A DNA stretch of 53,048 nt from a virus (Duplodnaviria > Caudoviricetes): positions 1 to 53,048 of IMG/VR virus record IMGVR_UViG_3300030090_003345, one strand, 5' to 3'. Below are positions 1-53,048 of the stretch, in pieces. Positions within the stretch are counted from its first letter, which is position 1. Each line of letters starts with the position of its first letter. The notes beneath the pieces are model-generated. The model saw nothing but the letters and a program-made list of their open reading frames with translations. It ran no database searches and had not been told where the DNA came from. The translations under genes were made by a program, and so were the position numbers.

Positions 1-100
1 TTCATTGTTGCTCCTAATCAGTTTGGTCAATGCAAATAATAACATATTCGCTAAACAACGATTTTACCTGTTCAACAGAATCTGCAATTACATAAATGTA
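1..100 (+). repeat. Terminal direct repeat, left copy (probably circular-assembly overlap)
   Basis: 1-100 equals 52949-53048 except one mismatch at position 99; the repeat lies inside a small ORF. Confidence 0.95.
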
Positions 101-151
101 AAATTGAGGATCATTTTTTGTATGTCCAAGAAGCTCGACGTAGTATCTCAT
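14..151 (-). CDS. Small hypothetical early protein, 45 aa (not in ORF track)
   Basis: Reads MRYYVELLGHTKNDPQFYIYVIADSVEQVKSLFSEYVIICIDQTD*; ATGA overlap with the upstream stop; GGAGGAG upstream. Confidence 0.7.
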   Translation of the reverse strand: MRYYVELLGHTKNDPQFYIYVIADSVEQVKSLFSEYVIICIDQTD

Positions 152-351
152 GCGTTCTCCTCCAAGTAACGTGTTGTCATATCGGTCGCACACCTTAAAT
201 GCGACATAGCATTATCCAAGGTCGTCGACTCAGTGTCACCAGTGTCGTTCAGTATGTCACTCACTTTTTGTAGTAGCTCGTTACATTCCTTGACTTGTTT
301 ATATACAAGAAACTCCACACGTGTTTTGTTCTCGTTACTCACTGTCATCAT
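148..351 (-). CDS. Hypothetical early protein
   Basis: 67-aa ORF in a tightly chained minus-strand array. Confidence 0.7.
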   Translation of the reverse strand: MMTVSNENKTRVEFLVYKQVKECNELLQKVSDILNDTGDTESTTLDNAMSHLRCATDMTTRYLEENA

Positions 352-503
352 TGTCTTTTCTCCGCATCTGTACTTTCCTCAATACCCTTGAACTTCAAAT
401 AAATTTCATTTGGCTCTTCATCTCCTATAATTACCTCGTAATAATCCACGTTGGTGTCTTTTATCAACTTCCACAGAGCATCAAGTAAATCGTTTTTACT
501 CAT
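348..503 (-). CDS. Small acidic hypothetical protein, 51 aa (not in ORF track)
   Basis: Reads MSKNDLLDALWKLIKDTNVDYYEVIIGDEEPNEIYLKFKGIEESTDAEKRQ*; fills the gap exactly and overlaps both neighbours. Confidence 0.7.
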   Translation of the reverse strand: MSKNDLLDALWKLIKDTNVDYYEVIIGDEEPNEIYLKFKGIEESTDAEKRQ

Positions 504-696
504 TTCTATCCCTTCTTAATGCATACAATTTCTGTAGAGCTTCACGGGGACTACTGCCATATGCTGTATCTAACATCGCCTCTACCGCAAACACGGGTTT
601 ATACTGGTCAACAATTCGACACTCTACGCGAGCGTTCAACATAAAGTTAAGTAACGTTGTGTCGGATGGTTTTTTAACTTGTGTACTGTTTTCCAT
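496..696 (-). CDS. Hypothetical early protein
   Basis: 66-aa ORF chained with neighbours. Confidence 0.65.
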   Translation of the reverse strand: MENSTQVKKPSDTTLLNFMLNARVECRIVDQYKPVFAVEAMLDTAYGSSPREALQKLYALRRDRNE

Positions 697-1024
697 GAGG
701 TGCTTCCTTCAATGGTATGGTTTCGGTTGCGTCGTAGTGCTCCAACCACGATTCTAAATGATCGTCGTCGGACACTCCTCCTCTTGCTTTATCAATGTGC
801 ATAATGTCGCACCACGGATACTCCTCGCCCAAACAATCCAATACCTGTTCTTTCGTTTCTGCAAAAACGTTAACTACAAAATATCGGCAAGGCTCAAAAG
901 GTGGATTCTCTGTGTCTTGATCCAACAAGATACAAGCCCAACGGCAAACCATCGGCATATGCTCAGAGAATACAAAGTGTGGTTTTATGTTTCGGTATTG
1001 CTCTGCAATCATTTTAGTAGTCAT
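674..1024 (-). CDS. Hypothetical early protein
   Basis: 116-aa ORF chained with neighbours. Confidence 0.7.
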   Translation of the reverse strand: MTTKMIAEQYRNIKPHFVFSEHMPMVCRWACILLDQDTENPPFEPCRYFVVNVFAETKEQVLDCLGEEYPWCDIMHIDKARGGVSDDDHLESWLEHYDATETIPLKEAPHGKQYTS

Positions 1025-1199
1025 CCTGCACTAATTCAGTTATGAGGTTGTGACCCATGTACTCTGCGGCAACATTAATTCTCTGTTGTAAATTTTCACG
1101 GGTATTCCTGTATTGTATAAAACGCTCCCGAACTAATTCGGTAACTTTCTTGCTCTCAATCATCTCAAGAATCTCATCGTCCGTATAATGTTGTTTCAT
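1014..1199 (-). CDS. Hypothetical early protein
   Basis: Start moved to ATG 1199 (MKQHY): ATGA overlap with the upstream stop and GAGG upstream. Confidence 0.65.
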   Translation of the reverse strand: MKQHYTDDEILEMIESKKVTELVRERFIQYRNTRENLQQRINVAAEYMGHNLITELVQDDY

Positions 1200-1456
1200 C
1201 CTAGCACCTCGCTTTGAGAATCCCAATTGAGATCATCTACAATAACTTGCTCCTGCGTCTCAATCCACACCCTCGCGCCACAAGCCAACGGCTTATCTGG
1301 CGAATATACAAGCTTGCTAGGCCCGTTAATTCTTACGCCAAAACCTTTCGTATTGCTCTGGCTTGTTTTTACAGTAACAACCGGCCTGAGATCGTCGGGG
1401 TTCTTTGCGTTATGTCGGATATTGTGCTGATTAATGTGGATACGTTTGATTATCAC
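1196..1456 (-). CDS. Conserved phage hypothetical protein (IHINQH...CGARVWIET type)
   Basis: Motif pattern I recognise from marine phage proteins; AGGAG SD before GTG. Confidence 0.75.
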   Translation of the reverse strand: MIIKRIHINQHNIRHNAKNPDDLRPVVTVKTSQSNTKGFGVRINGPSKLVYSPDKPLACGARVWIETQEQVIVDDLNWDSQSEVLG

Positions 1457-1654
1457 ATTGACTCTCCTGTTTTATGAATGAGTCCCGACAGTACCGCACC
1501 TTTATTACACCTGATAGTAGACTTTGGTCGTACAAGAAAAACATCTTACCTAATAATAGGGGGTGTCTGCGTACTAAGTACGTTTAGGATTCATGAGGGG
1601 GGTTACCCCGGTGGGACTCGGGGCGAAGCCTATCACGGATTGAAAGCACAGTAA

Positions 1655-1708
1655 AGGAGATAAGATAGTAAAATTAAAAGTTTGAAACAGAGGAGATAAG
1701 ATGGTAAA
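1655..1708 (+). repeat. Two 18-bp direct repeats AGGAGATAAGAT(A/G)GTAAA, 36 bp apart
   Basis: Copies at 1655-1672 and 1691-1708, 17/18 identical, in the divergent intergenic region. Confidence 0.85.
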
Positions 1709-1710
1709 TT
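1682..1710 (+). promoter_or_regulatory. Putative sigma70 promoter of the replication operon
   Basis: TTGAAA-17-TAAATT with a TGn extension, 28 nt before the primase ATG. Confidence 0.5.
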
Positions 1711-1738
1711 TCTCATTTCACTTCTGGGGAGAGAGGTT

Positions 1739-2536
1739 ATGAAAATCGCAGATTACGTAAAGTCTTTACAGCTACAAGCTAATGAAGCACACCGTGGGCA
1801 ATGCCCTGTTTGTAATAGAACCAATACCTTCACAGCTTCTAATGTGAATGGGACTCTTCTATGGAACTGCTACAGCGCGTCATGTGACTTAGGGGGAGGT
1901 GGCATATTACCTCAGTTTATTACCGACGTGGCTCAAAAACCCCAACCTGCACCTTTTCAAAAACCTGCATCATGGTCACGCCGTGATTTACCGGATGTTG
2001 CTAAACGGTATTTAACTAAGGTGCATAACAATGACAGATGGACTGACTTTTATTGGGACGTTCTCAAACGCCGTCTTGTGTACCCTATTTACGATGCTGA
2101 TCATAAACTTGTAGATGGAGTAGGGCGAGCTATGGCACAGCGACGCTCTATTTGTGACGATCTTTCAAAGCCGGCAGGAAAGCACAGTTGGCGACAAGCA
2201 AAATGGTATAGGTACGCTAACTACAAAGGTGGCTTTGTCTGTGGCACAAATCCCGTCCATGTTGTTGTTGAAGACGCACCGTCAGCTATTGCTATCTCAG
2301 ATTGGGTAACTGGCTATGCGTTGTTAGGGACTAATCTTACAGACGAGCACCTTGCCTATTTAAGTGGAGTGTCTAAGGTCGTTGTCGCTTTAGATAAGGA
2401 CGCTACTGATAAAGGCTTGCAAATGGTTCGTAAATTAAATACAGTCACGCAGACTGATTTACTGGTCTTAGACCATGATTTAAAAGCTATGGGGGAAACA
2501 GAGCGTGAGCAACTTATCCGACAGCACACCTCTTGA
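1739..2536 (+). CDS. DNA primase (zinc-binding domain + TOPRIM)
   Basis: CPVC...CYSASC zinc domain; VVVED and ALDKD TOPRIM motifs; lies upstream of the helicase. Confidence 0.88.
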   Translation: MKIADYVKSLQLQANEAHRGQCPVCNRTNTFTASNVNGTLLWNCYSASCDLGGGGILPQFITDVAQKPQPAPFQKPASWSRRDLPDVAKRYLTKVHNNDRWTDFYWDVLKRRLVYPIYDADHKLVDGVGRAMAQRRSICDDLSKPAGKHSWRQAKWYRYANYKGGFVCGTNPVHVVVEDAPSAIAISDWVTGYALLGTNLTDEHLAYLSGVSKVVVALDKDATDKGLQMVRKLNTVTQTDLLVLDHDLKAMGETEREQLIRQHTS

Positions 2537-3800
2537 ATCTAAAATCGTTGCGTTTTGTTTACGTAAGCAATGCTACGACAAAGTTAAAAACACTCTTGAT
2601 TCCGATATGTTTGAAGGTGACTGGGCTTCAATATGGCACTCAGTCGTCGTGGCACACTGTAATTATGATGGTGATGTAAGTAAAGACGAGTTGCTCGGGC
2701 TATTTGATGTTGAGTACCCCGCTATAAACGACACCATACGAGAGCGGTGTTGGGAAAAGATTGACGATCTTAAAGACGTATCGGGCGACAACTACGAGTT
2801 GCAATTTGAAATCATCAAAAAGTTTTGGATGCGTCACCGTGCGCGTGTCATATCAGAGATGGCTGTCAAGATATTTTTAGGTAAGGAAAATGAATTTGGA
2901 GAACTCAAACGTCTTATTGAATCAACGGCTGAAGACTCGATTGGTGAGAAGACATCTTACACAGAAATTAAAATGGGGCTACATGAGCTTCTGGACTCCC
3001 TTACGCTTGACCCCGACTTTCCTTTCACGTGGAAGCCACTCGCCAACATCGTACCGGGGCTGGATCGCGGGCATTTTGGAATCGTCTTTGCGCGTCCAGA
3101 GACGGGTAAGACTACATTCTGTTCTTTCCTCGCGCAGAGCTACCTCAAGCAAGGCTTCAAGGTTGCGGTATGGGGCAATGAGGAACCCGCTATACGAACT
3201 AAGTTACGTATCATCCAGAGCTATGTTAAAACTACGAGGGAAGACCTTGTTAGAGAACGTGATAAATACGCGGAGATTTACCGGAAACAGATTGCTGACA
3301 ATCTACATGTTCTTGACTGTGTTGGAACAACCATTCAGGAAGTGGATGACTGGTGTAAAATCAACAAACCGGATGTCGTATTTATAGATCAGTTAGATAA
3401 AGTGATTGTAACTGGCAAGTACAACCGCAGTGATGAAAAACTAAAAGAGATATACTTGCAAACCCGGGAGATTGCTAAACGAAACAAGTGTTTGGTATGG
3501 GGCGTATCTCAAGCTTCTTACGAGGCAGAGGGTATGCGGGTTTTAAGCTATCACGTGCTTGATAATTCTAAGACAGGCAAAGCCGGGGAAGCTGATCTCA
3601 TTTTAGGTATAGGAAAAGTAGATGACGAGTGGGGTAACGATGGCATCCGCACCGTGCATATTTCCAAGAACAAGGTAAATGGGGAGCACGGAAGCGTTAC
3701 TGTTCGCATGGATAAAGATCGTGCTTACTATAATCAAAGTAACATACCTGATGATTTAATGACGGAGGATTATTTTAATGCACAGCAGAGTCAAATGTGA
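2505..3800 (+). CDS. DnaB-like SF4 replicative helicase
   Basis: Walker A ARPETGKT, Walker B VVFIDQ, SQ motif, GKAGEADLILG, KNK. Confidence 0.92.
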   Translation: MSNLSDSTPLESKIVAFCLRKQCYDKVKNTLDSDMFEGDWASIWHSVVVAHCNYDGDVSKDELLGLFDVEYPAINDTIRERCWEKIDDLKDVSGDNYELQFEIIKKFWMRHRARVISEMAVKIFLGKENEFGELKRLIESTAEDSIGEKTSYTEIKMGLHELLDSLTLDPDFPFTWKPLANIVPGLDRGHFGIVFARPETGKTTFCSFLAQSYLKQGFKVAVWGNEEPAIRTKLRIIQSYVKTTREDLVRERDKYAEIYRKQIADNLHVLDCVGTTIQEVDDWCKINKPDVVFIDQLDKVIVTGKYNRSDEKLKEIYLQTREIAKRNKCLVWGVSQASYEAEGMRVLSYHVLDNSKTGKAGEADLILGIGKVDDEWGNDGIRTVHISKNKVNGEHGSVTVRMDKDRAYYNQSNIPDDLMTEDYFNAQQSQM

Positions 3801-4011
3801 AAACTGTGACGGCCCTGCGGATGTAATAGATAATGGCACACTGTGTGCTACGTGCTGGCTAAAAAGGAAATATAGGAATGGTAAGCCGAACAATGAGGTT
3901 GGGCACGATAAGCGAAATGACTTGCACAAGGCGGTTGCTCGCAGAGGGGTACGAGGTTTTTTGGCCTGTAGCCAATCAAGGTCCGATAGACTTAATAGCC
4001 GTGCATGTTAG
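3778..4011 (+). CDS. Small putative zinc-finger protein
   Basis: CENC...CATC; GGAGG upstream; the C-terminal part overlaps the next gene. Confidence 0.45.
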   Translation: MHSRVKCENCDGPADVIDNGTLCATCWLKRKYRNGKPNNEVGHDKRNDLHKAVARRGVRGFLACSQSRSDRLNSRAC

Positions 4012-4177
4012 CACTGGAGAAATTAGACTAATAGATGTCAAAACGGTATCCCGGCGTAAAGACGGGACTAGGGTGGCAAGAGTGACTACCCCTCAACAAA
4101 AAGCCTTAGGCGTAGAGATTGTAGAGATTGAAATAGATGAACATTCTGACATTCGACGTAGAGACAACGCATATTAG
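3878..4177 (+). CDS. Small PD-(D/E)xK nuclease (Hjc/resolvase-like)
   Basis: G..SE...L...GYEV...PIDLIA...IDVK motif. Confidence 0.75.
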   Translation: MVSRTMRLGTISEMTCTRRLLAEGYEVFWPVANQGPIDLIAVHVSTGEIRLIDVKTVSRRKDGTRVARVTTPQQKALGVEIVEIEIDEHSDIRRRDNAY

Positions 4178-4700
4178 TAGACCTAATGGTAAGTTTACAC
4201 CGCTTCCTTACTACGACAATTACTTAGTAAGTATTGGGTATAAGGTCTACGAGGAGGGTCGCAAGGAGTTTGATAACTATCTGTGCTTTACACATGATGA
4301 AGAACCCCCTACAAAACTTGGGCACACTAAATTTCAGTATGTCTTAGATCGTGCTGATGTCATTGTAGGTCATAACATTAAGTTTGATCTCAACTGGATT
4401 AAGTCTTGTAATTTTAAATATGATGGACCTGTGTATGACACGATGGTAGCAGAGTATCTTCTTGCGCGGTCAAGACGATGGCCTCTTTCATTGGAGGCAG
4501 TCGCTAAAAGGTATGAGGTCACTCAGAAAAAGAAAGACCTTACAGCGGAATACCTTAACTCAGGTAAAACGTTTGCACAGATACCTTGGGAAATAGTCGA
4601 GGAGTATGGGCGGGCTGACGTTGATGCCACATGGGAAGTTGCGTGTAAGCAGGTTCAAGAACGTTACAAAACATCTTGGGAGGCAATCTATGGCTTCTAA
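4137..4700 (+). CDS. Stand-alone 3'-5' exonuclease of a split family A DNA polymerase
   Basis: ExoI FDVET, ExoII GHNIKFD, YDTM, ExoIII YGRAD. Confidence 0.9.
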   Translation: MNILTFDVETTHISRPNGKFTPLPYYDNYLVSIGYKVYEEGRKEFDNYLCFTHDEEPPTKLGHTKFQYVLDRADVIVGHNIKFDLNWIKSCNFKYDGPVYDTMVAEYLLARSRRWPLSLEAVAKRYEVTQKKKDLTAEYLNSGKTFAQIPWEIVEEYGRADVDATWEVACKQVQERYKTSWEAIYGF

Positions 4701-6234
4701 GTTACTGCCCACATTACGTCTCTCCTTTGAAATGACCAACGTGTTATCAAACATAGAACGTAATGGAATACATATAGATCTAAATGCACTAGATAAAATT
4801 GAAGCTGAGTACAAGGATGAACTAAACAAACTAGAAAAGTTCTTGCAGGATGAAGCTCAAAAGGCAATGGGGGATACCCCAATCAATTTGCAATCGCCTG
4901 ATGATCGTTCCATGCTATTTTACTCTAGGCGTGTCATAGATAAAAAGAGATGGTCTAGTATTTTTAATCTAGGCAGTGAGGTACGGGGGTCGACTCGTAA
5001 GCAAAAGTTACGCACAAGAATGTCACAGCGGGACTTTAATGCAAACGTACGTGTTAACACCGAAATCTTGTACAAAACAAAAGCTTCTAAGTGCACAGCC
5101 TGTATGGGAACTGGTCGTAAAAAGGTGCTTAAAAAGGACGGCACTGTGGGTAAAGCAGTAAGGGTATGTCGTTCGTGTAATGGCACTGGATTACTCTACG
5201 AAAAAACATCTGAGTATGCCGGTTTCAAAATCACTCCCAGAGACTCTTGGGACACTGCTTCAGCAGGATTTAAAACAGATCATGAGACATTAGATCAGCG
5301 ATTGCCAGAGCTTAGTGGAGAGGCTAGGCGTTTTGCAGAAGCATACACGCGATTCAACGCTCTACGAACGTATCTTTCAACATTTGTTGAAGGGCTTAAA
5401 AACAATTGTGATCGGAAGGGCTTGGTTCATCCCGACTTCATGCAGTGTATTACAGCAACTGGAAGGCTATCTTCACGAAACCCAAACTTTCAAAACATGC
5501 CGCGAGGCTCAACTTTTGCAATTAGAAAAGCGGTGACCTCTAGGTTTGAGGGTGGCAGTATCATGGAGGCGGATTACTCCCAGCTTGAGTTTAGGGTAGC
5601 GGGCTACCTAGCTAATGATCCACAGGCTTATCACGATGTTGAAAATCAGGTAGATGTGCATTCAGTTACAGCGGATATCATTGGGTGTAGTAGACAAGAA
5701 GCAAAAGCGCACACCTTTAAACCTCTGTACGGAGGAACAACAGGCACAAGAGACCAACAGAGGTACTACCGTGCTTTCAAGGAAAAGTATGCGGCGGTGA
5801 CTGTATGGCATAGAGATTTGCAGAAGGACGCTGTAGAAAAGGGGTACATAGAATTACCGTCAGGTAGACAGTACGCTTTTCCCGGCACTACGTGGAATGA
5901 ATGGGGAAGTGCCACTAATCGCACAGCCATATGTAATTATCCGGTGCAGGGCTTTGCTACAGCAGACTTACTACCAATAGCTTTAGTTTATTTAACTAAA
6001 TTAATTCAGGAGTCAAACTGTAAAAGTTTGATATGTAATACAGTACACGATAGTATCGTGCTTGACATTTTTCCCGGGGAGGAACAAACTGTTGCAGACA
6101 TGGTAATGGAGGCTATGCTTTCAATACCAAGTGAGTGCCAACGCCGTTACGGTATAGTTTACGATATGCCTGTCGGGTTGGAAATTAAAGTAGGTCCCAA
6201 TTGGGGTAACCAAAAAGAGATAAGGACGGTATGA
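4690..6234 (+). CDS. polA: Family A DNA polymerase, polymerase part with DnaJ-like zinc finger (HMO-2011 type)
   Basis: TGRLSS, motif A DYSQLEFR, motif B RQEAKAHTFKPLYG, motif C VHDS; CTACMGTG and CRSCNGTG; GGGAGG SD 6 nt before ATG 4690. Confidence 0.93.
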   Translation: MASKLLPTLRLSFEMTNVLSNIERNGIHIDLNALDKIEAEYKDELNKLEKFLQDEAQKAMGDTPINLQSPDDRSMLFYSRRVIDKKRWSSIFNLGSEVRGSTRKQKLRTRMSQRDFNANVRVNTEILYKTKASKCTACMGTGRKKVLKKDGTVGKAVRVCRSCNGTGLLYEKTSEYAGFKITPRDSWDTASAGFKTDHETLDQRLPELSGEARRFAEAYTRFNALRTYLSTFVEGLKNNCDRKGLVHPDFMQCITATGRLSSRNPNFQNMPRGSTFAIRKAVTSRFEGGSIMEADYSQLEFRVAGYLANDPQAYHDVENQVDVHSVTADIIGCSRQEAKAHTFKPLYGGTTGTRDQQRYYRAFKEKYAAVTVWHRDLQKDAVEKGYIELPSGRQYAFPGTTWNEWGSATNRTAICNYPVQGFATADLLPIALVYLTKLIQESNCKSLICNTVHDSIVLDIFPGEEQTVADMVMEAMLSIPSECQRRYGIVYDMPVGLEIKVGPNWGNQKEIRTV

Positions 6235-7079
6235 ACGTTATGAACGAAATAGCAACCGTGGCTGAAAACCCATTTGATAACATGATACAGGCTGTCAAGG
6301 ATGGCAACCGTGAGGACTTGATGCGTTTATCAGGTCAGTTAAGTGATGATGCACCAAAGCAAGGTTTGATGCGTCTGAGTATCAATTACGACACTGAGAC
6401 TGATGATGGTCAAGTTCTTAAAAAAGGCACTTGGAAAGTTTACTATGATGGTGAATTTGTTTATACGGAGAAAGTAATGTTCAGACCTATGGTCAGAACT
6501 TACGAATGGTCTGTCTGGGATAATGATGAAGGTAAGTTTTCATCTAGGTCTGTTCAAGCTCCCTCCTTGGACTACCGTTTTCCAGACACTACGGGCGGTG
6601 ACAAATGTGGTCGTCTGACTAAATCAGAAGAGGCAGAGTTAGGTGAGGATCACCCAAAGACTTTAGCTTCTAGATTAGCGACGTGTAATCAAGTGTTTTA
6701 TGCTCTCATTAGCTTAGTAGGTAAAACCGCTGATGGACGTGAAGTCAAGATACAGGACTATCCCTGTGTGTCATACTTCAAGCGTTCTGGATTCAGACCT
6801 GCGCGTGAGGCGATTGAAAAGCTGGGCAAGAATGTTGCTATGTATGAGACTCAATTTGAGTTGACTACTAAGCGGCATAAGCAAGGCAGTGTGACGTATT
6901 TCACTCCTGTTTTTACGCCGACTGCCAAAAAGCTTCAGCTTAGTGATGCTATGGAGGTTTACCAGATGTTCCTAGAGACCATCAAAGCTTCCAACTCACA
7001 AATTCATGAGCAACATAAAGAAGCAGTGAAGGCGAAAACCACTGATGAAGAAACTGACCTTGCGGCAGATTTCAACTGA
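6231..7079 (+). CDS. Putative single-stranded DNA-binding / replication protein
   Basis: Follows the polymerase; acidic tail with a terminal aromatic (DEETDLAADFN), as in T7 gp2.5-type SSBs. Function is inferred. Confidence 0.5.
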   Translation: MNVMNEIATVAENPFDNMIQAVKDGNREDLMRLSGQLSDDAPKQGLMRLSINYDTETDDGQVLKKGTWKVYYDGEFVYTEKVMFRPMVRTYEWSVWDNDEGKFSSRSVQAPSLDYRFPDTTGGDKCGRLTKSEEAELGEDHPKTLASRLATCNQVFYALISLVGKTADGREVKIQDYPCVSYFKRSGFRPAREAIEKLGKNVAMYETQFELTTKRHKQGSVTYFTPVFTPTAKKLQLSDAMEVYQMFLETIKASNSQIHEQHKEAVKAKTTDEETDLAADFN

Positions 7080-7966
7080 TGCTGGCGGAAGTCAAGGTTA
7101 AAGACTTCCTTTTAAGGGCGGTGCGGGGAGAGACGGATCTCTCCCCCGCTGTTCTTGATGATTTTGCACAAACCTGCAAAGAGGCTTTAAAAAAGCAGTT
7201 TACGTCCCGGGATCAAGATTGGCGTGTTCGTATGAGCGGCCTTGGTCGTCCTCTCTGTCAACAAATACAGGGCAGAGATGGTAGCACTGAAGAGATGACG
7301 TATAATGCTATTTTAAGATTTCTTATAGGAGACTTGGTTGAGGCTGTCATGATGGTGGTCCTCAAAGAAGCAGGAGTCACTATTGTTGATTCTCAGAGAA
7401 GCTGTAAGCTAAAGCTTGGGAATGAAACTGTTGAGGGCACACTAGACGTTATTTTGGACGATCCAGTGAATGGTGAAAAAGTCTGGGATATTAAATCTGC
7501 AAGTCCTTTTTCTTACGCACAAAAATTTAGCCGGGGATACGATAACCTCAAAAGCGACGATCCTTTTGGTTATCTTATGCAAGGGTTTTTATATGCGACA
7601 GCCGTAGACAAAGAGTTTGGTGGCTGGCTTGTTGTTGATAAATCAAGCGGCGAAATACAGTTTGTGCAAGCCCCAGATGATCAGGAAGAAGATCGGATGG
7701 CGTATATTGAAGAGGCAGTAAACCGGGTGGCTAAACTTAGTTCTGGGTTTACTTATTCTAAACCGCCTATGCAACCTGAGGAAGAAACGTACAGTGTAAG
7801 TAAAGTAATACATAAGACGGGAAACAAGTTACTTAACAAAACTTGCACGTTCTGTGGTTATAGAGAAGTATGCTGGCCTAAGGCAGTGAAGCATGAGAAA
7901 GTCACATCAAAAGCTCGTATTAAGCCTCTAGTCTGGTACCACACGCTGAAGGTTAAAGAGCTATGA
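7079..7966 (+). CDS. Cas4-like PD-(D/E)xK exonuclease
   Basis: GTLD...DIKS...Q...Y motifs; one N-terminal Cys plus C-terminal CTFC..REVC. Confidence 0.82.
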   Translation: MLAEVKVKDFLLRAVRGETDLSPAVLDDFAQTCKEALKKQFTSRDQDWRVRMSGLGRPLCQQIQGRDGSTEEMTYNAILRFLIGDLVEAVMMVVLKEAGVTIVDSQRSCKLKLGNETVEGTLDVILDDPVNGEKVWDIKSASPFSYAQKFSRGYDNLKSDDPFGYLMQGFLYATAVDKEFGGWLVVDKSSGEIQFVQAPDDQEEDRMAYIEEAVNRVAKLSSGFTYSKPPMQPEEETYSVSKVIHKTGNKLLNKTCTFCGYREVCWPKAVKHEKVTSKARIKPLVWYHTLKVKEL

Positions 7967-8196
7967 CTAAGCACCCGCCAGTAGTCTACGCCTATGACAA
8001 CAATGGTTTAACAGGAGAGTCTGCATACCTTTGGGTTTTGTTTTTAATGCGTGAAGCTCAACTGCAAGGTAATACAGAGGATTTTAAGAAATGGAAAAAC
8101 TTAGCTAAGTCGATGAAACCTAGCAAAAAATCCCCGCTTCCTTCAAGTGTTTTTGATTCTGATCTTATGGATGCAATAGACGAGTATCTGATATGA
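7963..8196 (+). CDS. Hypothetical protein
   Basis: ATGA overlaps at both ends. Confidence 0.7.
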   Translation: MTKHPPVVYAYDNNGLTGESAYLWVLFLMREAQLQGNTEDFKKWKNLAKSMKPSKKSPLPSSVFDSDLMDAIDEYLI

Positions 8197-8474
8197 TTAA
8201 AACAGCGTTACAGATTATTAACCCCGCTACAAATGCGCTACGTAATAGTCCCCCAGAATACAAATTTTGGTTATCTATTCTCTTGGCATCTATGTGGTGC
8301 ATTGCTTTTGGTATTTTCACTGCCGAACTACTTACGATTGGGCACAACATAATCGGACACTATATTTTAATTTTTTGTGTGTTCATTACGTGGAGGGTGT
8401 TTAAGTTTACAAAAAAGCATCAAAGTCCCACCACAAAAAACAAAGTAGTGTGGGACTTAAATCGGGAAGGGTAA
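8193..8474 (+). CDS. Hypothetical membrane protein (2 TM)
   Basis: Two hydrophobic segments; ATGA overlap. Confidence 0.7.
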   Translation: MIKTALQIINPATNALRNSPPEYKFWLSILLASMWCIAFGIFTAELLTIGHNIIGHYILIFCVFITWRVFKFTKKHQSPTTKNKVVWDLNREG

Positions 8475-8557
8475 AACGCCACTGGACTGACCCATCTGCG
8501 GTAGAAGAGATTGACAGTGGGTATAATGCACGAACAGATGAATGGGAAGAAAAGTAA
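8450..8557 (+). CDS. Possible 35-aa microprotein (not in ORF track)
   Basis: GTG start; MGLKSGRVKRHWTDPSAVEEIDSGYNARTDEWEEK*; its stop overlaps the next start (TAATG); no clear SD. Confidence 0.4.
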   Translation: MGLKSGRVKRHWTDPSAVEEIDSGYNARTDEWEEK

Positions 8558-8694
8558 TGTTTAAAGCATATATTTTTATTTCACTTTTGTTTAGTTTAGT
8601 TATGTCTGTGTTTTTGTATATAGCTACGCCTAACTTAAGCGTGGGTTTTACAAACATATGTGGTGAAGATAAGTTCTTTTGTGTGAGGGATTAG
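8557..8694 (+). CDS. 45-aa membrane-anchored microprotein (not in ORF track)
   Basis: MFKAYIFISLLFSLVMSVFLYIATPNLSVGFTNICGEDKFFCVRD*; abuts ATG 8695. Confidence 0.6.
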   Translation: MFKAYIFISLLFSLVMSVFLYIATPNLSVGFTNICGEDKFFCVRD

Positions 8695-9078
8695 ATGAAT
8701 TTACTTTTAACTAAGGATGCTGAAACTAGGGATTTAATCGCCCTAAATGAAAACACCCATGCCATATACGTAGGAGATGCCAGTGATGGGTTAGCTTCGC
8801 CGTGGGTTAGGTGGGCTAGGCTTCATGAACGATGCCATCCTCTTACTCTTCTAGAAAAGTTTACCTCAAAGATGACTCCTCTATCGTACACGACATTGGA
8901 AAGAGACAAGCGTGTACTAGAGAAAGAACTTAATTACATTGATAATCTTCTCAGACAAAACGTAATAGTAATACTTCCTATGGATAATTACCTTGAAGCT
9001 TTAGGGGTTGTTAGGTCAACCAGTCCTGAGGTTCATGCGCTGGTCACTAAACGTGTGGATAGTTGGAGGAAGTTATGA
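8695..9078 (+). CDS. Hypothetical protein
   Basis: 127-aa ORF with SD; ATGA overlap with the endonuclease gene. Confidence 0.7.
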   Translation: MNLLLTKDAETRDLIALNENTHAIYVGDASDGLASPWVRWARLHERCHPLTLLEKFTSKMTPLSYTTLERDKRVLEKELNYIDNLLRQNVIVILPMDNYLEALGVVRSTSPEVHALVTKRVDSWRKL

Positions 9079-9446
9079 GACCACGTCGTCATAGCTACAG
9101 GTCAGACTACGAATTACAAGTCGCCAAGAACTTAGCGGATAGAGGAGTGAAGTTTGAATATGAAAAACATAAAATACTATATATTCCTAAAACTAAAACA
9201 TACGTTCCTGATTTTTATTTACCTAATCAAAATATTTATGTTGAAGCCAAGGGGTTCTTTTCTCCCGCAGACAGGCAAAAAATGCTTTTGGTAATTCAAC
9301 AGAACAAAGAGCTAGATATACGTCTTCTTTTTTTGAGAGCATCTAACAAGTTGAACAGGTCTAGTAAAACAACTTATAGCCGTTGGTGTGATCGTCATGG
9401 TATATTGTGGGCTGATGGTCAAATCCCGGACGAGTGGGTGGCGTGA
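9075..9446 (+). CDS. Endonuclease I (T7 gp3-like Holliday junction resolvase)
   Basis: YRS..E, FEYE, YVPDF, YVEAKG, DRQKM, DIRLLF, TTY..WC motifs. Confidence 0.9.
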   Translation: MRPRRHSYRSDYELQVAKNLADRGVKFEYEKHKILYIPKTKTYVPDFYLPNQNIYVEAKGFFSPADRQKMLLVIQQNKELDIRLLFLRASNKLNRSSKTTYSRWCDRHGILWADGQIPDEWVA

Positions 9447-9802
9447 TGGATGATTTTGAAGAAAAACTAATGATACTAGAACAGGCTAGCCTTTTAAAAG
9501 GAAGGTACTATCTCGTTCTTGAACCTGAGGAAGATGAAGAAAGTGGTTTCTCTATCCGTGCGTATGCAACTAGGGATATTAAAGTTGAGGATAATTATGA
9601 TCCGACGTATATTATTATGCAGGGTCTTATTGGCACGTTACAAGAAGAGTTTGATGAAGTGTATGATATGGGCATTTCGCGGGTTAGTCTTGAGACACTC
9701 GCAGAAGTGGTGGGAGAAGACAAGCTCAAACCAGAACACTTGGAAAAAGTTAAAGAAATAAAAGATAATGTAATTCAAGTTGATTTCGGTCAGACGCAAT
9801 GA
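9446..9802 (+). CDS. Acidic hypothetical protein
   Basis: TGATG overlap; ends in NVIQVDFG. Confidence 0.7.
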   Translation: MDDFEEKLMILEQASLLKGRYYLVLEPEEDEESGFSIRAYATRDIKVEDNYDPTYIIMQGLIGTLQEEFDEVYDMGISRVSLETLAEVVGEDKLKPEHLEKVKEIKDNVIQVDFGQTQ

Positions 9803-10026
9803 AAAACGATGATTGGAAAAATCCTGAACATTACAAGAAGAAAAAGTGGGAAGCTATTGATATTATTAAGGATGTACTTACTCCTGAACAATTTGAAGGT
9901 TACTTAATTGGTAATTCATTGAAGTACTTACTACGTGTCAATGATAAAGACACTCCTTTGATGAATGTAGGAAAGACGGCATGGTATAGTGCACGTGGAG
10001 AAAAGGAATTAGAACAGGATGATTAA
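9799..10026 (+). CDS. DUF3310 / T7 gp1.7-like protein
   Basis: NPEHY...EAIDII...GYLIGN.LKY..R...K...KTAWY pattern. Confidence 0.8.
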   Translation: MKNDDWKNPEHYKKKKWEAIDIIKDVLTPEQFEGYLIGNSLKYLLRVNDKDTPLMNVGKTAWYSARGEKELEQDD

Positions 10027-11764
10027 CGTCGACTATTCACGGGATAAGGACTTTACAGAACAGGCTCTCAAGTTACTGAGGGATTACTACATGTTACCAG
10101 ACGAGCAAAGCCCACAAGACTCTTTTGCTCGTGCCGCATTAGCTTACAGTGGGGGAGACTATGATTTTGCTCAACGTATTTATGAATATGCTAGCAAGCG
10201 TTGGTTTATGTTTGCTAGCCCTGTGCTCAGTAACGCTCCTAAAACTGGACAAAACGCAAAAGGTTTACCTATCAGTTGTTTTCTTACTTATATTGACGAC
10301 AATTTGGACTCCCTTATATCTCACAATACTGAGGTTGCATGGCTATCTGTAAAGGGTGGTGGTGTAGGAGGCCATTGGTCTGACGTGCGGGGTATATCGG
10401 ACAAGGCTCCCGGACCGATTCCGTTTATGAAAGTGGTGGATTCAGGAATGCAAGCTTGGAAACAAGGCCGCACACGTAAAGGATCGTATGCGGCGTACCT
10501 TGATGTTTCGCATCCTGATATCGTAGAGTTCATAAACTTTAAAGTACCAACGGGGGGTGATACCAACCGTAAGTGTTTTAATTTATTTAATGCCGTTAAC
10601 ATTACAGATGAATTTATGGAGGCTGTAGAAAATGACAAACAATGGGAATTACGAGACCCTCATGCGGGGGATGTCAGAGATACAATCTCAGCTAGAGAAT
10701 TGTGGCAAAGAATACTTGAAGCTCGTTTCAGAACTGGGTCGCCATACTTACACTTCATCGATACCTCAAACAGAGGGCTACCAGATTCTCAAAAACAACT
10801 TGGTCTCACAGTTAGAGGTTCTAACCTCTGCGCTGAAATCACTCTCCCTACATCTGGAGAACGCACGGCTGTCTGCTGTCTCTCCAGCGTCAACCTTGAA
10901 AAGTACGACGAATGGAGTGGAACAGGAATGGTTAAAGACTTGGTCCGATTCTTGGACAACGTCCTTGAATACTTTATTAGAAATGCACCAGAAGAACTTG
11001 GAAAAGCTGTCTACTCTGCAAAGCAAGAACGTTCAATAGGTTTAGGAGCTATGGGTTTTCACGGGTATTTGCAAGCTAATCAAGTGCCTTGGGAAACGGA
11101 TGAAGCTAAACTTGAAAATGCGCGTATGTTTCAAAAAATACATCTTGATGCGACGCAAGCAACAAAAGAACTTGCGGCGGAAAAGGGCGAAGCCCCTGAT
11201 ATGAAGGGCACAGGGCGGCGTAACGCTCATCTTATAGCTATCGCACCTAATGCTAACAGTTCCATAATATGTGGCTGTAGTGCTTCTATTGAGCCGTTGA
11301 AGGCTAACGCCTATACTCACCGCACTCGTGCGGGTGCTCACCTTATTAAAAACAAAGAATTAGCAAAGGTGCTTGCCGCTTATGATAAGAATGATGAAGA
11401 AACATGGAAAAACATTGTATCGCATCAAGGCTCTGTCCAGCACTTGGAGTTCTTATCGTCGGCGGAAAAAGAGGTTTTTAAGACGGCGTATGAAATTAAT
11501 CAGTCGTGGGTAGTTGACCATGCGGCTGATAGACAACCTTACGTATGCCAATCCCAATCTGTTAACTTATTTTTCCCAGCAGGTTCTCCAAAAGCTGAGG
11601 TTAACGCTGTTCATTTACAAGCGTGGAGGCAAGGACTTAAGTCTTTGTACTACTTAAGAACTGACGCAGGTGCTGTGGCAGATCACGTAGGGTTTTTGGT
11701 AGACCGGGTAGCATTACAAGATGCAGAGCCTGAAGCAGAAGAGTGTGCAGTTTGTCAGGCATAG
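10019..11764 (+). CDS. nrdA: Class I ribonucleotide reductase, large subunit (no ATP cone)
   Basis: PISCF, GGGVG, SNLCAEI, AIAPNANSS, SLYY, C-terminal CAVC. Confidence 0.95.
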   Translation: MINVDYSRDKDFTEQALKLLRDYYMLPDEQSPQDSFARAALAYSGGDYDFAQRIYEYASKRWFMFASPVLSNAPKTGQNAKGLPISCFLTYIDDNLDSLISHNTEVAWLSVKGGGVGGHWSDVRGISDKAPGPIPFMKVVDSGMQAWKQGRTRKGSYAAYLDVSHPDIVEFINFKVPTGGDTNRKCFNLFNAVNITDEFMEAVENDKQWELRDPHAGDVRDTISARELWQRILEARFRTGSPYLHFIDTSNRGLPDSQKQLGLTVRGSNLCAEITLPTSGERTAVCCLSSVNLEKYDEWSGTGMVKDLVRFLDNVLEYFIRNAPEELGKAVYSAKQERSIGLGAMGFHGYLQANQVPWETDEAKLENARMFQKIHLDATQATKELAAEKGEAPDMKGTGRRNAHLIAIAPNANSSIICGCSASIEPLKANAYTHRTRAGAHLIKNKELAKVLAAYDKNDEETWKNIVSHQGSVQHLEFLSSAEKEVFKTAYEINQSWVVDHAADRQPYVCQSQSVNLFFPAGSPKAEVNAVHLQAWRQGLKSLYYLRTDAGAVADHVGFLVDRVALQDAEPEAEECAVCQA

Positions 11765-11769
11765 ACGGC

Positions 11770-11952
11770 ATGGAAGGTTTGGTTCCAGATGATATTTGCA
11801 ATATCTGTTCTTGTGAATTCAAAATTGAAGAAGAAGGCGGTATAAAAGGTTACATTGGAATATTGCCTTTTTCTTTATGCCCAATGTGTTACAGCGGGAT
11901 TGTAGACATGGTTGAAAAGACCACCCTTGACGATTCTGAGAATGATGATTAA
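11770..11952 (+). CDS. Small putative zinc-binding protein
   Basis: CNIC...CPMC; start moved to ATG 11770. Confidence 0.65.
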   Translation: MEGLVPDDICNICSCEFKIEEEGGIKGYIGILPFSLCPMCYSGIVDMVEKTTLDDSENDD

Positions 11953-11977
11953 TATTTTATTTAAAGAGTATTCGTGG

Positions 11978-12001
11978 AGGTCTTTTGAAGACCTTTTTTT
12001 T
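11978..12001 (+). terminator. Putative intrinsic terminator between nrdA and nrdB
   Basis: AGGTCTT-TTG-AAGACCT hairpin followed by a T run. Confidence 0.55.
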
Positions 12002-12025
12002 GTCTATAATAATTAGGAATAACAA

Positions 12026-12988
12026 ATGTCTTTATTAGAAGAATCAATAACTTACAAGCCGTTTAAGTATCCTTGGGCTGTGGAGGCCGCTACTTCTCAC
12101 GAAAAAATCCACTGGGGTGAATGGGAATGTAAACTACAAGAGGATGTTGCACAGTGGCAGTCCGGTAAGTTAAGCAGTCACGAAAAAAATCATATTACGC
12201 AAATACTAAAGTTGTTCACACAGTCTGACGTGATGGTTGGGAGAAACTATCTTGAATACTATATTCCAAAATTTAAAAACAATGAAATTCGTGCTATGCT
12301 TACATCTTTTGCTAATAGGGAGTTTGTTCATCAGCGGGCTTACGCACTCCTTAATGATACCTTAGGGTTGCCAGAGGAGGAGTTTTCAGCGTTTTTGGAA
12401 TACAAAGAAATGTCTGATAAGATTGAATTTATGAGCAACATCAATATTCACACAGTTTCTGGGACTGCCCAAGCTATTGCTCGTTCTGTTATGAACGAGG
12501 GCATGTCGCTGTTTTCTGCTTTTGTTATGCTACTTAATTACCAGCGGTTTGGTAAGATGCGGGGGATGTGTGAAATTGTAGAGTGGAGCATCAGAGATGA
12601 GACGATGCACACCAACGGTATGGTCAAACTGTTTAGGGAGTTTTGTGATGAGCACCCTCGTATTGTTAATGATGAGTTCAAAAAAGATATATACGAAATG
12701 TTCCGTACTGGCATAAAGCTAGAGGACAAAGTCATAGACAATGCTTTTCAGATGGGTCCGGTAGAGGGTCTTACTTCAGAAGAAGTGAAGAAGTACATTC
12801 GGTACATTGCAGACAGACGGTTGATTCAACTAGGTCTTAAAGGTAATTGGAAAGTTAAGAAGAATCCCGTCCCGTGGTTGGAGTGGGTGCTAAACGGTGC
12901 ATCCCACAAAAATTTCTTTGAGGGCACTGTAACAGATTACAACGCTAACGGAATGGAAGGCGAATGGGGGTGGAAGGTAGCGTCATGA
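12026..12988 (+). CDS. nrdB: Class I ribonucleotide reductase, small subunit
   Basis: FTQSD, REFVHQRAY (radical Tyr), EGMSLFSAF, RDETMH, C-terminal NFFE..VTDY. Confidence 0.95.
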   Translation: MSLLEESITYKPFKYPWAVEAATSHEKIHWGEWECKLQEDVAQWQSGKLSSHEKNHITQILKLFTQSDVMVGRNYLEYYIPKFKNNEIRAMLTSFANREFVHQRAYALLNDTLGLPEEEFSAFLEYKEMSDKIEFMSNINIHTVSGTAQAIARSVMNEGMSLFSAFVMLLNYQRFGKMRGMCEIVEWSIRDETMHTNGMVKLFREFCDEHPRIVNDEFKKDIYEMFRTGIKLEDKVIDNAFQMGPVEGLTSEEVKKYIRYIADRRLIQLGLKGNWKVKKNPVPWLEWVLNGASHKNFFEGTVTDYNANGMEGEWGWKVAS

Positions 12989-13473
12989 TTCGTATCACCC
13001 CGACTCCTAATCAGATTAAGGAAGCTGAACGTATTGCTAGTGGAGTGATGGTGTTGCAAGGAAGCATCACCCGGGGTAACGGAAATTCTGCTGGAGCTTT
13101 AGGGGAGGTCATAGTTCGTGATTATATGAAATACGAACATACACCCACACAGCACTATGATCTCTCAGACCCACGCACGGGTCGCACAGTCGACGTTAAG
13201 ACTAAGCGGTGTACCTCCGCTCCAAAAAACTATTATGAGTGCTCTGTAGCGGCTCACGGTTCGTCTCAGGAGTGTGATGACTACGTGTTCGTAAGAGTTT
13301 TAAATAACTTGCAACAAGCTTGGATATTAGGTACGATATCTAAAGATGAATACTACGCAAAAGCGGTAAGATACAAGAAGGGCGACATGGACGAGAGTAA
13401 TAACTTTATTTTTAAAGCCGATTGTTACAACTTACCGATAAGCGAATTATGGAAAATAGAGCAAGGTTGTTGA
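12985..13473 (+). CDS. Putative PD-(D/E)xK-fold protein
   Basis: GALGE...YDL...VDVKT motif. Confidence 0.55.
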   Translation: MIRITPTPNQIKEAERIASGVMVLQGSITRGNGNSAGALGEVIVRDYMKYEHTPTQHYDLSDPRTGRTVDVKTKRCTSAPKNYYECSVAAHGSSQECDDYVFVRVLNNLQQAWILGTISKDEYYAKAVRYKKGDMDESNNFIFKADCYNLPISELWKIEQGC

Positions 13474-13655
13474 ATTTTACGATACATTTAAACCGTGATG
13501 GAAATTTAGAGTTTGATCTTAATTCTGTAGATACACCAAGTATGGAATCTGTGCTTCGTAAGCTGGGTGACCCTGTTTATAGTCATAGGGTGGGAAAGAT
13601 AGTAAGAAATTACTTTAGAGTTTTATCAGAAAAAATGAAGGATGAAAGAACTTAA
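13449..13655 (+). CDS. Hypothetical protein
   Basis: TAATG overlap with the next gene. Confidence 0.6.
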   Translation: MENRARLLNFTIHLNRDGNLEFDLNSVDTPSMESVLRKLGDPVYSHRVGKIVRNYFRVLSEKMKDERT

Positions 13656-14326
13656 TGTCCTACCTCATATCAAACATACCGTACTTTAAGTGTTGGGTAC
13701 GAAAAGAATTTACAGCCAATCATCAGGATTACCACGGTGAATATCTTCATGCACTTGCAATCGCTGTAAATACCATAACTGATAGGTCACTCACCTTTCA
13801 GGTTGTGTTTACAGGTTGTGAGATTGATCTTGAGGAGGGTCTTGAAAATGTACACGGAGGTGCAATGTGGGCAAGGATGCCCATTCAAGCTCTGGTTTTT
13901 GATATGGAACTGGAGGAGTGGCCTGAAAGGATGGAAGATCACTTAGCACAGCCGTGGGACTGTGAATCACGTAACCATGAAGTTATCGTGATGGATCGGG
14001 TTAGCTCAAGTCCTTGGATAGCAAAGATAGATGGTGAGTTTTATGAAGCAAGATATTTGTTTACTGTAGATTACACAGAGAACGATATTGCAGATTCACC
14101 AGATCAACACAAACAATCTCATGTCCTGTATCTCACAGAAGGGCAGTGGGAAGGAAATGTGGTTGCCCTGCCAAACAACCGGGTTAGAGCTACGAGTCCA
14201 GCCCTGTGGAGAACAGGAGAAGGTGCTCCTGACTTTGCTCCTAGCCAGTATGTTCATTCTGCGGAGGGGGATAGCACGTACACTGATCCCAGCATCACGT
14301 TCAATAACCTGTACGCAGAGGAATAA
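13655..14326 (+). CDS. Conserved marine-phage hypothetical protein
   Basis: 223 aa; GGAMWARMPI, QPWDC, YLFTVDY, HKQSH, ALPNNR motifs; last gene of the plus-strand block. Confidence 0.8.
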   Translation: MSYLISNIPYFKCWVRKEFTANHQDYHGEYLHALAIAVNTITDRSLTFQVVFTGCEIDLEEGLENVHGGAMWARMPIQALVFDMELEEWPERMEDHLAQPWDCESRNHEVIVMDRVSSSPWIAKIDGEFYEARYLFTVDYTENDIADSPDQHKQSHVLYLTEGQWEGNVVALPNNRVRATSPALWRTGEGAPDFAPSQYVHSAEGDSTYTDPSITFNNLYAEE

Positions 14327-14349
14327 AAAAAGGGGGACCTCAGCCCCCC
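14325..14349 (-). terminator. Intrinsic terminator at the convergence of the late and replication blocks
   Basis: Minus strand reads GGGGGGC-TGAG-GTCCCCC-TTTTTTT. Confidence 0.75.
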
Positions 14350-14367
14350 AAATGTTTTCTTCTTATT

Positions 14368-14586
14368 TTAAGTACTTTGAAGTCCGTATCTATTGGATTT
14401 CGTATAATCCAACATTCTCATTCGTGATCGTCCCTTAGGTTTAGGACTTTTTGCTCGTCCTACACGATATTTTTCACGAAATGCAGGGGCTACCTGCCCG
14501 TCAACTTCAGCAGATCCTTGAGCACGGCGTGGCGTATTTTCGGTTTCATCAATGCGACGAAATACTCTTCCCTCCTGATTACTCAT
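14368..14586 (-). CDS. Small basic hypothetical protein
   Basis: 72 aa, R/K-rich; last gene of the late block. Confidence 0.65.
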   Translation of the reverse strand: MSNQEGRVFRRIDETENTPRRAQGSAEVDGQVAPAFREKYRVGRAKSPKPKGRSRMRMLDYTKSNRYGLQST

Positions 14587-14701
14587 GTTGATCTTCTACT
14601 TTCTCTTCTTCTTCATGGTGCTCGTGACAGCACTCCCCCTCATGCTCGTGATGCTCACCGTCATGCTCGTGGCAACATGTTCCCTCGTGTTCTTTGTGCA
14701 T
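14579..14701 (-). CDS. 40-aa His/Glu/Cys-rich Hpn-like putative metal-binding microprotein (not in ORF track)
   Basis: MHKEHEGTCCHEHDGEHHEHEGECCHEHHEEEEKVEDQHE*; GGGGGAG SD; starts 2 nt after the upstream stop and overlaps the next start by 8 nt. Confidence 0.8.
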   Translation of the reverse strand: MHKEHEGTCCHEHDGEHHEHEGECCHEHHEEEEKVEDQHE

Positions 14702-14703
14702 AT

Positions 14704-15120
14704 CTATCTCCCCCGGCCCCCACGAGCCATACCTTTGGTTTTCTTACCACCATACATGGCTTTAGCACGACCCTTAGTAGTCTTACCACCACGCATCATT
14801 GCTTTACCCTTGGTAGCTTTACCGCCACCCATCATCTTACCCTTACCGTCTGCGGCAAAAGCTGGCACCATCTTGCCGTTTTTCTTGACCATAGGCATCT
14901 TACCGCCTTTCGCCATCATTGCACGACCTTTGGTGGTTTTACCACCGCCCATCATCTTAGTTTTACCTTTAGTTTTTTTACCAGCCATTGCCGATCCTCC
15001 GTTTGCCATCATCATTGGAGCAGATTGCTCTGCCGCCGCTTTCATTGCCATTTGGGTGTTTGTTCCTTGCATACCACCCATCATAGCTGGTTTACGTGGA
15101 ACGTTTTTGTAAGGCTTCAT
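14704..15120 (-). CDS. Low-complexity K/G/M/A-rich basic protein (protamine/histone-like)
   Basis: Repeated M(M/R/Y)GG(G)K(T/A/K)TKG units; almost no acidic residues; GGAG SD. Confidence 0.75.
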   Translation of the reverse strand: MKPYKNVPRKPAMMGGMQGTNTQMAMKAAAEQSAPMMMANGGSAMAGKKTKGKTKMMGGGKTTKGRAMMAKGGKMPMVKKNGKMVPAFAADGKGKMMGGGKATKGKAMMRGGKTTKGRAKAMYGGKKTKGMARGGRGR

Positions 15121-15134
15121 TTTAGGGTATCTCC

Positions 15135-18100
15135 TTAGTTAGAAGGGTCTAGATCACGAGGTGCGCGTGGAAGAGGTGCTCTTTCAAACTCCGCTCCTAC
15201 CACAGATGTGTCTCTTTCGTCACTTAAAAAGTCTGCTCTTGCTTGAGTACGAGCAATTGCTAATGTAGTTAATTGAACCCAAGCCAAAGGTTGATCAAAG
15301 TTAAAGTCACCTTTCAATATAGTGTCTTCAATTTCTTTAGCGACTCTTGGATCAAAAAGAATTAATTTAGTTAACTCAAATTCAGATTGTCTTGCCGCAC
15401 GAATTGCCGCTTCTGATAGCAACCACCGTAAACTAATTACACCTCTAAAGTAGGATGTTCCGCGAGACAATAGAGATTCACCTGATAGAGGTCTAGACAA
15501 GCCCACAAGATTTGCATTTTCACTAGAGTTAGGTCCAAATAACGTTTCTCCGATTCTTACGAACGTGTCGTATACATTCGGGCCTGTATCATCAACTTGT
15601 AATAGCTCTCTGATAACTCTTTGTCTTTCAGTTGGCTGGACGCTCTCACCTTTGTAACCTATGTAGTCTAACAATCTATCTTGATTAATTCCCACTTGTC
15701 GTTGAGCATAAGTAACATTACTTGCTTCTTTAGATACACTTAAATTTGCCGGGGTGGTAATATCCTCAAAAATGTGGTTTTGCACCGCACTAGCGATTTC
15801 TACTCGCCAATTGGTTAGAATTTCTTCATCGGATATGTTTACTGCGTCTGGGTTAGCCTGTTTGTATTTGCGTACAAAGTTCAATCCCATATCGTCTAGC
15901 TTTGCAAGACCATTAGGACTTGTTGCAATAGTTACAATTTTTGCACCAACATTTTCTGAAGCGTCTAAAGCTCGTGCTAGTTCTAGCCCCGCCTCTAGTT
16001 GCATTCTTTCAGGTGATCTAATGCTTCTTAAAGCTTGAGTGTAAGTCTCCGCTCCCCTGCTTATGTTCGTGTTCATTTGTGTTACAGCTTGGTTAGCTTC
16101 ACGTACATACGGAATTATTTTTTCAAAAGCGTTAACCTCATCTAATCGGTTCGGATCAATAATCGGTTTACCATTTACATCCACAAAAATATCTGGACTA
16201 AAGTGCTTAAACTTAATTCCGTTTGCATCCTCTAAGTTTTCAAACTTAACATCCACAGAATTAAAGTTAGGTATTGTTTTATCTAATATAGCAGTCCTAT
16301 CATTTGCATAGTCAACAATATTTTTCATCATTTTTGTACCGGGCAACTGTTCCATAGTTGAGTACACATAACGAGTTAGAATATTAGAAATAACTTGACC
16401 TTGAGGTGTATTTAAATCAATTTGTTTTACACCAAAAAGCATAGCTAACTTACGATTAAGTTTTAGTGCATCAGCGGGTTCTAAAATTTCTTTATTGTAA
16501 CCACTTTCTTTTAAAAGATCGGAAATAAAGTTTATGTTCATGTCCTGTTTTATACTGGACGATTTAAGCATTCTTGCAACAGCCGGGGACATTTCACGAA
16601 AAGGATTAATGTACGTTTCTAGGTAGTTAGTTTTAGCCGCACTCCAATCTTTTGCAAATTGTGGCAGTGTCTGCCGTTCACCGTACCTATGAAAGTTAAC
16701 AAATATGTTTTCTTCCGCCTGATCTACTAAAGCGCGTTTAGCCTCTCCAAGCGGCACAGCCTCAGGTTTACCCCTATACTTTCTTAAATCAGCACTGATG
16801 CCAGATACAATCTGCATATAAGTGGGAACATCTAAACCTATGCGAGGAGTCAATTCGTTAATAGCATCTTGGGTAAGTTTACCGCCCAGTTCATCTACCA
16901 TAAACTTTTTAATTGCTATAAACTTATCTACAAAAGAACTATCTTCAGTTAACTCAGCGGCCTGATAGATTTTTTCTACCATCTCGTCTGCTGTATCAGG
17001 AGACCTTTCTCTAAATCGTATTAAAAACTGTTCTACGGATTCTTCGGCACCGCTCTCAAATAAGCTGAGTAACTGCCTTTGCATAGGCCCTTTGAATTGT
17101 ACGCCTTGTATTTTACGGGAGGCCGTTTCTCCTTCTTTGAGAATTGGAAGTATATACTCTATCGCGCCTTCATCTAAATCCCATACAGCTTCGTCAAGAT
17201 TGTCTAGTGTACGAGGATTCAACCCAGCTAACTCAAAGAAAATGTCAGTCGTATCAATTCTTGCATCTTTATACGGACTATCCTCAGCACGTAGTGCGTT
17301 AAACGGAGCACTGGCGTTGTGGTAAGCTCTTTGCTCTTGAATGAGAAGTGCGCTAACCAGCAGATCGTTAGATGATAGACTATTCGGATTGTTAACATCA
17401 GAAGAAGGTATTTTTGCTTTTGTGTTTCTATCTGAAAGCTTAGCTAATTCAGTGAAAACTTCATCGACTGTTTCGTTTACTCTGTCTATACTTGATTCTG
17501 TCGCGTTAGGCAAATACATAACCTCAGGAAGGTTATCATTGTCGGGCAATGCTGGGATGTTTTCCTCTTTCACACCATTAGCGCGTAATGTTCTTTGTTG
17601 TTCAAGGGCTTCGGTTGCCATACCTTCTTTAACTGAAAGCGCAAGAAGACTTTTTATAGTATTATTGTTTTCTGCAAATTCCTCGGGGGTTCTTGCCGCG
17701 GCCTGACCATTAATTGCAGTTTTCAAATTGTCTAAGTGAGTGGCACCAGCGACTAGCAAAACTTCTTCTTCAAACTTTAAATTTTTTAGTGATTGATCAT
17801 AAAAAGTTTGTAAATCTCTAAGCATTATTCCTAAATTACTATTAGCATCATACCCCCTAGTATTTTTGACGGGGTCAAGAGCTTGTAGAATTTTACCTAG
17901 TTTATCAGTTAAACTGTACTTTTGAACATGGTTTTCAACCATTGCCCCGTACTTTTTAGAAAACTTAGCAACATCTCTTGATATGTGCTGTGTCTGAGAT
18001 GCCATCTCTTTCATTCTGCCGTCTAGCCCTAATAAACCCGCGGTGTACACAAATGCTTGAACAAAATCGTCACGATCAACAATCGGCTGTCCTCGTAAAC

Positions 18101-20609
18101 CTTCCACGGGATATGTTTCTGGGTAAACTATTGCACTTAACTCGTCTGCCGCCTCCTCTTTTCTAGCAAGAAACGCTAAGTACTGGTCTTGTATTACCGG
18201 GGGAGCGCGTTCTAGAGCACGTCTAGCTGTTACTGCTTCGGGACTAAGTACTTCCTCTCCTATGGCTAAAGTAAGGGGGCGTTGCATAAGAGGTAAAGGA
18301 ACGTCTACTCGTGCAGATACTGGACTTAAACGTCCTACCATTCTAAAAACGTCTGATGTTTTATCCCCTACAAAACGATTTACTTGTGGAATTATGGTAG
18401 CAATACTACCCAACGCGCCCAACATTCCTGAATAAAACTCACTTCCTTCTGCACCGGGAACTGAGCCTTGGTAAGAGAACTGATATACGGTCGCTCCTAC
18501 AAAAGTTGACCGTGCCTCTTGTAACCAAAATGCTTTTTCGGATGGAGGGAAACGAGCTTGAATGCTTAATTCTTGTAGGTCTTCTTTTTTCTTTTTGAGT
18601 GTGCCCTCTAGGAGAGTACGATATTCAGTCCCCCTGCCCACTTTACCCGGGTTTTTATCATTAGCTACAATTTTAAGCTCTAAATCCCGAATTTCTTTTT
18701 GTAATTTTTTTGCCTCAGGACCCACCAGTATTTTTCGTACCTCAGGAGATAGGCTAGTCTGTCGAGCAATGCCCCCATCTATAAGAGAAGCTAGCATCTC
18801 TCGTTTGAAGCCTAGTTTAGAGGACTGATCAAGAAACTCTTTAAATATTTCAAATGGACTTTTACCAGTTTGTTCAGCAATTTGTAAAGCTTGTAAGAAA
18901 GGGTCTTCCTCTAGCTTATTAAATGGTGTTCTAGGATCTAAACTCCACCGTTGTCTTGTCGCTTGATCAGCTAACTCTTTCTTTCTAGCTTTAAAAAGTT
19001 CTGCTGTGGCTTTTTCACCTTGATCTTCAACTATTTGTGCTCTAGAAAGACCGTAGTATTCTTCTACGTCAGCGTCGGTTATTTCAGTAGGAGATTTGCC
19101 CGGTCCATATTTTTGTGTTACGTATGCGGCAAAATCATCTAGCACTTTACCACTCATGACAGTGGTTATTCCTTTAACACCCCCTCCAAAAACTAAAGAT
19201 TCTAAGCCAAACTGAGTTAAAACACTGAACGCATCAGGGGTGTAGCCTAACATAAAGTCTATAGCGTCGGGGGAAAGGTCCGTCGTGCTTTCGTAGTACT
19301 CACGAACACTACCGTACACGAGAGGCATTTTTATGAAAGCACCGTTTCCATCAAGTTTATCTGTAATTTCATCGATGTTTTCTTGAGTAAGCCCCCTTTT
19401 TGTTGCGTCAATTGTGGATAGCATTGCGTCGGCGTCTTTAATTGCAAAGTCACTGTAAGCACCCATTTCAATAGCAGTTTCCGTCATTCGTAACGGTACG
19501 TCTAACGTAAAGTCAGTAATTACCCTGTCTAAAAAATTCAAACCTTTGCCTAACAAACCTGCTGTGTCGTAAATACCGCGACCTTTTCTTACGTATGTTA
19601 AACTATCATCTAAACCAAGAGTCCCCTGTCTTTTGGCAAGCATGACTTGTTTTGTAGGACCCAGATCGTATTTACGAACTAGTTTATTAAAAAAGTCTAG
19701 CCCGCCATCTTCAGTTTCACTGCGTAAAAAGAATCTAACCCCGGTGTAGTCTTGACCTATCGCATCACTTTTCTGCTCCATTCTTGCAAAAGTTTCTCTA
19801 GGGTTAAAGAGAGCACGATTTCCTTCAGAATCTTCTAACATATACACAAGAGAAGGATTACCTCTTACAGGTAAGAGTGTGCCGTCTTCCTGTTGCTGTT
19901 GTACAGTTCCCTCTGCTAGTTCTATTACCCGACCATTAATGTCTGTCGACTCACTCGTAAAAGCCTGTCCTCGCTCGTGTCCTCTGAAAACTTGCGGTGA
20001 ACCATCAGGACCGTATATAATCTCGCCTTTTTCATTAGCATCCACGTAGTAAAACTTACTTGCGTCTCTCAGCACTCTAATTTGGTTTGGAGATAAATCG
20101 TTGTTTCCGGGGGATGAAAACAGCAGTCGACGATACGTTGCACCGACTGTAGCACGTAGCTCGTTCCTGTTTTGAGGCGTGATTTTTCCTTGGGCTTCTA
20201 GTCCGTAAAATGTTGCGGGTAGTGTCTGATCGTTGGGATTGCCGTAATCGGCAAGTAGATCAGTGAGTTCTTTATTAGGATCAACAGGGGCGGCTTGTGC
20301 GGCAGAAATACCGGGGATAAAAGGTAAATTCGGTGCCTGTTCAGCTTCGGGTATAATCTCAACTTCTGGTTCCGGGGTTTGTTTTACTTCAACTCCGGGT
20401 AAAGCTTCAGCTACCTGTTGATCAACACTCTTTTCTTCTGGCGGTTTTTCTTGAATAAGCTGTCTTCCACGAATAAGATTGTTGTAATCTTGTTGCGTAA
20501 CTTCGCCCTGCACATCCGCAGGAGTTAGCGGGGCAGATATATTTCTAGCCGTGTTTACCCTAACATCTTCAGGTTTTTGTGGAGCTAGCGCATTTAAATT
20601 AACAGCCAT
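15135..20609 (-). CDS. Large internal virion (ejection) protein, putative
   Basis: 1824 aa at the end of the structural block; no catalytic motif recognised. Confidence 0.65.
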   Translation of the reverse strand: MAVNLNALAPQKPEDVRVNTARNISAPLTPADVQGEVTQQDYNNLIRGRQLIQEKPPEEKSVDQQVAEALPGVEVKQTPEPEVEIIPEAEQAPNLPFIPGISAAQAAPVDPNKELTDLLADYGNPNDQTLPATFYGLEAQGKITPQNRNELRATVGATYRRLLFSSPGNNDLSPNQIRVLRDASKFYYVDANEKGEIIYGPDGSPQVFRGHERGQAFTSESTDINGRVIELAEGTVQQQQEDGTLLPVRGNPSLVYMLEDSEGNRALFNPRETFARMEQKSDAIGQDYTGVRFFLRSETEDGGLDFFNKLVRKYDLGPTKQVMLAKRQGTLGLDDSLTYVRKGRGIYDTAGLLGKGLNFLDRVITDFTLDVPLRMTETAIEMGAYSDFAIKDADAMLSTIDATKRGLTQENIDEITDKLDGNGAFIKMPLVYGSVREYYESTTDLSPDAIDFMLGYTPDAFSVLTQFGLESLVFGGGVKGITTVMSGKVLDDFAAYVTQKYGPGKSPTEITDADVEEYYGLSRAQIVEDQGEKATAELFKARKKELADQATRQRWSLDPRTPFNKLEEDPFLQALQIAEQTGKSPFEIFKEFLDQSSKLGFKREMLASLIDGGIARQTSLSPEVRKILVGPEAKKLQKEIRDLELKIVANDKNPGKVGRGTEYRTLLEGTLKKKKEDLQELSIQARFPPSEKAFWLQEARSTFVGATVYQFSYQGSVPGAEGSEFYSGMLGALGSIATIIPQVNRFVGDKTSDVFRMVGRLSPVSARVDVPLPLMQRPLTLAIGEEVLSPEAVTARRALERAPPVIQDQYLAFLARKEEAADELSAIVYPETYPVEGLRGQPIVDRDDFVQAFVYTAGLLGLDGRMKEMASQTQHISRDVAKFSKKYGAMVENHVQKYSLTDKLGKILQALDPVKNTRGYDANSNLGIMLRDLQTFYDQSLKNLKFEEEVLLVAGATHLDNLKTAINGQAAARTPEEFAENNNTIKSLLALSVKEGMATEALEQQRTLRANGVKEENIPALPDNDNLPEVMYLPNATESSIDRVNETVDEVFTELAKLSDRNTKAKIPSSDVNNPNSLSSNDLLVSALLIQEQRAYHNASAPFNALRAEDSPYKDARIDTTDIFFELAGLNPRTLDNLDEAVWDLDEGAIEYILPILKEGETASRKIQGVQFKGPMQRQLLSLFESGAEESVEQFLIRFRERSPDTADEMVEKIYQAAELTEDSSFVDKFIAIKKFMVDELGGKLTQDAINELTPRIGLDVPTYMQIVSGISADLRKYRGKPEAVPLGEAKRALVDQAEENIFVNFHRYGERQTLPQFAKDWSAAKTNYLETYINPFREMSPAVARMLKSSSIKQDMNINFISDLLKESGYNKEILEPADALKLNRKLAMLFGVKQIDLNTPQGQVISNILTRYVYSTMEQLPGTKMMKNIVDYANDRTAILDKTIPNFNSVDVKFENLEDANGIKFKHFSPDIFVDVNGKPIIDPNRLDEVNAFEKIIPYVREANQAVTQMNTNISRGAETYTQALRSIRSPERMQLEAGLELARALDASENVGAKIVTIATSPNGLAKLDDMGLNFVRKYKQANPDAVNISDEEILTNWRVEIASAVQNHIFEDITTPANLSVSKEASNVTYAQRQVGINQDRLLDYIGYKGESVQPTERQRVIRELLQVDDTGPNVYDTFVRIGETLFGPNSSENANLVGLSRPLSGESLLSRGTSYFRGVISLRWLLSEAAIRAARQSEFELTKLILFDPRVAKEIEDTILKGDFNFDQPLAWVQLTTLAIARTQARADFLSDERDTSVVGAEFERAPLPRAPRDLDPSN

Positions 20610-20625
20610 CTAATTGTCCTTGCGT

Positions 20626-23370
20626 TTACCTTACTACTTGGATACTCTGGTTGTTTCCAGCATTTGGAACTTGGCTTTGAATTGAAACAGATTGAGACTG
20701 TCTTATATCTCTAATTACTGGCTTTAAATCACCAAACAAATCTCCAATACTCTTACTGCCGCCCCGTGCATCTGTTAAAAATTTATGCCCATGAGTTGCT
20801 AAAACTACTCTTGCGTTGCCTGATTGATAGTTTGCAAGGTACGTAGCCTGACGCTCAGCTTCTGCATACATTTTTTCTAAAATAACTCTTACAACATCTA
20901 CTCTTGCTATTTTACCTAACGCGCCTATTGCCGCGTCAGCGTTAGCCCTATCCGCATCTGATAGACGACCATTAGGATCATTCATGGATGCGTAAGCATA
21001 GGCCGCGATAGTTAGATGGTACTTTAAAAGAGCATCGGCTCTTTCAGCGTCTGTAAATGCTGTATTTGTAGACTTAGCTTTGAACTCTTGTAGTGTCTTG
21101 TTTGCTTTTTCAAACGTTTCTGCGTCTCTTGGGTCATCTGTGTTAAAAAGGGAGTTTAATCGCCCCCCTTCCATAAGAGAATCCTCTAATGTTTTGAAAA
21201 ATCCAAAACCTCTTGTTATACTTGCCTCAAAACCTACTGTTCCTCCAGCACCAATTGCATCAAGACCCCCTCCAGCAGAATCTTTTAGTCTTTGGGCCTG
21301 TTTTTGTCTGTTACTTAAATCAGCGTAGGCGCTTGCTGAAGTATTTCCAGTTACTGCATCATATGTGGCTTGTCCAAGAGGTACTCCACTCCGTCTAAAA
21401 GTAGTTACTTCCTCTACATCAGCGGCAGGTATGGTTGCTTGTAAAGCGATAATACTATTATTCGTACTTCCAAAATACGTTAAGTTTTTCGCTAATTTGT
21501 TTACCTCCTGCGTTCCTATTTGACCGACAGGAAATCTAAGCACTGTTCTACCGCCTTCTGTTACAGAAAACGAATATATGCGTTCTCCAGTTCTTGGATT
21601 TTTTCTATTAAGTATTTTTTTTGTATCTACTAGTGCATCATAAGCTTGTTCAGCACTTTTATTAGTAGAAAAAGCACCTAGATCATCTGTAGAAACTCTG
21701 TACGCATTTGCAGAATATACCGCAGACGACGTATCGGGTGCTCCACTTATTATTGTACCTAAAGTATACCCATCAACATCACTTTCGTTTTCTATATCAA
21801 GAAAAGTTTGTACAACTTCCGGTTTAAATACTGTTACCGTACCACCATCACCAGCGTCTACTTGTGTGGTAAAAGCTGGGTTTTCTCCTAGAGTGGGGTG
21901 TTGATGCACATACAAGTTATTTGCTAATTCTGGCTTTGTAGGATGAAGACTAAAACCACTAGCTCTTGCGGGATTATTTACCACTGGCTCTAATACTTCT
22001 ATTGCTTGTTTTAAAAACGTCTCACTGTCAAATCTTTTTTTCGCATAAGGAAACTTATCTCGTAGATAAAGAGCAATTGGAACAGCGACATAGAAGTTTT
22101 CGTATTCCACGTCCTCCCCACCATTTTTTAACTTGGTTTTAGTTGAACCCAAATCACTTTTTTGCCACATTGTAGCCGTAGCTATTAGTTGTTCTGTAAG
22201 CTTTTCAAGTTGTCTTGTAGCATTATTCTCAATCATCGCATCTATAATTTTTTCTGTAAAAGCAGAATTAAACCCCTCTACATCACGTCCCGCTTTCACT
22301 GCTTCGTTGGTAGTTATTCCAGATTTTCTAATTAGGTAATCTTCCCCTTCCACCAAGTTTTTCATCTCGTCCCCTTTTACAGGAAGATCGGGTTTGAGAT
22401 AGTGTACTGTAAACGACCCGTCGTCAGGATAATTGTCTCTCTTTAGCAGATAATTAAAACCATACGCTACTCCGGTGGTTTGATCTGTAATCTTGGGATC
22501 GTTTTCAGGTTTAGACGTATCCTGTTTTCCGGTGACACCACGAACCATTACCGTAATTACACCGTCACCACCTATTTCCACAAACGCTCGGTTTGAACTA
22601 CCCGCATTTATAAGTTCTTCGTTTCGTCGTTGAGCCTCTGCCTCTGCTTCCTCTTTGCTTGAAAAACTTGAAGTCGAAACTACGTTGGGTTTGTACGATG
22701 GTTTTCCGTTTTTTTGTTCTATGCCTACCGTCGCCTTGAAAGTTGTGTCCGTATTTTCGTTCAACTTATTGGCGAGATCTTGTGCTAGTGCTAGTGCCGC
22801 GTCATACGACATGGGAGGTATTGACCTTTTAGCAGATTTAATTACATGACCGTTTTTTTCGGAGTCATACATAGAATAGAAAACTTGGTCCGTCTCTTTT
22901 CCAATAGTCTCATTTAAATATTGAGCACGGGCCTCTGCTAGGTCTTGGCTTACAGGTAGAGTTCTCTCTATTATTTTGTTATCAGGACCAACACTAAAGT
23001 CTATAATAGGCACACGTCTGTCAGCAAGACCTTCAGGAAACGGAATTCCACGAGAAGGTTGAATGTTGTACAGAGCATCTAACCTTCGTACTTCAGCTAA
23101 AGCAGTTTCTCTTTCTTGATCACGTTGTACTTGGTCTAAAGCATCTAGTTGTCTTTGTTTCTCAACATCAGCCGCTACTCTTACCTGTTCTTCAAATAAC
23201 TTTTGCTGTTGTTCTATTAGTTGTTGCTCTATAGCCGCTGTTCTTTCTTGTTCAGCCTGACGTTCAGCGGCGGATGTAAATTTACCCGTCTTTGTGTCGT
23301 AGATTATTCCACGGTCATTGTACTCTCCAACCGCACCTGCCGCAAAAGCTGTTAAAAAACTACCCAACAT
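20626..23370 (-). CDS. Internal virion protein, putative
   Basis: About 914 aa; N-terminal FLTAFAAGAVG segment then coiled coil; GAGGAG SD fits ATG 23370. Confidence 0.6.
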   Translation of the reverse strand: MLGSFLTAFAAGAVGEYNDRGIIYDTKTGKFTSAAERQAEQERTAAIEQQLIEQQQKLFEEQVRVAADVEKQRQLDALDQVQRDQERETALAEVRRLDALYNIQPSRGIPFPEGLADRRVPIIDFSVGPDNKIIERTLPVSQDLAEARAQYLNETIGKETDQVFYSMYDSEKNGHVIKSAKRSIPPMSYDAALALAQDLANKLNENTDTTFKATVGIEQKNGKPSYKPNVVSTSSFSSKEEAEAEAQRRNEELINAGSSNRAFVEIGGDGVITVMVRGVTGKQDTSKPENDPKITDQTTGVAYGFNYLLKRDNYPDDGSFTVHYLKPDLPVKGDEMKNLVEGEDYLIRKSGITTNEAVKAGRDVEGFNSAFTEKIIDAMIENNATRQLEKLTEQLIATATMWQKSDLGSTKTKLKNGGEDVEYENFYVAVPIALYLRDKFPYAKKRFDSETFLKQAIEVLEPVVNNPARASGFSLHPTKPELANNLYVHQHPTLGENPAFTTQVDAGDGGTVTVFKPEVVQTFLDIENESDVDGYTLGTIISGAPDTSSAVYSANAYRVSTDDLGAFSTNKSAEQAYDALVDTKKILNRKNPRTGERIYSFSVTEGGRTVLRFPVGQIGTQEVNKLAKNLTYFGSTNNSIIALQATIPAADVEEVTTFRRSGVPLGQATYDAVTGNTSASAYADLSNRQKQAQRLKDSAGGGLDAIGAGGTVGFEASITRGFGFFKTLEDSLMEGGRLNSLFNTDDPRDAETFEKANKTLQEFKAKSTNTAFTDAERADALLKYHLTIAAYAYASMNDPNGRLSDADRANADAAIGALGKIARVDVVRVILEKMYAEAERQATYLANYQSGNARVVLATHGHKFLTDARGGSKSIGDLFGDLKPVIRDIRQSQSVSIQSQVPNAGNNQSIQVVR

Positions 23371-23968
23371 CTTCATTCTCCTCAGGCTCAGTCACTTCTA
23401 CAACATCTCCTTCCTGTAGCTCCGCATCAATAAATCCAGAAGGTATGCGGGGTTCACTAGGTGGTTTTTTCATACCAGCCTGTGCTTTCGCTGTTATTGC
23501 ATTGTCACGATCCAACATAAACTCATACAAATCAGGATTCCTAACTTTCATTAAGTCAAGAATTGTTTCATCAGACATACCTTCATCAGGCACAGCATCA
23601 GAGTCCTTCGCGTACAAATGTGCAGGAATACCGTATTTATCTGCCATACCCATAAGATAAAACGCAATTTGAGGTTTAATTAATTCAGCTACGTCTACAG
23701 AAAACTCCCCGTACATAAACCCCGCCATAGATATGGACGTTGCAATCTCTTCAGCAGACACACCTGCTAACATAAGCTTTCCAAAAGTAGCCTCTACTTC
23801 TGGCTGTTCCATCTGATCTAAAATGTTAGAAACAACAGCGTTGGGGTCAGTTTGTTGTGGAGGACTTTCCCAATTCCATTTTTGTGGCTCTTGTGTTAGA
23901 GACCATCCGGGAATAGCTTTTTGCATTCTATCTGGATTAATTTTTGGAGTAGGGCCAGTGCGATCCAT
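23360..23968 (-). CDS. Conserved virion-module protein
   Basis: IPGWSLT..P..WNWESPPQ motif typical of this phage group. Confidence 0.7.
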   Translation of the reverse strand: MDRTGPTPKINPDRMQKAIPGWSLTQEPQKWNWESPPQQTDPNAVVSNILDQMEQPEVEATFGKLMLAGVSAEEIATSISMAGFMYGEFSVDVAELIKPQIAFYLMGMADKYGIPAHLYAKDSDAVPDEGMSDETILDLMKVRNPDLYEFMLDRDNAITAKAQAGMKKPPSEPRIPSGFIDAELQEGDVVEVTEPEENEDVG

Positions 23969-23976
23969 AGTTTATC

Positions 23977-24483
23977 TCACTTTTTAATTCTTGAAATATT
24001 AGCTGTGCCTAACTTTGTAGTTAGGTCTTTTGTGCTAGGAGTTACAGCGGTTATTCTACTAACAGAAGCTTTAATGGTGGGTACACGACTATTTAAAGTT
24101 CTAAAAATACCGTTTAATACGCGGGGGTCAGCGTTCTGAAAGTACGCATCAGTCTGCGTAGAACGACCCCTTGCGGCGGCTACGCCTGATTGAAAATTTA
24201 AAGGAAGAGTGCTCTGTTGGGGTAACTGATAACCTTGAGGTTGACCACCCCCGCCTCCACCTAGTGCTTTTGTTGCAAAACCTGTAGCAAGATCCTTACC
24301 TGTGCCTTTAATGGCTTGATAGCCGAAACCAAGTAAACTACTGCCCCCAGCACCTCCTGCTGAATACGTCGCATCAAAGTTTTGAAAAGCACTAACAGCA
24401 CTTTGAACATAGCCCGACCCAAAGGCCCCACTTCCTACGTACGCATTATACCCGTTTGTTATTGCTTTCTTAAATAAACTCAT
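23977..24483 (-). CDS. Gly/Ala/Ser-rich putative ejection protein
   Basis: Composition and position; start moved to ATG 24483. Confidence 0.55.
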   Translation of the reverse strand: MSLFKKAITNGYNAYVGSGAFGSGYVQSAVSAFQNFDATYSAGGAGGSSLLGFGYQAIKGTGKDLATGFATKALGGGGGGQPQGYQLPQQSTLPLNFQSGVAAARGRSTQTDAYFQNADPRVLNGIFRTLNSRVPTIKASVSRITAVTPSTKDLTTKLGTANISRIKK

Positions 24484-24493
24484 GAGTATTTTC

Positions 24494-25849
24494 CTAACCA
24501 AATATAGTTCTAATCGCGGCTTTACCTAGTTCCCCAGCAAGACCATTACGTAACTGCGTATCGTAGACATCCTGATTTTCAGCTATTTCCATTGCTAACA
24601 TGCCTAGCTCATGTTCTCGTTGTACGGCACTTTCTGACATATTAAATATCCACGCCGCTTCATCACGGTACTTCTGCCAAAGTTTGTTTTGAGCCGATTG
24701 AGTTATGTTAAGTAAGTTTTGTGTATTAATTCTGTTAGTTTCGTTTTGAAGAGCAGTATTTGCTGTATTAATGTCTCGTCTCCACACAGCGTTTGATTGA
24801 TCTATTTGAACCGCAAGCTGTGTTTCAAACCTATCTCTTGCGTCATTAACAGAAGCAACAAACTGTTTCATAGCATTGCCTTCATTGACATTAAATTGCT
24901 CTTGAGCGGCAAGTCTATTGGCGTTGGCGTTAGCAACTTGAACTTGCATTTCAGCGTAAAATTGATCTACTTGCGCTTGAGAAGTTGCGTTAAATTGACG
25001 AGAGGCATTGACTGCCGCCTGATCTGTAAACATTTTTTGTGTTTCGGTTTGAAAATTTAACTCCAAAGCCCTCTGTTCTAGTGACAGGTTTTGCATGTCT
25101 AAATTTAAAAACGATTGTGCATTTGTCACAGCCGCCTGTCTACGGAAGTCTAAATTAGATTTATCCATTGCGGCATAAAGCGCGGCATTTTGTAAAGTTG
25201 CCTGTTGGCGATTACTAAGGTTAGTTAAATCTAAAGTAGCGTATAGTTGAGCATCTTGAGACGCAATAGGAATACCAGCTTCCATCACCGCTTGGGTAAT
25301 AGCCGCCGCCGCCATAGAGCTTGCCCCTAGACCTCGTTGTGCCATCATGGCACCTATGGTTCTTACCGCTGGTGCCGCCCAAGGGGGAGGAGGTTTGCCC
25401 TCTTCAAATGATTTGAATAACTCCCCCAGTTGGTATTTAATAGTAGACTTTTCAGAAACAACGCCTTGTTCTGCATCCACAAGACTTTGTTCAGATACTG
25501 TTCCGACAATATCCCCAATTAAAGCTTCTTGGGATAACTTACCTTGTGTTGTTGTAGCCTCCGGGGTGTTAGGTGACGCGTAATTCTCGTAAAACGCCGC
25601 TGATACTTTTTGAGGAACAGGAACTTCTAAATTATCTACTTTAGTTTGCTGAGGGGTAATTGTTAAATCAGGTGTAGTCACATCAGTTGTGATTGTCTCA
25701 CCTTCTTCTAATTTTTTTTCAGTGGGCGTAAACGCTGTTCCAGCAGGTAACTTTGGATCAACAGAAGTAATATCAGCCTGTTCTTTTACTTGTGAAACAA
25801 GCTCTTCTGGTTTTTTAATTTCTTGAATGATTTCTGCTTGCGTTGCCAT
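24494..25849 (-). CDS. Gln/Asn/Ala-rich internal virion protein, putative
   Basis: PPWAAPA..RGLGASS motif followed by a long Q/N-rich helical region. Confidence 0.65.
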   Translation of the reverse strand: MATQAEIIQEIKKPEELVSQVKEQADITSVDPKLPAGTAFTPTEKKLEEGETITTDVTTPDLTITPQQTKVDNLEVPVPQKVSAAFYENYASPNTPEATTTQGKLSQEALIGDIVGTVSEQSLVDAEQGVVSEKSTIKYQLGELFKSFEEGKPPPPWAAPAVRTIGAMMAQRGLGASSMAAAAITQAVMEAGIPIASQDAQLYATLDLTNLSNRQQATLQNAALYAAMDKSNLDFRRQAAVTNAQSFLNLDMQNLSLEQRALELNFQTETQKMFTDQAAVNASRQFNATSQAQVDQFYAEMQVQVANANANRLAAQEQFNVNEGNAMKQFVASVNDARDRFETQLAVQIDQSNAVWRRDINTANTALQNETNRINTQNLLNITQSAQNKLWQKYRDEAAWIFNMSESAVQREHELGMLAMEIAENQDVYDTQLRNGLAGELGKAAIRTIFG

Positions 25850-25852
25850 ATC

Positions 25853-26224
25853 TTACTTCTTTATCTTATTTAATATCGCATCGCCTACTTTATACCCAAA
25901 TGCACTAAGTACACTTACATAAAGAAGACCCTGATAAAATTCTGGTAAAGCTTTGAGAGCGGCAAAGCCCTCATGGAGTCGGGTAATAACGGTAAGATCG
26001 TCAAAAGTTACAGCGTATGCTATAGCTAGTATAGGGAATGTTAAGACAATTGTAAAGAAATCGTCCCTCCACCCTGAGTTATTTAAAGCAATTTTTTCCC
26101 ACTCTGACTTATCTGCTAATTTTTCTAGCTTTACATCTCTTTTAATTTTATGCTCTTTAACCTTGCCGTCCATCCAATCTTTAGCAAGACTAACTACGCC
26201 TGATAATACGGTTCCCCATATCAT
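25853..26224 (-). CDS. Holin-like membrane protein
   Basis: Amphipathic N-terminus, SGWRDDFF motif, two TM segments, LPEFYQ, basic tail. Confidence 0.55.
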   Translation of the reverse strand: MIWGTVLSGVVSLAKDWMDGKVKEHKIKRDVKLEKLADKSEWEKIALNNSGWRDDFFTIVLTFPILAIAYAVTFDDLTVITRLHEGFAALKALPEFYQGLLYVSVLSAFGYKVGDAILNKIKK

Positions 26225-26436
26225 GTCAAAATACCCCGTAGTTCTGCAACTTCTTCACCTTCTTCTAGAGGTTTAAATTGAGGTATACACGCCATATGGT
26301 CAGGGCTAATTGAATCGCCCATAATTGCTTTTGCCTCCATCCAGCATTGCTGGGGAGTTTCATACTCTTTTACTACATGTAACTGCATAATTCCCGGTTG
26401 GATAAACGTATACAGCATTCCGACTACAATCCACAT
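26221..26436 (-). CDS. Small two-Cys protein with hydrophobic N-terminus
   Basis: YETPQQCW...HMACI; resembles its neighbour. Confidence 0.65.
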   Translation of the reverse strand: MWIVVGMLYTFIQPGIMQLHVVKEYETPQQCWMEAKAIMGDSISPDHMACIPQFKPLEEGEEVAELRGILT

Positions 26437-26618
26437 TATATTTTCAGCTTATCCGTTTGGATACATACTGCCTCATAGTTAATTTTAGGTTGAGGTGCAG
26501 TTTTCATAAACACCTCTCTAGCTTCAAAACACTTAGCCATCGTTGTGTACACCCCGTTTGGAAAGTACTTAACTCCTGTGTCCATCGCAATAATCACGAC
26601 CATGAACCACGTTATCAC
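26436..26618 (-). CDS. Small two-Cys protein with hydrophobic N-terminus
   Basis: YTTMAKCF...YEAVCI. Confidence 0.65.
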   Translation of the reverse strand: MITWFMVVIIAMDTGVKYFPNGVYTTMAKCFEAREVFMKTAPQPKINYEAVCIQTDKLKI

Positions 26619-27067
26619 AATTTACCTTTAAAGTTCATGAACCACACTAGTGCGTAAATAAATATCCCAACGGCACAAAGAGTGCCGAGTATAATGCCAG
26701 CACTAATAAGGATTTCTTTAATTTGTTGCTTCTTACGGGCTTTCGCTTGTGCAATTCTTTTACGCTCATTTTCTTTCAATTGTTTCCGAGTGGCGATAAA
26801 TTTTTGGTAGTCATTCCAGAGGCCGGCACGACCACTGTAAATAAATAATTGTTTAATTTCAGCTTCACGCTGATTAATTTTTTCAAGCTCAAAGAAGGCT
26901 TCCATGTCACCGCCTTTTGCTTTTCTTTCAATTTGTTCTTTTGCGTCAGCAAGTTTAGTTAGTTGTGGGCCTAGTTCACCAACAGAGGTAATATGACCCG
27001 CAAATTCTTTAATAGCACCGATAGCATCGTTGGCTATCTTGACTGCGGCTATCGCTTCAAAAATCAC
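26615..27067 (-). CDS. Coiled-coil protein with C-terminal TM segment
   Basis: Start moved to GTG 27067 (TAGTG overlap); G..GLW motif; hydrophobic C-terminus. Confidence 0.7.
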   Translation of the reverse strand: MIFEAIAAVKIANDAIGAIKEFAGHITSVGELGPQLTKLADAKEQIERKAKGGDMEAFFELEKINQREAEIKQLFIYSGRAGLWNDYQKFIATRKQLKENERKRIAQAKARKKQQIKEILISAGIILGTLCAVGIFIYALVWFMNFKGKL

Positions 27068-27273
27068 TACACCACCTGCGTAATGAGTGCAACCACAGCC
27101 GAAATGACTGCAACAGTAGACATCATCACCATCGCCTCCAATCGCCATAGTCTTTTGTCAAGACCCTCTAGCTTGTCTTGCACGTAACTATAACGAATGG
27201 CACACTCCGCTTCATGTCTTTCTAACTGAAGTTTTGTTTCCATTTCTAAACTATGCTCTTGCTGTAATTTCAC
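27067..27273 (-). CDS. Small coiled-coil protein with C-terminal TM segment
   Basis: HEAECAIRY...LDKRLWRLE followed by a hydrophobic tail. Confidence 0.7.
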   Translation of the reverse strand: MKLQQEHSLEMETKLQLERHEAECAIRYSYVQDKLEGLDKRLWRLEAMVMMSTVAVISAVVALITQVV

Positions 27274-27836
27274 AGTTCTTCAGGCCAATCATGAATGGGT
27301 GCGTTGCCTGTCACATTATTATCTTTGTCAACAGGCACATCGTACAAAGCCATAAACTTTGCCAACGTATCACACGCATTTATTTTATCTTCAATAGTTC
27401 CCGACGCAGTGCGTACAGCCGCTCGGTAATCCAGTATGGTACTTGATACCTGTTTTCCCGTCTCTGCCTGTCTCGTAACGAGCCAATCAGACGATTGTAA
27501 GCGGCTTCTCGCTGTTTCTTTGCATCGTTGGATGGCGGTGTACTTGAGTCCTCTTGTGATGACTTGATTTCCTTTTTTATCCAAGATGGGATTTCCTTCG
27601 GAGTCAACCTCGTTGATGTCTGCAAGAGATCGTTCGATGAGTGACGTTTTTTCGGCATTCCACCCCCAGTAGAAGCGATTGTCATAGGATTTTGGATCTA
27701 AAGAAGTGTCGTTAGTTAAACCTGCCGCCGCTTTTTCTTCATCTGTCCAGTTGTTCCAATTGGAAGGATGTTTAATTCCATCAACAGAAGTCCACGACCT
27801 CCCGACTCTAATTACTTTTCCTGCGTGAACCCACAT
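27270..27836 (-). CDS. Putative tail fibre assembly chaperone
   Basis: Follows the fibre gene; L.SSDW...YRAAVR...WP motif. Confidence 0.65.
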   Translation of the reverse strand: MWVHAGKVIRVGRSWTSVDGIKHPSNWNNWTDEEKAAAGLTNDTSLDPKSYDNRFYWGWNAEKTSLIERSLADINEVDSEGNPILDKKGNQVITRGLKYTAIQRCKETARSRLQSSDWLVTRQAETGKQVSSTILDYRAAVRTASGTIEDKINACDTLAKFMALYDVPVDKDNNVTGNAPIHDWPEEL

Positions 27837-30800
27837 TATTCTGTGCCTCCGTTGGCAAATTTTAACGGTTGATCGGCAAATGCCATATAAATATACGATT
27901 CATTGGTTGTGTTTATATCACCAGAACCACCACGAATCTTAAACCCATTGCTTAAAAATGAAACATCATGGTTCGTCGCATCTGTTTGTTCTGCCGCACT
28001 TTCATTTGCCCTAAGATACACACCATCATCCGGTGTACGCTTATTATCATAAATAACCCAATCACGCCCAGCACTGGTTCCTTTGATCATCAACCATGCT
28101 GGTCTGAATCCGGTGTAAACAAACGGGGAGGTGTTCTCGTAATCGCTCCCGATTACATTGTCATCATAGATTCCAAACTTGGAATAACCCTCTTTTGGTG
28201 CAAAGCAGTACGCTATAGTCGCTCCTGTGTTATTTGCTATATTGGCACTTCCCAAACTAAACACACTAGACGTTGGCGTTGTGTCATTAAAGAGCGTTGC
28301 TTCATCAAGGTTTGCGCCATTGCTATTGAGTTTTATAAAATCGGTGTTTCCTAAACCAACATGGTACACTCCCCAATCATTGGTGTTATTTCTGTCACGA
28401 AAAATTATCCATTCGGGAACAGCCCCAAGTCCATGCCCTACTGTGGCATTAGAGCCTGTTCCGGTGTAGGAAATAATACTAAAGCCAGCCTCTGTACTGA
28501 CACTTCCTGTAGAATCTATCGTGCCTACACCTGTCGCACTCGCATCATTAGAAAAACTTGTCCCAGCTTTCCACAACCAGTAAACGTAGGTTTCACTATT
28601 ATTATTTAAATTCTGAAAATTTGATGAGCCTTGCGTTGCGGTGAAGCCGTCTGCATCAAAGCTACTTAAAAAACCAGAACTGGGCGACGATAATTCAGCA
28701 TCTGTTGAATTTGCCGCAAGATACTTTGTCACACCTCGTACTGAATCGAATAACGCATGACTTCGTGTTGCGCTCCTCGATTTTGACCATAACCAATCCG
28801 GCTGGAATCCTGCCCCTGTAAATGCTCTACTTGTGGCAGTATTTCCTGTCTCAGTGAGTGTGTTGAAATATTCCGTTGGGTTCTCTCCTTGGGCTGGGTC
28901 AATGGCAGGGGCTGGAAGATTGGCGGTGCTGAGTGCAACAAAACCATCGGGCGGTGTGTGGGCGAAAGATGACTGACCAAAGTTAAAGGTATTTGTTGAA
29001 ACGGAAGAACCAGATTCTTGACAGAACACAAGATACGAAAGCGAGGTATTTAAGTCTGATTTATTCGGTGTTCCGGCCGTGTTAGGCGCGGCATTTTTGC
29101 CAACGTAAATTTTCCCTGTGGTTAAATCCACTGCAAATGTAATTACATTTCCGGTTGACCAAGTTCCAGTAGAACTGCTTGATCCCTCGCCGTTTTCATC
29201 TCTATCCCTGTCATTTCCCTGTTGGGCGTACATCGATATGGAGTCTGATGTCGGATCGGTAGTATGGGGTTTGACGTCTGAGTTAATTATACCGATTAAG
29301 TTGCGGTTGCCCTGATTCGTCAAAGTGACTTCAAAATAAAACTTTTCATCTTTCATGGCTATCGTTGAAAAATAACACTTGTCATTTTGAACATTGACTG
29401 CTTTTAGATTTCCATCAGATAAAGTTGCACCCATAGGATTACTAGATGGATTGAGGGTAGCGTGATTGTCCGTAGGTGAATCACTGACGGTATCGTTGTG
29501 ATCTACATTAACGTGCTGAAAATCATTGTCGTTACTGCTGGAGTCGAGCCAGAAAGCCGCATCTCTTGTGTCTGCGAAAGCCATGTAGATGTAGGTTTTT
29601 CCTGAAGCCCCAACGTATGATCCTGTTCCTGCTGTGAATCCTGTGTTACTTATGTCAATTGTTTCAGACGCATCGGTGTTAGCTAAGTTTGGCCTTGATA
29701 TCCTATTACCGTTATCAGCGTTTCTGGTATTGTCCCAAAGAACCCAATCAGTTCCATTGTCTGTTATATTTTTTATTAAAATAAATGCAGGCTTAAATCC
29801 CGTTGTTATATTTGGCTGTCCAGTGTAGCTCCCAAACTTTGACACGCCAGTAGTTTCTGTCCAACAGTACATAATGTAGTTAGCACCATTAGAGTTAGTT
29901 GATCCAGCATATCCAAGATTCATTACTGAACTGGTAGGATCGTTTGTTCCAAATCTATCGCTTCCAGATGTTTCCTTATCTGTAGTGTTAAGAGAAAGAT
30001 AATATTGGATGCTTGTTAAACCTGAGTGCCAGACTGACCAGTTATCTGTTCCGCTAGTTCTACTTTTAGTTAAGACCCAAGAAGGCGTAGAGGACAGTCC
30101 GTGCCCCACTGTTGAGTTATTAGAACCGTTTCCAGTGTAGCTAACGATGCTGAACCCAGTGGTATCACTTGCAACAACTTTTGACTGAATAGTTCCCTTA
30201 ACATTTGTATACCCCTTTGTAGATGGAGTATTTGCCTGACCGCCCATGCCAGAGTGATTAGTACAATAGTAATAAAGAGTCGGTGCACCAGAAGCTACGG
30301 TAATTTCTGTGTAAGCACCGGATGATCCGGGTGTTCCGTTTGTTGTAACACCTGTGGTGTATTCAGAGCCACTACCGTGAGTTCCATCTGATGTTGTTGA
30401 AAAACGGAGAGGGTGTCCTGAGTTTGAACTATCTGATTGATCAAAACGATATGTGCCACCTTCAGATAACTCTAAAGTAATTGCACTAGTTCCAAAGTCA
30501 TCAAAGCGATATTTATTTCCACTGTCAGACACAACCTTAACTACATATGTAGCGGTCTGTGATGTTCCACCTGCGTCCCAACACCAAGCTACAATTGATT
30601 GGTCATCTCTATTTAAGCCGCCGTCAGAGCCAACAGTAAAGCCATCAGAGTCAAAAGACGAAAGGTCATTAGAGCTATTTACTTCGGCAATGGTTTGGTT
30701 GGAATTCAAACCAATGAGTGGGCCACGAACAGAATCATACAGATAGTGATCATCGGCGTTGTCTCTGTTTTTGATCCAAACAAAATCGGGTTCAAAGCCG

Positions 30801-31528
30801 GTTCCTGTGACAGACTGTGTGCCGCCGTTGCCCTCATACAAGACCGTGTTGAACGCTTCTACAGTTGTGTCATCTTCAAACGTCAGATGGAAGCCATTCG
30901 TCCCCATTGTGAAGTTGGAGGATGTAATGTTCTTGGGAACCCAGATGCCGTTTTTAGTTTCACCAAAAGCGTCAACGTCATGGGCTGTGCCGTCAATAAG
31001 AAATACTTCGGCTAAATAGCCATCATAACTTCCTTCGCCAGACCAATGATGAACCGTTGTATTATTAATGTTTAAGTCTGCGTTTTGTGACGGATAAGTC
31101 GCAGTGCTTAAAGATTGTAATGAACCATTGATATATATTTTTACACGATTTGATGCTGTTGCTTGTGTGGTATCAACTTCAAAAACAAAGTGATACCAAG
31201 CAGATGGATCACGCAACACTGCATTTGTTGTGCAATTAATGTTTGAATTATCTGGATGCCCAAACAGCCTTAATTGATCGTCGCTTGTAAACTGGATTGC
31301 TTCATAGTTGTTAGTTGTCAGGTTTGCTCGGAAGATAGTTTCAAAACCACCTACACCTTTTTTTGCCCAGAAGCTGATTGTAAAAGTTCTTCGATTGCCA
31401 GCAGATGATGGTGTCCTGCTTAATAATGCTGAATCGTCATCATTAAACCGCAGAGACCCATTGATGGTCTTCGGGTAGAAGCCACCGGATGCGTACATCC
31501 ATTGTGATGAACCGAATGGGCCACTCAT
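27836..31528 (-). CDS. Multidomain tail fibre / receptor-binding protein (LamG-like, repeat modules, cupredoxin-like, SPRY-like)
   Basis: FTISFW, WYHFVF, VKIYING (LamG); duplicated GF.PD.VWIK.R, GFSI.SYTG and SKFG modules; YYYCTNHSGM; KFYFEV...FNFGQ (SPRY). Confidence 0.8.
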   Translation of the reverse strand: MSGPFGSSQWMYASGGFYPKTINGSLRFNDDDSALLSRTPSSAGNRRTFTISFWAKKGVGGFETIFRANLTTNNYEAIQFTSDDQLRLFGHPDNSNINCTTNAVLRDPSAWYHFVFEVDTTQATASNRVKIYINGSLQSLSTATYPSQNADLNINNTTVHHWSGEGSYDGYLAEVFLIDGTAHDVDAFGETKNGIWVPKNITSSNFTMGTNGFHLTFEDDTTVEAFNTVLYEGNGGTQSVTGTGFEPDFVWIKNRDNADDHYLYDSVRGPLIGLNSNQTIAEVNSSNDLSSFDSDGFTVGSDGGLNRDDQSIVAWCWDAGGTSQTATYVVKVVSDSGNKYRFDDFGTSAITLELSEGGTYRFDQSDSSNSGHPLRFSTTSDGTHGSGSEYTTGVTTNGTPGSSGAYTEITVASGAPTLYYYCTNHSGMGGQANTPSTKGYTNVKGTIQSKVVASDTTGFSIVSYTGNGSNNSTVGHGLSSTPSWVLTKSRTSGTDNWSVWHSGLTSIQYYLSLNTTDKETSGSDRFGTNDPTSSVMNLGYAGSTNSNGANYIMYCWTETTGVSKFGSYTGQPNITTGFKPAFILIKNITDNGTDWVLWDNTRNADNGNRISRPNLANTDASETIDISNTGFTAGTGSYVGASGKTYIYMAFADTRDAAFWLDSSSNDNDFQHVNVDHNDTVSDSPTDNHATLNPSSNPMGATLSDGNLKAVNVQNDKCYFSTIAMKDEKFYFEVTLTNQGNRNLIGIINSDVKPHTTDPTSDSISMYAQQGNDRDRDENGEGSSSSTGTWSTGNVITFAVDLTTGKIYVGKNAAPNTAGTPNKSDLNTSLSYLVFCQESGSSVSTNTFNFGQSSFAHTPPDGFVALSTANLPAPAIDPAQGENPTEYFNTLTETGNTATSRAFTGAGFQPDWLWSKSRSATRSHALFDSVRGVTKYLAANSTDAELSSPSSGFLSSFDADGFTATQGSSNFQNLNNNSETYVYWLWKAGTSFSNDASATGVGTIDSTGSVSTEAGFSIISYTGTGSNATVGHGLGAVPEWIIFRDRNNTNDWGVYHVGLGNTDFIKLNSNGANLDEATLFNDTTPTSSVFSLGSANIANNTGATIAYCFAPKEGYSKFGIYDDNVIGSDYENTSPFVYTGFRPAWLMIKGTSAGRDWVIYDNKRTPDDGVYLRANESAAEQTDATNHDVSFLSNGFKIRGGSGDINTTNESYIYMAFADQPLKFANGGTE

Positions 31529-33777
31529 TAACTAAACGCCAACTGTGGAGCACCCAAAAGGATGCGGTTTGATGCCGCTACGACATACGGAATGATGTCT
31601 GTAGTGCTTGCGGCACTGGAGAGCGTTATCCCTGCACCAGCGGCTGTTTCGTAGTCTGTCCCCAAACTCAATGTTCTACCTCCAGTAGAGTCTTGTATGC
31701 ACACAATAAAGCCCGATTGACCAACCGTCTCAGTGGACGGGTTAGCCAACGTGACGTTACCTGTCAGTGTCAAAACAAAATTTTGGTTGGCAGAAAAGTC
31801 TAACGTGACACTGCCCGTATTCGACGTATCTGTGTCTGTCTTAGCTGTCGCAACAGCACCCACAGTCAAACCACCCGCTATGGTAACATTAGTTGTGCCT
31901 GTGGGGATCTCAATTACATCTGCGTCAGCATCGTTTTTGATTGTTACGTCGTTAGTAGAACCTTGTCCTGTAAGAATCAAACCCTCTGTCGATGTAAAAC
32001 CCATAGCCGCATTGTCACCAGCGGAGGTATCTCCGGTAGCCTCAACAGTGCCGCCAGTAATTACACCCGTGGTGGTGATAGCACTAGCACCGTTATCTAT
32101 AGCACCAAAGCCGCTTGTAATAGAGCCGCCGTCTAACGCTCCTACTGAAGTAATATTAGTTTGTGCCGCTGTTTGAAGAGTACCTGTTAAATTACCGTTG
32201 ATATTACCCGTTACATTTCCAACAACATTACCCGTAAATCCGTCTGACGTTACGGTGCCTAATGAAGAACCGCCATCGGCAAAAGTAATTGTGCCGCCAT
32301 CAGCATCTAGCGTAACTCCACCACTGGAGTTAAGCGTGACTGTTGTACCTGCAAGTTCTGCTGTACCATCAGCGGTAATTGAAATATTAGCGGCGGCGGC
32401 GGCAGTGTCCGTTGTTGCAATAGCCAACGTACCGTTTGTACCGGCGGTAATTGTAGCCGTATCATCAGTCGAACCAGTGAGGGTAATTACTTTACCATCA
32501 ACCGTAACATCGTCTACAGTTAAAGCCGATAAAGTTCCTAAAGAAGTTACGTTTGTCTGTGCCGCAGTTTGAAGAGTGCCCGTTAAATTACCGTTAATAT
32601 TACCAGTTACATTTCCAACGACATTACCAGTAAACCCGCTGGATGTTACAGTTCCTAACGACGAACCCCCATCAGAAAACGTTATAGTTCCGCCATCCGC
32701 ATCAAGTACAACCCCGCCACTAGAGTTAAGTGTTACTGTAGTGCCCGCAAGCTCTGCCGTTCCGTCGGCTGTTATAGTTATATTAGCGGCGGCGGCGGAG
32801 GCATCCGTAGTTGTGATATCTAACGTGCCATTTGTTCCTGCCGTTAGCGTTGCAGTATCGTCAGTAGAACCAGTTAAAGTAATGACCTTGCCATCTAAAG
32901 CTACGTCATCGGCAGTCACAGAACCCCCAGTAATAGCTCCCGTAGTAGTAATAGTACTTGACCCAGTATCAATGTTTCCAAAACCACTTGTTATTGACCC
33001 AGAGTCTACGGCACCTATTGATGTAATCGCACCACCTGTGTAAGTTTTAAGATCAGCGACAGTTATCTGTTTCATCGTGCCGTCGTCATTTAGAATGATT
33101 TGATCGGCATCTACTACGGTGGTGCTACTAGAAGAAGTATTACCATCCATGATATTCAGTTCAGCGGCTGTAGCAGTAACGTTGGTGCCACCAATATCCA
33201 ACGTAGTCATACTAACTTCACCAGCAACGGTGACTACACCAGAAGCTAGAGTCATCAAGTCAGTATCACTGGTGTGTCCGATTGTTGCACCGTCAATATT
33301 GATGTTGTCAATAACAGCCTGTGTTACAGCACTATTTGTACCTAACGTAATTCCGTCTACAGAACCTCCATCTATGTTCGCTGTGTCTGCTACAAGCGCG
33401 TCTGTGGTCACAGTGCCATCAAAGAACGCATCTTTAAACTCTACAGAACTAGTACCTAAATCCACATCGTTATCTGTAACGGGAACAATTGCACCATCTT
33501 GAAAACGAACCTGTTCTACAGTAGAACCCGCACCGCCCGCATCTACGAACACACCTACTCGATTATTAGTGTTGTCTACTACAACTTTATTTAGAGGTGT
33601 AGTTACACCCGGGTCGCCTATTAGACCAATTACAGGTCCCTCAGCCGCCGTCCCATCGTGCTTATGTCCAGTAGAATTATTAAAAGCGGAAAGAACCTGA
33701 TTAAACTCATCATTTGAGTGTGCCGCTGTTATAGTGTCGCCGTCAGAATACGAGGACTGCCTAGTGTATCCCGCCAT
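31528..33777 (-). CDS. Tail fibre / spike protein, T/G/S/D-rich
   Basis: N-terminal GYTRQS...GHKHDG anchor typical of podoviruses; internal repeat. Confidence 0.75.
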   Translation of the reverse strand: MAGYTRQSSYSDGDTITAAHSNDEFNQVLSAFNNSTGHKHDGTAAEGPVIGLIGDPGVTTPLNKVVVDNTNNRVGVFVDAGGAGSTVEQVRFQDGAIVPVTDNDVDLGTSSVEFKDAFFDGTVTTDALVADTANIDGGSVDGITLGTNSAVTQAVIDNINIDGATIGHTSDTDLMTLASGVVTVAGEVSMTTLDIGGTNVTATAAELNIMDGNTSSSSTTVVDADQIILNDDGTMKQITVADLKTYTGGAITSIGAVDSGSITSGFGNIDTGSSTITTTGAITGGSVTADDVALDGKVITLTGSTDDTATLTAGTNGTLDITTTDASAAAANITITADGTAELAGTTVTLNSSGGVVLDADGGTITFSDGGSSLGTVTSSGFTGNVVGNVTGNINGNLTGTLQTAAQTNVTSLGTLSALTVDDVTVDGKVITLTGSTDDTATITAGTNGTLAIATTDTAAAAANISITADGTAELAGTTVTLNSSGGVTLDADGGTITFADGGSSLGTVTSDGFTGNVVGNVTGNINGNLTGTLQTAAQTNITSVGALDGGSITSGFGAIDNGASAITTTGVITGGTVEATGDTSAGDNAAMGFTSTEGLILTGQGSTNDVTIKNDADADVIEIPTGTTNVTIAGGLTVGAVATAKTDTDTSNTGSVTLDFSANQNFVLTLTGNVTLANPSTETVGQSGFIVCIQDSTGGRTLSLGTDYETAAGAGITLSSAASTTDIIPYVVAASNRILLGAPQLAFS
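32140..32910 (-). repeat. Intragenic tandem duplication, 396-nt (132-aa) period
   Basis: DDVALDGKVITLTGSTDD...QTNVTSLG versus DDVTVDGKVITLTGSTDD...QTNITSVG. Confidence 0.9.
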
Positions 33778-35303
33778 TATCTTCTTCCTCCGGGAGTAAA
33801 TTCAATTTGATAACCTTTTACAGAAATAGGATCAACTCCTGCACTATCTTCTAAACGTAAACCGACTACAAAGCCGCCACCTTCAACCGTTTGTCGTGCT
33901 AGAGGTGCTCCTGACGCACCATAAGTTGCAGTACCATACGTAGATTGTGTAGCACCGTATATTGCAAAAGCACCACCAATAGCTAAATCGTAAGGATCAG
34001 GCTGTGGAACATCTGCCGCGTCAAAGTCGTAAAGCAATCTGAATGTGGTGTTCACACCCCCTTCATTCGTGTAATTCCAAATCACACGTTGCATAGACTT
34101 TCGTAAACCGGGATCTCCCATCGTATGGTCGGGGGAACGATAAATAGCTTTTATATTTGTTCCGTCAAAGGTGTTACCTGACTCTTGTTGATGAACATAA
34201 TGATCGTATCCTGCATGTAGTATTGTCTCTACATTACTAATAAAACCAGAAGTTGCATACGTAGGCTTTAGACCTATTAAGTCAGCATACTCAAAACCTA
34301 TACCGCCCTGTTCCCCGGCTTTTATTACGCCTATTACACCAGCGGCTTTAGCAGTCGGACCAGCATCAGTGGGAAAAAACAGTCGATACTGTGATTTTTC
34401 TCTAATTACTAAAGATGAAATACGTTCTAAAGAAATACCATCTAATCTAGTTTGTATTTGTTTAGACACAGTACCCAATTCTGTATCACCAATTTTTTCT
34501 GTACCAGCTACCGTACGTAAACCGTCCGGTGCTAAAAAGATTAAATCACCACCGATCTCTTGAACACTGAAACCATCTGAACATCCTATCTTACGCGTGA
34601 TGGGTGCAAGTTGAAAATTAGCAACAGACTCTCCTGCCAGTTGATATATCTCATCTTTACAAAATACTATGAGCCTATCCCGAAACACTCGTAACTTAAC
34701 GACAGGGCTTTCGGTTCTAAACGATCCGCCGCCACTAGCGGGCGTAAAGTCTGTTGGATCAAATGGTGCGCTAAAAAAGACTTCAGACGGATTAGCAGAT
34801 GCACCAGATAAAAACAAATGTGATTTAAATACTGCACAAAGAGAAGGGTTACTAGGAGCGGGAGACGCACTTATGTCTGTTACGGATGAGTCATTGTAAA
34901 TAGATGCACGATTAGCACCGTCACACCAAACTATCTTTTCCGTCCCATCAAAATTAAATACAGCAAAGTCATACCGTCCAGCACTTGTTCTGCCACTGTC
35001 AATCTCAGTCCAGCTACCGGACCCGCTTGTTCCCGTAAATACTTTTTCACCACGCGATGCAACAACTTTTGTTTTATAGATTGCAATGCCTAGTATTTTT
35101 TCTGTTGAGGCAGAAGTCTGCGGGACTATGTTGGTATTAAACTTAGTAAAACCGTTTAAACGACGATAGCCCCCCGCTATGTCAGGTTCAAAGTTTTGTA
35201 GCTCTAACGCCGCACCGGGTGGCAAAGAAAACGTATCTTTATTTAAAACTAAACCACCCGATAGTCTAACTACATAAGGACTAATAGCAGAAGTATCTGG
35301 CAT
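33777..35303 (-). CDS. Tail nozzle / tubular protein B-like
   Basis: 508 aa, beta-rich; IGC...SVQEIGGDLIFLAPDGLR; synteny. Confidence 0.7.
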   Translation of the reverse strand: MPDTSAISPYVVRLSGGLVLNKDTFSLPPGAALELQNFEPDIAGGYRRLNGFTKFNTNIVPQTSASTEKILGIAIYKTKVVASRGEKVFTGTSGSGSWTEIDSGRTSAGRYDFAVFNFDGTEKIVWCDGANRASIYNDSSVTDISASPAPSNPSLCAVFKSHLFLSGASANPSEVFFSAPFDPTDFTPASGGGSFRTESPVVKLRVFRDRLIVFCKDEIYQLAGESVANFQLAPITRKIGCSDGFSVQEIGGDLIFLAPDGLRTVAGTEKIGDTELGTVSKQIQTRLDGISLERISSLVIREKSQYRLFFPTDAGPTAKAAGVIGVIKAGEQGGIGFEYADLIGLKPTYATSGFISNVETILHAGYDHYVHQQESGNTFDGTNIKAIYRSPDHTMGDPGLRKSMQRVIWNYTNEGGVNTTFRLLYDFDAADVPQPDPYDLAIGGAFAIYGATQSTYGTATYGASGAPLARQTVEGGGFVVGLRLEDSAGVDPISVKGYQIEFTPGGRR

Positions 35304-35962
35304 TATACGGCTCTAAAGTAATCTTTACGGTTAATAAGTTCAACTCTCATTCGGGCTAAACCTTCTTTGTAATCTCGTTCTGTTAGTTGAGCAGATTGCA
35401 AATCTGAACGTAATACGTAAGCATAGTATTTAGCTCTGTTCACAATAACATCGTGAAAACGTTCTGGAATTATTGGGGTATCGGTGTTAGCACTTAAATC
35501 ACTGTGAGTAGCGTAGTACTCATAATTAATTGTGTATGTAGCATTTGGCTCTGGGTATAAACCCAACTTTAAATCTGGAGTAAGATAGAATCTCTCAGGT
35601 TCAGCTAAATGATCATCCCCGGGATCACTATTAAGTGCTAAGTAAGATTGATTGTATTCGTCGTAACTTAGAAACTTAAGTAATTTAAGAGGCTTGGTTC
35701 CGCCCGGGTTGAGTATTACAGCATCTTCATTTAAAGTTTTTAAGTCAGTTTGAAGACTGTACTCTCCAGTACCAGACGATGTCGTTATGGTGTTTGATGA
35801 GTAAGTGAAAGGCCACTCAACCTCTGAATTAATAATATCTTTTTGTGCTTTATTAATTAAATCTTTTACAGCACTTTGAATGCCTCGTGTAGAAGCAACA
35901 GATGTAATTACAACCTCATTTAGTTCTAATAAAACAGCGTTTACCAATTGTAAGTACGTCAT
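35303..35962 (-). CDS. Head-tail adaptor / tubular protein A-like
   Basis: MTYLQLVNAVL..LNE start, WPF, IPERFH motifs; synteny. Confidence 0.75.
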   Translation of the reverse strand: MTYLQLVNAVLLELNEVVITSVASTRGIQSAVKDLINKAQKDIINSEVEWPFTYSSNTITTSSGTGEYSLQTDLKTLNEDAVILNPGGTKPLKLLKFLSYDEYNQSYLALNSDPGDDHLAEPERFYLTPDLKLGLYPEPNATYTINYEYYATHSDLSANTDTPIIPERFHDVIVNRAKYYAYVLRSDLQSAQLTERDYKEGLARMRVELINRKDYFRAV

Positions 35963-36322
35963 TTAAGTTACTCCGGGTGTAAACAACTCTTCTACAGACA
36001 CAATTACATCAAGAGCATCAGCACTAGATGCAGTTGCTTTTAGAGTGTCTCCAGCATTAAAAATAAAAAACCCCTCTGATAATTGTAGATAAAGTTTTGT
36101 ATTTACTGTTGTAGTATTAGTAATCTTGTAAGTTGCAGAAGCAGAACTGTCTGTCCACTCCAAAGTTATGTCGGCGTTACTACCAGCTATGTTTCCTACG
36201 TGAATTAACTTTATTACGCCCGTATAGTTTGATGGACAAGTGTAAACAGTAGTTTGGTTCGTTGATGTTAACTTAACCCCTATGCTTCTTATTTTAGCAG
36301 TTGTTCCATCTAAAATAGGCAT
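35963..36322 (-). CDS. Small virion structural protein, putative
   Basis: TTVYTCP...AGDTL pattern; TAATG overlap gives start 36322. Confidence 0.6.
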   Translation of the reverse strand: MPILDGTTAKIRSIGVKLTSTNQTTVYTCPSNYTGVIKLIHVGNIAGSNADITLEWTDSSASATYKITNTTTVNTKLYLQLSEGFFIFNAGDTLKATASSADALDVIVSVEELFTPGVT

Positions 36323-36747
36323 TAGGGCCACTCACCGATACGCATAGCTTCTGATAGCTTATGTGCTCTTTGCCCAACTTGACGCGCCCAGCGGCTATCC
36401 ATCATTTCAATACTGGCTTGAATAAAGTCTTCTTGCTCAATAGCTAACCACATGTTTTGAAACTTGAGCAAAGTTGGAATGCCTAGATTAAAGCCCATGT
36501 CTACAAGCACTCGTTGACGAACAGCATCAAGTTCAGCAACCATCGGCTTTTTACTAAGTAATTCATCTTCTACAATCTTGATATCGTTCTTAAGAAGATA
36601 CCGCGCCTCATCTTCTGTAATACCACGATCTTCAATGTTACGACCTACTCCAATAGTTAGCTTATCAGCAGTGCATTGGTATGGCTTTAATTCAAGACCT
36701 TCATGTGTAATAAGCTGATCCTCTAGAGATACCATATCGTATTTCAT
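36322..36747 (-). CDS. T4-type (GH24) lysozyme
   Basis: HEG-x-PYQC-x-TIGVGRN catalytic region; MGFNLG; SRWARQV..RA. Confidence 0.9.
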   Translation of the reverse strand: MKYDMVSLEDQLITHEGLELKPYQCTADKLTIGVGRNIEDRGITEDEARYLLKNDIKIVEDELLSKKPMVAELDAVRQRVLVDMGFNLGIPTLLKFQNMWLAIEQEDFIQASIEMMDSRWARQVGQRAHKLSEAMRIGEWP

Positions 36748-36998
36748 TAACATTTCCATCTACGCCGAGCCGCAAGACCCCGCTCCCCTTTCCAGTTCTT
36801 AGAACGAGCACAAAAACTCTTACGTCGTTTAGCGGCCTTACTTCCCGGTTTTACTTTACCTGTTACGGGAGCTTTTAAGTTTGACCCTGTTTCTCTATTG
36901 TATTTAGCACGACCTTTTGCAGTGAGTCCAGCACCCTGCTTTACAGAACGCTTTTCGCCCCGTTTAACAGATAGACTAACGTTTTTTCGTCTTGCCAC
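36747..36998 (-). CDS. Small highly basic protein
   Basis: GAGLTAKGR...RRKSFCAR...RRRWKC. Confidence 0.75.
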   Translation of the reverse strand: MARRKNVSLSVKRGEKRSVKQGAGLTAKGRAKYNRETGSNLKAPVTGKVKPGSKAAKRRKSFCARSKNWKGERGLAARRRWKC

Positions 36999-37239
36999 GT
37001 CCGGTCCTTACTTTTGCTCGTCGTGTATTAGATACAACAGTTTTGCCCTTAGCACCCGCCGCCTTTTTCTTACGGGCAGTTTTAGCTCTCTCGCTCTGGG
37101 ACAAACTTTGCGCTTTCTTTTTGGGTAAACAACGATCAGGGTTTTTCTTATCTTTGGATGTTCCACAAGGCCCTTTTATTTTACCGTCTGTTCCAATACG
37201 GACCCACTCTTGTTTTAACCACTGTTTAAGTTGTCCCAT
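36976..37239 (-). CDS. Small highly basic protein
   Basis: LKQW...WV.I...CG...CLP..KA. Confidence 0.75.
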   Translation of the reverse strand: MGQLKQWLKQEWVRIGTDGKIKGPCGTSKDKKNPDRCLPKKKAQSLSQSERAKTARKKKAAGAKGKTVVSNTRRAKVRTGRGKTKKR

Positions 37240-37240
37240 A

Positions 37241-37525
37241 TTATGCCTTTTTACGTGCGCGTCTAATTGCTTCTTTACCGCGTTTTGCTATTTTAGCTTG
37301 TTCTGTTTTACCAGCTACCTTAGCACGTTGTTCAAGAACGGTAAGTATTTGTATTTTACGTGCAAAAGATTTACCGCTATTTTTAACACGTTTTACTGTG
37401 TCTCGTGCATCCTGCACAGTAGCGTATTTTATTGGAACTGTATCTTTAGGATTTTCATCTGTGTACAGTCTACGACTACTACCCTTAGGTTTTTTGCCTG
37501 TTCCTACTTTAGGGTCTTTTTTCAT
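37241..37525 (-). CDS. Small highly basic protein
   Basis: DPKVGTGKKPKGS.RRLYTDENPKDTV. Confidence 0.75.
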   Translation of the reverse strand: MKKDPKVGTGKKPKGSSRRLYTDENPKDTVPIKYATVQDARDTVKRVKNSGKSFARKIQILTVLEQRAKVAGKTEQAKIAKRGKEAIRRARKKA

Positions 37526-37719
37526 TATTTGCCCTTACGCTTGCCGCCCTTGGACTTTTTAGCGTAATTAGGATCTTTACAGTATTTTGATGCGGCTAGG
37601 TTTGCATATGCTGACGGGTATGTATCAAAGGTGCGTTTTGCCCAAGCTTTACCTTCAGGACAAATTTTACCTTTACTTTTAGTTTTTTTACCGCCCTTTG
37701 CGGCCTTTTGACGGGCCAT
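37525..37719 (-). CDS. Small highly basic protein (start uncertain: 37719 or 37752)
   Basis: ICPEGKAWAKRTFDTYPSAYAN..ASKYCK. Confidence 0.7.
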   Translation of the reverse strand: MARQKAAKGGKKTKSKGKICPEGKAWAKRTFDTYPSAYANLAASKYCKDPNYAKKSKGGKRKGK

Positions 37720-37780
37720 CGCAAATCTGTCGGTATATCCCATAGGTTGCATGTAGGTTACCCCCGGAAGGCTTAACGCG

Positions 37781-37809
37781 AGTTTATAGTGATTACGTGT
37801 AAGAGTCAA
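37781..37809 (-). promoter_or_regulatory. Putative internal sigma70 promoter
   Basis: TTGACT-17-TAAACT upstream of the basic-protein cluster. Confidence 0.6.
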
Positions 37810-37826
37810 GCCCCCCGAAGGGGGCT
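37809..37826 (-). terminator. UUCG-capped hairpin after the capsid genes (weak terminator or stabiliser)
   Basis: AGCCCCC-TTCG-GGGGGCT; poor U tract. Confidence 0.6.
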
Positions 37827-37833
37827 ATCATCA

Positions 37834-38301
37834 TCAAGTTCCAGTAGATACCGTTGCTGATTCTACGGGGTTAACAGAAACATCTGCTATGATTGCGTGT
37901 ACACGGAAACGCAAAGCAGTAGTTCCCGAAGATCCAGAATCAAGAACTGTGACTTGGATTGCGTCAGCAGAAGTAACCATGTTAACGCCAGTCGCTTTCA
38001 GATTAAACTGAATTATAGCGGCGGCATTAGAGGCACCTCCATCAACAAGTGAGTCTACATCTGTAGAGACACCTACATCCAAAGTGACGTTCGCGTTTCC
38101 AGACGCTTCCAAGACCTCTAGTGCACCACCGATAACGATGCTGTCAGCAGGTAGGTCGATTAGTTTTACCACATCGGAACCAGCAAGCGATGTGTTGTCC
38201 ACAGCATCATAAACTGGTGAAGTGATAACGTAAGGGCGTTGTACAACACCGGGATGACCAACAGTGCCACCCCCGGTAACGGTACGATCATAAGTAGCCA
38301 T
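37834..38301 (-). CDS. Putative capsid decoration / minor capsid protein
   Basis: 155-aa beta-rich protein directly after the major capsid gene. Confidence 0.6.
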   Translation of the reverse strand: MATYDRTVTGGGTVGHPGVVQRPYVITSPVYDAVDNTSLAGSDVVKLIDLPADSIVIGGALEVLEASGNANVTLDVGVSTDVDSLVDGGASNAAAIIQFNLKATGVNMVTSADAIQVTVLDSGSSGTTALRFRVHAIIADVSVNPVESATVSTGT

Positions 38302-38314
38302 TAATCATCTCCTA

Positions 38315-39319
38315 TTATGCAAAGTCGATAACGCCACGGACGATAGCCTCTGGACGTAATACTTTACGACCAAACACATGAAGTCCACGAACAATATCGC
38401 TAAAGCTTTCAGTTGAACGAACTACTTCTGTCTTTGCAATGTGTGAAGCTGTAGAAGTTGAGGACATATGTCCAGCAAGAACGACGTTTTCACTACCATC
38501 TGTAGCCAGTGTAGCTGTGGCATCAGTCAATACAATTTGATCTGTGCCGCCTGTAGAGTTAAGTGCAGTTGTCTTGTAACAAGCAAATCCAGCAATGTTA
38601 CCCTGCATAACTAGTCCGTTACGCAGTGGTGATGTTGCGTCACCTGTTACTTGTACTTCTGCAAATTTAGCTCCAGCACCAAACAGATTCTCGTAGAAAG
38701 CTGGGTTAGCTACAAACCAACGGTTTTCTTCTGGAATTGATTGATCATCCAACGCACGAGCCATAGCAAGCATTAGATTAATTGCATTGTCACCGTTGTT
38801 ACCCGCAACGTTAATTGGAGCATTTGCTGTTCCAAGGTTGGTGGCGTCTGTAGTAGTCAATGCAGATGGTGCTGTTGATCCTGTTGATAGTGAACCAGCG
38901 ATACCGGCCCCATCAGACATAGCTTGTAGAACATTGAAGTCATACTTACGCTTCAGTGCAAATGCACCAGAAGATGTAGCAAGAGCTTCAAAGTTGACGT
39001 GGCTCTGACGCTCTTCAATGTCGTCGATCTTAAATGCAAAAGCATTTGCTTGATCCACAACCATTGTGATCTGATCATCAGCAAGGTCTTGTGGGTTTAC
39101 CACAGCACCCCTAGTGTATGCTGATACAGTGAGCACAGGCTCTTTAATTATACGAACTGTGTCTCCAAAGTTTTCAATCTCACCAGCGTAATCAGTGTTG
39201 GTGATATCTTCCACGACAGAGGCACGACGGAAAAACTTCAGTACTTTCTGAGAATAAATTTCTGGTAGAAAGTTGCCTGAAGGTAAGTTGCCGTAGCCGG
39301 CGGCTGTACCTATAGCCAT
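38315..39319 (-). CDS. Major capsid protein
   Basis: FLPEIYSQKV, ITNTDYAGEI..FGDTV, FKIDDIE, DIVRGLHVFGRKVLRPEA. Confidence 0.92.
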   Translation of the reverse strand: MAIGTAAGYGNLPSGNFLPEIYSQKVLKFFRRASVVEDITNTDYAGEIENFGDTVRIIKEPVLTVSAYTRGAVVNPQDLADDQITMVVDQANAFAFKIDDIEERQSHVNFEALATSSGAFALKRKYDFNVLQAMSDGAGIAGSLSTGSTAPSALTTTDATNLGTANAPINVAGNNGDNAINLMLAMARALDDQSIPEENRWFVANPAFYENLFGAGAKFAEVQVTGDATSPLRNGLVMQGNIAGFACYKTTALNSTGGTDQIVLTDATATLATDGSENVVLAGHMSSTSTASHIAKTEVVRSTESFSDIVRGLHVFGRKVLRPEAIVRGVIDFA

Positions 39320-39347
39320 TGTATACTTCCTCGTTTGAGATAGTTAT

Positions 39348-40244
39348 TTATGAATTAAAGTTTATGCGGCCTTCCGCTCGTGCAGAATCTATTTCAGCTT
39401 CAAGCTTATCAAATTCCCACGGTTTTAATTTAGCAATTTCAGAAGCGTTCCAAACTCGTTTGTCATTGTCTTTTTCGTTAACAACGTCTTTAGCAGTTGG
39501 TTTTGTAATTGCTAAAGCAGGATCAGAACGTTTTGAACGTTGCTTTTTGTTTAAACCCTTGTCAGCCTTATACAAGTCAATTACACGGACTGCCCATTTA
39601 ACGTCGGTGTTATTTTTGTATATGCCATCTTGTAATGTTTGAGGCTGTTCATCTAACCACTGTAAAAAGGTTTCATCAGTTTTTAAAGTAACAAAATCAG
39701 GATGCACAGATAATAGTTCTTTGTACGCACTATTAATTTCTAGCTCTTTTTCTCGTCCTCGTAACTGTTCAATTTCACCTTTAAGAGAGTTAACTTTATT
39801 CTCTGCTTGCATGTGTGAAATTGTTTCAACAACTCCATAAACATCAGGATACTTTTGTTTGAACTGTTCAAGCTCTTCCGCAGTTTTAGGTAACTCTGTG
39901 ACAGAAATTCCGTCATTTTTACCGCTGTTTTGGTTAGCTACAAGTTCATCACGTTCCTGTTTCCACTCATCAAGTTTTGAATCATAGTGGCGTTTTAAAT
40001 CGTCGTAACGTTTTTTGTAGTTAGACTCAGATTCTTGCATCGGTTCAGCAAAACTTGTTTTATTGTCTGGAGTAGCCTCTTGTGCAGAGGGGTCCGACCC
40101 ACTAGTTGCTTCTTCTGATTCTTGAACCTCATCCTCATCTTTATAAACCTCCTCCCGGTATTTGCCACGATAAAGGTTTTCATCATTAATAGCACCAAAG
40201 CTATCGTTGGGTTTATTGGCACGGTGGCCTTTTTGTTTTGCCAT
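39348..40244 (-). CDS. Capsid scaffolding protein
   Basis: Acidic coiled coil; YKKRYDDLKRH; C-terminal EI..ARAEGRI; upstream of the capsid gene. Confidence 0.8.
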   Translation of the reverse strand: MAKQKGHRANKPNDSFGAINDENLYRGKYREEVYKDEDEVQESEEATSGSDPSAQEATPDNKTSFAEPMQESESNYKKRYDDLKRHYDSKLDEWKQERDELVANQNSGKNDGISVTELPKTAEELEQFKQKYPDVYGVVETISHMQAENKVNSLKGEIEQLRGREKELEINSAYKELLSVHPDFVTLKTDETFLQWLDEQPQTLQDGIYKNNTDVKWAVRVIDLYKADKGLNKKQRSKRSDPALAITKPTAKDVVNEKDNDKRVWNASEIAKLKPWEFDKLEAEIDSARAEGRINFNS

Positions 40245-40260
40245 TTTAATCTCCTATCTC

Positions 40261-40323
40261 ACGGGGCCTCATGGCTGAGGGTAGCCGTAGGTTACGGTGC
40301 CAGTGGAATTACTGGGTGGCCGT
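40261..40323 (-). promoter_or_regulatory. Tandem structured RNA hairpins in the scaffold leader
   Basis: ACGG-CCAC-CCAGT-loop-ACTGG-CA-CCGT and ACGG-CTAC-CCTCA-loop-TGAGG-CC-CCGT. Confidence 0.7.
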
Positions 40324-40345
40324 TTAAAAATTATATGTCTTTACG

Positions 40346-42775
40346 TTACGGTGCAATGCTAAGTTGGAGACGTACTTCCTTACCATTTTCATCGTAAAGC
40401 GAAGGTACATTACCAATACCCTCAGTCCGAACAATATCCATTATCCTTTCAAAAGCCCGGACAAATTCTTTTTCATCTGGAATTTGTTGACGGAGAATAC
40501 CGCCATACTTGTTATTTTCTAAATCAATTTTTGATTCTTTATTTATTGCTTGTAATTCACTTATGTCCATTTTTTTTGTTACAGGATTTAAAAAAGAGCC
40601 ACGAAGAGGGTTATCTTCACTATAAGCATCAATAGCGGATTGAGTTCCGTAAATGTGTTCTACTTCTTTAAAATCGGCGTATGCTCTTCCTAAAGGGCCG
40701 TAAAGTCCTCCTACTAAACCGTGCCTAAAAGTATCTTCAATTTTATCTGACGTGTTGTGCATTTCACGGTAATTTGTAGAATAGCTAAACGCTTTTTCCA
40801 TAGCGTCCGTATTTCTAGTAATAGCTGATCCAGCTTGCTCAAAGTAATTTAATAAACTTATGTTTGGATTTTTAAATTTACGGTAATGAGTAATGTCTTC
40901 TAAATCAAGTCTAGTATCCCCGCCCATAGCCGCACTTTGAACTGCTTGTTCTGGGGCTTGCCCATTTTCTTGAACACGCTTTTCAACCTCTGCTTTACCC
41001 CGGTTATTTATTTTATTTAATCTATCGTATCCAATTACTTTGGCTAGTTCAGGAGGTATCACAACTTCACCGCGTGAAACGGCTAAAGACACTAAGTCCT
41101 CTCTAGATATTTTAGTGTCATCTTGATTTATGTCAATACCTTGCTTTTCAGCTTCAGCGACAGCCTCTAATATCATTTTTTTAACATCGGCTGATCCCAT
41201 GAACTCAACAGCGGCGGCATTAAGAATAAAAGTTCCTTCTGGCACATCTATATTAACATCATCTGCTACAGTCATTCCCTCGGGTAATCCCTCAGGTTCT
41301 TGTCCTACAAACCCAGCTTGATTTACCACAGGAGCATCACTGGCTGGACCGACCGGGGCTTGTCCACCCTCTGCGAAAGGACTGCTGTAAGAAGCATCAC
41401 CTGCGGCATCTGCATCAGTTTGTCCTGTATCTCTTCCTCTATCACTATCGTCGTCTTGCCCTCCGATTAGTATTTCTTGGAATCTTTGATATTCTTCTGG
41501 TCTGTCTAAAGCGGCTTGTTGTACAGAAGCTTGAGCACGTTGTTCTAATCTATCTAAAGCACCTTTATTCTTTTGGGTATCTTCTTCAAGTTTATCTTCT
41601 GCAATCTTGCCCCGGATACTTTCAAATTGACTTTTTGGCATAACGCCAGTTCCGAAATTTGCTCTGCCTTGATTAACTGGTTTTCCGTCAGAGGTAGTAA
41701 CAGCACCTCCACTTCCAGTGGCATAGCCCGTAACTTCTCCGTCAACAATTACTTCCTTAGCAACCAACTCCCCATTACGTAACGCGTCTATTAACGTGTC
41801 ACTAACAGATTCACTCATACCTAAAGAGTTAATTACGTCTAACGTTTCTTCTTCACCGTATATATCATTTACTAATCCTAGATGAGCTTTAATATCCCGA
41901 GGAGTTGTAGCTGTTTCGCCTTTACTGTTTACAAACTTTCCATCCTCTGTAAGTCCCCCAGAACCATAGACAAAAGCTTTTAATTCTTTTCCGAACCCCT
42001 TTGTTCCAGCTTTTTTATTAAAGTCCACAGTTTTTGGGTCGTACCCCAAGTTTGCGGCGTAACGGTTAAGCATCATTTGAGGGTCGCCGCTAAACGTTCC
42101 CAACACTCCAAACCCTAATGATATATTTGCAGTAAGTTTTTGAGGAACAATCGATAGTAATTGACCTTTATGATAAAATTGATGATATCCCGGTTGGTTT
42201 TGCTGTATTTTATCGTAAACATCGTACTGTTTGCGGAGGTTCATTCGGGATATTGACCCTAACATTCCTAGGGGAACAAACACCTCTTTTCCGTAGGGGT
42301 CGTACGCAGTTGTTCCTCCTATAAGGTCGGGTAAAAAAGGCACAGGCGGGGCTACAGATAAAGCCGTGCTGTATAAAACATCTGATGTTTCTTTACGGGG
42401 GTCGCCAAACATTCCAAAACCCCTGACTGCTGTGCTATCAGCCGTTGCCGCTTCTCCTCGCGTTATCCCTCTTGCAACAAGTTCATTTAAAGTAGAATCT
42501 GCGGTAGACTTGACAGTGCCATCAGGTTCCATAGCAAAACTTCCCGTGGCAAAAGGGGAAGTACCAGTAACTCCGGTTAAATCTTGGAATCTAATAGGGC
42601 CTACATCAGATCCAGAAACACTTACCCCACTGTCGTCGGTGGAAATAGTTTCACCTTGCACTGGTGGGGTTGGCAGTTTTTCAAAAAACCGTCGCTGTGC
42701 CCGTCGTGCTCTTCTACCCCGCATAAGGGTATCGTACACTGAGTATTGTGATGCTAAATTACTTACCCGCGCCAT
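40346..42775 (-). CDS. Head-module protein with a distinct C-terminal DxFRH...DLxNN domain
   Basis: 809 aa; ADDV...EGTFILNAAAV and GEVVIP motifs; C-terminal DTFRH...DLENNKYG. Confidence 0.7.
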   Translation of the reverse strand: MARVSNLASQYSVYDTLMRGRRARRAQRRFFEKLPTPPVQGETISTDDSGVSVSGSDVGPIRFQDLTGVTGTSPFATGSFAMEPDGTVKSTADSTLNELVARGITRGEAATADSTAVRGFGMFGDPRKETSDVLYSTALSVAPPVPFLPDLIGGTTAYDPYGKEVFVPLGMLGSISRMNLRKQYDVYDKIQQNQPGYHQFYHKGQLLSIVPQKLTANISLGFGVLGTFSGDPQMMLNRYAANLGYDPKTVDFNKKAGTKGFGKELKAFVYGSGGLTEDGKFVNSKGETATTPRDIKAHLGLVNDIYGEEETLDVINSLGMSESVSDTLIDALRNGELVAKEVIVDGEVTGYATGSGGAVTTSDGKPVNQGRANFGTGVMPKSQFESIRGKIAEDKLEEDTQKNKGALDRLEQRAQASVQQAALDRPEEYQRFQEILIGGQDDDSDRGRDTGQTDADAAGDASYSSPFAEGGQAPVGPASDAPVVNQAGFVGQEPEGLPEGMTVADDVNIDVPEGTFILNAAAVEFMGSADVKKMILEAVAEAEKQGIDINQDDTKISREDLVSLAVSRGEVVIPPELAKVIGYDRLNKINNRGKAEVEKRVQENGQAPEQAVQSAAMGGDTRLDLEDITHYRKFKNPNISLLNYFEQAGSAITRNTDAMEKAFSYSTNYREMHNTSDKIEDTFRHGLVGGLYGPLGRAYADFKEVEHIYGTQSAIDAYSEDNPLRGSFLNPVTKKMDISELQAINKESKIDLENNKYGGILRQQIPDEKEFVRAFERIMDIVRTEGIGNVPSLYDENGKEVRLQLSIAP

Positions 42776-42992
42776 TAGACACTACCTTATTATGATTTTC
42801 TTTAAGTGATAGAAGGGTTTCCAGTAAAACCATCTTCCCCTGCAACTGGAACATTTCCCGTTCCGATTGTGCCGTCACCAACCCCCGAAGCGTCAACTGG
42901 TGGAGGTCCTGAAGATACTGGGTTAGAGCCTCCCATGACTGTGGGTGATTGATTAGGGGCGACACCCTCTGGGCTTGGTCCTTGTTGAGCAC
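42759..42992 (-). CDS. Small head-module protein overprinted on the portal 3' end
   Basis: GAGGT SD 7 nt before GTG; W..L..YL...MFQLQGK..LLETLL helical pattern; stop overlaps the next start. Confidence 0.65.
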   Translation of the reverse strand: MLNKDQAQRVSPLINHPQSWEALTQYLQDLHQLTLRGLVTAQSEREMFQLQGKMVLLETLLSLKENHNKVVSNGAGK

Positions 42993-44889
42993 CTTGTATA
43001 CCTCTTAATATTTCTGCGTATAATTGAGCTTCATCTAAACTATTAACAAGTTGATCTGGATCAATGTCTTGTGCTATTGCAATTTCTCTCACTAAATTTG
43101 GTAATTTAATAAATGGTGCAAGAGTGGGGTTTGCCACTGTTTGCAGTAATGAAGTTAAACGCTGGGTTCGCACTTCTTTTTGCATTACAGCCGCAGTGCC
43201 ACGAGGTTTAATTTCTAAATCACCAACAATATCGGGTTGGGAATCATTGAATTGCATGTTCCATTGGAAGAGAGATTCTCCTAACGGTTTTAACAAGTAA
43301 TCATCAATATTTTTAATTACAGTTTTTATTGATGCTGAACCAGATTGTAAGAGCATAGAAAGACCAGAGGCCGTTCTCCCAGTTCCAGTGACCCCTGTCT
43401 GACCGTGCATGATGCTAGGGATACCTGTCTCTTCATCAGCAAGCTGACGCGATATTTGATACATCTGAATGTTTTCTGGTGCGGTGTTTGGAAACTTCAG
43501 TCCATTAATTGCCGTTCCAGTTACACCGGACTGCCGTCTAAATATTTTACCCGGGAAAATATCAAAGTTTTGACCGGGGACAAGGCTAGCTTCATCAACA
43601 TCAAATACGAGGTTACCAGCAAGTGCTAAGTTATCAATAGCCATCCGAACATGACCATTCATTAGCATCTGTGCATCTTCCATGTTTTCAGCTACACCTA
43701 CTCCCCAAATTTGGTAAGGATTAATTTCATACGGGAAAGCAAAAAACGGTATACGTGCTGGGGTAAAAGGATTTAATACACAACGTAAAACTTGTGTGCC
43801 ACACACCCAAGCGTTTACCTGCACCTGATCTAACTCACTGATATTTTCGGGTAAATCTAGACCTACTTCATACGCAAATTTAGAATCTAAAACACCCCAA
43901 TACTCTAGAACTTCATATCTATTCTCTTGGTAATACGGCTCTGTTTCATCTTCTCTAATAGTATCCTCGTAATACTTGTCCTCATAATTAGGACCTTTCA
44001 CTATTACTTCAGCTATTGCTTCTTCATTAAAGTAAGGTAGGTTAGTCAAATTACGTAGCTGTTGACGATTTAAACGGTGCCGTTGAATGACATATTCACA
44101 ATCGTCTATGCTAGTGGCTGAGGGGTCTGGATGGAAATCCCAACATGAAACATACTCAAAGCGGGGAACAACCTTTTCCATAGGATCGTACATCCTTTCC
44201 TCGCCTTCACGAGACCATCGGTGTACTTTTTTGTAGTAATTTAGAGGGCCTTTGATAATACCTGTGCCAAGTAAAGCAGACTCAAAGACTGCGTTACGGA
44301 GAACATTTACTGCGTTAGTATCTAATAGTTGATCGTGCATTGTCTTTTCTAAAAGACGTGCTGATTCTGAAGCAGGTTCTACTTGAGGACCTCCATCCTT
44401 AGATGGCCCCTCTACAGCCCCTGTTGCTTCATATGGACCTAACCTAGTTGCTCCCGGCTCTAACTCCCTGCCATCTCCCGGATATCCGAACGGATCAATA
44501 AGTTCATCAATCGGGGATGGTGCGTGTGCAAATTCTGCAATTCCTTCTGGAACCGGGGTTGGTTCAACGACTATAGGGAATTTTTTATTTGCAAAAAGAA
44601 TATCTACAATAGCACCATACGCGGCTAACACTTTTGTTTTAGTTATTTTAATAAATACCCGGGACCGTTCTGATTCTCGGTATTGAGTCGATGAATCGTA
44701 GTAGCCCCGAAAATTTTTATATGCCGTTAACCAACGTTGTTCAAAACTTCTGCGTCCGTTTTCAGAGTCTTCAAATTTATTTTGAATATACCCGGCTAAA
44801 CCGGGCATTTGCTCTCTTGCATCCGCTATATCTACAGAAGTTTCGTCGTCAGTTAGCTGTGCAAAACCACCTTCAGTACCGTAGGACAT
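42802..44889 (-). CDS. Portal protein
   Basis: 695 aa; KITKTKVLAAYG, LGTGIIKGP, WDFHPDP, GVGVAENM; head-module position. Confidence 0.88.
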   Translation of the reverse strand: MSYGTEGGFAQLTDDETSVDIADAREQMPGLAGYIQNKFEDSENGRRSFEQRWLTAYKNFRGYYDSSTQYRESERSRVFIKITKTKVLAAYGAIVDILFANKKFPIVVEPTPVPEGIAEFAHAPSPIDELIDPFGYPGDGRELEPGATRLGPYEATGAVEGPSKDGGPQVEPASESARLLEKTMHDQLLDTNAVNVLRNAVFESALLGTGIIKGPLNYYKKVHRWSREGEERMYDPMEKVVPRFEYVSCWDFHPDPSATSIDDCEYVIQRHRLNRQQLRNLTNLPYFNEEAIAEVIVKGPNYEDKYYEDTIREDETEPYYQENRYEVLEYWGVLDSKFAYEVGLDLPENISELDQVQVNAWVCGTQVLRCVLNPFTPARIPFFAFPYEINPYQIWGVGVAENMEDAQMLMNGHVRMAIDNLALAGNLVFDVDEASLVPGQNFDIFPGKIFRRQSGVTGTAINGLKFPNTAPENIQMYQISRQLADEETGIPSIMHGQTGVTGTGRTASGLSMLLQSGSASIKTVIKNIDDYLLKPLGESLFQWNMQFNDSQPDIVGDLEIKPRGTAAVMQKEVRTQRLTSLLQTVANPTLAPFIKLPNLVREIAIAQDIDPDQLVNSLDEAQLYAEILRGIQGAQQGPSPEGVAPNQSPTVMGGSNPVSSGPPPVDASGVGDGTIGTGNVPVAGEDGFTGNPSIT

Positions 44890-44895
44890 AGTTAA

Positions 44896-45105
44896 TTATC
44901 CGTATAGAGAGTTATCGTCAGCCATTGTAAATAAAGAGGCATCTACTGTTGTTTTAGTTTGTACTTTAGGTGCATCTTCTGTTAAAACGTCTGTTTTAGC
45001 CTTTGTGTCGAACTCTAGTCCTTCACGATAAAGATTGTTTTCTCCTACATTTGTATCCACTGTCTGCTTGTCAGCATTCATAATTTGTGCTTCACCATAG
45101 TTCAT
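44896..45105 (-). CDS. Small acidic hypothetical protein
   Basis: AGGAG SD; ATGA overlap. Confidence 0.7.
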   Translation of the reverse strand: MNYGEAQIMNADKQTVDTNVGENNLYREGLEFDTKAKTDVLTEDAPKVQTKTTVDASLFTMADDNSLYG

Positions 45106-46853
45106 GGCTGTATTCTCCTTTGCTCATCAAATAGTTCACGCATTTGCGCTTCTTGCTCAGTCTCTGATAGAAACTGCTCTTTTGTTTGTTCTGCAATATC
45201 GGCAGTTTCTTCAGCAACTAAACTCCCCACATCTTTTGCGGTAACCGCAAGACCATATGGAGTAAATTCCTCTGCACCAAACTCTAGAGCTTTTTGCCCA
45301 TAAGCTAAGAAAGGTGCTCTGCCCTCTTCAATCAACTCCTCTGCTTCTGCCTTTTTTGTAGTAGCGGCGAGTCCTACTCCGACTACAGGTAAACCTCCTA
45401 CGATAGTTTTTGTTGTTTTAGAATCTATTAAATTTAAAAGAGCTTGTTTTATATCCCTTGCCTCGCCATCAGACATTTCGTATTTAGAGGGAGCCTCTTT
45501 TGCTGATTTTGGAGTTTTTGTGGTTTGAGAAGTTTCTATTTCTGTGGGTTTTGCCAAATCTGGATTAGCGTCTAGTAGTCGTTGATTTTCTTCTCTTATT
45601 TTAAGCGTAGCCGCTGTAATTTCTTCTCTACGTTTCTCTAAAGAACCCGGGACAGTTTCTTGATATTTTTGTACCGAATCTAAATTAACTTCCATAGACT
45701 GAGTTCTTGGCACAGAACCACTGCCCTCTTCAGGTAATGAATCTAAAAAGTCGTCACCAAGAGATGGTACAATTTCATCGTCAGTAAGAATAGCTAAAGA
45801 AGGTACAATCCGACGCGCATCTTCATTAATGTACGTTTCAGGAACGCCTACATCTGCAAGATACTGACCCAAACTTGTGGTTTCGCTGTACCCCACTACT
45901 TTTGCATCTGCTAAATTAAGAGCACTTTTTATTCTAGCTAATTTAGTTTTTGTTTTTACGTATTTTTCTTGTTCTGTAACACCTGCACGACCGGCTACAA
46001 ATTTTTTGTCTGCCGCAGAAAAGTTGCTTTCATCCAAAATAGTTTCAGCATTATTTCTTAAATCACTTAAAGTAAAAGGTTTAGAAGTTGTTAAACCGTC
46101 AATGTCCTCGTATACAGAAGGAGATACTCCTGCTTTTAATGCCGCATTTACGTTAGCATCTAGAGTGTCTTTATTTGGAAACAATGGACCTGATGTTCTA
46201 TTTTCTAGTGCCATCTCTACAAAAGCTCTAGCACCGGGACGAAGAAACACTTCTTTTAATTGTTTTGATTTTCCTTCTACAAAGGTTAATCGGCCTGTAT
46301 TAGAATCGTAATTTTCAATAACTGCATTCGATAAGTCAGTTTGACGCAACCCTGAAAACAGTTTTATACCTAAATAAGCTTTTTCCTGTCCCTCTAAATT
46401 AGTTAGCACATCCTTTATTTGTTTATACTGGTCACCGGGCTGGCCTATTAAAGTTAGACGAGCACGATAGTATTTATATCCCGATATAGTTTGCCAATCG
46501 TCCCCCATATACTGCTTTAAACGAGCTTGCATGTTAGGAAAATCACGTAATCCTGCATCATTAAACACTGCGTTAAGGCGAACAAGCGCGGTTTGCATAC
46601 CGGAACGTTTTCCGGTTAGTTTTTTAGAAAAAGGACTATCTTCAACAAATTCAGCTATGTACGGGCTATCGTCTAGATTGTCTATGGGCGTTTCCAAAAG
46701 GTCTATACCCTGACTAGTTTTAAAGCCTTCCATTTCTTTGATAATTTTACCAACTTCAGATTTTACTCCTTTCTTATCGGTATTTTGTGCGTGAATTTCT
46801 AAATTTTCACGCAACGTTTTCTTTCTGAGTTCTGCCTTTTTTAATTTAGCCAT
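45102..46853 (-). CDS. Tyrosine-recombinase-fold protein with atypical active site and long C-terminal extension
   Basis: SGLRQTDL (box I Arg), EGKSK, PLFP, SDLR (HxxR position), AGR and EKY (box II). Confidence 0.65.
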   Translation of the reverse strand: MAKLKKAELRKKTLRENLEIHAQNTDKKGVKSEVGKIIKEMEGFKTSQGIDLLETPIDNLDDSPYIAEFVEDSPFSKKLTGKRSGMQTALVRLNAVFNDAGLRDFPNMQARLKQYMGDDWQTISGYKYYRARLTLIGQPGDQYKQIKDVLTNLEGQEKAYLGIKLFSGLRQTDLSNAVIENYDSNTGRLTFVEGKSKQLKEVFLRPGARAFVEMALENRTSGPLFPNKDTLDANVNAALKAGVSPSVYEDIDGLTTSKPFTLSDLRNNAETILDESNFSAADKKFVAGRAGVTEQEKYVKTKTKLARIKSALNLADAKVVGYSETTSLGQYLADVGVPETYINEDARRIVPSLAILTDDEIVPSLGDDFLDSLPEEGSGSVPRTQSMEVNLDSVQKYQETVPGSLEKRREEITAATLKIREENQRLLDANPDLAKPTEIETSQTTKTPKSAKEAPSKYEMSDGEARDIKQALLNLIDSKTTKTIVGGLPVVGVGLAATTKKAEAEELIEEGRAPFLAYGQKALEFGAEEFTPYGLAVTAKDVGSLVAEETADIAEQTKEQFLSETEQEAQMRELFDEQRRIQP

Positions 46854-48548
46854 TTAATATCCGAAAGTTGCATCTTGAGGTTGAAAGGTGCTGTTTTTTA
46901 TATCCCGAAGAGATTTATGAATGCTGACGTATCCAGTTGTTCTTGTCATGAGCATATAACGCAATGCATCATACGCGTGGTCTTCAGCTTTCGTGTCTAC
47001 ATCTTCACTGTTTGTTTTAGAGAGGGGTATACCAGCTAATTGTTTTATTATGTTAGTGCATGTACTAAAGAACTTTACTGTTGGTTCTTTTGTAAATTCG
47101 TTGTCTCCAAGACGACGATGTATTTCCATTTTGCCAGCAATACGACTACGATCAGACGGAATCCACCTACACCCACAACGAATCATAGTTTCGGCAATAG
47201 AAGGTCCATAGCCTGTTTTATTCCAGCATGATGAATCTAAAACAGTGTAATGAGGTTTAGGATCATACTGTTCTAATTCTAATATTTTAACGGCGAGTTG
47301 CTCCGCTGTAAAGTGCTTTACATAAAGCTCTCTATACACCCATATGTTGTTGTCCCAGTCGATTGCACCCCAGAGTACGCACGAAGGGCTTGCATAGCCG
47401 TAGTCTGCCGCTCTGATACGCGGCCAGTTGGTGGGCAACTCAAATGGATCAGCCACATGTTTGATTTTGTTAAATTCAGGAAAGGCACATCCTTCTGCCA
47501 CATCCCAATCGCCATCAAGTAATCTTTTTCTTTCGACTTCTGGGAGAGAAAGGAGCATTGCCTCATACTGTCCATCTGCCATGAGATATGGGTTGTCGGT
47601 AAGTCGTGCGGGTACGAATTTTCTCCAGTATAAAGGTTGACCGTGCTTGCTGTGACCCTCTGGGTATATAAGTGGCTTTTCAGATTCAATATCGCTGGGG
47701 ACGAAGCGAATGCCGGGTTCACCTTGGTCGATGTACATCTTCTTGACCCACCAGCCGCCAACGCCTCCGGGGTTAGCTGTACAGCGCATAGAGAGATTTG
47801 CGGAGAGTTCAGAGTCCGTGCTCCGTAAACGTGACCGTAGATATTCCCATACGTAGGGGGTGGGATACTGTGTAATTTCATCGATGGCTATCCAATTGAA
47901 GGCTTGTCCCTGATATCGGGTAACGTCTTTGTCTTTGTCAAGATAACTAAACCAGATAGTGGCCCCCGACGGGAAATGCCATGTGGATTTAGACTCTCTA
48001 AAGGAGGCACCGGGAAACGCCTTGGGATAAAGTTGTTTAGATTTGGAGATGAGTTCAGTCAATTCATCCAGAGTGCGACGGAGTAATAAACCACGATGAT
48101 TAGGATTATGGCAATAACGGAGAGGATCTGCCAAGAGAGCAAAACTCTTTCCTCCACCAGCCGCACCGCCGTATAATACATCTTGTTCAGGTGCTGACAG
48201 AAAGTCTTCTTGTGGTCCATCATTCGGTTTGAATACAACTTCAGATTCTCCCACAAGCTTTTTAACTGCGTCTGGTAAGGCATTTAAGTCTCCTACATCA
48301 ATTACTCGTGAATTTTTACCTTGTAGTGCTGTTTCTACTTTTTTAGCGGCACTCTCTCTTTTTTTAACTCTTTGTATTTGTTTATCAGCCGCCGCTCGTT
48401 TCTTTTCGGCTTCTTTCTTAGAACGGCGTATACTCGCCTGTGTGGCTCTCCGGGCTTTTTCGGCTGTGGAGAGGTTATAACGAGCTTTAGGCGCGTCAGG
48501 GTCCTTTCTAGGCCGTCCACGGGGACGTTTTAGGGCTTCACTGCTCAT
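46854..48548 (-). CDS. terL: Terminase large subunit
   Basis: Walker A YGGAAGGGKS, Walker B IAIDE, TANPGG, nuclease ADYG and DHAYDALRY. Confidence 0.95.
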   Translation of the reverse strand: MSSEALKRPRGRPRKDPDAPKARYNLSTAEKARRATQASIRRSKKEAEKKRAAADKQIQRVKKRESAAKKVETALQGKNSRVIDVGDLNALPDAVKKLVGESEVVFKPNDGPQEDFLSAPEQDVLYGGAAGGGKSFALLADPLRYCHNPNHRGLLLRRTLDELTELISKSKQLYPKAFPGASFRESKSTWHFPSGATIWFSYLDKDKDVTRYQGQAFNWIAIDEITQYPTPYVWEYLRSRLRSTDSELSANLSMRCTANPGGVGGWWVKKMYIDQGEPGIRFVPSDIESEKPLIYPEGHSKHGQPLYWRKFVPARLTDNPYLMADGQYEAMLLSLPEVERKRLLDGDWDVAEGCAFPEFNKIKHVADPFELPTNWPRIRAADYGYASPSCVLWGAIDWDNNIWVYRELYVKHFTAEQLAVKILELEQYDPKPHYTVLDSSCWNKTGYGPSIAETMIRCGCRWIPSDRSRIAGKMEIHRRLGDNEFTKEPTVKFFSTCTNIIKQLAGIPLSKTNSEDVDTKAEDHAYDALRYMLMTRTTGYVSIHKSLRDIKNSTFQPQDATFGY

Positions 48549-48942
48549 CTACAACGATTTCTTGCTTGGAGGGAAGTAGGACGACTCCGTGAACAGCCTG
48601 TATATTGACATTATGAGTTTCTTGCTTACCTAAACCCACACGATTTAACAGAGATTCAGCGGCTTGAAGGCGAATATTGTCGCCACGTTCTATTTCTGGA
48701 GCATCTATAGTAGAAATTAGCTTATTTACTGCTTTTACAGCCCCTCCTGCAAGCACACTGCGGGATCTTTCTATAATTTCAGTAGCTAAACTCTCTTTTA
48801 AGTGCCCTATGGAGCCTGAAGAGTACCCCGCCACCTCACAAGCACGGCTAAAATTACCCCCGTTATCAAAAAGAGCATCTAAAAAAATTTTTTGCTGTTC
48901 ATTTAGCTCTCTTTTACGAGTTTGCTGGGGTAATAAATTCAT
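48538..48942 (-). CDS. terS: Terminase small subunit, putative
   Basis: LNEQQKIFL...ACEVAGYS HTH; AAESLLNRVG; directly upstream of terL. Confidence 0.75.
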   Translation of the reverse strand: MNLLPQQTRKRELNEQQKIFLDALFDNGGNFSRACEVAGYSSGSIGHLKESLATEIIERSRSVLAGGAVKAVNKLISTIDAPEIERGDNIRLQAAESLLNRVGLGKQETHNVNIQAVHGVVLLPSKQEIVVDEQ

Positions 48943-49031
48943 ATTTTCTCCGAAAAACGTACAAAACGCAGTGGTGTAAAGACTTTATTACTGCAATGTC
49001 GATTCTCTTTACCGCTGGATTGCACAAATAC

Positions 49032-49061
49032 ATTATGGTAGCTAACTTTTAATTTTGTCAA
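49032..49061 (-). promoter_or_regulatory. Putative sigma70 promoter of the late block
   Basis: TTGACA-18-CATAAT, about 90 nt upstream of terS. Confidence 0.7.
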
Positions 49062-49076
49062 CTAAGATAAAAACAC

Positions 49077-49105
49077 TTGACGTAATTTAAATACGACACT
49101 ACACT
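49077..49105 (+). promoter_or_regulatory. Putative sigma70 promoter, divergent from the late promoter
   Basis: TTGACG-17-TACACT. Confidence 0.7.
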
Positions 49106-49111
49106 GGGTTT

Positions 49112-49188
49112 GTAAGCCCACGGGGGTATACCCCCAAGCTTATCCCGCCGCATACGCCCGCAGGTATCCCCTACTTGCGGGTTTTTTT
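49112..49188 (+). ncRNA. Candidate small RNA of about 77 nt
   Basis: Bounded by the promoter above and a terminator; has a 5' hairpin and no ATG. Confidence 0.55.
49157..49188 (+). terminator. Intrinsic terminator of the candidate sRNA
   Basis: CCCGCAGGTA-TCCCC-TACTTGCGGG-TTTTTTT. Confidence 0.8.
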
Positions 49189-49583
49189 ATGCCCGTTGAA
49201 TACCTACGGGGAGCCGGGAGTGTCCAATATTTGTACAACAACCTAAAAATAAAAAAAATACCGCCAGTTTGCATGTACATGTAGGGGTACCCCCAGTGGC
49301 CCTTGCCTACCGTAACCCACTGTTTTTATTATAATTCTTGTTTTGACTTACTGTAAATACCCTCATTGATGGAATCAAAAGTAAACCTGCAGTTTTCCCG
49401 CCAGTTCAAGCAAGACCATACGCACACCTGCGCGTATGCCCTACTTGCGCACCGTATTTACCCTTGATGACAAAAGTGACAACCAAAAACCTACCTTTTT
49501 CTTTCCCTTTAGATAGACCCCACTGGACACCCAGAAAAACCCGAAAGCTTTACCGGTCAACGCCTTAGGTATTTTTCTAGGAC

Positions 49584-49609
49584 AAAAAAAGGCCCCCGTA
49601 GTGGGGGCC
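49584..49609 (-). terminator. Intrinsic terminator of the early block
   Basis: Minus strand reads GGCCCCC-ACTAC-GGGGGCC-TTTTTTT. Confidence 0.85.
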
Positions 49610-49669
49610 AAAAAGCCGGCGGGATAATCTGAGATTGGAGAAACTCAGCACCGGCTTGAGGGAATGGGG

Positions 49670-49879
49670 TTACTCTGTTCGGATGGACAGATAGAGGTCG
49701 GAAGCATCAGACAGCAGTTTGTCCAGTTCCTTCATGAATGCTTGGTCAGCATCAGATAAGTAAATCTTACGCTCTATACCGGACCCCTCAACCTTACCGG
49801 CATAAGCATTACTAGACACAATTGAGCGCAGACGATTTATCTGGTCAGGCGTGAAACTCAGTGATTTTTTCATACGCAT
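49670..49879 (-). CDS. Hypothetical early protein
   Basis: 69 aa; GGGAG SD. Confidence 0.7.
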   Translation of the reverse strand: MRMKKSLSFTPDQINRLRSIVSSNAYAGKVEGSGIERKIYLSDADQAFMKELDKLLSDASDLYLSIRTE

Positions 49880-49884
49880 TGGAT

Positions 49885-50361
49885 TTAGCTCCCGTTTGAT
49901 ATTTTCTTGAGTGCGTTATGCACATCTGCAGAATACACAAAGCTTTCCAAATGTACAAGCTCTATCCCACGGTAGTGCCGTTCCAACATACGACAGACCT
50001 TGTCGATGTTCTGGTGATGTAGAGCAACCCGCTTAGGTCTGCCGGCCAAACGATACACCAGTGGAACATGGAAACGACTCCGTAGGTGCAAGATATACTG
50101 ATAGGCAGTAGATCGGGTGACACCTAAGCACAAAGCAATATGCTCTACCGACAAAGGTACGTCCGACTTGTGCAAGAGGTCCAAGATTTTGAAGTGGGTT
50201 TTCCCCCACTGGTTCACCGCCTTAGGTGCAGAAAGCTCCAAAGCTTTGACATCATCCGCTAGGCCCGCCAGTGTCGAAACGATGGAGACTCTAGCGACTC
50301 CTTCCAACTTAGAGGCCAAAGCTGACAACTCGTCAGCGATACGCTTTTGTTCTATGTTCAT
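49885..50361 (-). CDS. Putative winged-HTH DNA-binding protein
   Basis: Start moved to ATG 50361; KILDLL...LSVEHIALCLGVTRSTAYQYILHL. Confidence 0.7.
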   Translation of the reverse strand: MNIEQKRIADELSALASKLEGVARVSIVSTLAGLADDVKALELSAPKAVNQWGKTHFKILDLLHKSDVPLSVEHIALCLGVTRSTAYQYILHLRSRFHVPLVYRLAGRPKRVALHHQNIDKVCRMLERHYRGIELVHLESFVYSADVHNALKKISNGS

Positions 50362-50366
50362 GACAA

Positions 50367-50462
50367 TTAACTCCCAAAAATAGCGATTAATATGATGTAA
50401 CAAACTAAGATACCCAAACCAACGCATCCTAGTCGTACGATCAATCCGAATAGTTCCAACAT
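50367..50462 (-). CDS. 31-aa single-TM peptide (not in ORF track)
   Basis: MLELFGLIVRLGCVGLGILVCYIILIAIFGS*; GGAGG SD; TGATG overlap. Confidence 0.7.
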   Translation of the reverse strand: MLELFGLIVRLGCVGLGILVCYIILIAIFGS

Positions 50463-51484
50463 CAAGCGGCCTCCAGTGCCAACCACTGAGGAGACTCCAA
50501 CACAGCACGAACGTCAGCATTACGCTTGAACTGGACGCGATGTTGTTGGGCGTTACCCCGACTGGTTTGAAGCTCGGTAGTAGTGCCGTCATCGTTCTGA
50601 CGTTCCCACGTTGTATCAGTGTGAGTCGCCCAGTGTGTCAAGGCGTTATAACCCGCCCACAGAGTACGGCCAAGCTCCCTTTGCTCTTCATTAAAACGAT
50701 ACGTCAAGTAGTCCAAGAGTCGCCCATTGACTCGGGTAGTATTGTCACTGGATAACTTACGGCCTTCGCCTGTCAGCCGGCAAACTGTGTTCTCTAGGAT
50801 CTCAGTCCATTGGCTAGGGTGCAGTTCGATGGTCATCCATTCGTCCATTTTTTCCCGGTGGTTCATAAACATGTCAAGCCCTAGGTTAGCTTTAGCAATC
50901 ATCGCACTAGGAGACAGACTGGCTGTGTGCTTGCGTTTTTGGTGGTACGCCTTCTGACCCCCGAACACCATCGTATTACGGCAGTAATCCCGATAAGCCC
51001 CAGAGAACACCTGAAACGCCCACGACATGTCGACGCTGTTAACGATGTCGGCTCTAGCCGTGATGCCATCACCTTTGCCGTCGATATCAAACGTCAGGTC
51101 GTTGAAGTAAACAGCGCGGGAAGCTTTGCGGCCTCCCTCGTACAGCCGATCTACTACCGTCAGGTTTCCAGTGGGCAAGCTCGCATTATCCACGATGGTA
51201 TTACCTTGGTGACGAAATACCTCACCGTGGTCGACTAGCTTGTACGTCTTAGCGACTGGCGGAGAGTCCAACACCTCACCGCTAACGGTATTGCGTAAAG
51301 CAAAGAAACCATCAAACGGCTTGTGAGTAAAACCGCCAGAGGTCGGCGTTTTTGTGTATAGGGGAATCTTGCTGATTTGCCCTCGCTCTGCGAACAAGTC
51401 AATACTGGTCACGTCATCGTGCACCATCTCAAGACCATTGGGTATTTCACGGATCACCCCGTCCGGTATGAATTGACTCGACAT
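50462..51484 (-). CDS. DUF932-like protein
   Basis: YKLVDH; NSVDMSWAFQVFSGAYRDYCRN; TLWAGYNALT.WATH; start moved to ATG 51484. Confidence 0.75.
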   Translation of the reverse strand: MSSQFIPDGVIREIPNGLEMVHDDVTSIDLFAERGQISKIPLYTKTPTSGGFTHKPFDGFFALRNTVSGEVLDSPPVAKTYKLVDHGEVFRHQGNTIVDNASLPTGNLTVVDRLYEGGRKASRAVYFNDLTFDIDGKGDGITARADIVNSVDMSWAFQVFSGAYRDYCRNTMVFGGQKAYHQKRKHTASLSPSAMIAKANLGLDMFMNHREKMDEWMTIELHPSQWTEILENTVCRLTGEGRKLSSDNTTRVNGRLLDYLTYRFNEEQRELGRTLWAGYNALTHWATHTDTTWERQNDDGTTTELQTSRGNAQQHRVQFKRNADVRAVLESPQWLALEAA

Positions 51485-51485
51485 T

Positions 51486-51887
51486 TCAGTTACCCCCCTG
51501 CACAGATTTAGAAACCCCATCACGCCAGTCTGTCACGGTCGTCTCAGTATTTAGAAAATCGTCGGTGGTTTTGTCGTACCCCGTCTCTAGGTTTTCGGTG
51601 TAGGTCCCATCAAAATACTTAATGGTAGGCTCTACGCCATAGGAAAGAACGGTCGCCCAAGCACTGGTGCAGTCAACGGCAACGGTCAATTCAGTACCGA
51701 TATTCCATTCGACAGACCCGATGCGCTGACCTCCCATATGTCCAGACTTTCGGTCACTCATTCGCAACTTAATGATCTGAACAGGTAAGCCGTAGGCGTC
51801 CTTTTTCAGTAAGAGAAACGTACCGGCATCGCCAGCAGTCCAAGTAAACTCCGATATTAGAGTCCCCTCAATCGTTTGCATATCCAT
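51486..51887 (-). CDS. Hypothetical early protein
   Basis: 133 aa; AGGAG SD. Confidence 0.7.
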   Translation of the reverse strand: MDMQTIEGTLISEFTWTAGDAGTFLLLKKDAYGLPVQIIKLRMSDRKSGHMGGQRIGSVEWNIGTELTVAVDCTSAWATVLSYGVEPTIKYFDGTYTENLETGYDKTTDDFLNTETTVTDWRDGVSKSVQGGN

Positions 51888-51908
51888 TAGATAAGCTCCT
51901 GTTTAAAT

Positions 51909-51945
51909 CCAACCACACCATGCGGTTGGTCTCTTGACTATAGCA
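51909..51945 (-). promoter_or_regulatory. Extended -10 element followed by a 5' stem-loop
   Basis: TGC-TATAGT then CCAACCGCA-TGG-TGTGGTTGG. Confidence 0.45.
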
Positions 51946-51966
51946 CAGAAAACAAAGGTACATAAC

Positions 51967-52122
51967 CTAAATTAACAGTAGATAGACAACAAAAAGCAAA
52001 GTAAGAGCAAAGGCAAGTGACGAAAATCGCGCCTTGCGCTGATTAGTCGATTCAAAAACAATCTTTTGTTTAGATTCCCTTTTAGTAAGACGCTGTAAAG
52101 TTGGGGGATGGTAAATTTTCAT
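51967..52122 (-). CDS. Small basic protein with C-terminal TM segment
   Basis: GGAG SD before ATG 52122; hydrophobic C-terminus. Confidence 0.55.
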   Translation of the reverse strand: MKIYHPPTLQRLTKRESKQKIVFESTNQRKARFSSLAFALTLLFVVYLLLI

Positions 52123-52175
52123 CTTGAAAACTCCAAAGTTGTTGGATGGTAAATTCAAAAAGCAAAAACTAGAGG

Positions 52176-52835
52176 TCAATGCGTTTTGAAAATGATGTTC
52201 TTGTCAGGTGCGTCCCAACAAAGAGCGCAAGTTGTGCAAGCTTGTGTTTTGCCTTCCTGTTCTGGACACACAATACCGTCACTAGTTAGCTCCTCACTGT
52301 TGGCACTAAACGTCCCGCAAGTATCAGACCATCGTACAGCCCATCGTTCCGGGAAATGAAAACGTGTAAGCATTAGCTCGTTGTGTATCGGTCCCTCCTC
52401 TACGTGCGTATAACCCCACACATAGAGATTTTGGTGTAATACCAAAAGTCTACGCCAGAGTCGCACATACTCTGCACTATAGAAATCCCCTAGAACATGT
52501 AAGCGCACCAAGACTAAACGGCCTTTGTTTTTGGCCTTGGTACAAATTTCTTTTACCTCCTTAATCAATCGCGCTTCTAGTTTCTCGCCATGCTCAATAC
52601 GATGGGCGAACGGCATATTGTTACCGTAGCAATCATCCCAGTGGTGGCAAGAGGTCGGGCATGTTTCTCGTTCAGTTAGCGTGAGGGTATACACCTCCGC
52701 ACCTTTCAACTTACCTTTTTTTACGTGCCTCCCTGCACCTCCTATTTTCGCGCTCGATGGCTTCTTTAAGACGGAGTGCAAGTATCCCGTCAAGCTTTTT
52801 TTGCTTTTTTGGTAGCGTGTTGTGGTTAAGTTCAT
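52176..52835 (-). CDS. Gp88-like Cys-rich protein
   Basis: TCPTSC...CY; RLHVLGDFYS; WGYT; CP...C..C..CW. Confidence 0.75.
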   Translation of the reverse strand: MNLTTTRYQKSKKSLTGYLHSVLKKPSSAKIGGAGRHVKKGKLKGAEVYTLTLTERETCPTSCHHWDDCYGNNMPFAHRIEHGEKLEARLIKEVKEICTKAKNKGRLVLVRLHVLGDFYSAEYVRLWRRLLVLHQNLYVWGYTHVEEGPIHNELMLTRFHFPERWAVRWSDTCGTFSANSEELTSDGIVCPEQEGKTQACTTCALCWDAPDKNIIFKTH

Positions 52836-52953
52836 CTTGAATTCTCCCTAAATTTATTTGCTCTTGTACTGTCGATAAATAACTGTGTGTGTCTTCGTCG
52901 TTTGCTCTCCAGTCTGCTAAAGCTTCTGGATGGCAAATTGTTTTTGGTTTCAT
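52711..52953 (-). CDS. Hypothetical early protein
   Basis: AGGAG SD; C-terminal half overlaps the gp88-like gene. Confidence 0.5.
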   Translation of the reverse strand: MKPKTICHPEALADWRANDEDTHSYLSTVQEQINLGRIQDELNHNTLPKKQKKLDGILALRLKEAIERENRRCREARKKR

Positions 52954-53048
52954 TGTTGCTCCTAATCAGTTTGGTCAATGCAAATAATAACATATTCGCT
53001 AAACAACGATTTTACCTGTTCAACAGAATCTGCAATTACATAAATGGA
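52949..53048 (+). repeat. Terminal direct repeat, right copy
   Basis: Matches 1-100 with one mismatch. Confidence 0.95.

What the first reader, a model, noticed from the sequence alone, without database searches (positions are those of the whole stretch)
14579..14701. Hidden phage Hpn-like His/Cys-Cys metal-binding microprotein
Seen: the gap between two late genes is filled exactly by MHKEHEGTCCHEHDGEHHEHEGECCHEHHEEEEKVEDQHE. It has 40 aa with 11 His, 14 Glu, 2 Asp and two Cys-Cys pairs, and an internal repeat EHEG(T/E)CCHEH using different synonymous codons. It has an SD and overlaps the next start. Known: Helicobacter Hpn is a small His-rich protein with two Cys-Cys pairs that stores Ni and also binds Zn and Cu. 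Inference: a phage metal sponge or metallochaperone expressed late. It could supply phage metalloproteins (tail cupredoxin site, Zn fingers, NrdB), be packaged, or starve metal-dependent host defences. I know of no description of this in this phage group.
Basis: partly seen in the sequence, partly recalled or inferred. Interest (0 to 1): 0.85.

Follow-up and report, generated by a model that had tools for sequence, protein, structure and literature searches.

The report
Phage His/Cys-rich 40-residue microprotein gene
A marine phage carries a small, well conserved late gene for a 40-residue acidic peptide rich in histidine, with two cysteine pairs; it probably binds trace metals, but it is not a relative of the Helicobacter protein Hpn and its role is untested.

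Summary
ORF 14579..14701 (-) encodes the stated 40-aa peptide (11 His, 14 Glu, 2 Asp, two Cys-Cys pairs). It starts 2 nt after the upstream stop, has a GGGGGAG Shine-Dalgarno sequence, and overlaps the next start by 8 nt.

It is a real coding gene. Nine loci give five DNA haplotypes. In the 31-codon core, 8 of 10 variable sites are third positions and 7 are synonymous. pN/pS is 0.12, against 0.41 and 0.71 for neighbouring ORFs. Ten protein variants keep all four Cys and nine His. The gene persists while its flanking genes are swapped.

The window is a 99%-complete HMO-2011-type marine podophage. The gene lies among the last ORFs of the structural operon.

The family is an orphan. A profile search of 1.84 billion proteins found only its own cluster, and Pfam, PHROGs, NCBIfam and PDB gave nothing. 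It was absent from the four cultured relatives examined.

The Hpn likeness is convergent: paired acidic-Gly-CC motifs, but no poly-His runs and no detectable homology. The same CCHEH-x10-CCH motif recurs in bacterial CobW/COG0523 GTPases and P-type ATPases. Metal binding is therefore a sound chemical inference. The metal and the biological role are unknown. The gene is already called "hypothetical" in public sets, so it is unnamed rather than hidden.

The parts
14579..14701 (-). CDS of the 40-aa His/Glu/Cys-Cys peptide. Conserved core is codons 1-31; the acidic tail, codons 32-40, is variable.
   Evidence: ORF confirmed. In the core, 8 of 10 variable sites are third positions and 7 of 10 are synonymous. 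pN/pS is 0.12. 25 of 31 core columns are invariant in 10 protein variants.
14663..14692 (-). Repeat module 1, EHEGTCCHEH (codons 4-13)
   Evidence: translation; 21 of 30 nt identical to module 2; six synonymous codon differences.
14618..14647 (-). Repeat module 2, EHEGECCHEH (codons 19-28)
14708..14714 (-). Shine-Dalgarno-like GGGGGAG, 6 nt before the ATG, inside the 3' end of the upstream ORF
   Evidence: In L004 the same GGGGGAG serves the GTG start of an 87-aa ORF at the identical position. Relatives with the 87-aa ORF give the peptide a different SD (TAGGAG, 9-nt spacer).
14579..14586 (-). ATGAGTAA overlap: the peptide's last codons and stop overlap the start of the 72-aa ORF (translational coupling, inferred)
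   Evidence: In L016 a different downstream ORF is joined by TAATG.
14368..14586 (-). Downstream 72-aa basic ORF (pI 10.9, net +9, no Cys or His), last gene of the late strand
   Evidence: relatives reach down to 51% identity; no family hit.
14704..15120 (-). Upstream 138-aa Met/Gly/Lys-rich hyperbasic ORF (29 G, 27 K, 23 M; pI 11.75; net +32)
   Evidence: Relatives carry versions of 133-214 aa. No family hit.
14332..14349 (.). G+C-rich hairpin with T runs on both strands: a bidirectional terminator-like site between the convergent early and late gene blocks

Best explanation
This is a real, lineage-specific late gene of an HMO-2011-type marine podophage. It encodes a 4.9-kDa, strongly acidic peptide that is almost certainly disordered on its own. 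The peptide is built of two 15-residue modules (H-x-EHEG-x-CCHEH-x-x-E) followed by a variable acidic tail.

The most likely mechanism is reversible binding of several soft or borderline transition-metal ions (Zn, Ni, Co, Cu, possibly Fe(II)). The ligands would be the two Cys-Cys pairs, the nine invariant His (including three HEH motifs) and neighbouring carboxylates. Made in the cytoplasm together with the virion proteins, the peptide would act as a small metal buffer or donor.

Shown here: the ORF, its translation signals, purifying selection on the peptide, invariance of Cys and His, its mosaic but constant position, and its orphan status. Inferred: translation, metal binding, which metal, and any physiological role.

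My separate estimates are: real coding gene about 0.9; binds metals in vitro about 0.8; metal handling is its biological function about 0.5. The confidence given for this explanation is the last of these.
For: 1. Coding.
- In the 93-nt core across 9 loci (5 haplotypes), 10 sites vary. Eight are third positions (P=0.0034 under equal positions) and 7 are synonymous (P=7e-5 given 13.6% synonymous sites).
- Window versus L016 gives pN/pS 0.12, against 0.41 for the 87-aa ORF fragment and 0.71 for the 107-aa ORF.
- The antisense ORF in the same codon register takes only amino-acid-changing substitutions, and is cut to 54 aa in relatives.

2. Ligand conservation. Ten protein variants on about 59 contigs keep C9, C10, C24, C25 and nine His. 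Core substitutions are H2Q, T8P, D14N, G15C, E19D and E27K only.

3. Translation signals are kept through rearrangement.
- Two different upstream contexts each supply an SD.
- In the window the ATG sits exactly where the 87-aa ORF's GTG sits in L004.
- Downstream, the peptide is coupled to a 72-aa ORF (ATGAGTAA), or in L016 to a 107-aa ORF (TAATG).

4. Composition is exceptional for this phage: 10% Cys and 27.5% His, against 0.34% and 0.94% in 10,904 late residues.

5. The motif is used by metal-handling proteins.
- CCHEH-x10-CCH in 185,579 species genomes gave 24 stretches. By my reading, 21 lie in His/Cys/acid-rich tracts of longer ORFs.
- Of 10 such ORFs sent to Pfam (7 genome, 3 metagenome), 5 are CobW/COG0523 GTPases, 3 are E1-E2 P-type ATPases, 1 is an ArsP permease and 1 has no family.
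- His stretches in G3E and COG0523 proteins are linked to metallochaperone activity (PMC2770081, passages).

6. No RNA alternative. There is no Rfam hit on the ORF and the fold z-score is 0.19.

7. A contig from a marine metatranscriptome library covers 14607-14729. This is weak, because DNA carry-over is not excluded.
Against: - No homology to any characterised metal-binding protein: Pfam, PHROGs, NCBIfam, a PDB profile search, and a profile search of 1.84 billion representatives that found only its own cluster.
- No metal transporter, metalloenzyme maturation gene or regulator lies nearby. The neighbours are hyperbasic proteins without Cys or His.
- No obvious client among late proteins: 3 HxH motifs outside the peptide, none in the tail fibre.
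- Narrow distribution: 4 IMG/VR contigs besides the window, and absent from the fetched regions of 4 of 4 cultured relatives (CRP-13, CRP-2, CRP-603, HTVC115P). It is therefore dispensable for the phage type.
- An acidic, His-rich peptide next to very basic proteins could serve charge-based roles instead.
- Translation and metal binding were not measured. Structure and complex predictions could not be run.
Confidence: 0.5

Rival explanations
1. Acidic partner, assembly chaperone or packaged counter-ion for the hyperbasic proteins encoded beside it (the Met/Gly/Lys-rich protein with net +32 and the 72-aa protein with net +9). Metal binding would be incidental or only structural. The peptide would keep these proteins soluble or off nucleic acid until assembly, or travel with them in the capsid.
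For: - Net charge is -14 beside +32 and +9.
- It is translationally coupled to the 72-aa ORF in 8 of 9 loci.
- It lies at the end of the virion gene block, after two very large ORFs (916 and 1824 aa). By size and position these resemble podovirus internal virion proteins (inference; IVP operon described in PMC4819975, passages).
- HTVC115P carries an Hsp20 chaperone and Lys/Gly-rich small ORFs at the same site.
Against: - Charge complementarity does not explain the invariance of four Cys and nine His while the purely acidic tail varies freely.
- L016 lacks the 72-aa ORF, and P0001 appears to be the last gene, so that partner is not obligatory.
- No binding test could be run.
Confidence: 0.2
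2. Host-directed effector. The peptide would sequester a metal needed by host enzymes or defences, or act as an acidic mimic, to the phage's benefit late in infection.
For: It is an accessory, lineage-specific small gene in a mosaic region, which is typical of host-interaction genes. Its composition is strongly acidic and metal-binding in type.
Against: It lies on the late structural strand rather than among early genes. There is no match in PHROGs to any anti-defence family. No target is known. PADLOC was not searched.
Confidence: 0.1
3. Regulatory leader or upstream ORF. Translation of the His- and Glu-rich frame would serve mainly to control, by coupling or stalling, the translation of the gene that overlaps its stop. 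The peptide itself would have no function.
For: Stop and start overlap in every context seen (ATGAGTAA, TAATG). The 72-aa ORF has only a weak SD of its own (read). Eleven His codons recall his-type leaders (recalled knowledge).
Against: - There is no terminator or alternative hairpin between the peptide and the next ORF: fold z-score 0.19 and the only terminator-like site near the operon end is at 14332-14349.
- Selection acts on the whole core, including Cys, Gly and Glu.
- The His residues are never in runs longer than 2.
- The downstream gene changes while the peptide stays.
Confidence: 0.07
4. Not translated: a chance open frame in purine-rich spacer DNA.
For: It is very short and of low complexity, and no proteomic or ribosome evidence exists. 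The ESM Atlas gave only weak leads (best 0.79).
Against: The substitution pattern, invariant residues, SD in two contexts, exact fit between genes and persistence through gene swaps all argue against it. The His count is beyond all 20 shuffles.
Confidence: 0.05

Closest known systems
Hpn and Hpn-2 of gastric Helicobacter (small His-rich nickel-binding proteins)
   Same: Both are small, stand-alone, cytoplasmic-type peptides rich in His and acidic residues. Both have two Cys-Cys pairs, each set in a short repeated acidic-Gly motif: EG(T/E)CC twice here, EEGCC twice in Hpn (PMC5312948 passage). The likely working principle, reversible multi-ion binding, is the same.
   Different: - No detectable sequence homology.
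- 27.5% His with no run longer than 2, against 46.7% with runs of 6 and 7 in Hpn.
- 40% acidic residues.
- CC pairs are 15 residues apart here, 13 in Hpn.
- It is encoded by a marine phage, whereas Hpn was acquired by gastric Helicobacter species (PMC4671568, title and passages).
- Metal binding here is untested.
His/Cys-rich tracts of CobW/COG0523 GTPases and of P-type ATPase N-termini
   Same: They carry the identical CCHEH-x10-CCH spacing and ECCHEH-type repeats. Such His stretches are tied to metallochaperone activity in G3E/COG0523 proteins (PMC2770081 passages).
   Different: Those are internal tracts of 375-743-aa enzymes or pumps. The phage peptide is the tract alone, with no GTPase or ATPase domain. 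The 'longer' search found no fused form among 538 candidates. The resemblance is in motif only, with no alignment-level homology.
HxH iron sites of phage tail fibres (T4 gp37; 'Ferrojan Horse' idea)
   Same: Both are phage-encoded and both have His-x-His motifs (three HEH here). The marine trace-metal context is shared (PMC11705849 passages).
   Different: Those motifs sit in trimeric fibre proteins and are structural. Here they are in a free acidic peptide with Cys pairs. The window's own tail-fibre protein has no HxH motif.
Bacterial metallothioneins (SmtA/BmtA type)
   Same: Small cytoplasmic metal buffers that use Cys and His (recalled knowledge, not from a call).
   Different: No Pfam hit of any kind at E<=0.1. 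Only 4 Cys, and His and Glu dominate.

Membership tests
Hpn/Hpn-2 (Helicobacter His-rich Ni-binding proteins) | Detectable sequence homology to Hpn-family proteins | tested here: not met
   A profile of 6 variants against 1.84 billion representatives found only its own cluster. The word-based search at 22-70 aa gave 4 hits, all close variants. No direct pairwise comparison with Hpn was made, because no tool supplied its sequence.
Hpn/Hpn-2 (Helicobacter His-rich Ni-binding proteins) | Very high His content (about 47%) with poly-His runs of 6-7 | tested here: not met
   11 of 40 residues are His (27.5%) and the longest run is 2. Hpn figures are from PMC5312948.
Hpn/Hpn-2 (Helicobacter His-rich Ni-binding proteins) | Two Cys-Cys pairs in short repeated acidic-Gly motifs | tested here: met
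   EGTCC and EGECC at residues 6-10 and 21-25, against EEGCC at 38-42 and 51-55 in Hpn.
Hpn/Hpn-2 (Helicobacter His-rich Ni-binding proteins) | Binds about 5 Ni per monomer and forms multimers | not testable with these tools
   This needs ITC, ICP-MS or gel filtration. The complex-prediction job (2 copies plus Zn) was never accepted because the queue was full (and later tries).
Stand-alone metallothionein (bacterial) | Match to a metallothionein family model; Cys-dominated metal cluster | tested here: not met
   No Pfam family at E<=0.1 and no NCBIfam family at E<=1. Only 4 Cys.
CobW/COG0523 or P-type ATPase metal-binding tract | Tract embedded in a GTPase or ATPase polypeptide | tested here: not met
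   The ORF is bounded by in-frame stops and neighbouring genes. No longer relatives were found among 538 candidates. The motif itself is shared.
Amino-acid-sensing leader peptide (his-type attenuator) | Run of regulatory codons followed by alternative terminator/antiterminator hairpins ahead of the regulated genes | tested here: not met
   No His run longer than 2. Fold z-score is 0.19. No terminator-like site lies between the peptide and the next ORF. No Rfam hit on the ORF.
HMO-2011-type phage (context of the gene) | TerL nearest to HMO-2011-type isolates; family A DNA polymerase with a partial DnaJ CXXCXGXG domain; about 53-56 kb with convergent early and late blocks | tested here: met
   TerL is 48-59% identical to CRP and HTVC phages. 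DNA_pol_A plus DnaJ_CXXCXGXG at 4606..6234, the latter below Pfam's cutoff (23.3 against 32.7 bits). The feature is described in PMC9038755. The record is 53,048 b and 99% complete.

The most novel reading that the evidence does not exclude
The peptide is the first example of a phage-encoded free metal-buffering microprotein: a trace-metal auxiliary gene. A widespread marine podophage lineage would use it to capture scarce Zn, Ni, Co, Cu or Fe in the infected cell late in infection. It would then either load the metal into virions (with the hyperbasic, Met-rich neighbour proteins) or hold it for phage enzymes. This would link viral infection directly to trace-metal cycling in the ocean.
Probability: 0.25. 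Interest if true: 0.75.

Novelty: new variant of a known kind. Interest (0 to 1): 0.5.

Why it matters
Small His/Cys-rich metal buffers are known from bacteria (Hpn, tracts of metallochaperone GTPases). My three literature searches and the main comparative paper on this phage group show none described from a phage.

HMO-2011-type phages are among the most abundant marine viruses (PMC9038755 abstract), and trace metals limit marine microbes. If the peptide binds metal in infected cells, it would be a new kind of viral auxiliary gene. It would also be a simple, synthesisable 40-mer with which to test virus-metal interactions.

The case is also a clean example of a micro-gene whose coding status can be shown from metagenomic variation alone. 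The caveat is that the lineage carrying it is narrow, and the function is inferred from composition only.

Tried and rejected
Homology and family searches that found nothing beyond the known lineage:
- Megablast of 12000-22000 against phages: no match.
- tblastn against phages of the 1824-aa, 72-aa and 138-aa proteins and of the peptide: no match. BLAST's low-complexity filter was on for the peptide.
- The search for related loci with the 1824-aa protein: 5 pattern matches, none confirmed.
- Viral-contig scans with the 87-aa ORF, the 107-aa ORF and the 72-aa alignment returned only the same 4 contigs. No lineage member lacking the peptide was found, and no more distant one either.
- ECCHEHH motif in IMG/VR: 15 stretches. 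Four are the known contigs and 11 are off-frame chance matches.
- ESM Atlas for the peptide: best score 0.79, unnamed clusters, so a lead only.
- PDB profile search: 0 at E<=10.
- P0010 (770 aa), placed in the peptide's 90% cluster, shows no likeness by eye. I treat it as a clustering artefact.

RNA evidence:
- Three metatranscriptome runs of one study hold small parts of the 13655-16655 stretch (shares 0.05-0.10).
- Contigs only, depth about 2-9, with most bins uncovered.
- This shows neither transcription nor its absence.

Tools that could not be used:
- Structure prediction: the job was interrupted, and new jobs were then not accepted.
- Complex prediction (2 copies plus 2 Zn): never queued, because the queue was full at every try. 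There is therefore no structural or oligomer result, for or against.
- Supplementary tables of PMC9038755 (orthologous groups) were not seen. They might list this ORF as an unnamed group.

Ideas considered and dropped:
- Stop-codon read-through fusion with the 87-aa ORF. Its TAG is in frame with the peptide in relatives, but the window's upstream stop is out of frame.
- A DNA microsatellite origin (no tandem repeat).
- Antisense coding (ORFs 14585..15112 and 14518..15138 on the + strand). These are not conserved and take only non-synonymous changes.

Full report
**What is there**

Its composition is 11 His, 14 Glu, 2 Asp, 4 Cys in two adjacent pairs, 3 Gly and 2 Lys. pI is 4.95, net charge is -14, and only two residues are hydrophobic.

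The upstream ORF (14704..15120, 138 aa) stops at 14704-14706. Two bases later comes the peptide's ATG, preceded by GGGGGAG at a 6-nt distance. The peptide's last codons and stop overlap the ATG of the next ORF (14368..14586, 72 aa) as ATGAGTAA.

The two EHEG(T/E)CCHEH copies translate as claimed. They share 21 of 30 bases, and six of the nine shared residues use different synonymous codons. No DNA tandem repeat is detected. The repeat actually extends to two 15-residue modules (residues 2-16 and 17-31), by my reading.

**Is it more than chance?**

- The 11 His in 40 residues exceed the best stop-free 40-residue window in each of 20 shuffles of the window (5-8).
- The phage's other 25 late ORFs (10,904 residues) have 0.34% Cys and 0.94% His.
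- The eight late ORFs nearest the peptide contain no Cys at all.

**Genomic setting**

The window is a whole IMG/VR virus record of 53,048 b, 99% complete.

- The large terminase is 48-59% identical to Roseobacter phages CRP-13, CRP-2 and CRP-603 and Pelagibacter phage HTVC115P.
- The family A DNA polymerase carries a partial DnaJ CXXCXGXG domain, a match below Pfam's cutoff. This is a hallmark described for HMO-2011-type phages (PMC9038755, passages).
- Replication genes, including class I RNR subunits, run on the plus strand to 14326.
- Packaging, head and tail genes and two very large ORFs (916 and 1824 aa) run on the minus strand down to 14368.
- The two blocks converge on a bidirectional terminator-like hairpin at 14332-14349.

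The peptide is thus the second-to-last gene of the structural strand. 'Late' is inferred from this position.

**Is it a gene?**

The 72-aa ORF led to four IMG/VR contigs (L001-L004). A back-translated motif scan of metagenome contigs gave 19 stretches, of which four encode the peptide (L010, L016, L026, L027). Eight of these loci encode the identical 40-aa peptide. L016 encodes a 42-aa variant.

Substitution pattern in the 93-nt core:
- Across the nine loci (five haplotypes), ten sites vary. Eight are third codon positions and seven are synonymous. P=0.0034 for the position bias, and P=7e-5 for the synonymous excess given 13.6% synonymous sites.
- Window versus L016 gives pN/pS 0.12, against 0.41 and 0.71 for the adjacent 87-aa fragment and 107-aa ORF. 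These are small samples.

The long antisense frames (14585..15112 and 14518..15138 on the plus strand) are in codon register with the peptide. They therefore take only amino-acid changes, and they are truncated in relatives.

The protein collections add further variants. In ten distinct peptides, 25 of the first 31 columns are invariant, including all four Cys and nine His. The tail after residue 31 varies freely but stays acidic. The exact window peptide is recorded on 33 contigs from four sources.

**A cassette that stays while its neighbours change**

- In all eight related loci an 87-aa ORF with one hydrophobic span lies between the Met/Gly/Lys-rich ORF and the peptide. The window lacks it altogether.
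- In the window the peptide's ATG occupies exactly the place of that ORF's GTG and uses the same GGGGGAG.
- Relatives instead use TAGGAG with a 9-nt spacer.
- Downstream, the peptide is coupled to the 72-aa ORF in eight loci. In L016 it is coupled to a 107-aa ORF (TAATG). L001 has both.
- P0001 reads on for 60 aa and is probably the last gene of its operon (my reading).

The SD plus codons 1-31 is therefore the conserved unit.

**Distribution**

- Two motif scans of 2.9 million IMG/VR contigs found only the same four contigs. A third, looser motif gave 11 further stretches, all chance frames.
- None of the 24 motif hits in 185,579 species genomes encodes the phage peptide; all lie in other ORFs.
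- The 'longer' search found no fused form.
- A profile search of 1.84 billion representatives returned only the peptide's own cluster.
- Pfam, PHROGs, NCBIfam and PDB gave nothing.
- In CRP-13, CRP-2 and CRP-603 the giant ORF is the last late gene.
- HTVC115P has five other small ORFs at this site (an Hsp20 and two Lys/Gly-rich ORFs among them), but no His-rich one.

The gene is an accessory of one sublineage.

**How it probably works**

No homology helps, so the argument is chemical and by analogy. Cys-Cys pairs flanked by His and carboxylates are metal ligands. The same CCHEH-x10-CCH arrangement turned up in bacteria almost only in His/Cys/acid-rich tracts (21 of 24 genome stretches, by my reading).

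Of ten such ORFs tested against Pfam:
- five are CobW/COG0523 GTPases;
- three are P-type ATPases;
- one is an ArsP permease;
- one has no family.

His stretches in this GTPase superfamily are linked to metallochaperone function (PMC2770081, passages). Hpn, with two EEGCC repeats, binds about five Ni per monomer reversibly and forms multimers (PMC5312948, passages).

I therefore think the peptide binds several transition-metal ions reversibly and is disordered without them. Which metal cannot be told. The three HEH motifs also recall the HxH iron sites of phage tail fibres (PMC11705849, passages). However, the window's own fibre protein has none.

**Rivals**

- Charge partner. The flanking proteins are hyperbasic and devoid of Cys and His (net +32 and +9). 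A role as their acidic partner or as a packaged counter-ion is plausible. It does not, however, explain why ligand residues are invariant while the acidic tail drifts.
- Leader peptide. This reading is weakened by the absence of any structure or terminator, and by selection on Cys, Gly and Glu.
- Host-directed sequestration. This remains possible but has no support.
- Non-translation. This is unlikely on the evolutionary evidence, though no direct product evidence exists. An RNA-library contig at depth 2.9 covers 14607-14729 and then continues, by my hand translation of its printed end, into the tail of variant P0006. DNA carry-over cannot be excluded.

**Comparison and novelty**

The peptide works like Hpn at most. 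It is not a member of that family: there is no homology, there are no poly-His runs, and the taxon and habitat are different. The gene is already called, but unnamed, in public protein sets.

I found no description of a phage-encoded peptide of this kind:
- 13 papers;
- 4 papers;
- 11 papers;
- no mention of 'histidine' or 'metal' in the HMO-2011 comparative paper.

None of these concerns such a peptide. Supplements were not seen.

I rate it a new variant of a known kind, of moderate interest. It is well established as a gene and plausible as a metal binder, but its biological role is open.

Noticed in passing
window 14704-15120 (-): The 138-aa ORF is made of 29 Gly, 27 Lys, 23 Met and 19 Ala (pI 11.75, net +32, no Cys or His), with loose GGK-T-KGK-AMM repeats. 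Relatives carry versions of 133-214 aa that share the N-terminal KPY-N-PRKP-MMGG stretch and the C-terminal KGMARGGRGR. No family was found. The nearest ESM Atlas clusters are unnamed viral ones (0.92-0.93). Met-rich tracts can bind Cu(I) (recalled), so a link with the peptide is conceivable but untested.
   Followed up: partly
L002-L004, L010, L026, L027 (for example L004:5610-5873) and L001:1027-1350, L016:273-596: Relatives carry two further small ORFs around the peptide: an 87-aa ORF with one hydrophobic span, and a 107-aa ORF with a hydrophobic N-terminus and a charged rest. The window lacks both. They could be membrane or lysis-type proteins, but no family was found.
   Followed up: partly
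L003:5871-5888 and equivalents: In relatives the TAG stop of the 87-aa ORF is in frame with the peptide ORF 15 nt downstream, so read-through would fuse them. In the window the upstream stop is out of frame, so this is probably coincidence.
   Followed up: no
window 14368-26224 (-) and all late ORFs: The late proteome is strongly depleted in Cys (0.34%) and His (0.94%). Eight consecutive late ORFs (3,900 residues, including the 1824-aa and 916-aa proteins) have no Cys. Early ORFs have 1.63% Cys and 2.25% His.
   Followed up: partly
L072:5411-6763 (Pelagibacter phage HTVC115P, record 17410-18762): Five small ORFs lie after this phage's giant late gene. They include an annotated Hsp20 family protein and two Lys/Gly-rich ORFs ending in KKGGKVSK. 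The same site in CRP-13, CRP-2 and CRP-603 is empty. The end of the late operon seems to be a hotspot for small accessory genes.
   Followed up: partly
L020:2404-3447, L028, L017: Metagenome ORFs with long CCCHEH/ECCHEH repeat tracts and no Pfam family (L020, 348 aa), and a His/Gly-rich fragment with three ECCH motifs (L017). These are uncharacterised cellular His/Cys-rich proteins.
   Followed up: no
window 13655-14326 (+): The 223-aa ORF convergent on the peptide operon matches PHROG 3704, labelled 'ferredoxin' (E 1e-29), but no Pfam family. It is nearly identical in the relatives.
   Followed up: no
L026 (metagenome contig of 105,890 b): The same phage locus lies on a contig about twice the phage genome length. 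This could be a concatemer assembly or something larger; I did not examine it.
   Followed up: no
window 15135-20609 (-) and 20626-23376 (-): Two very large terminal late ORFs (1824 and 916 aa) match no Pfam or PHROG family and have no tblastn match among 50,697 phage records (1824 aa only). By size and position they resemble podovirus internal virion proteins, which is inference only.
   Followed up: partly

Follow-up and report, generated by a model that had tools for sequence, protein, structure and literature searches.

We identified a predicted noncoding RNA gene, which we call sRNA1, upstream of and on the strand opposite to the small-terminase gene (terS) of a marine phage. The window, that is, the whole stretch of DNA analyzed, is a 53,048-bp virus record with a completeness judged to be 99%. 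sRNA1 is probably a regulatory RNA, because related uncultured phages have retained it, and our best reading of the comparisons is that it represents a new phage sRNA family in an uncultured clade of an abundant marine phage group. We are confident, short of certainty, that the conservation marks a functional RNA gene. The full reading, a real sRNA gene of an uncultured HMO-2011-type clade that would act in trans through C-rich stretches, is put forward tentatively and with slightly more reserve than conviction. Phage-encoded sRNAs are already known as a kind, and what is new here is this family.

The plus-strand genes of the window lie between about 1.7 and 15.1 kb, and the remainder are on the minus strand, including those for an SU10-type portal and the large terminase TerL (46854-48548). 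A 134-aa open reading frame (ORF) at 48538-48942 on the minus strand has a weak small-terminase match and was taken as terS, with its start at 48942. About 730 bp of noncoding DNA separates this start from a 69-aa ORF (49670-49879), the last of the upstream minus-strand operon, and sRNA1 lies within this region (Table 1). A DNA-level similarity search of the window against deposited phages gave no match. The best cultured TerL matches were Roseobacter CRP phages and Pelagibacter phages, at 48 to 59% identity, and on this TerL comparison, read with the main text of PMC9038755, the window is an HMO-2011-type marine podovirus. The same main text describes the HMO-2011-type podoviruses as a dominant marine virus group with global distribution. 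Among matching stretches in viral contigs, at least 583 TerL relatives were confirmed; we refer to those with TerL at least 82% identical (82 to 98%) as the close clade and to those at 72 to 77% as the distant clade.

Table 1. Features of sRNA1 and its surroundings, in positions of the window
Feature	Position	Strand	Description	Basis or remark
sRNA1 promoter, sigma-70-type	49077..49105	+	-35 TTGACG (49077-49082), 17-nt spacer, -10 TACACT (49100-49105)	9/12 to consensus
sRNA1	49112..49188	+	Predicted 77-nt noncoding RNA	Fold; R1 covariance model; no ATG
sRNA1 5' hairpin	49112..49143	+	Outer stem GUAAGC/GCUUAU, inner stem GGGGG/CCCCC, loop UAUA	Fold
sRNA1 linker	49144..49155	+	C-rich, unpaired, CCCGCCGCAUAC, 12 nt	Fold; candidate seed
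sRNA1 intrinsic terminator	49156..49188	+	11-pair stem, UCCCC loop, U7	Terminator scan and fold agree
Block B	49261..49333	+	TTGC..GCA, GGGG/CCCC segment, GTGGCCCTTGCC, hairpin CAGTGG/CCACTG, T-run	35 distinct variants
Divergent terS/late-operon promoter	49032..49061	-	TTGACA-18-CATAAT	11/12; -35 box 15 bp from the sRNA1 -35 box
terS 5' leader	48943..49025	-	83 nt, closed structured RNA, then U-run	Context, not part of sRNA1
Terminator of upstream operon	49591..49609	-	7 G-C pairs, T7	After the 69-aa ORF; bounds the noncoding region

The initial annotation, which was made from the window alone, had proposed a TTGACG-17-TACACT promoter leading into about 77 nt with no ATG, and both were found. 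GGG follows the promoter at 49106-49108, and the absence of any ATG between 49106 and 49188 leaves the unit ORF-free and ruled out its reading as a small ORF. A promoter scan over 3 kb returned 10 sites against 4.0 ± 1.9 expected, so a single 9/12 match is not significant alone; the significance of this promoter comes from its conservation. When we folded 78 nt covering sRNA1, the minimum free energy was -32.1 kcal/mol (z = -3.34), and none of 200 shuffled sequences was as stable. The fold recovered the 5' hairpin with GGGGG-UAUA-CCCCC and the linker as originally described. It also recovered the proposed terminator with its UCCCC loop and its U7 (49182-49188), and the stem (49156-49182), given as 10 bp, has 11 pairs when the closing G-U pair is counted. 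The terminator has the makeup of an intrinsic (Rho-independent) one, with a G+C-rich hairpin that runs directly into the U-run and a stem that is kept by compensatory changes among relatives.

We built a covariance model, R1, from 23 homologues (alignment A1). R1 gave a single match in the window, at 49111-49189 (64 bits, E value of 1e-11). Among the matches listed, it recognized all 16 close-clade loci that extend at least 1,100 nt upstream of TerL; 14 of these scored 50 bits or higher. Conservation of the promoter together with the terminator had been named at the outset as the point on which the proposal would stand or fall; in all 16 of these close-clade loci, among the matches listed, promoter, body, and terminator occur together, upstream of terS and on the opposite strand, with compensatory changes in the stems. 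The virome covariance search that had also been suggested gave the same 16 of 16 among the matches listed and, in addition, 13 of 13 metagenome stretches, 12 of them full length and 1 cut by a contig end.

An alignment of 19 loci showed conserved hexamers, a variable spacer, and a conserved 5' body and terminator. The relatives keep TTGACR, TACAAT, and GGG, and the 17-nt spacer is fixed in length and varies in sequence (about 35 variants). Conserved hexamers 17 ± 1 bp apart around a spacer that is free to vary would be expected of a sigma-70-type promoter and do not fit a protein-binding site. In relatives with 82 to 98% TerL identity, the RNA begins with the nearly invariant sequence (U)GUAAGCCCGCCGGGGUA, followed by an AU-rich loop of variable length, and a C-rich linker precedes the terminator. 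The GCUUAC partner arm is found in most relatives and is absent from 8 of the 23 sequences of A1. The terminator stem varies in sequence, its loop stays (G)UAYCCCCU, and a U-run follows. The predicted transcript, about 77 nt in the window, is 85 to 105 nt long in the relatives.

The pattern of substitutions supports the predicted structure. Within A1, 90.4% of cells were paired, the covariation score was above those of all 500 shuffles, and in the terminator helix, 96% of cells were paired and 6 of 11 pairs had double changes. A second alignment, A2, holds 25 distinct sequences and was fitted to the model, so that it favors the structure; it was 92.9% paired, with double changes in 11 of 22 pairs versus a shuffle mean of 5.1. 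Its terminator helix was 97.8% paired and had compensatory changes in 8 of 11 pairs, and its 5' hairpin had them in 2 of 6 outer pairs. The changes in the 5' hairpin trace to a subtype of its stem, in which GUAGGU(U) paired with (A)CCUAC or AUCUAC replaces GUAAGC/GCUUAC; this subtype was found in L007, in L020, and in all 13 metagenome stretches. Homologues without the pairing partner of the 5' arm still have this arm almost unchanged, which suggests that it is under an additional constraint, for example protein binding or a DNA-level site.

The distant clade gave weaker signals. Of 30 loci, 11 had an R1 match (E value of ≤1, 18.8 to 27.8 bits), and side and strand were the same in every case. 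Four distant loci (L051, L055, L061, and L063) have no T-run of the scripted type within 200 nt of the conserved 5' motif, and in L058 and L066 a terminator is present with GGUUCGC-type motifs instead of C-rich ones. Since some distant relatives lack a T-run of this kind, the stand-alone sRNA form is not universal. The original description of sRNA1 as a stand-alone unit is thus borne out from promoter to terminator in the close clade, and it does not extend to those distant loci or take in the further conserved elements on the plus strand. As a separate observation, six distant loci (L058, L066, L068, L076, L077, and L060) keep the promoter and a GGGG-UAAACCC-AUAU hairpin, and repeated GGUUCGC motifs replace their C-rich parts, one of them in the terminator loop.

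The sequence that follows sRNA1, from 49189 to 49580, consists of blocks that are conserved in order among the relatives. Downstream on the plus strand, these are small hairpins of the ACGG-UAAG-CCGU type, GTGAAACA repeats, an A-tract, block B, a CATCGGTGAT-like motif, and a GC-rich hairpin. Block B (approximately 49261-49333) is likewise conserved and plus-stranded, contrary to the initial annotation, which saw sRNA1 as the only plus-strand unit outside the replication block. The motif after its GGGG/CCCC segment can also be written GTGKCCCTTGC, and the variants of block B include the distant clade. RNAalifold found no consensus fold for block B on either strand; by eye, the G-U pairs that relatives have in its hairpin would fit the plus strand only. 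Two other readings of block B were dropped: as a small ORF, some relatives have an ATG and neither the ATG nor a frame is conserved (by eye), and, judged by eye, a sigma-54 element suits the distant clade only. Relatives such as L010, L012, L015, L018, and L024 have two GTGAAACA direct repeats, 12 to 13 bp start to start, and then the A-tract AAAAYNNNAAAAAATAT. The version in the window is degenerate (GTGTCCAA..TGTACAAC at 49220-49239), with the A-tract at 49242-49260. These repeats and the A-tract could be bound by a regulator or by TerS, or they could supply the -35 region for another plus-strand promoter.

Because conserved plus-strand blocks follow it and some distant loci lack the T-run, sRNA1 is, as judged from these alignments, a single module within a wider conserved control region. 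With its divergent consensus promoters, a structured terS leader, and several conserved blocks, the noncoding region of about 700 nt looks like a control center of late gene expression or packaging. We consider improbable an alternative in which sRNA1 is the first module of a composite region made up of sRNA1, the small hairpins, the GTGAAACA repeats, the A-tract, block B, and the GC-rich hairpin, and in which the product is a longer read-through RNA or the whole is a DNA site next to terS, for packaging (pac) or replication, bound by phage proteins. The ordered blocks are consistent with it, as are the distant loci that lack the T-run and the near-invariance in sequence of the sRNA1 5' arm. 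Block B, conserved in sequence (35 variants) and lacking a consensus fold, looks as a site for a protein or at the DNA level should. A composite site is also favored by the known pac regions of SPP1-type phages, which lie upstream of terS and contain repeats and A-tracts. However, the close-clade terminator is strong (at least 11 pairs, U6 to U8) and is kept by compensatory changes, and the constant hexamers around a varying spacer speak for a promoter rather than a protein-binding site. From such a terminator and such changes, a discrete short RNA would be expected as the main product in the close clade.

We also considered whether a second copy of sRNA1 lies at 49343-49450, and this candidate was rejected since R1 recognizes one copy only in the window. 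Three colinear short repeats in this stretch (D1, D2, and D5; 81 to 90% identity) are similar to the sRNA1 promoter, linker, and terminator, and the stretch also has a hairpin (49417-49438). By visual comparison, it corresponds to a different, GC-rich hairpin block that is also present in relatives.

On its other side, sRNA1 stands back-to-back with the terS/late-operon promoter, and this arrangement is conserved in all relatives examined. In the listed relatives, TTGACA is the best-scoring -35 box of the late promoter in all but L062 (TTGACT); CATAAT is the commonest -10 box, with TAAAAT, TATAAT, or TATACT in some distant relatives. The 15 bp first reported between the two -35 boxes is correct for the window, and this closeness is what favors the idea, proposed along with it, of a switch in which the two promoters compete for RNA polymerase through overlapping elements. 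Yet even in the window the two boxes are separate, and in relatives they lie 15 to 92 bp apart (commonly 23 to 56 bp). Since the gap varies this much, overlap or competition is not the conserved feature, and the initial idea of a competing switch, weakened by this comparison, is now very unlikely.

The same arrangement allows a second account, in which transcription itself, and not its RNA product, is what counts. A strong outward promoter beside the late promoter and followed by terminators would form a transcriptional insulator or coupling device: its polymerases would collide with those reading through on the minus strand from the upstream operon, negative supercoiling would be supplied to the late promoter, and the product would be cis-antisense to the read-through. 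The conserved back-to-back promoters agree with this, and so does the position of sRNA1 between the upstream-operon terminator (49609-49591) and terS, because of which any minus-strand read-through would be antisense to sRNA1. In the window there is also a promoter-like site, TTTACA-18-TATAAT at 49357..49328 on the minus strand (11/12), that would transcribe antisense across block B and sRNA1. This site has no counterpart by eye in the closest relative, L002, however, and the gap between the divergent promoters is loose (15 to 92 bp). Interference alone, moreover, needs no conserved RNA body, whereas compensatory changes are seen in two helices and the unpaired parts stay C-rich. We regard the insulator in this general form as unlikely, and the same holds for the detailed version with collisions and supercoiling.

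The divergent transcript has a structured leader of its own. Among 29 relatives, the closing stem of the terS leader differs in sequence and its pairing stays (by eye from folds), and the U-run that follows is GUUUUU in the window and U7 in many relatives. This leader may be an attenuator or a terminated leader of the 34-kb late operon. A leader that is conserved and closed by a covarying stem before a U-run could be a partner of sRNA1, which would then control termination or translation of the late operon by pairing with it, and in some relatives the loop UCCCCUGC is by eye complementary to GCAGGGGA of the leader. But cognate pairs were no better than noncognate pairs in 29 phages (means of -35.8 versus -35.9 kcal/mol; permutation P = 0.585), and the leader of the window itself has no complementary site; pairing between sRNA1 and the leader is accordingly a most improbable function. 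The reading of sRNA1 itself as a terminated late-operon leader of the lambda 6S type was rejected as well: sRNA1 is on the plus strand, opposite to the minus-strand terS, TerL, and structural genes.

A regulatory RNA with its own promoter and terminator is the favored reading of sRNA1, and it matched no family that we searched. An Rfam search had been suggested, and no family of Rfam 15, which includes isrK, RsaE, phage pRNA, and alphaproteobacterial sRNAs, matched the window or 10 related loci at its gathering score; the best match over 49105-49187 was isrK, with 15.2 bits against a gathering score of 50 and an E value of 3.7. The cultured relatives CRP-13 and CRP-603, in which the region upstream of terS is short, had no R1 match. 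A bacterial homologue or host mimic was also sought with a 17-nt degenerate pattern, which occurred in 41 stretches in 185,579 prokaryote genomes; the best R1 score among them was 14.3 bits, and because none was above R1 noise, we treated all 41 as chance occurrences and dropped this candidate. A full-text literature search gave no paper joining HMO-2011 with a small RNA, and the words promoter, noncoding, intergenic, and small RNA are absent from the main text of PMC9038755.

The unpaired parts of the RNA are C-rich as a family property, and the terminator loop is nearly all C and U. In 25 distinct homologues, the linkers were 64% C and 9% G and the terminator loops 82% C and 0% G, compared with 35% C in the rest of the RNA, so that the conserved unpaired C-rich motif of the anti-Shine-Dalgarno (anti-SD) class of sRNAs is found in these homologues. 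CUCC, CCUC, or UCCU was present in 13 of the 25. The linker of the window itself, CCCGCCGC, is not a classical anti-SD sequence. At the phage's own gene starts (n = 39), AGGA was found 13 times, GGAG 11 times, and GAGG 8 times.

We searched for targets among the genes of the phages. Whole-sRNA duplexes with the 126 start regions of the window scored -21.75, equal to the shuffled controls at -21.56. Among five complete or near-complete relatives, the gene that contains the best site differed, giving no shared phage target, and when start regions were compared by orthologue, the best was that of a 122-aa gene (35963-36331), with a mean z of only -1.42. The C-rich anti-SD-like seeds proposed in the initial annotation were in this way upheld as a property of the family, in both linker and loop, and no phage target for them was found.

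Two further stretches of the window share sequence with the linker or its complement. At the start codon (33777) of a 749-aa minus-strand gene, the start region 33767-33777, AUGGCGGGAUA, contains 9 nt complementary to the sRNA1 linker; a 9-nt match is close to the chance expectation for 53 kb, and no matching signal was seen in the orthologues (mean z of -0.57). At the 3' end of the upstream operon (49534-49643, minus strand), a hairpin, AGCCGGUG..CGCCGGCU, contains UUAUCCCGCCG, the same 11 nt as in the sRNA1 linker, and is followed by the terminator. This stretch has subthreshold Rfam matches to several sRNA families, the best at 21.3 bits against a gathering score of 50, and the motif CTAGAAAAATACCTAAG after the upstream-operon terminator is conserved in relatives.

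The closest known architecture is that of RsaE/RoxS of the Firmicutes. In the parts of PMC2790875 that describe it, RsaE has a 5' hairpin and a terminator, and its unpaired UCCC motif binds SD sequences and blocks initiation. By that account, sRNA1 shares with RsaE/RoxS the 5' hairpin, unpaired C-rich motifs (UCCC/CCCC) in linker and loop, and a stable terminator. A block of initiation by SD pairing can be proposed for sRNA1 by analogy and not by family membership: the two are not homologous in sequence or structure (no Rfam match), sRNA1 is phage-encoded, and RsaE/RoxS is found in Firmicutes, whereas the cultured relatives of the sRNA1 lineage infect Alphaproteobacteria. It is the architecture shared with RsaE that leads us to favor a trans-acting base-pairing sRNA.

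Phages with similar short transcripts offer other comparisons. Lambda OOP and P22 sar are RNAs of about 70 to 80 nt with a constitutive host-type promoter and an intrinsic terminator, located at the boundary of regulatory and late genes, and they resemble sRNA1 in length, in having their own promoter and terminator, and in this boundary location. They act as cis-antisense RNAs on a defined overlapping mRNA, however, while the favored reading of sRNA1 is that of a trans-acting candidate. The lambda PR'-6S RNA-tR' unit places a strong constitutive promoter and a short terminated transcript beside the late and terminase genes; that unit reads into the late genes, and Q antitermination acts on it. 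sRNA1 is like it in having a predicted strong promoter and short terminated transcript next to terminase genes, but it points away from terS, and the divergent terS leader is the better analogue. An enterohemorrhagic Escherichia coli (EHEC) prophage sRNA and an ICP1/PLE sRNA are reportedly virus-encoded regulatory RNAs that act by base pairing, with experimental support; their sequences and hosts are unrelated to those of sRNA1, for which the support is comparative.

We infer the transcription of sRNA1, its action by base pairing, and the class of its targets, and we propose the following course. The near-consensus host-type sigma-70 promoter, back-to-back with the terS/late promoter, would drive a transcript of about 77 nt that would end at the strong intrinsic terminator. 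The exposed C-rich stretches would then pair in trans with G-rich, Shine-Dalgarno-like sequences. The targets would be host mRNAs, less likely phage mRNAs, and their translation initiation would be blocked. That sRNA1 works by a trans-acting anti-SD mechanism of this kind, as the analogy to RsaE suggests, is possible, and we come close to an even division on it without quite leaning its way.

Promoter, structure, and terminator signals are all clear in sRNA1, which makes it a compact and well-delimited RNA family. To our knowledge, very little work has been done on regulatory RNAs in lytic marine phages. In a wider proposal that we think unlikely as it stands, the clade would encode its own family of C-rich anti-Shine-Dalgarno RNAs, made by a consensus host promoter from the first minutes of infection and masking G-rich ribosome-binding sites of host mRNAs, and the neighboring block B and GC-rich hairpin module would likewise belong to an sRNA cluster. 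If this is true, it would be an RNA-based route to translational takeover in one of the ocean's most abundant phage groups.
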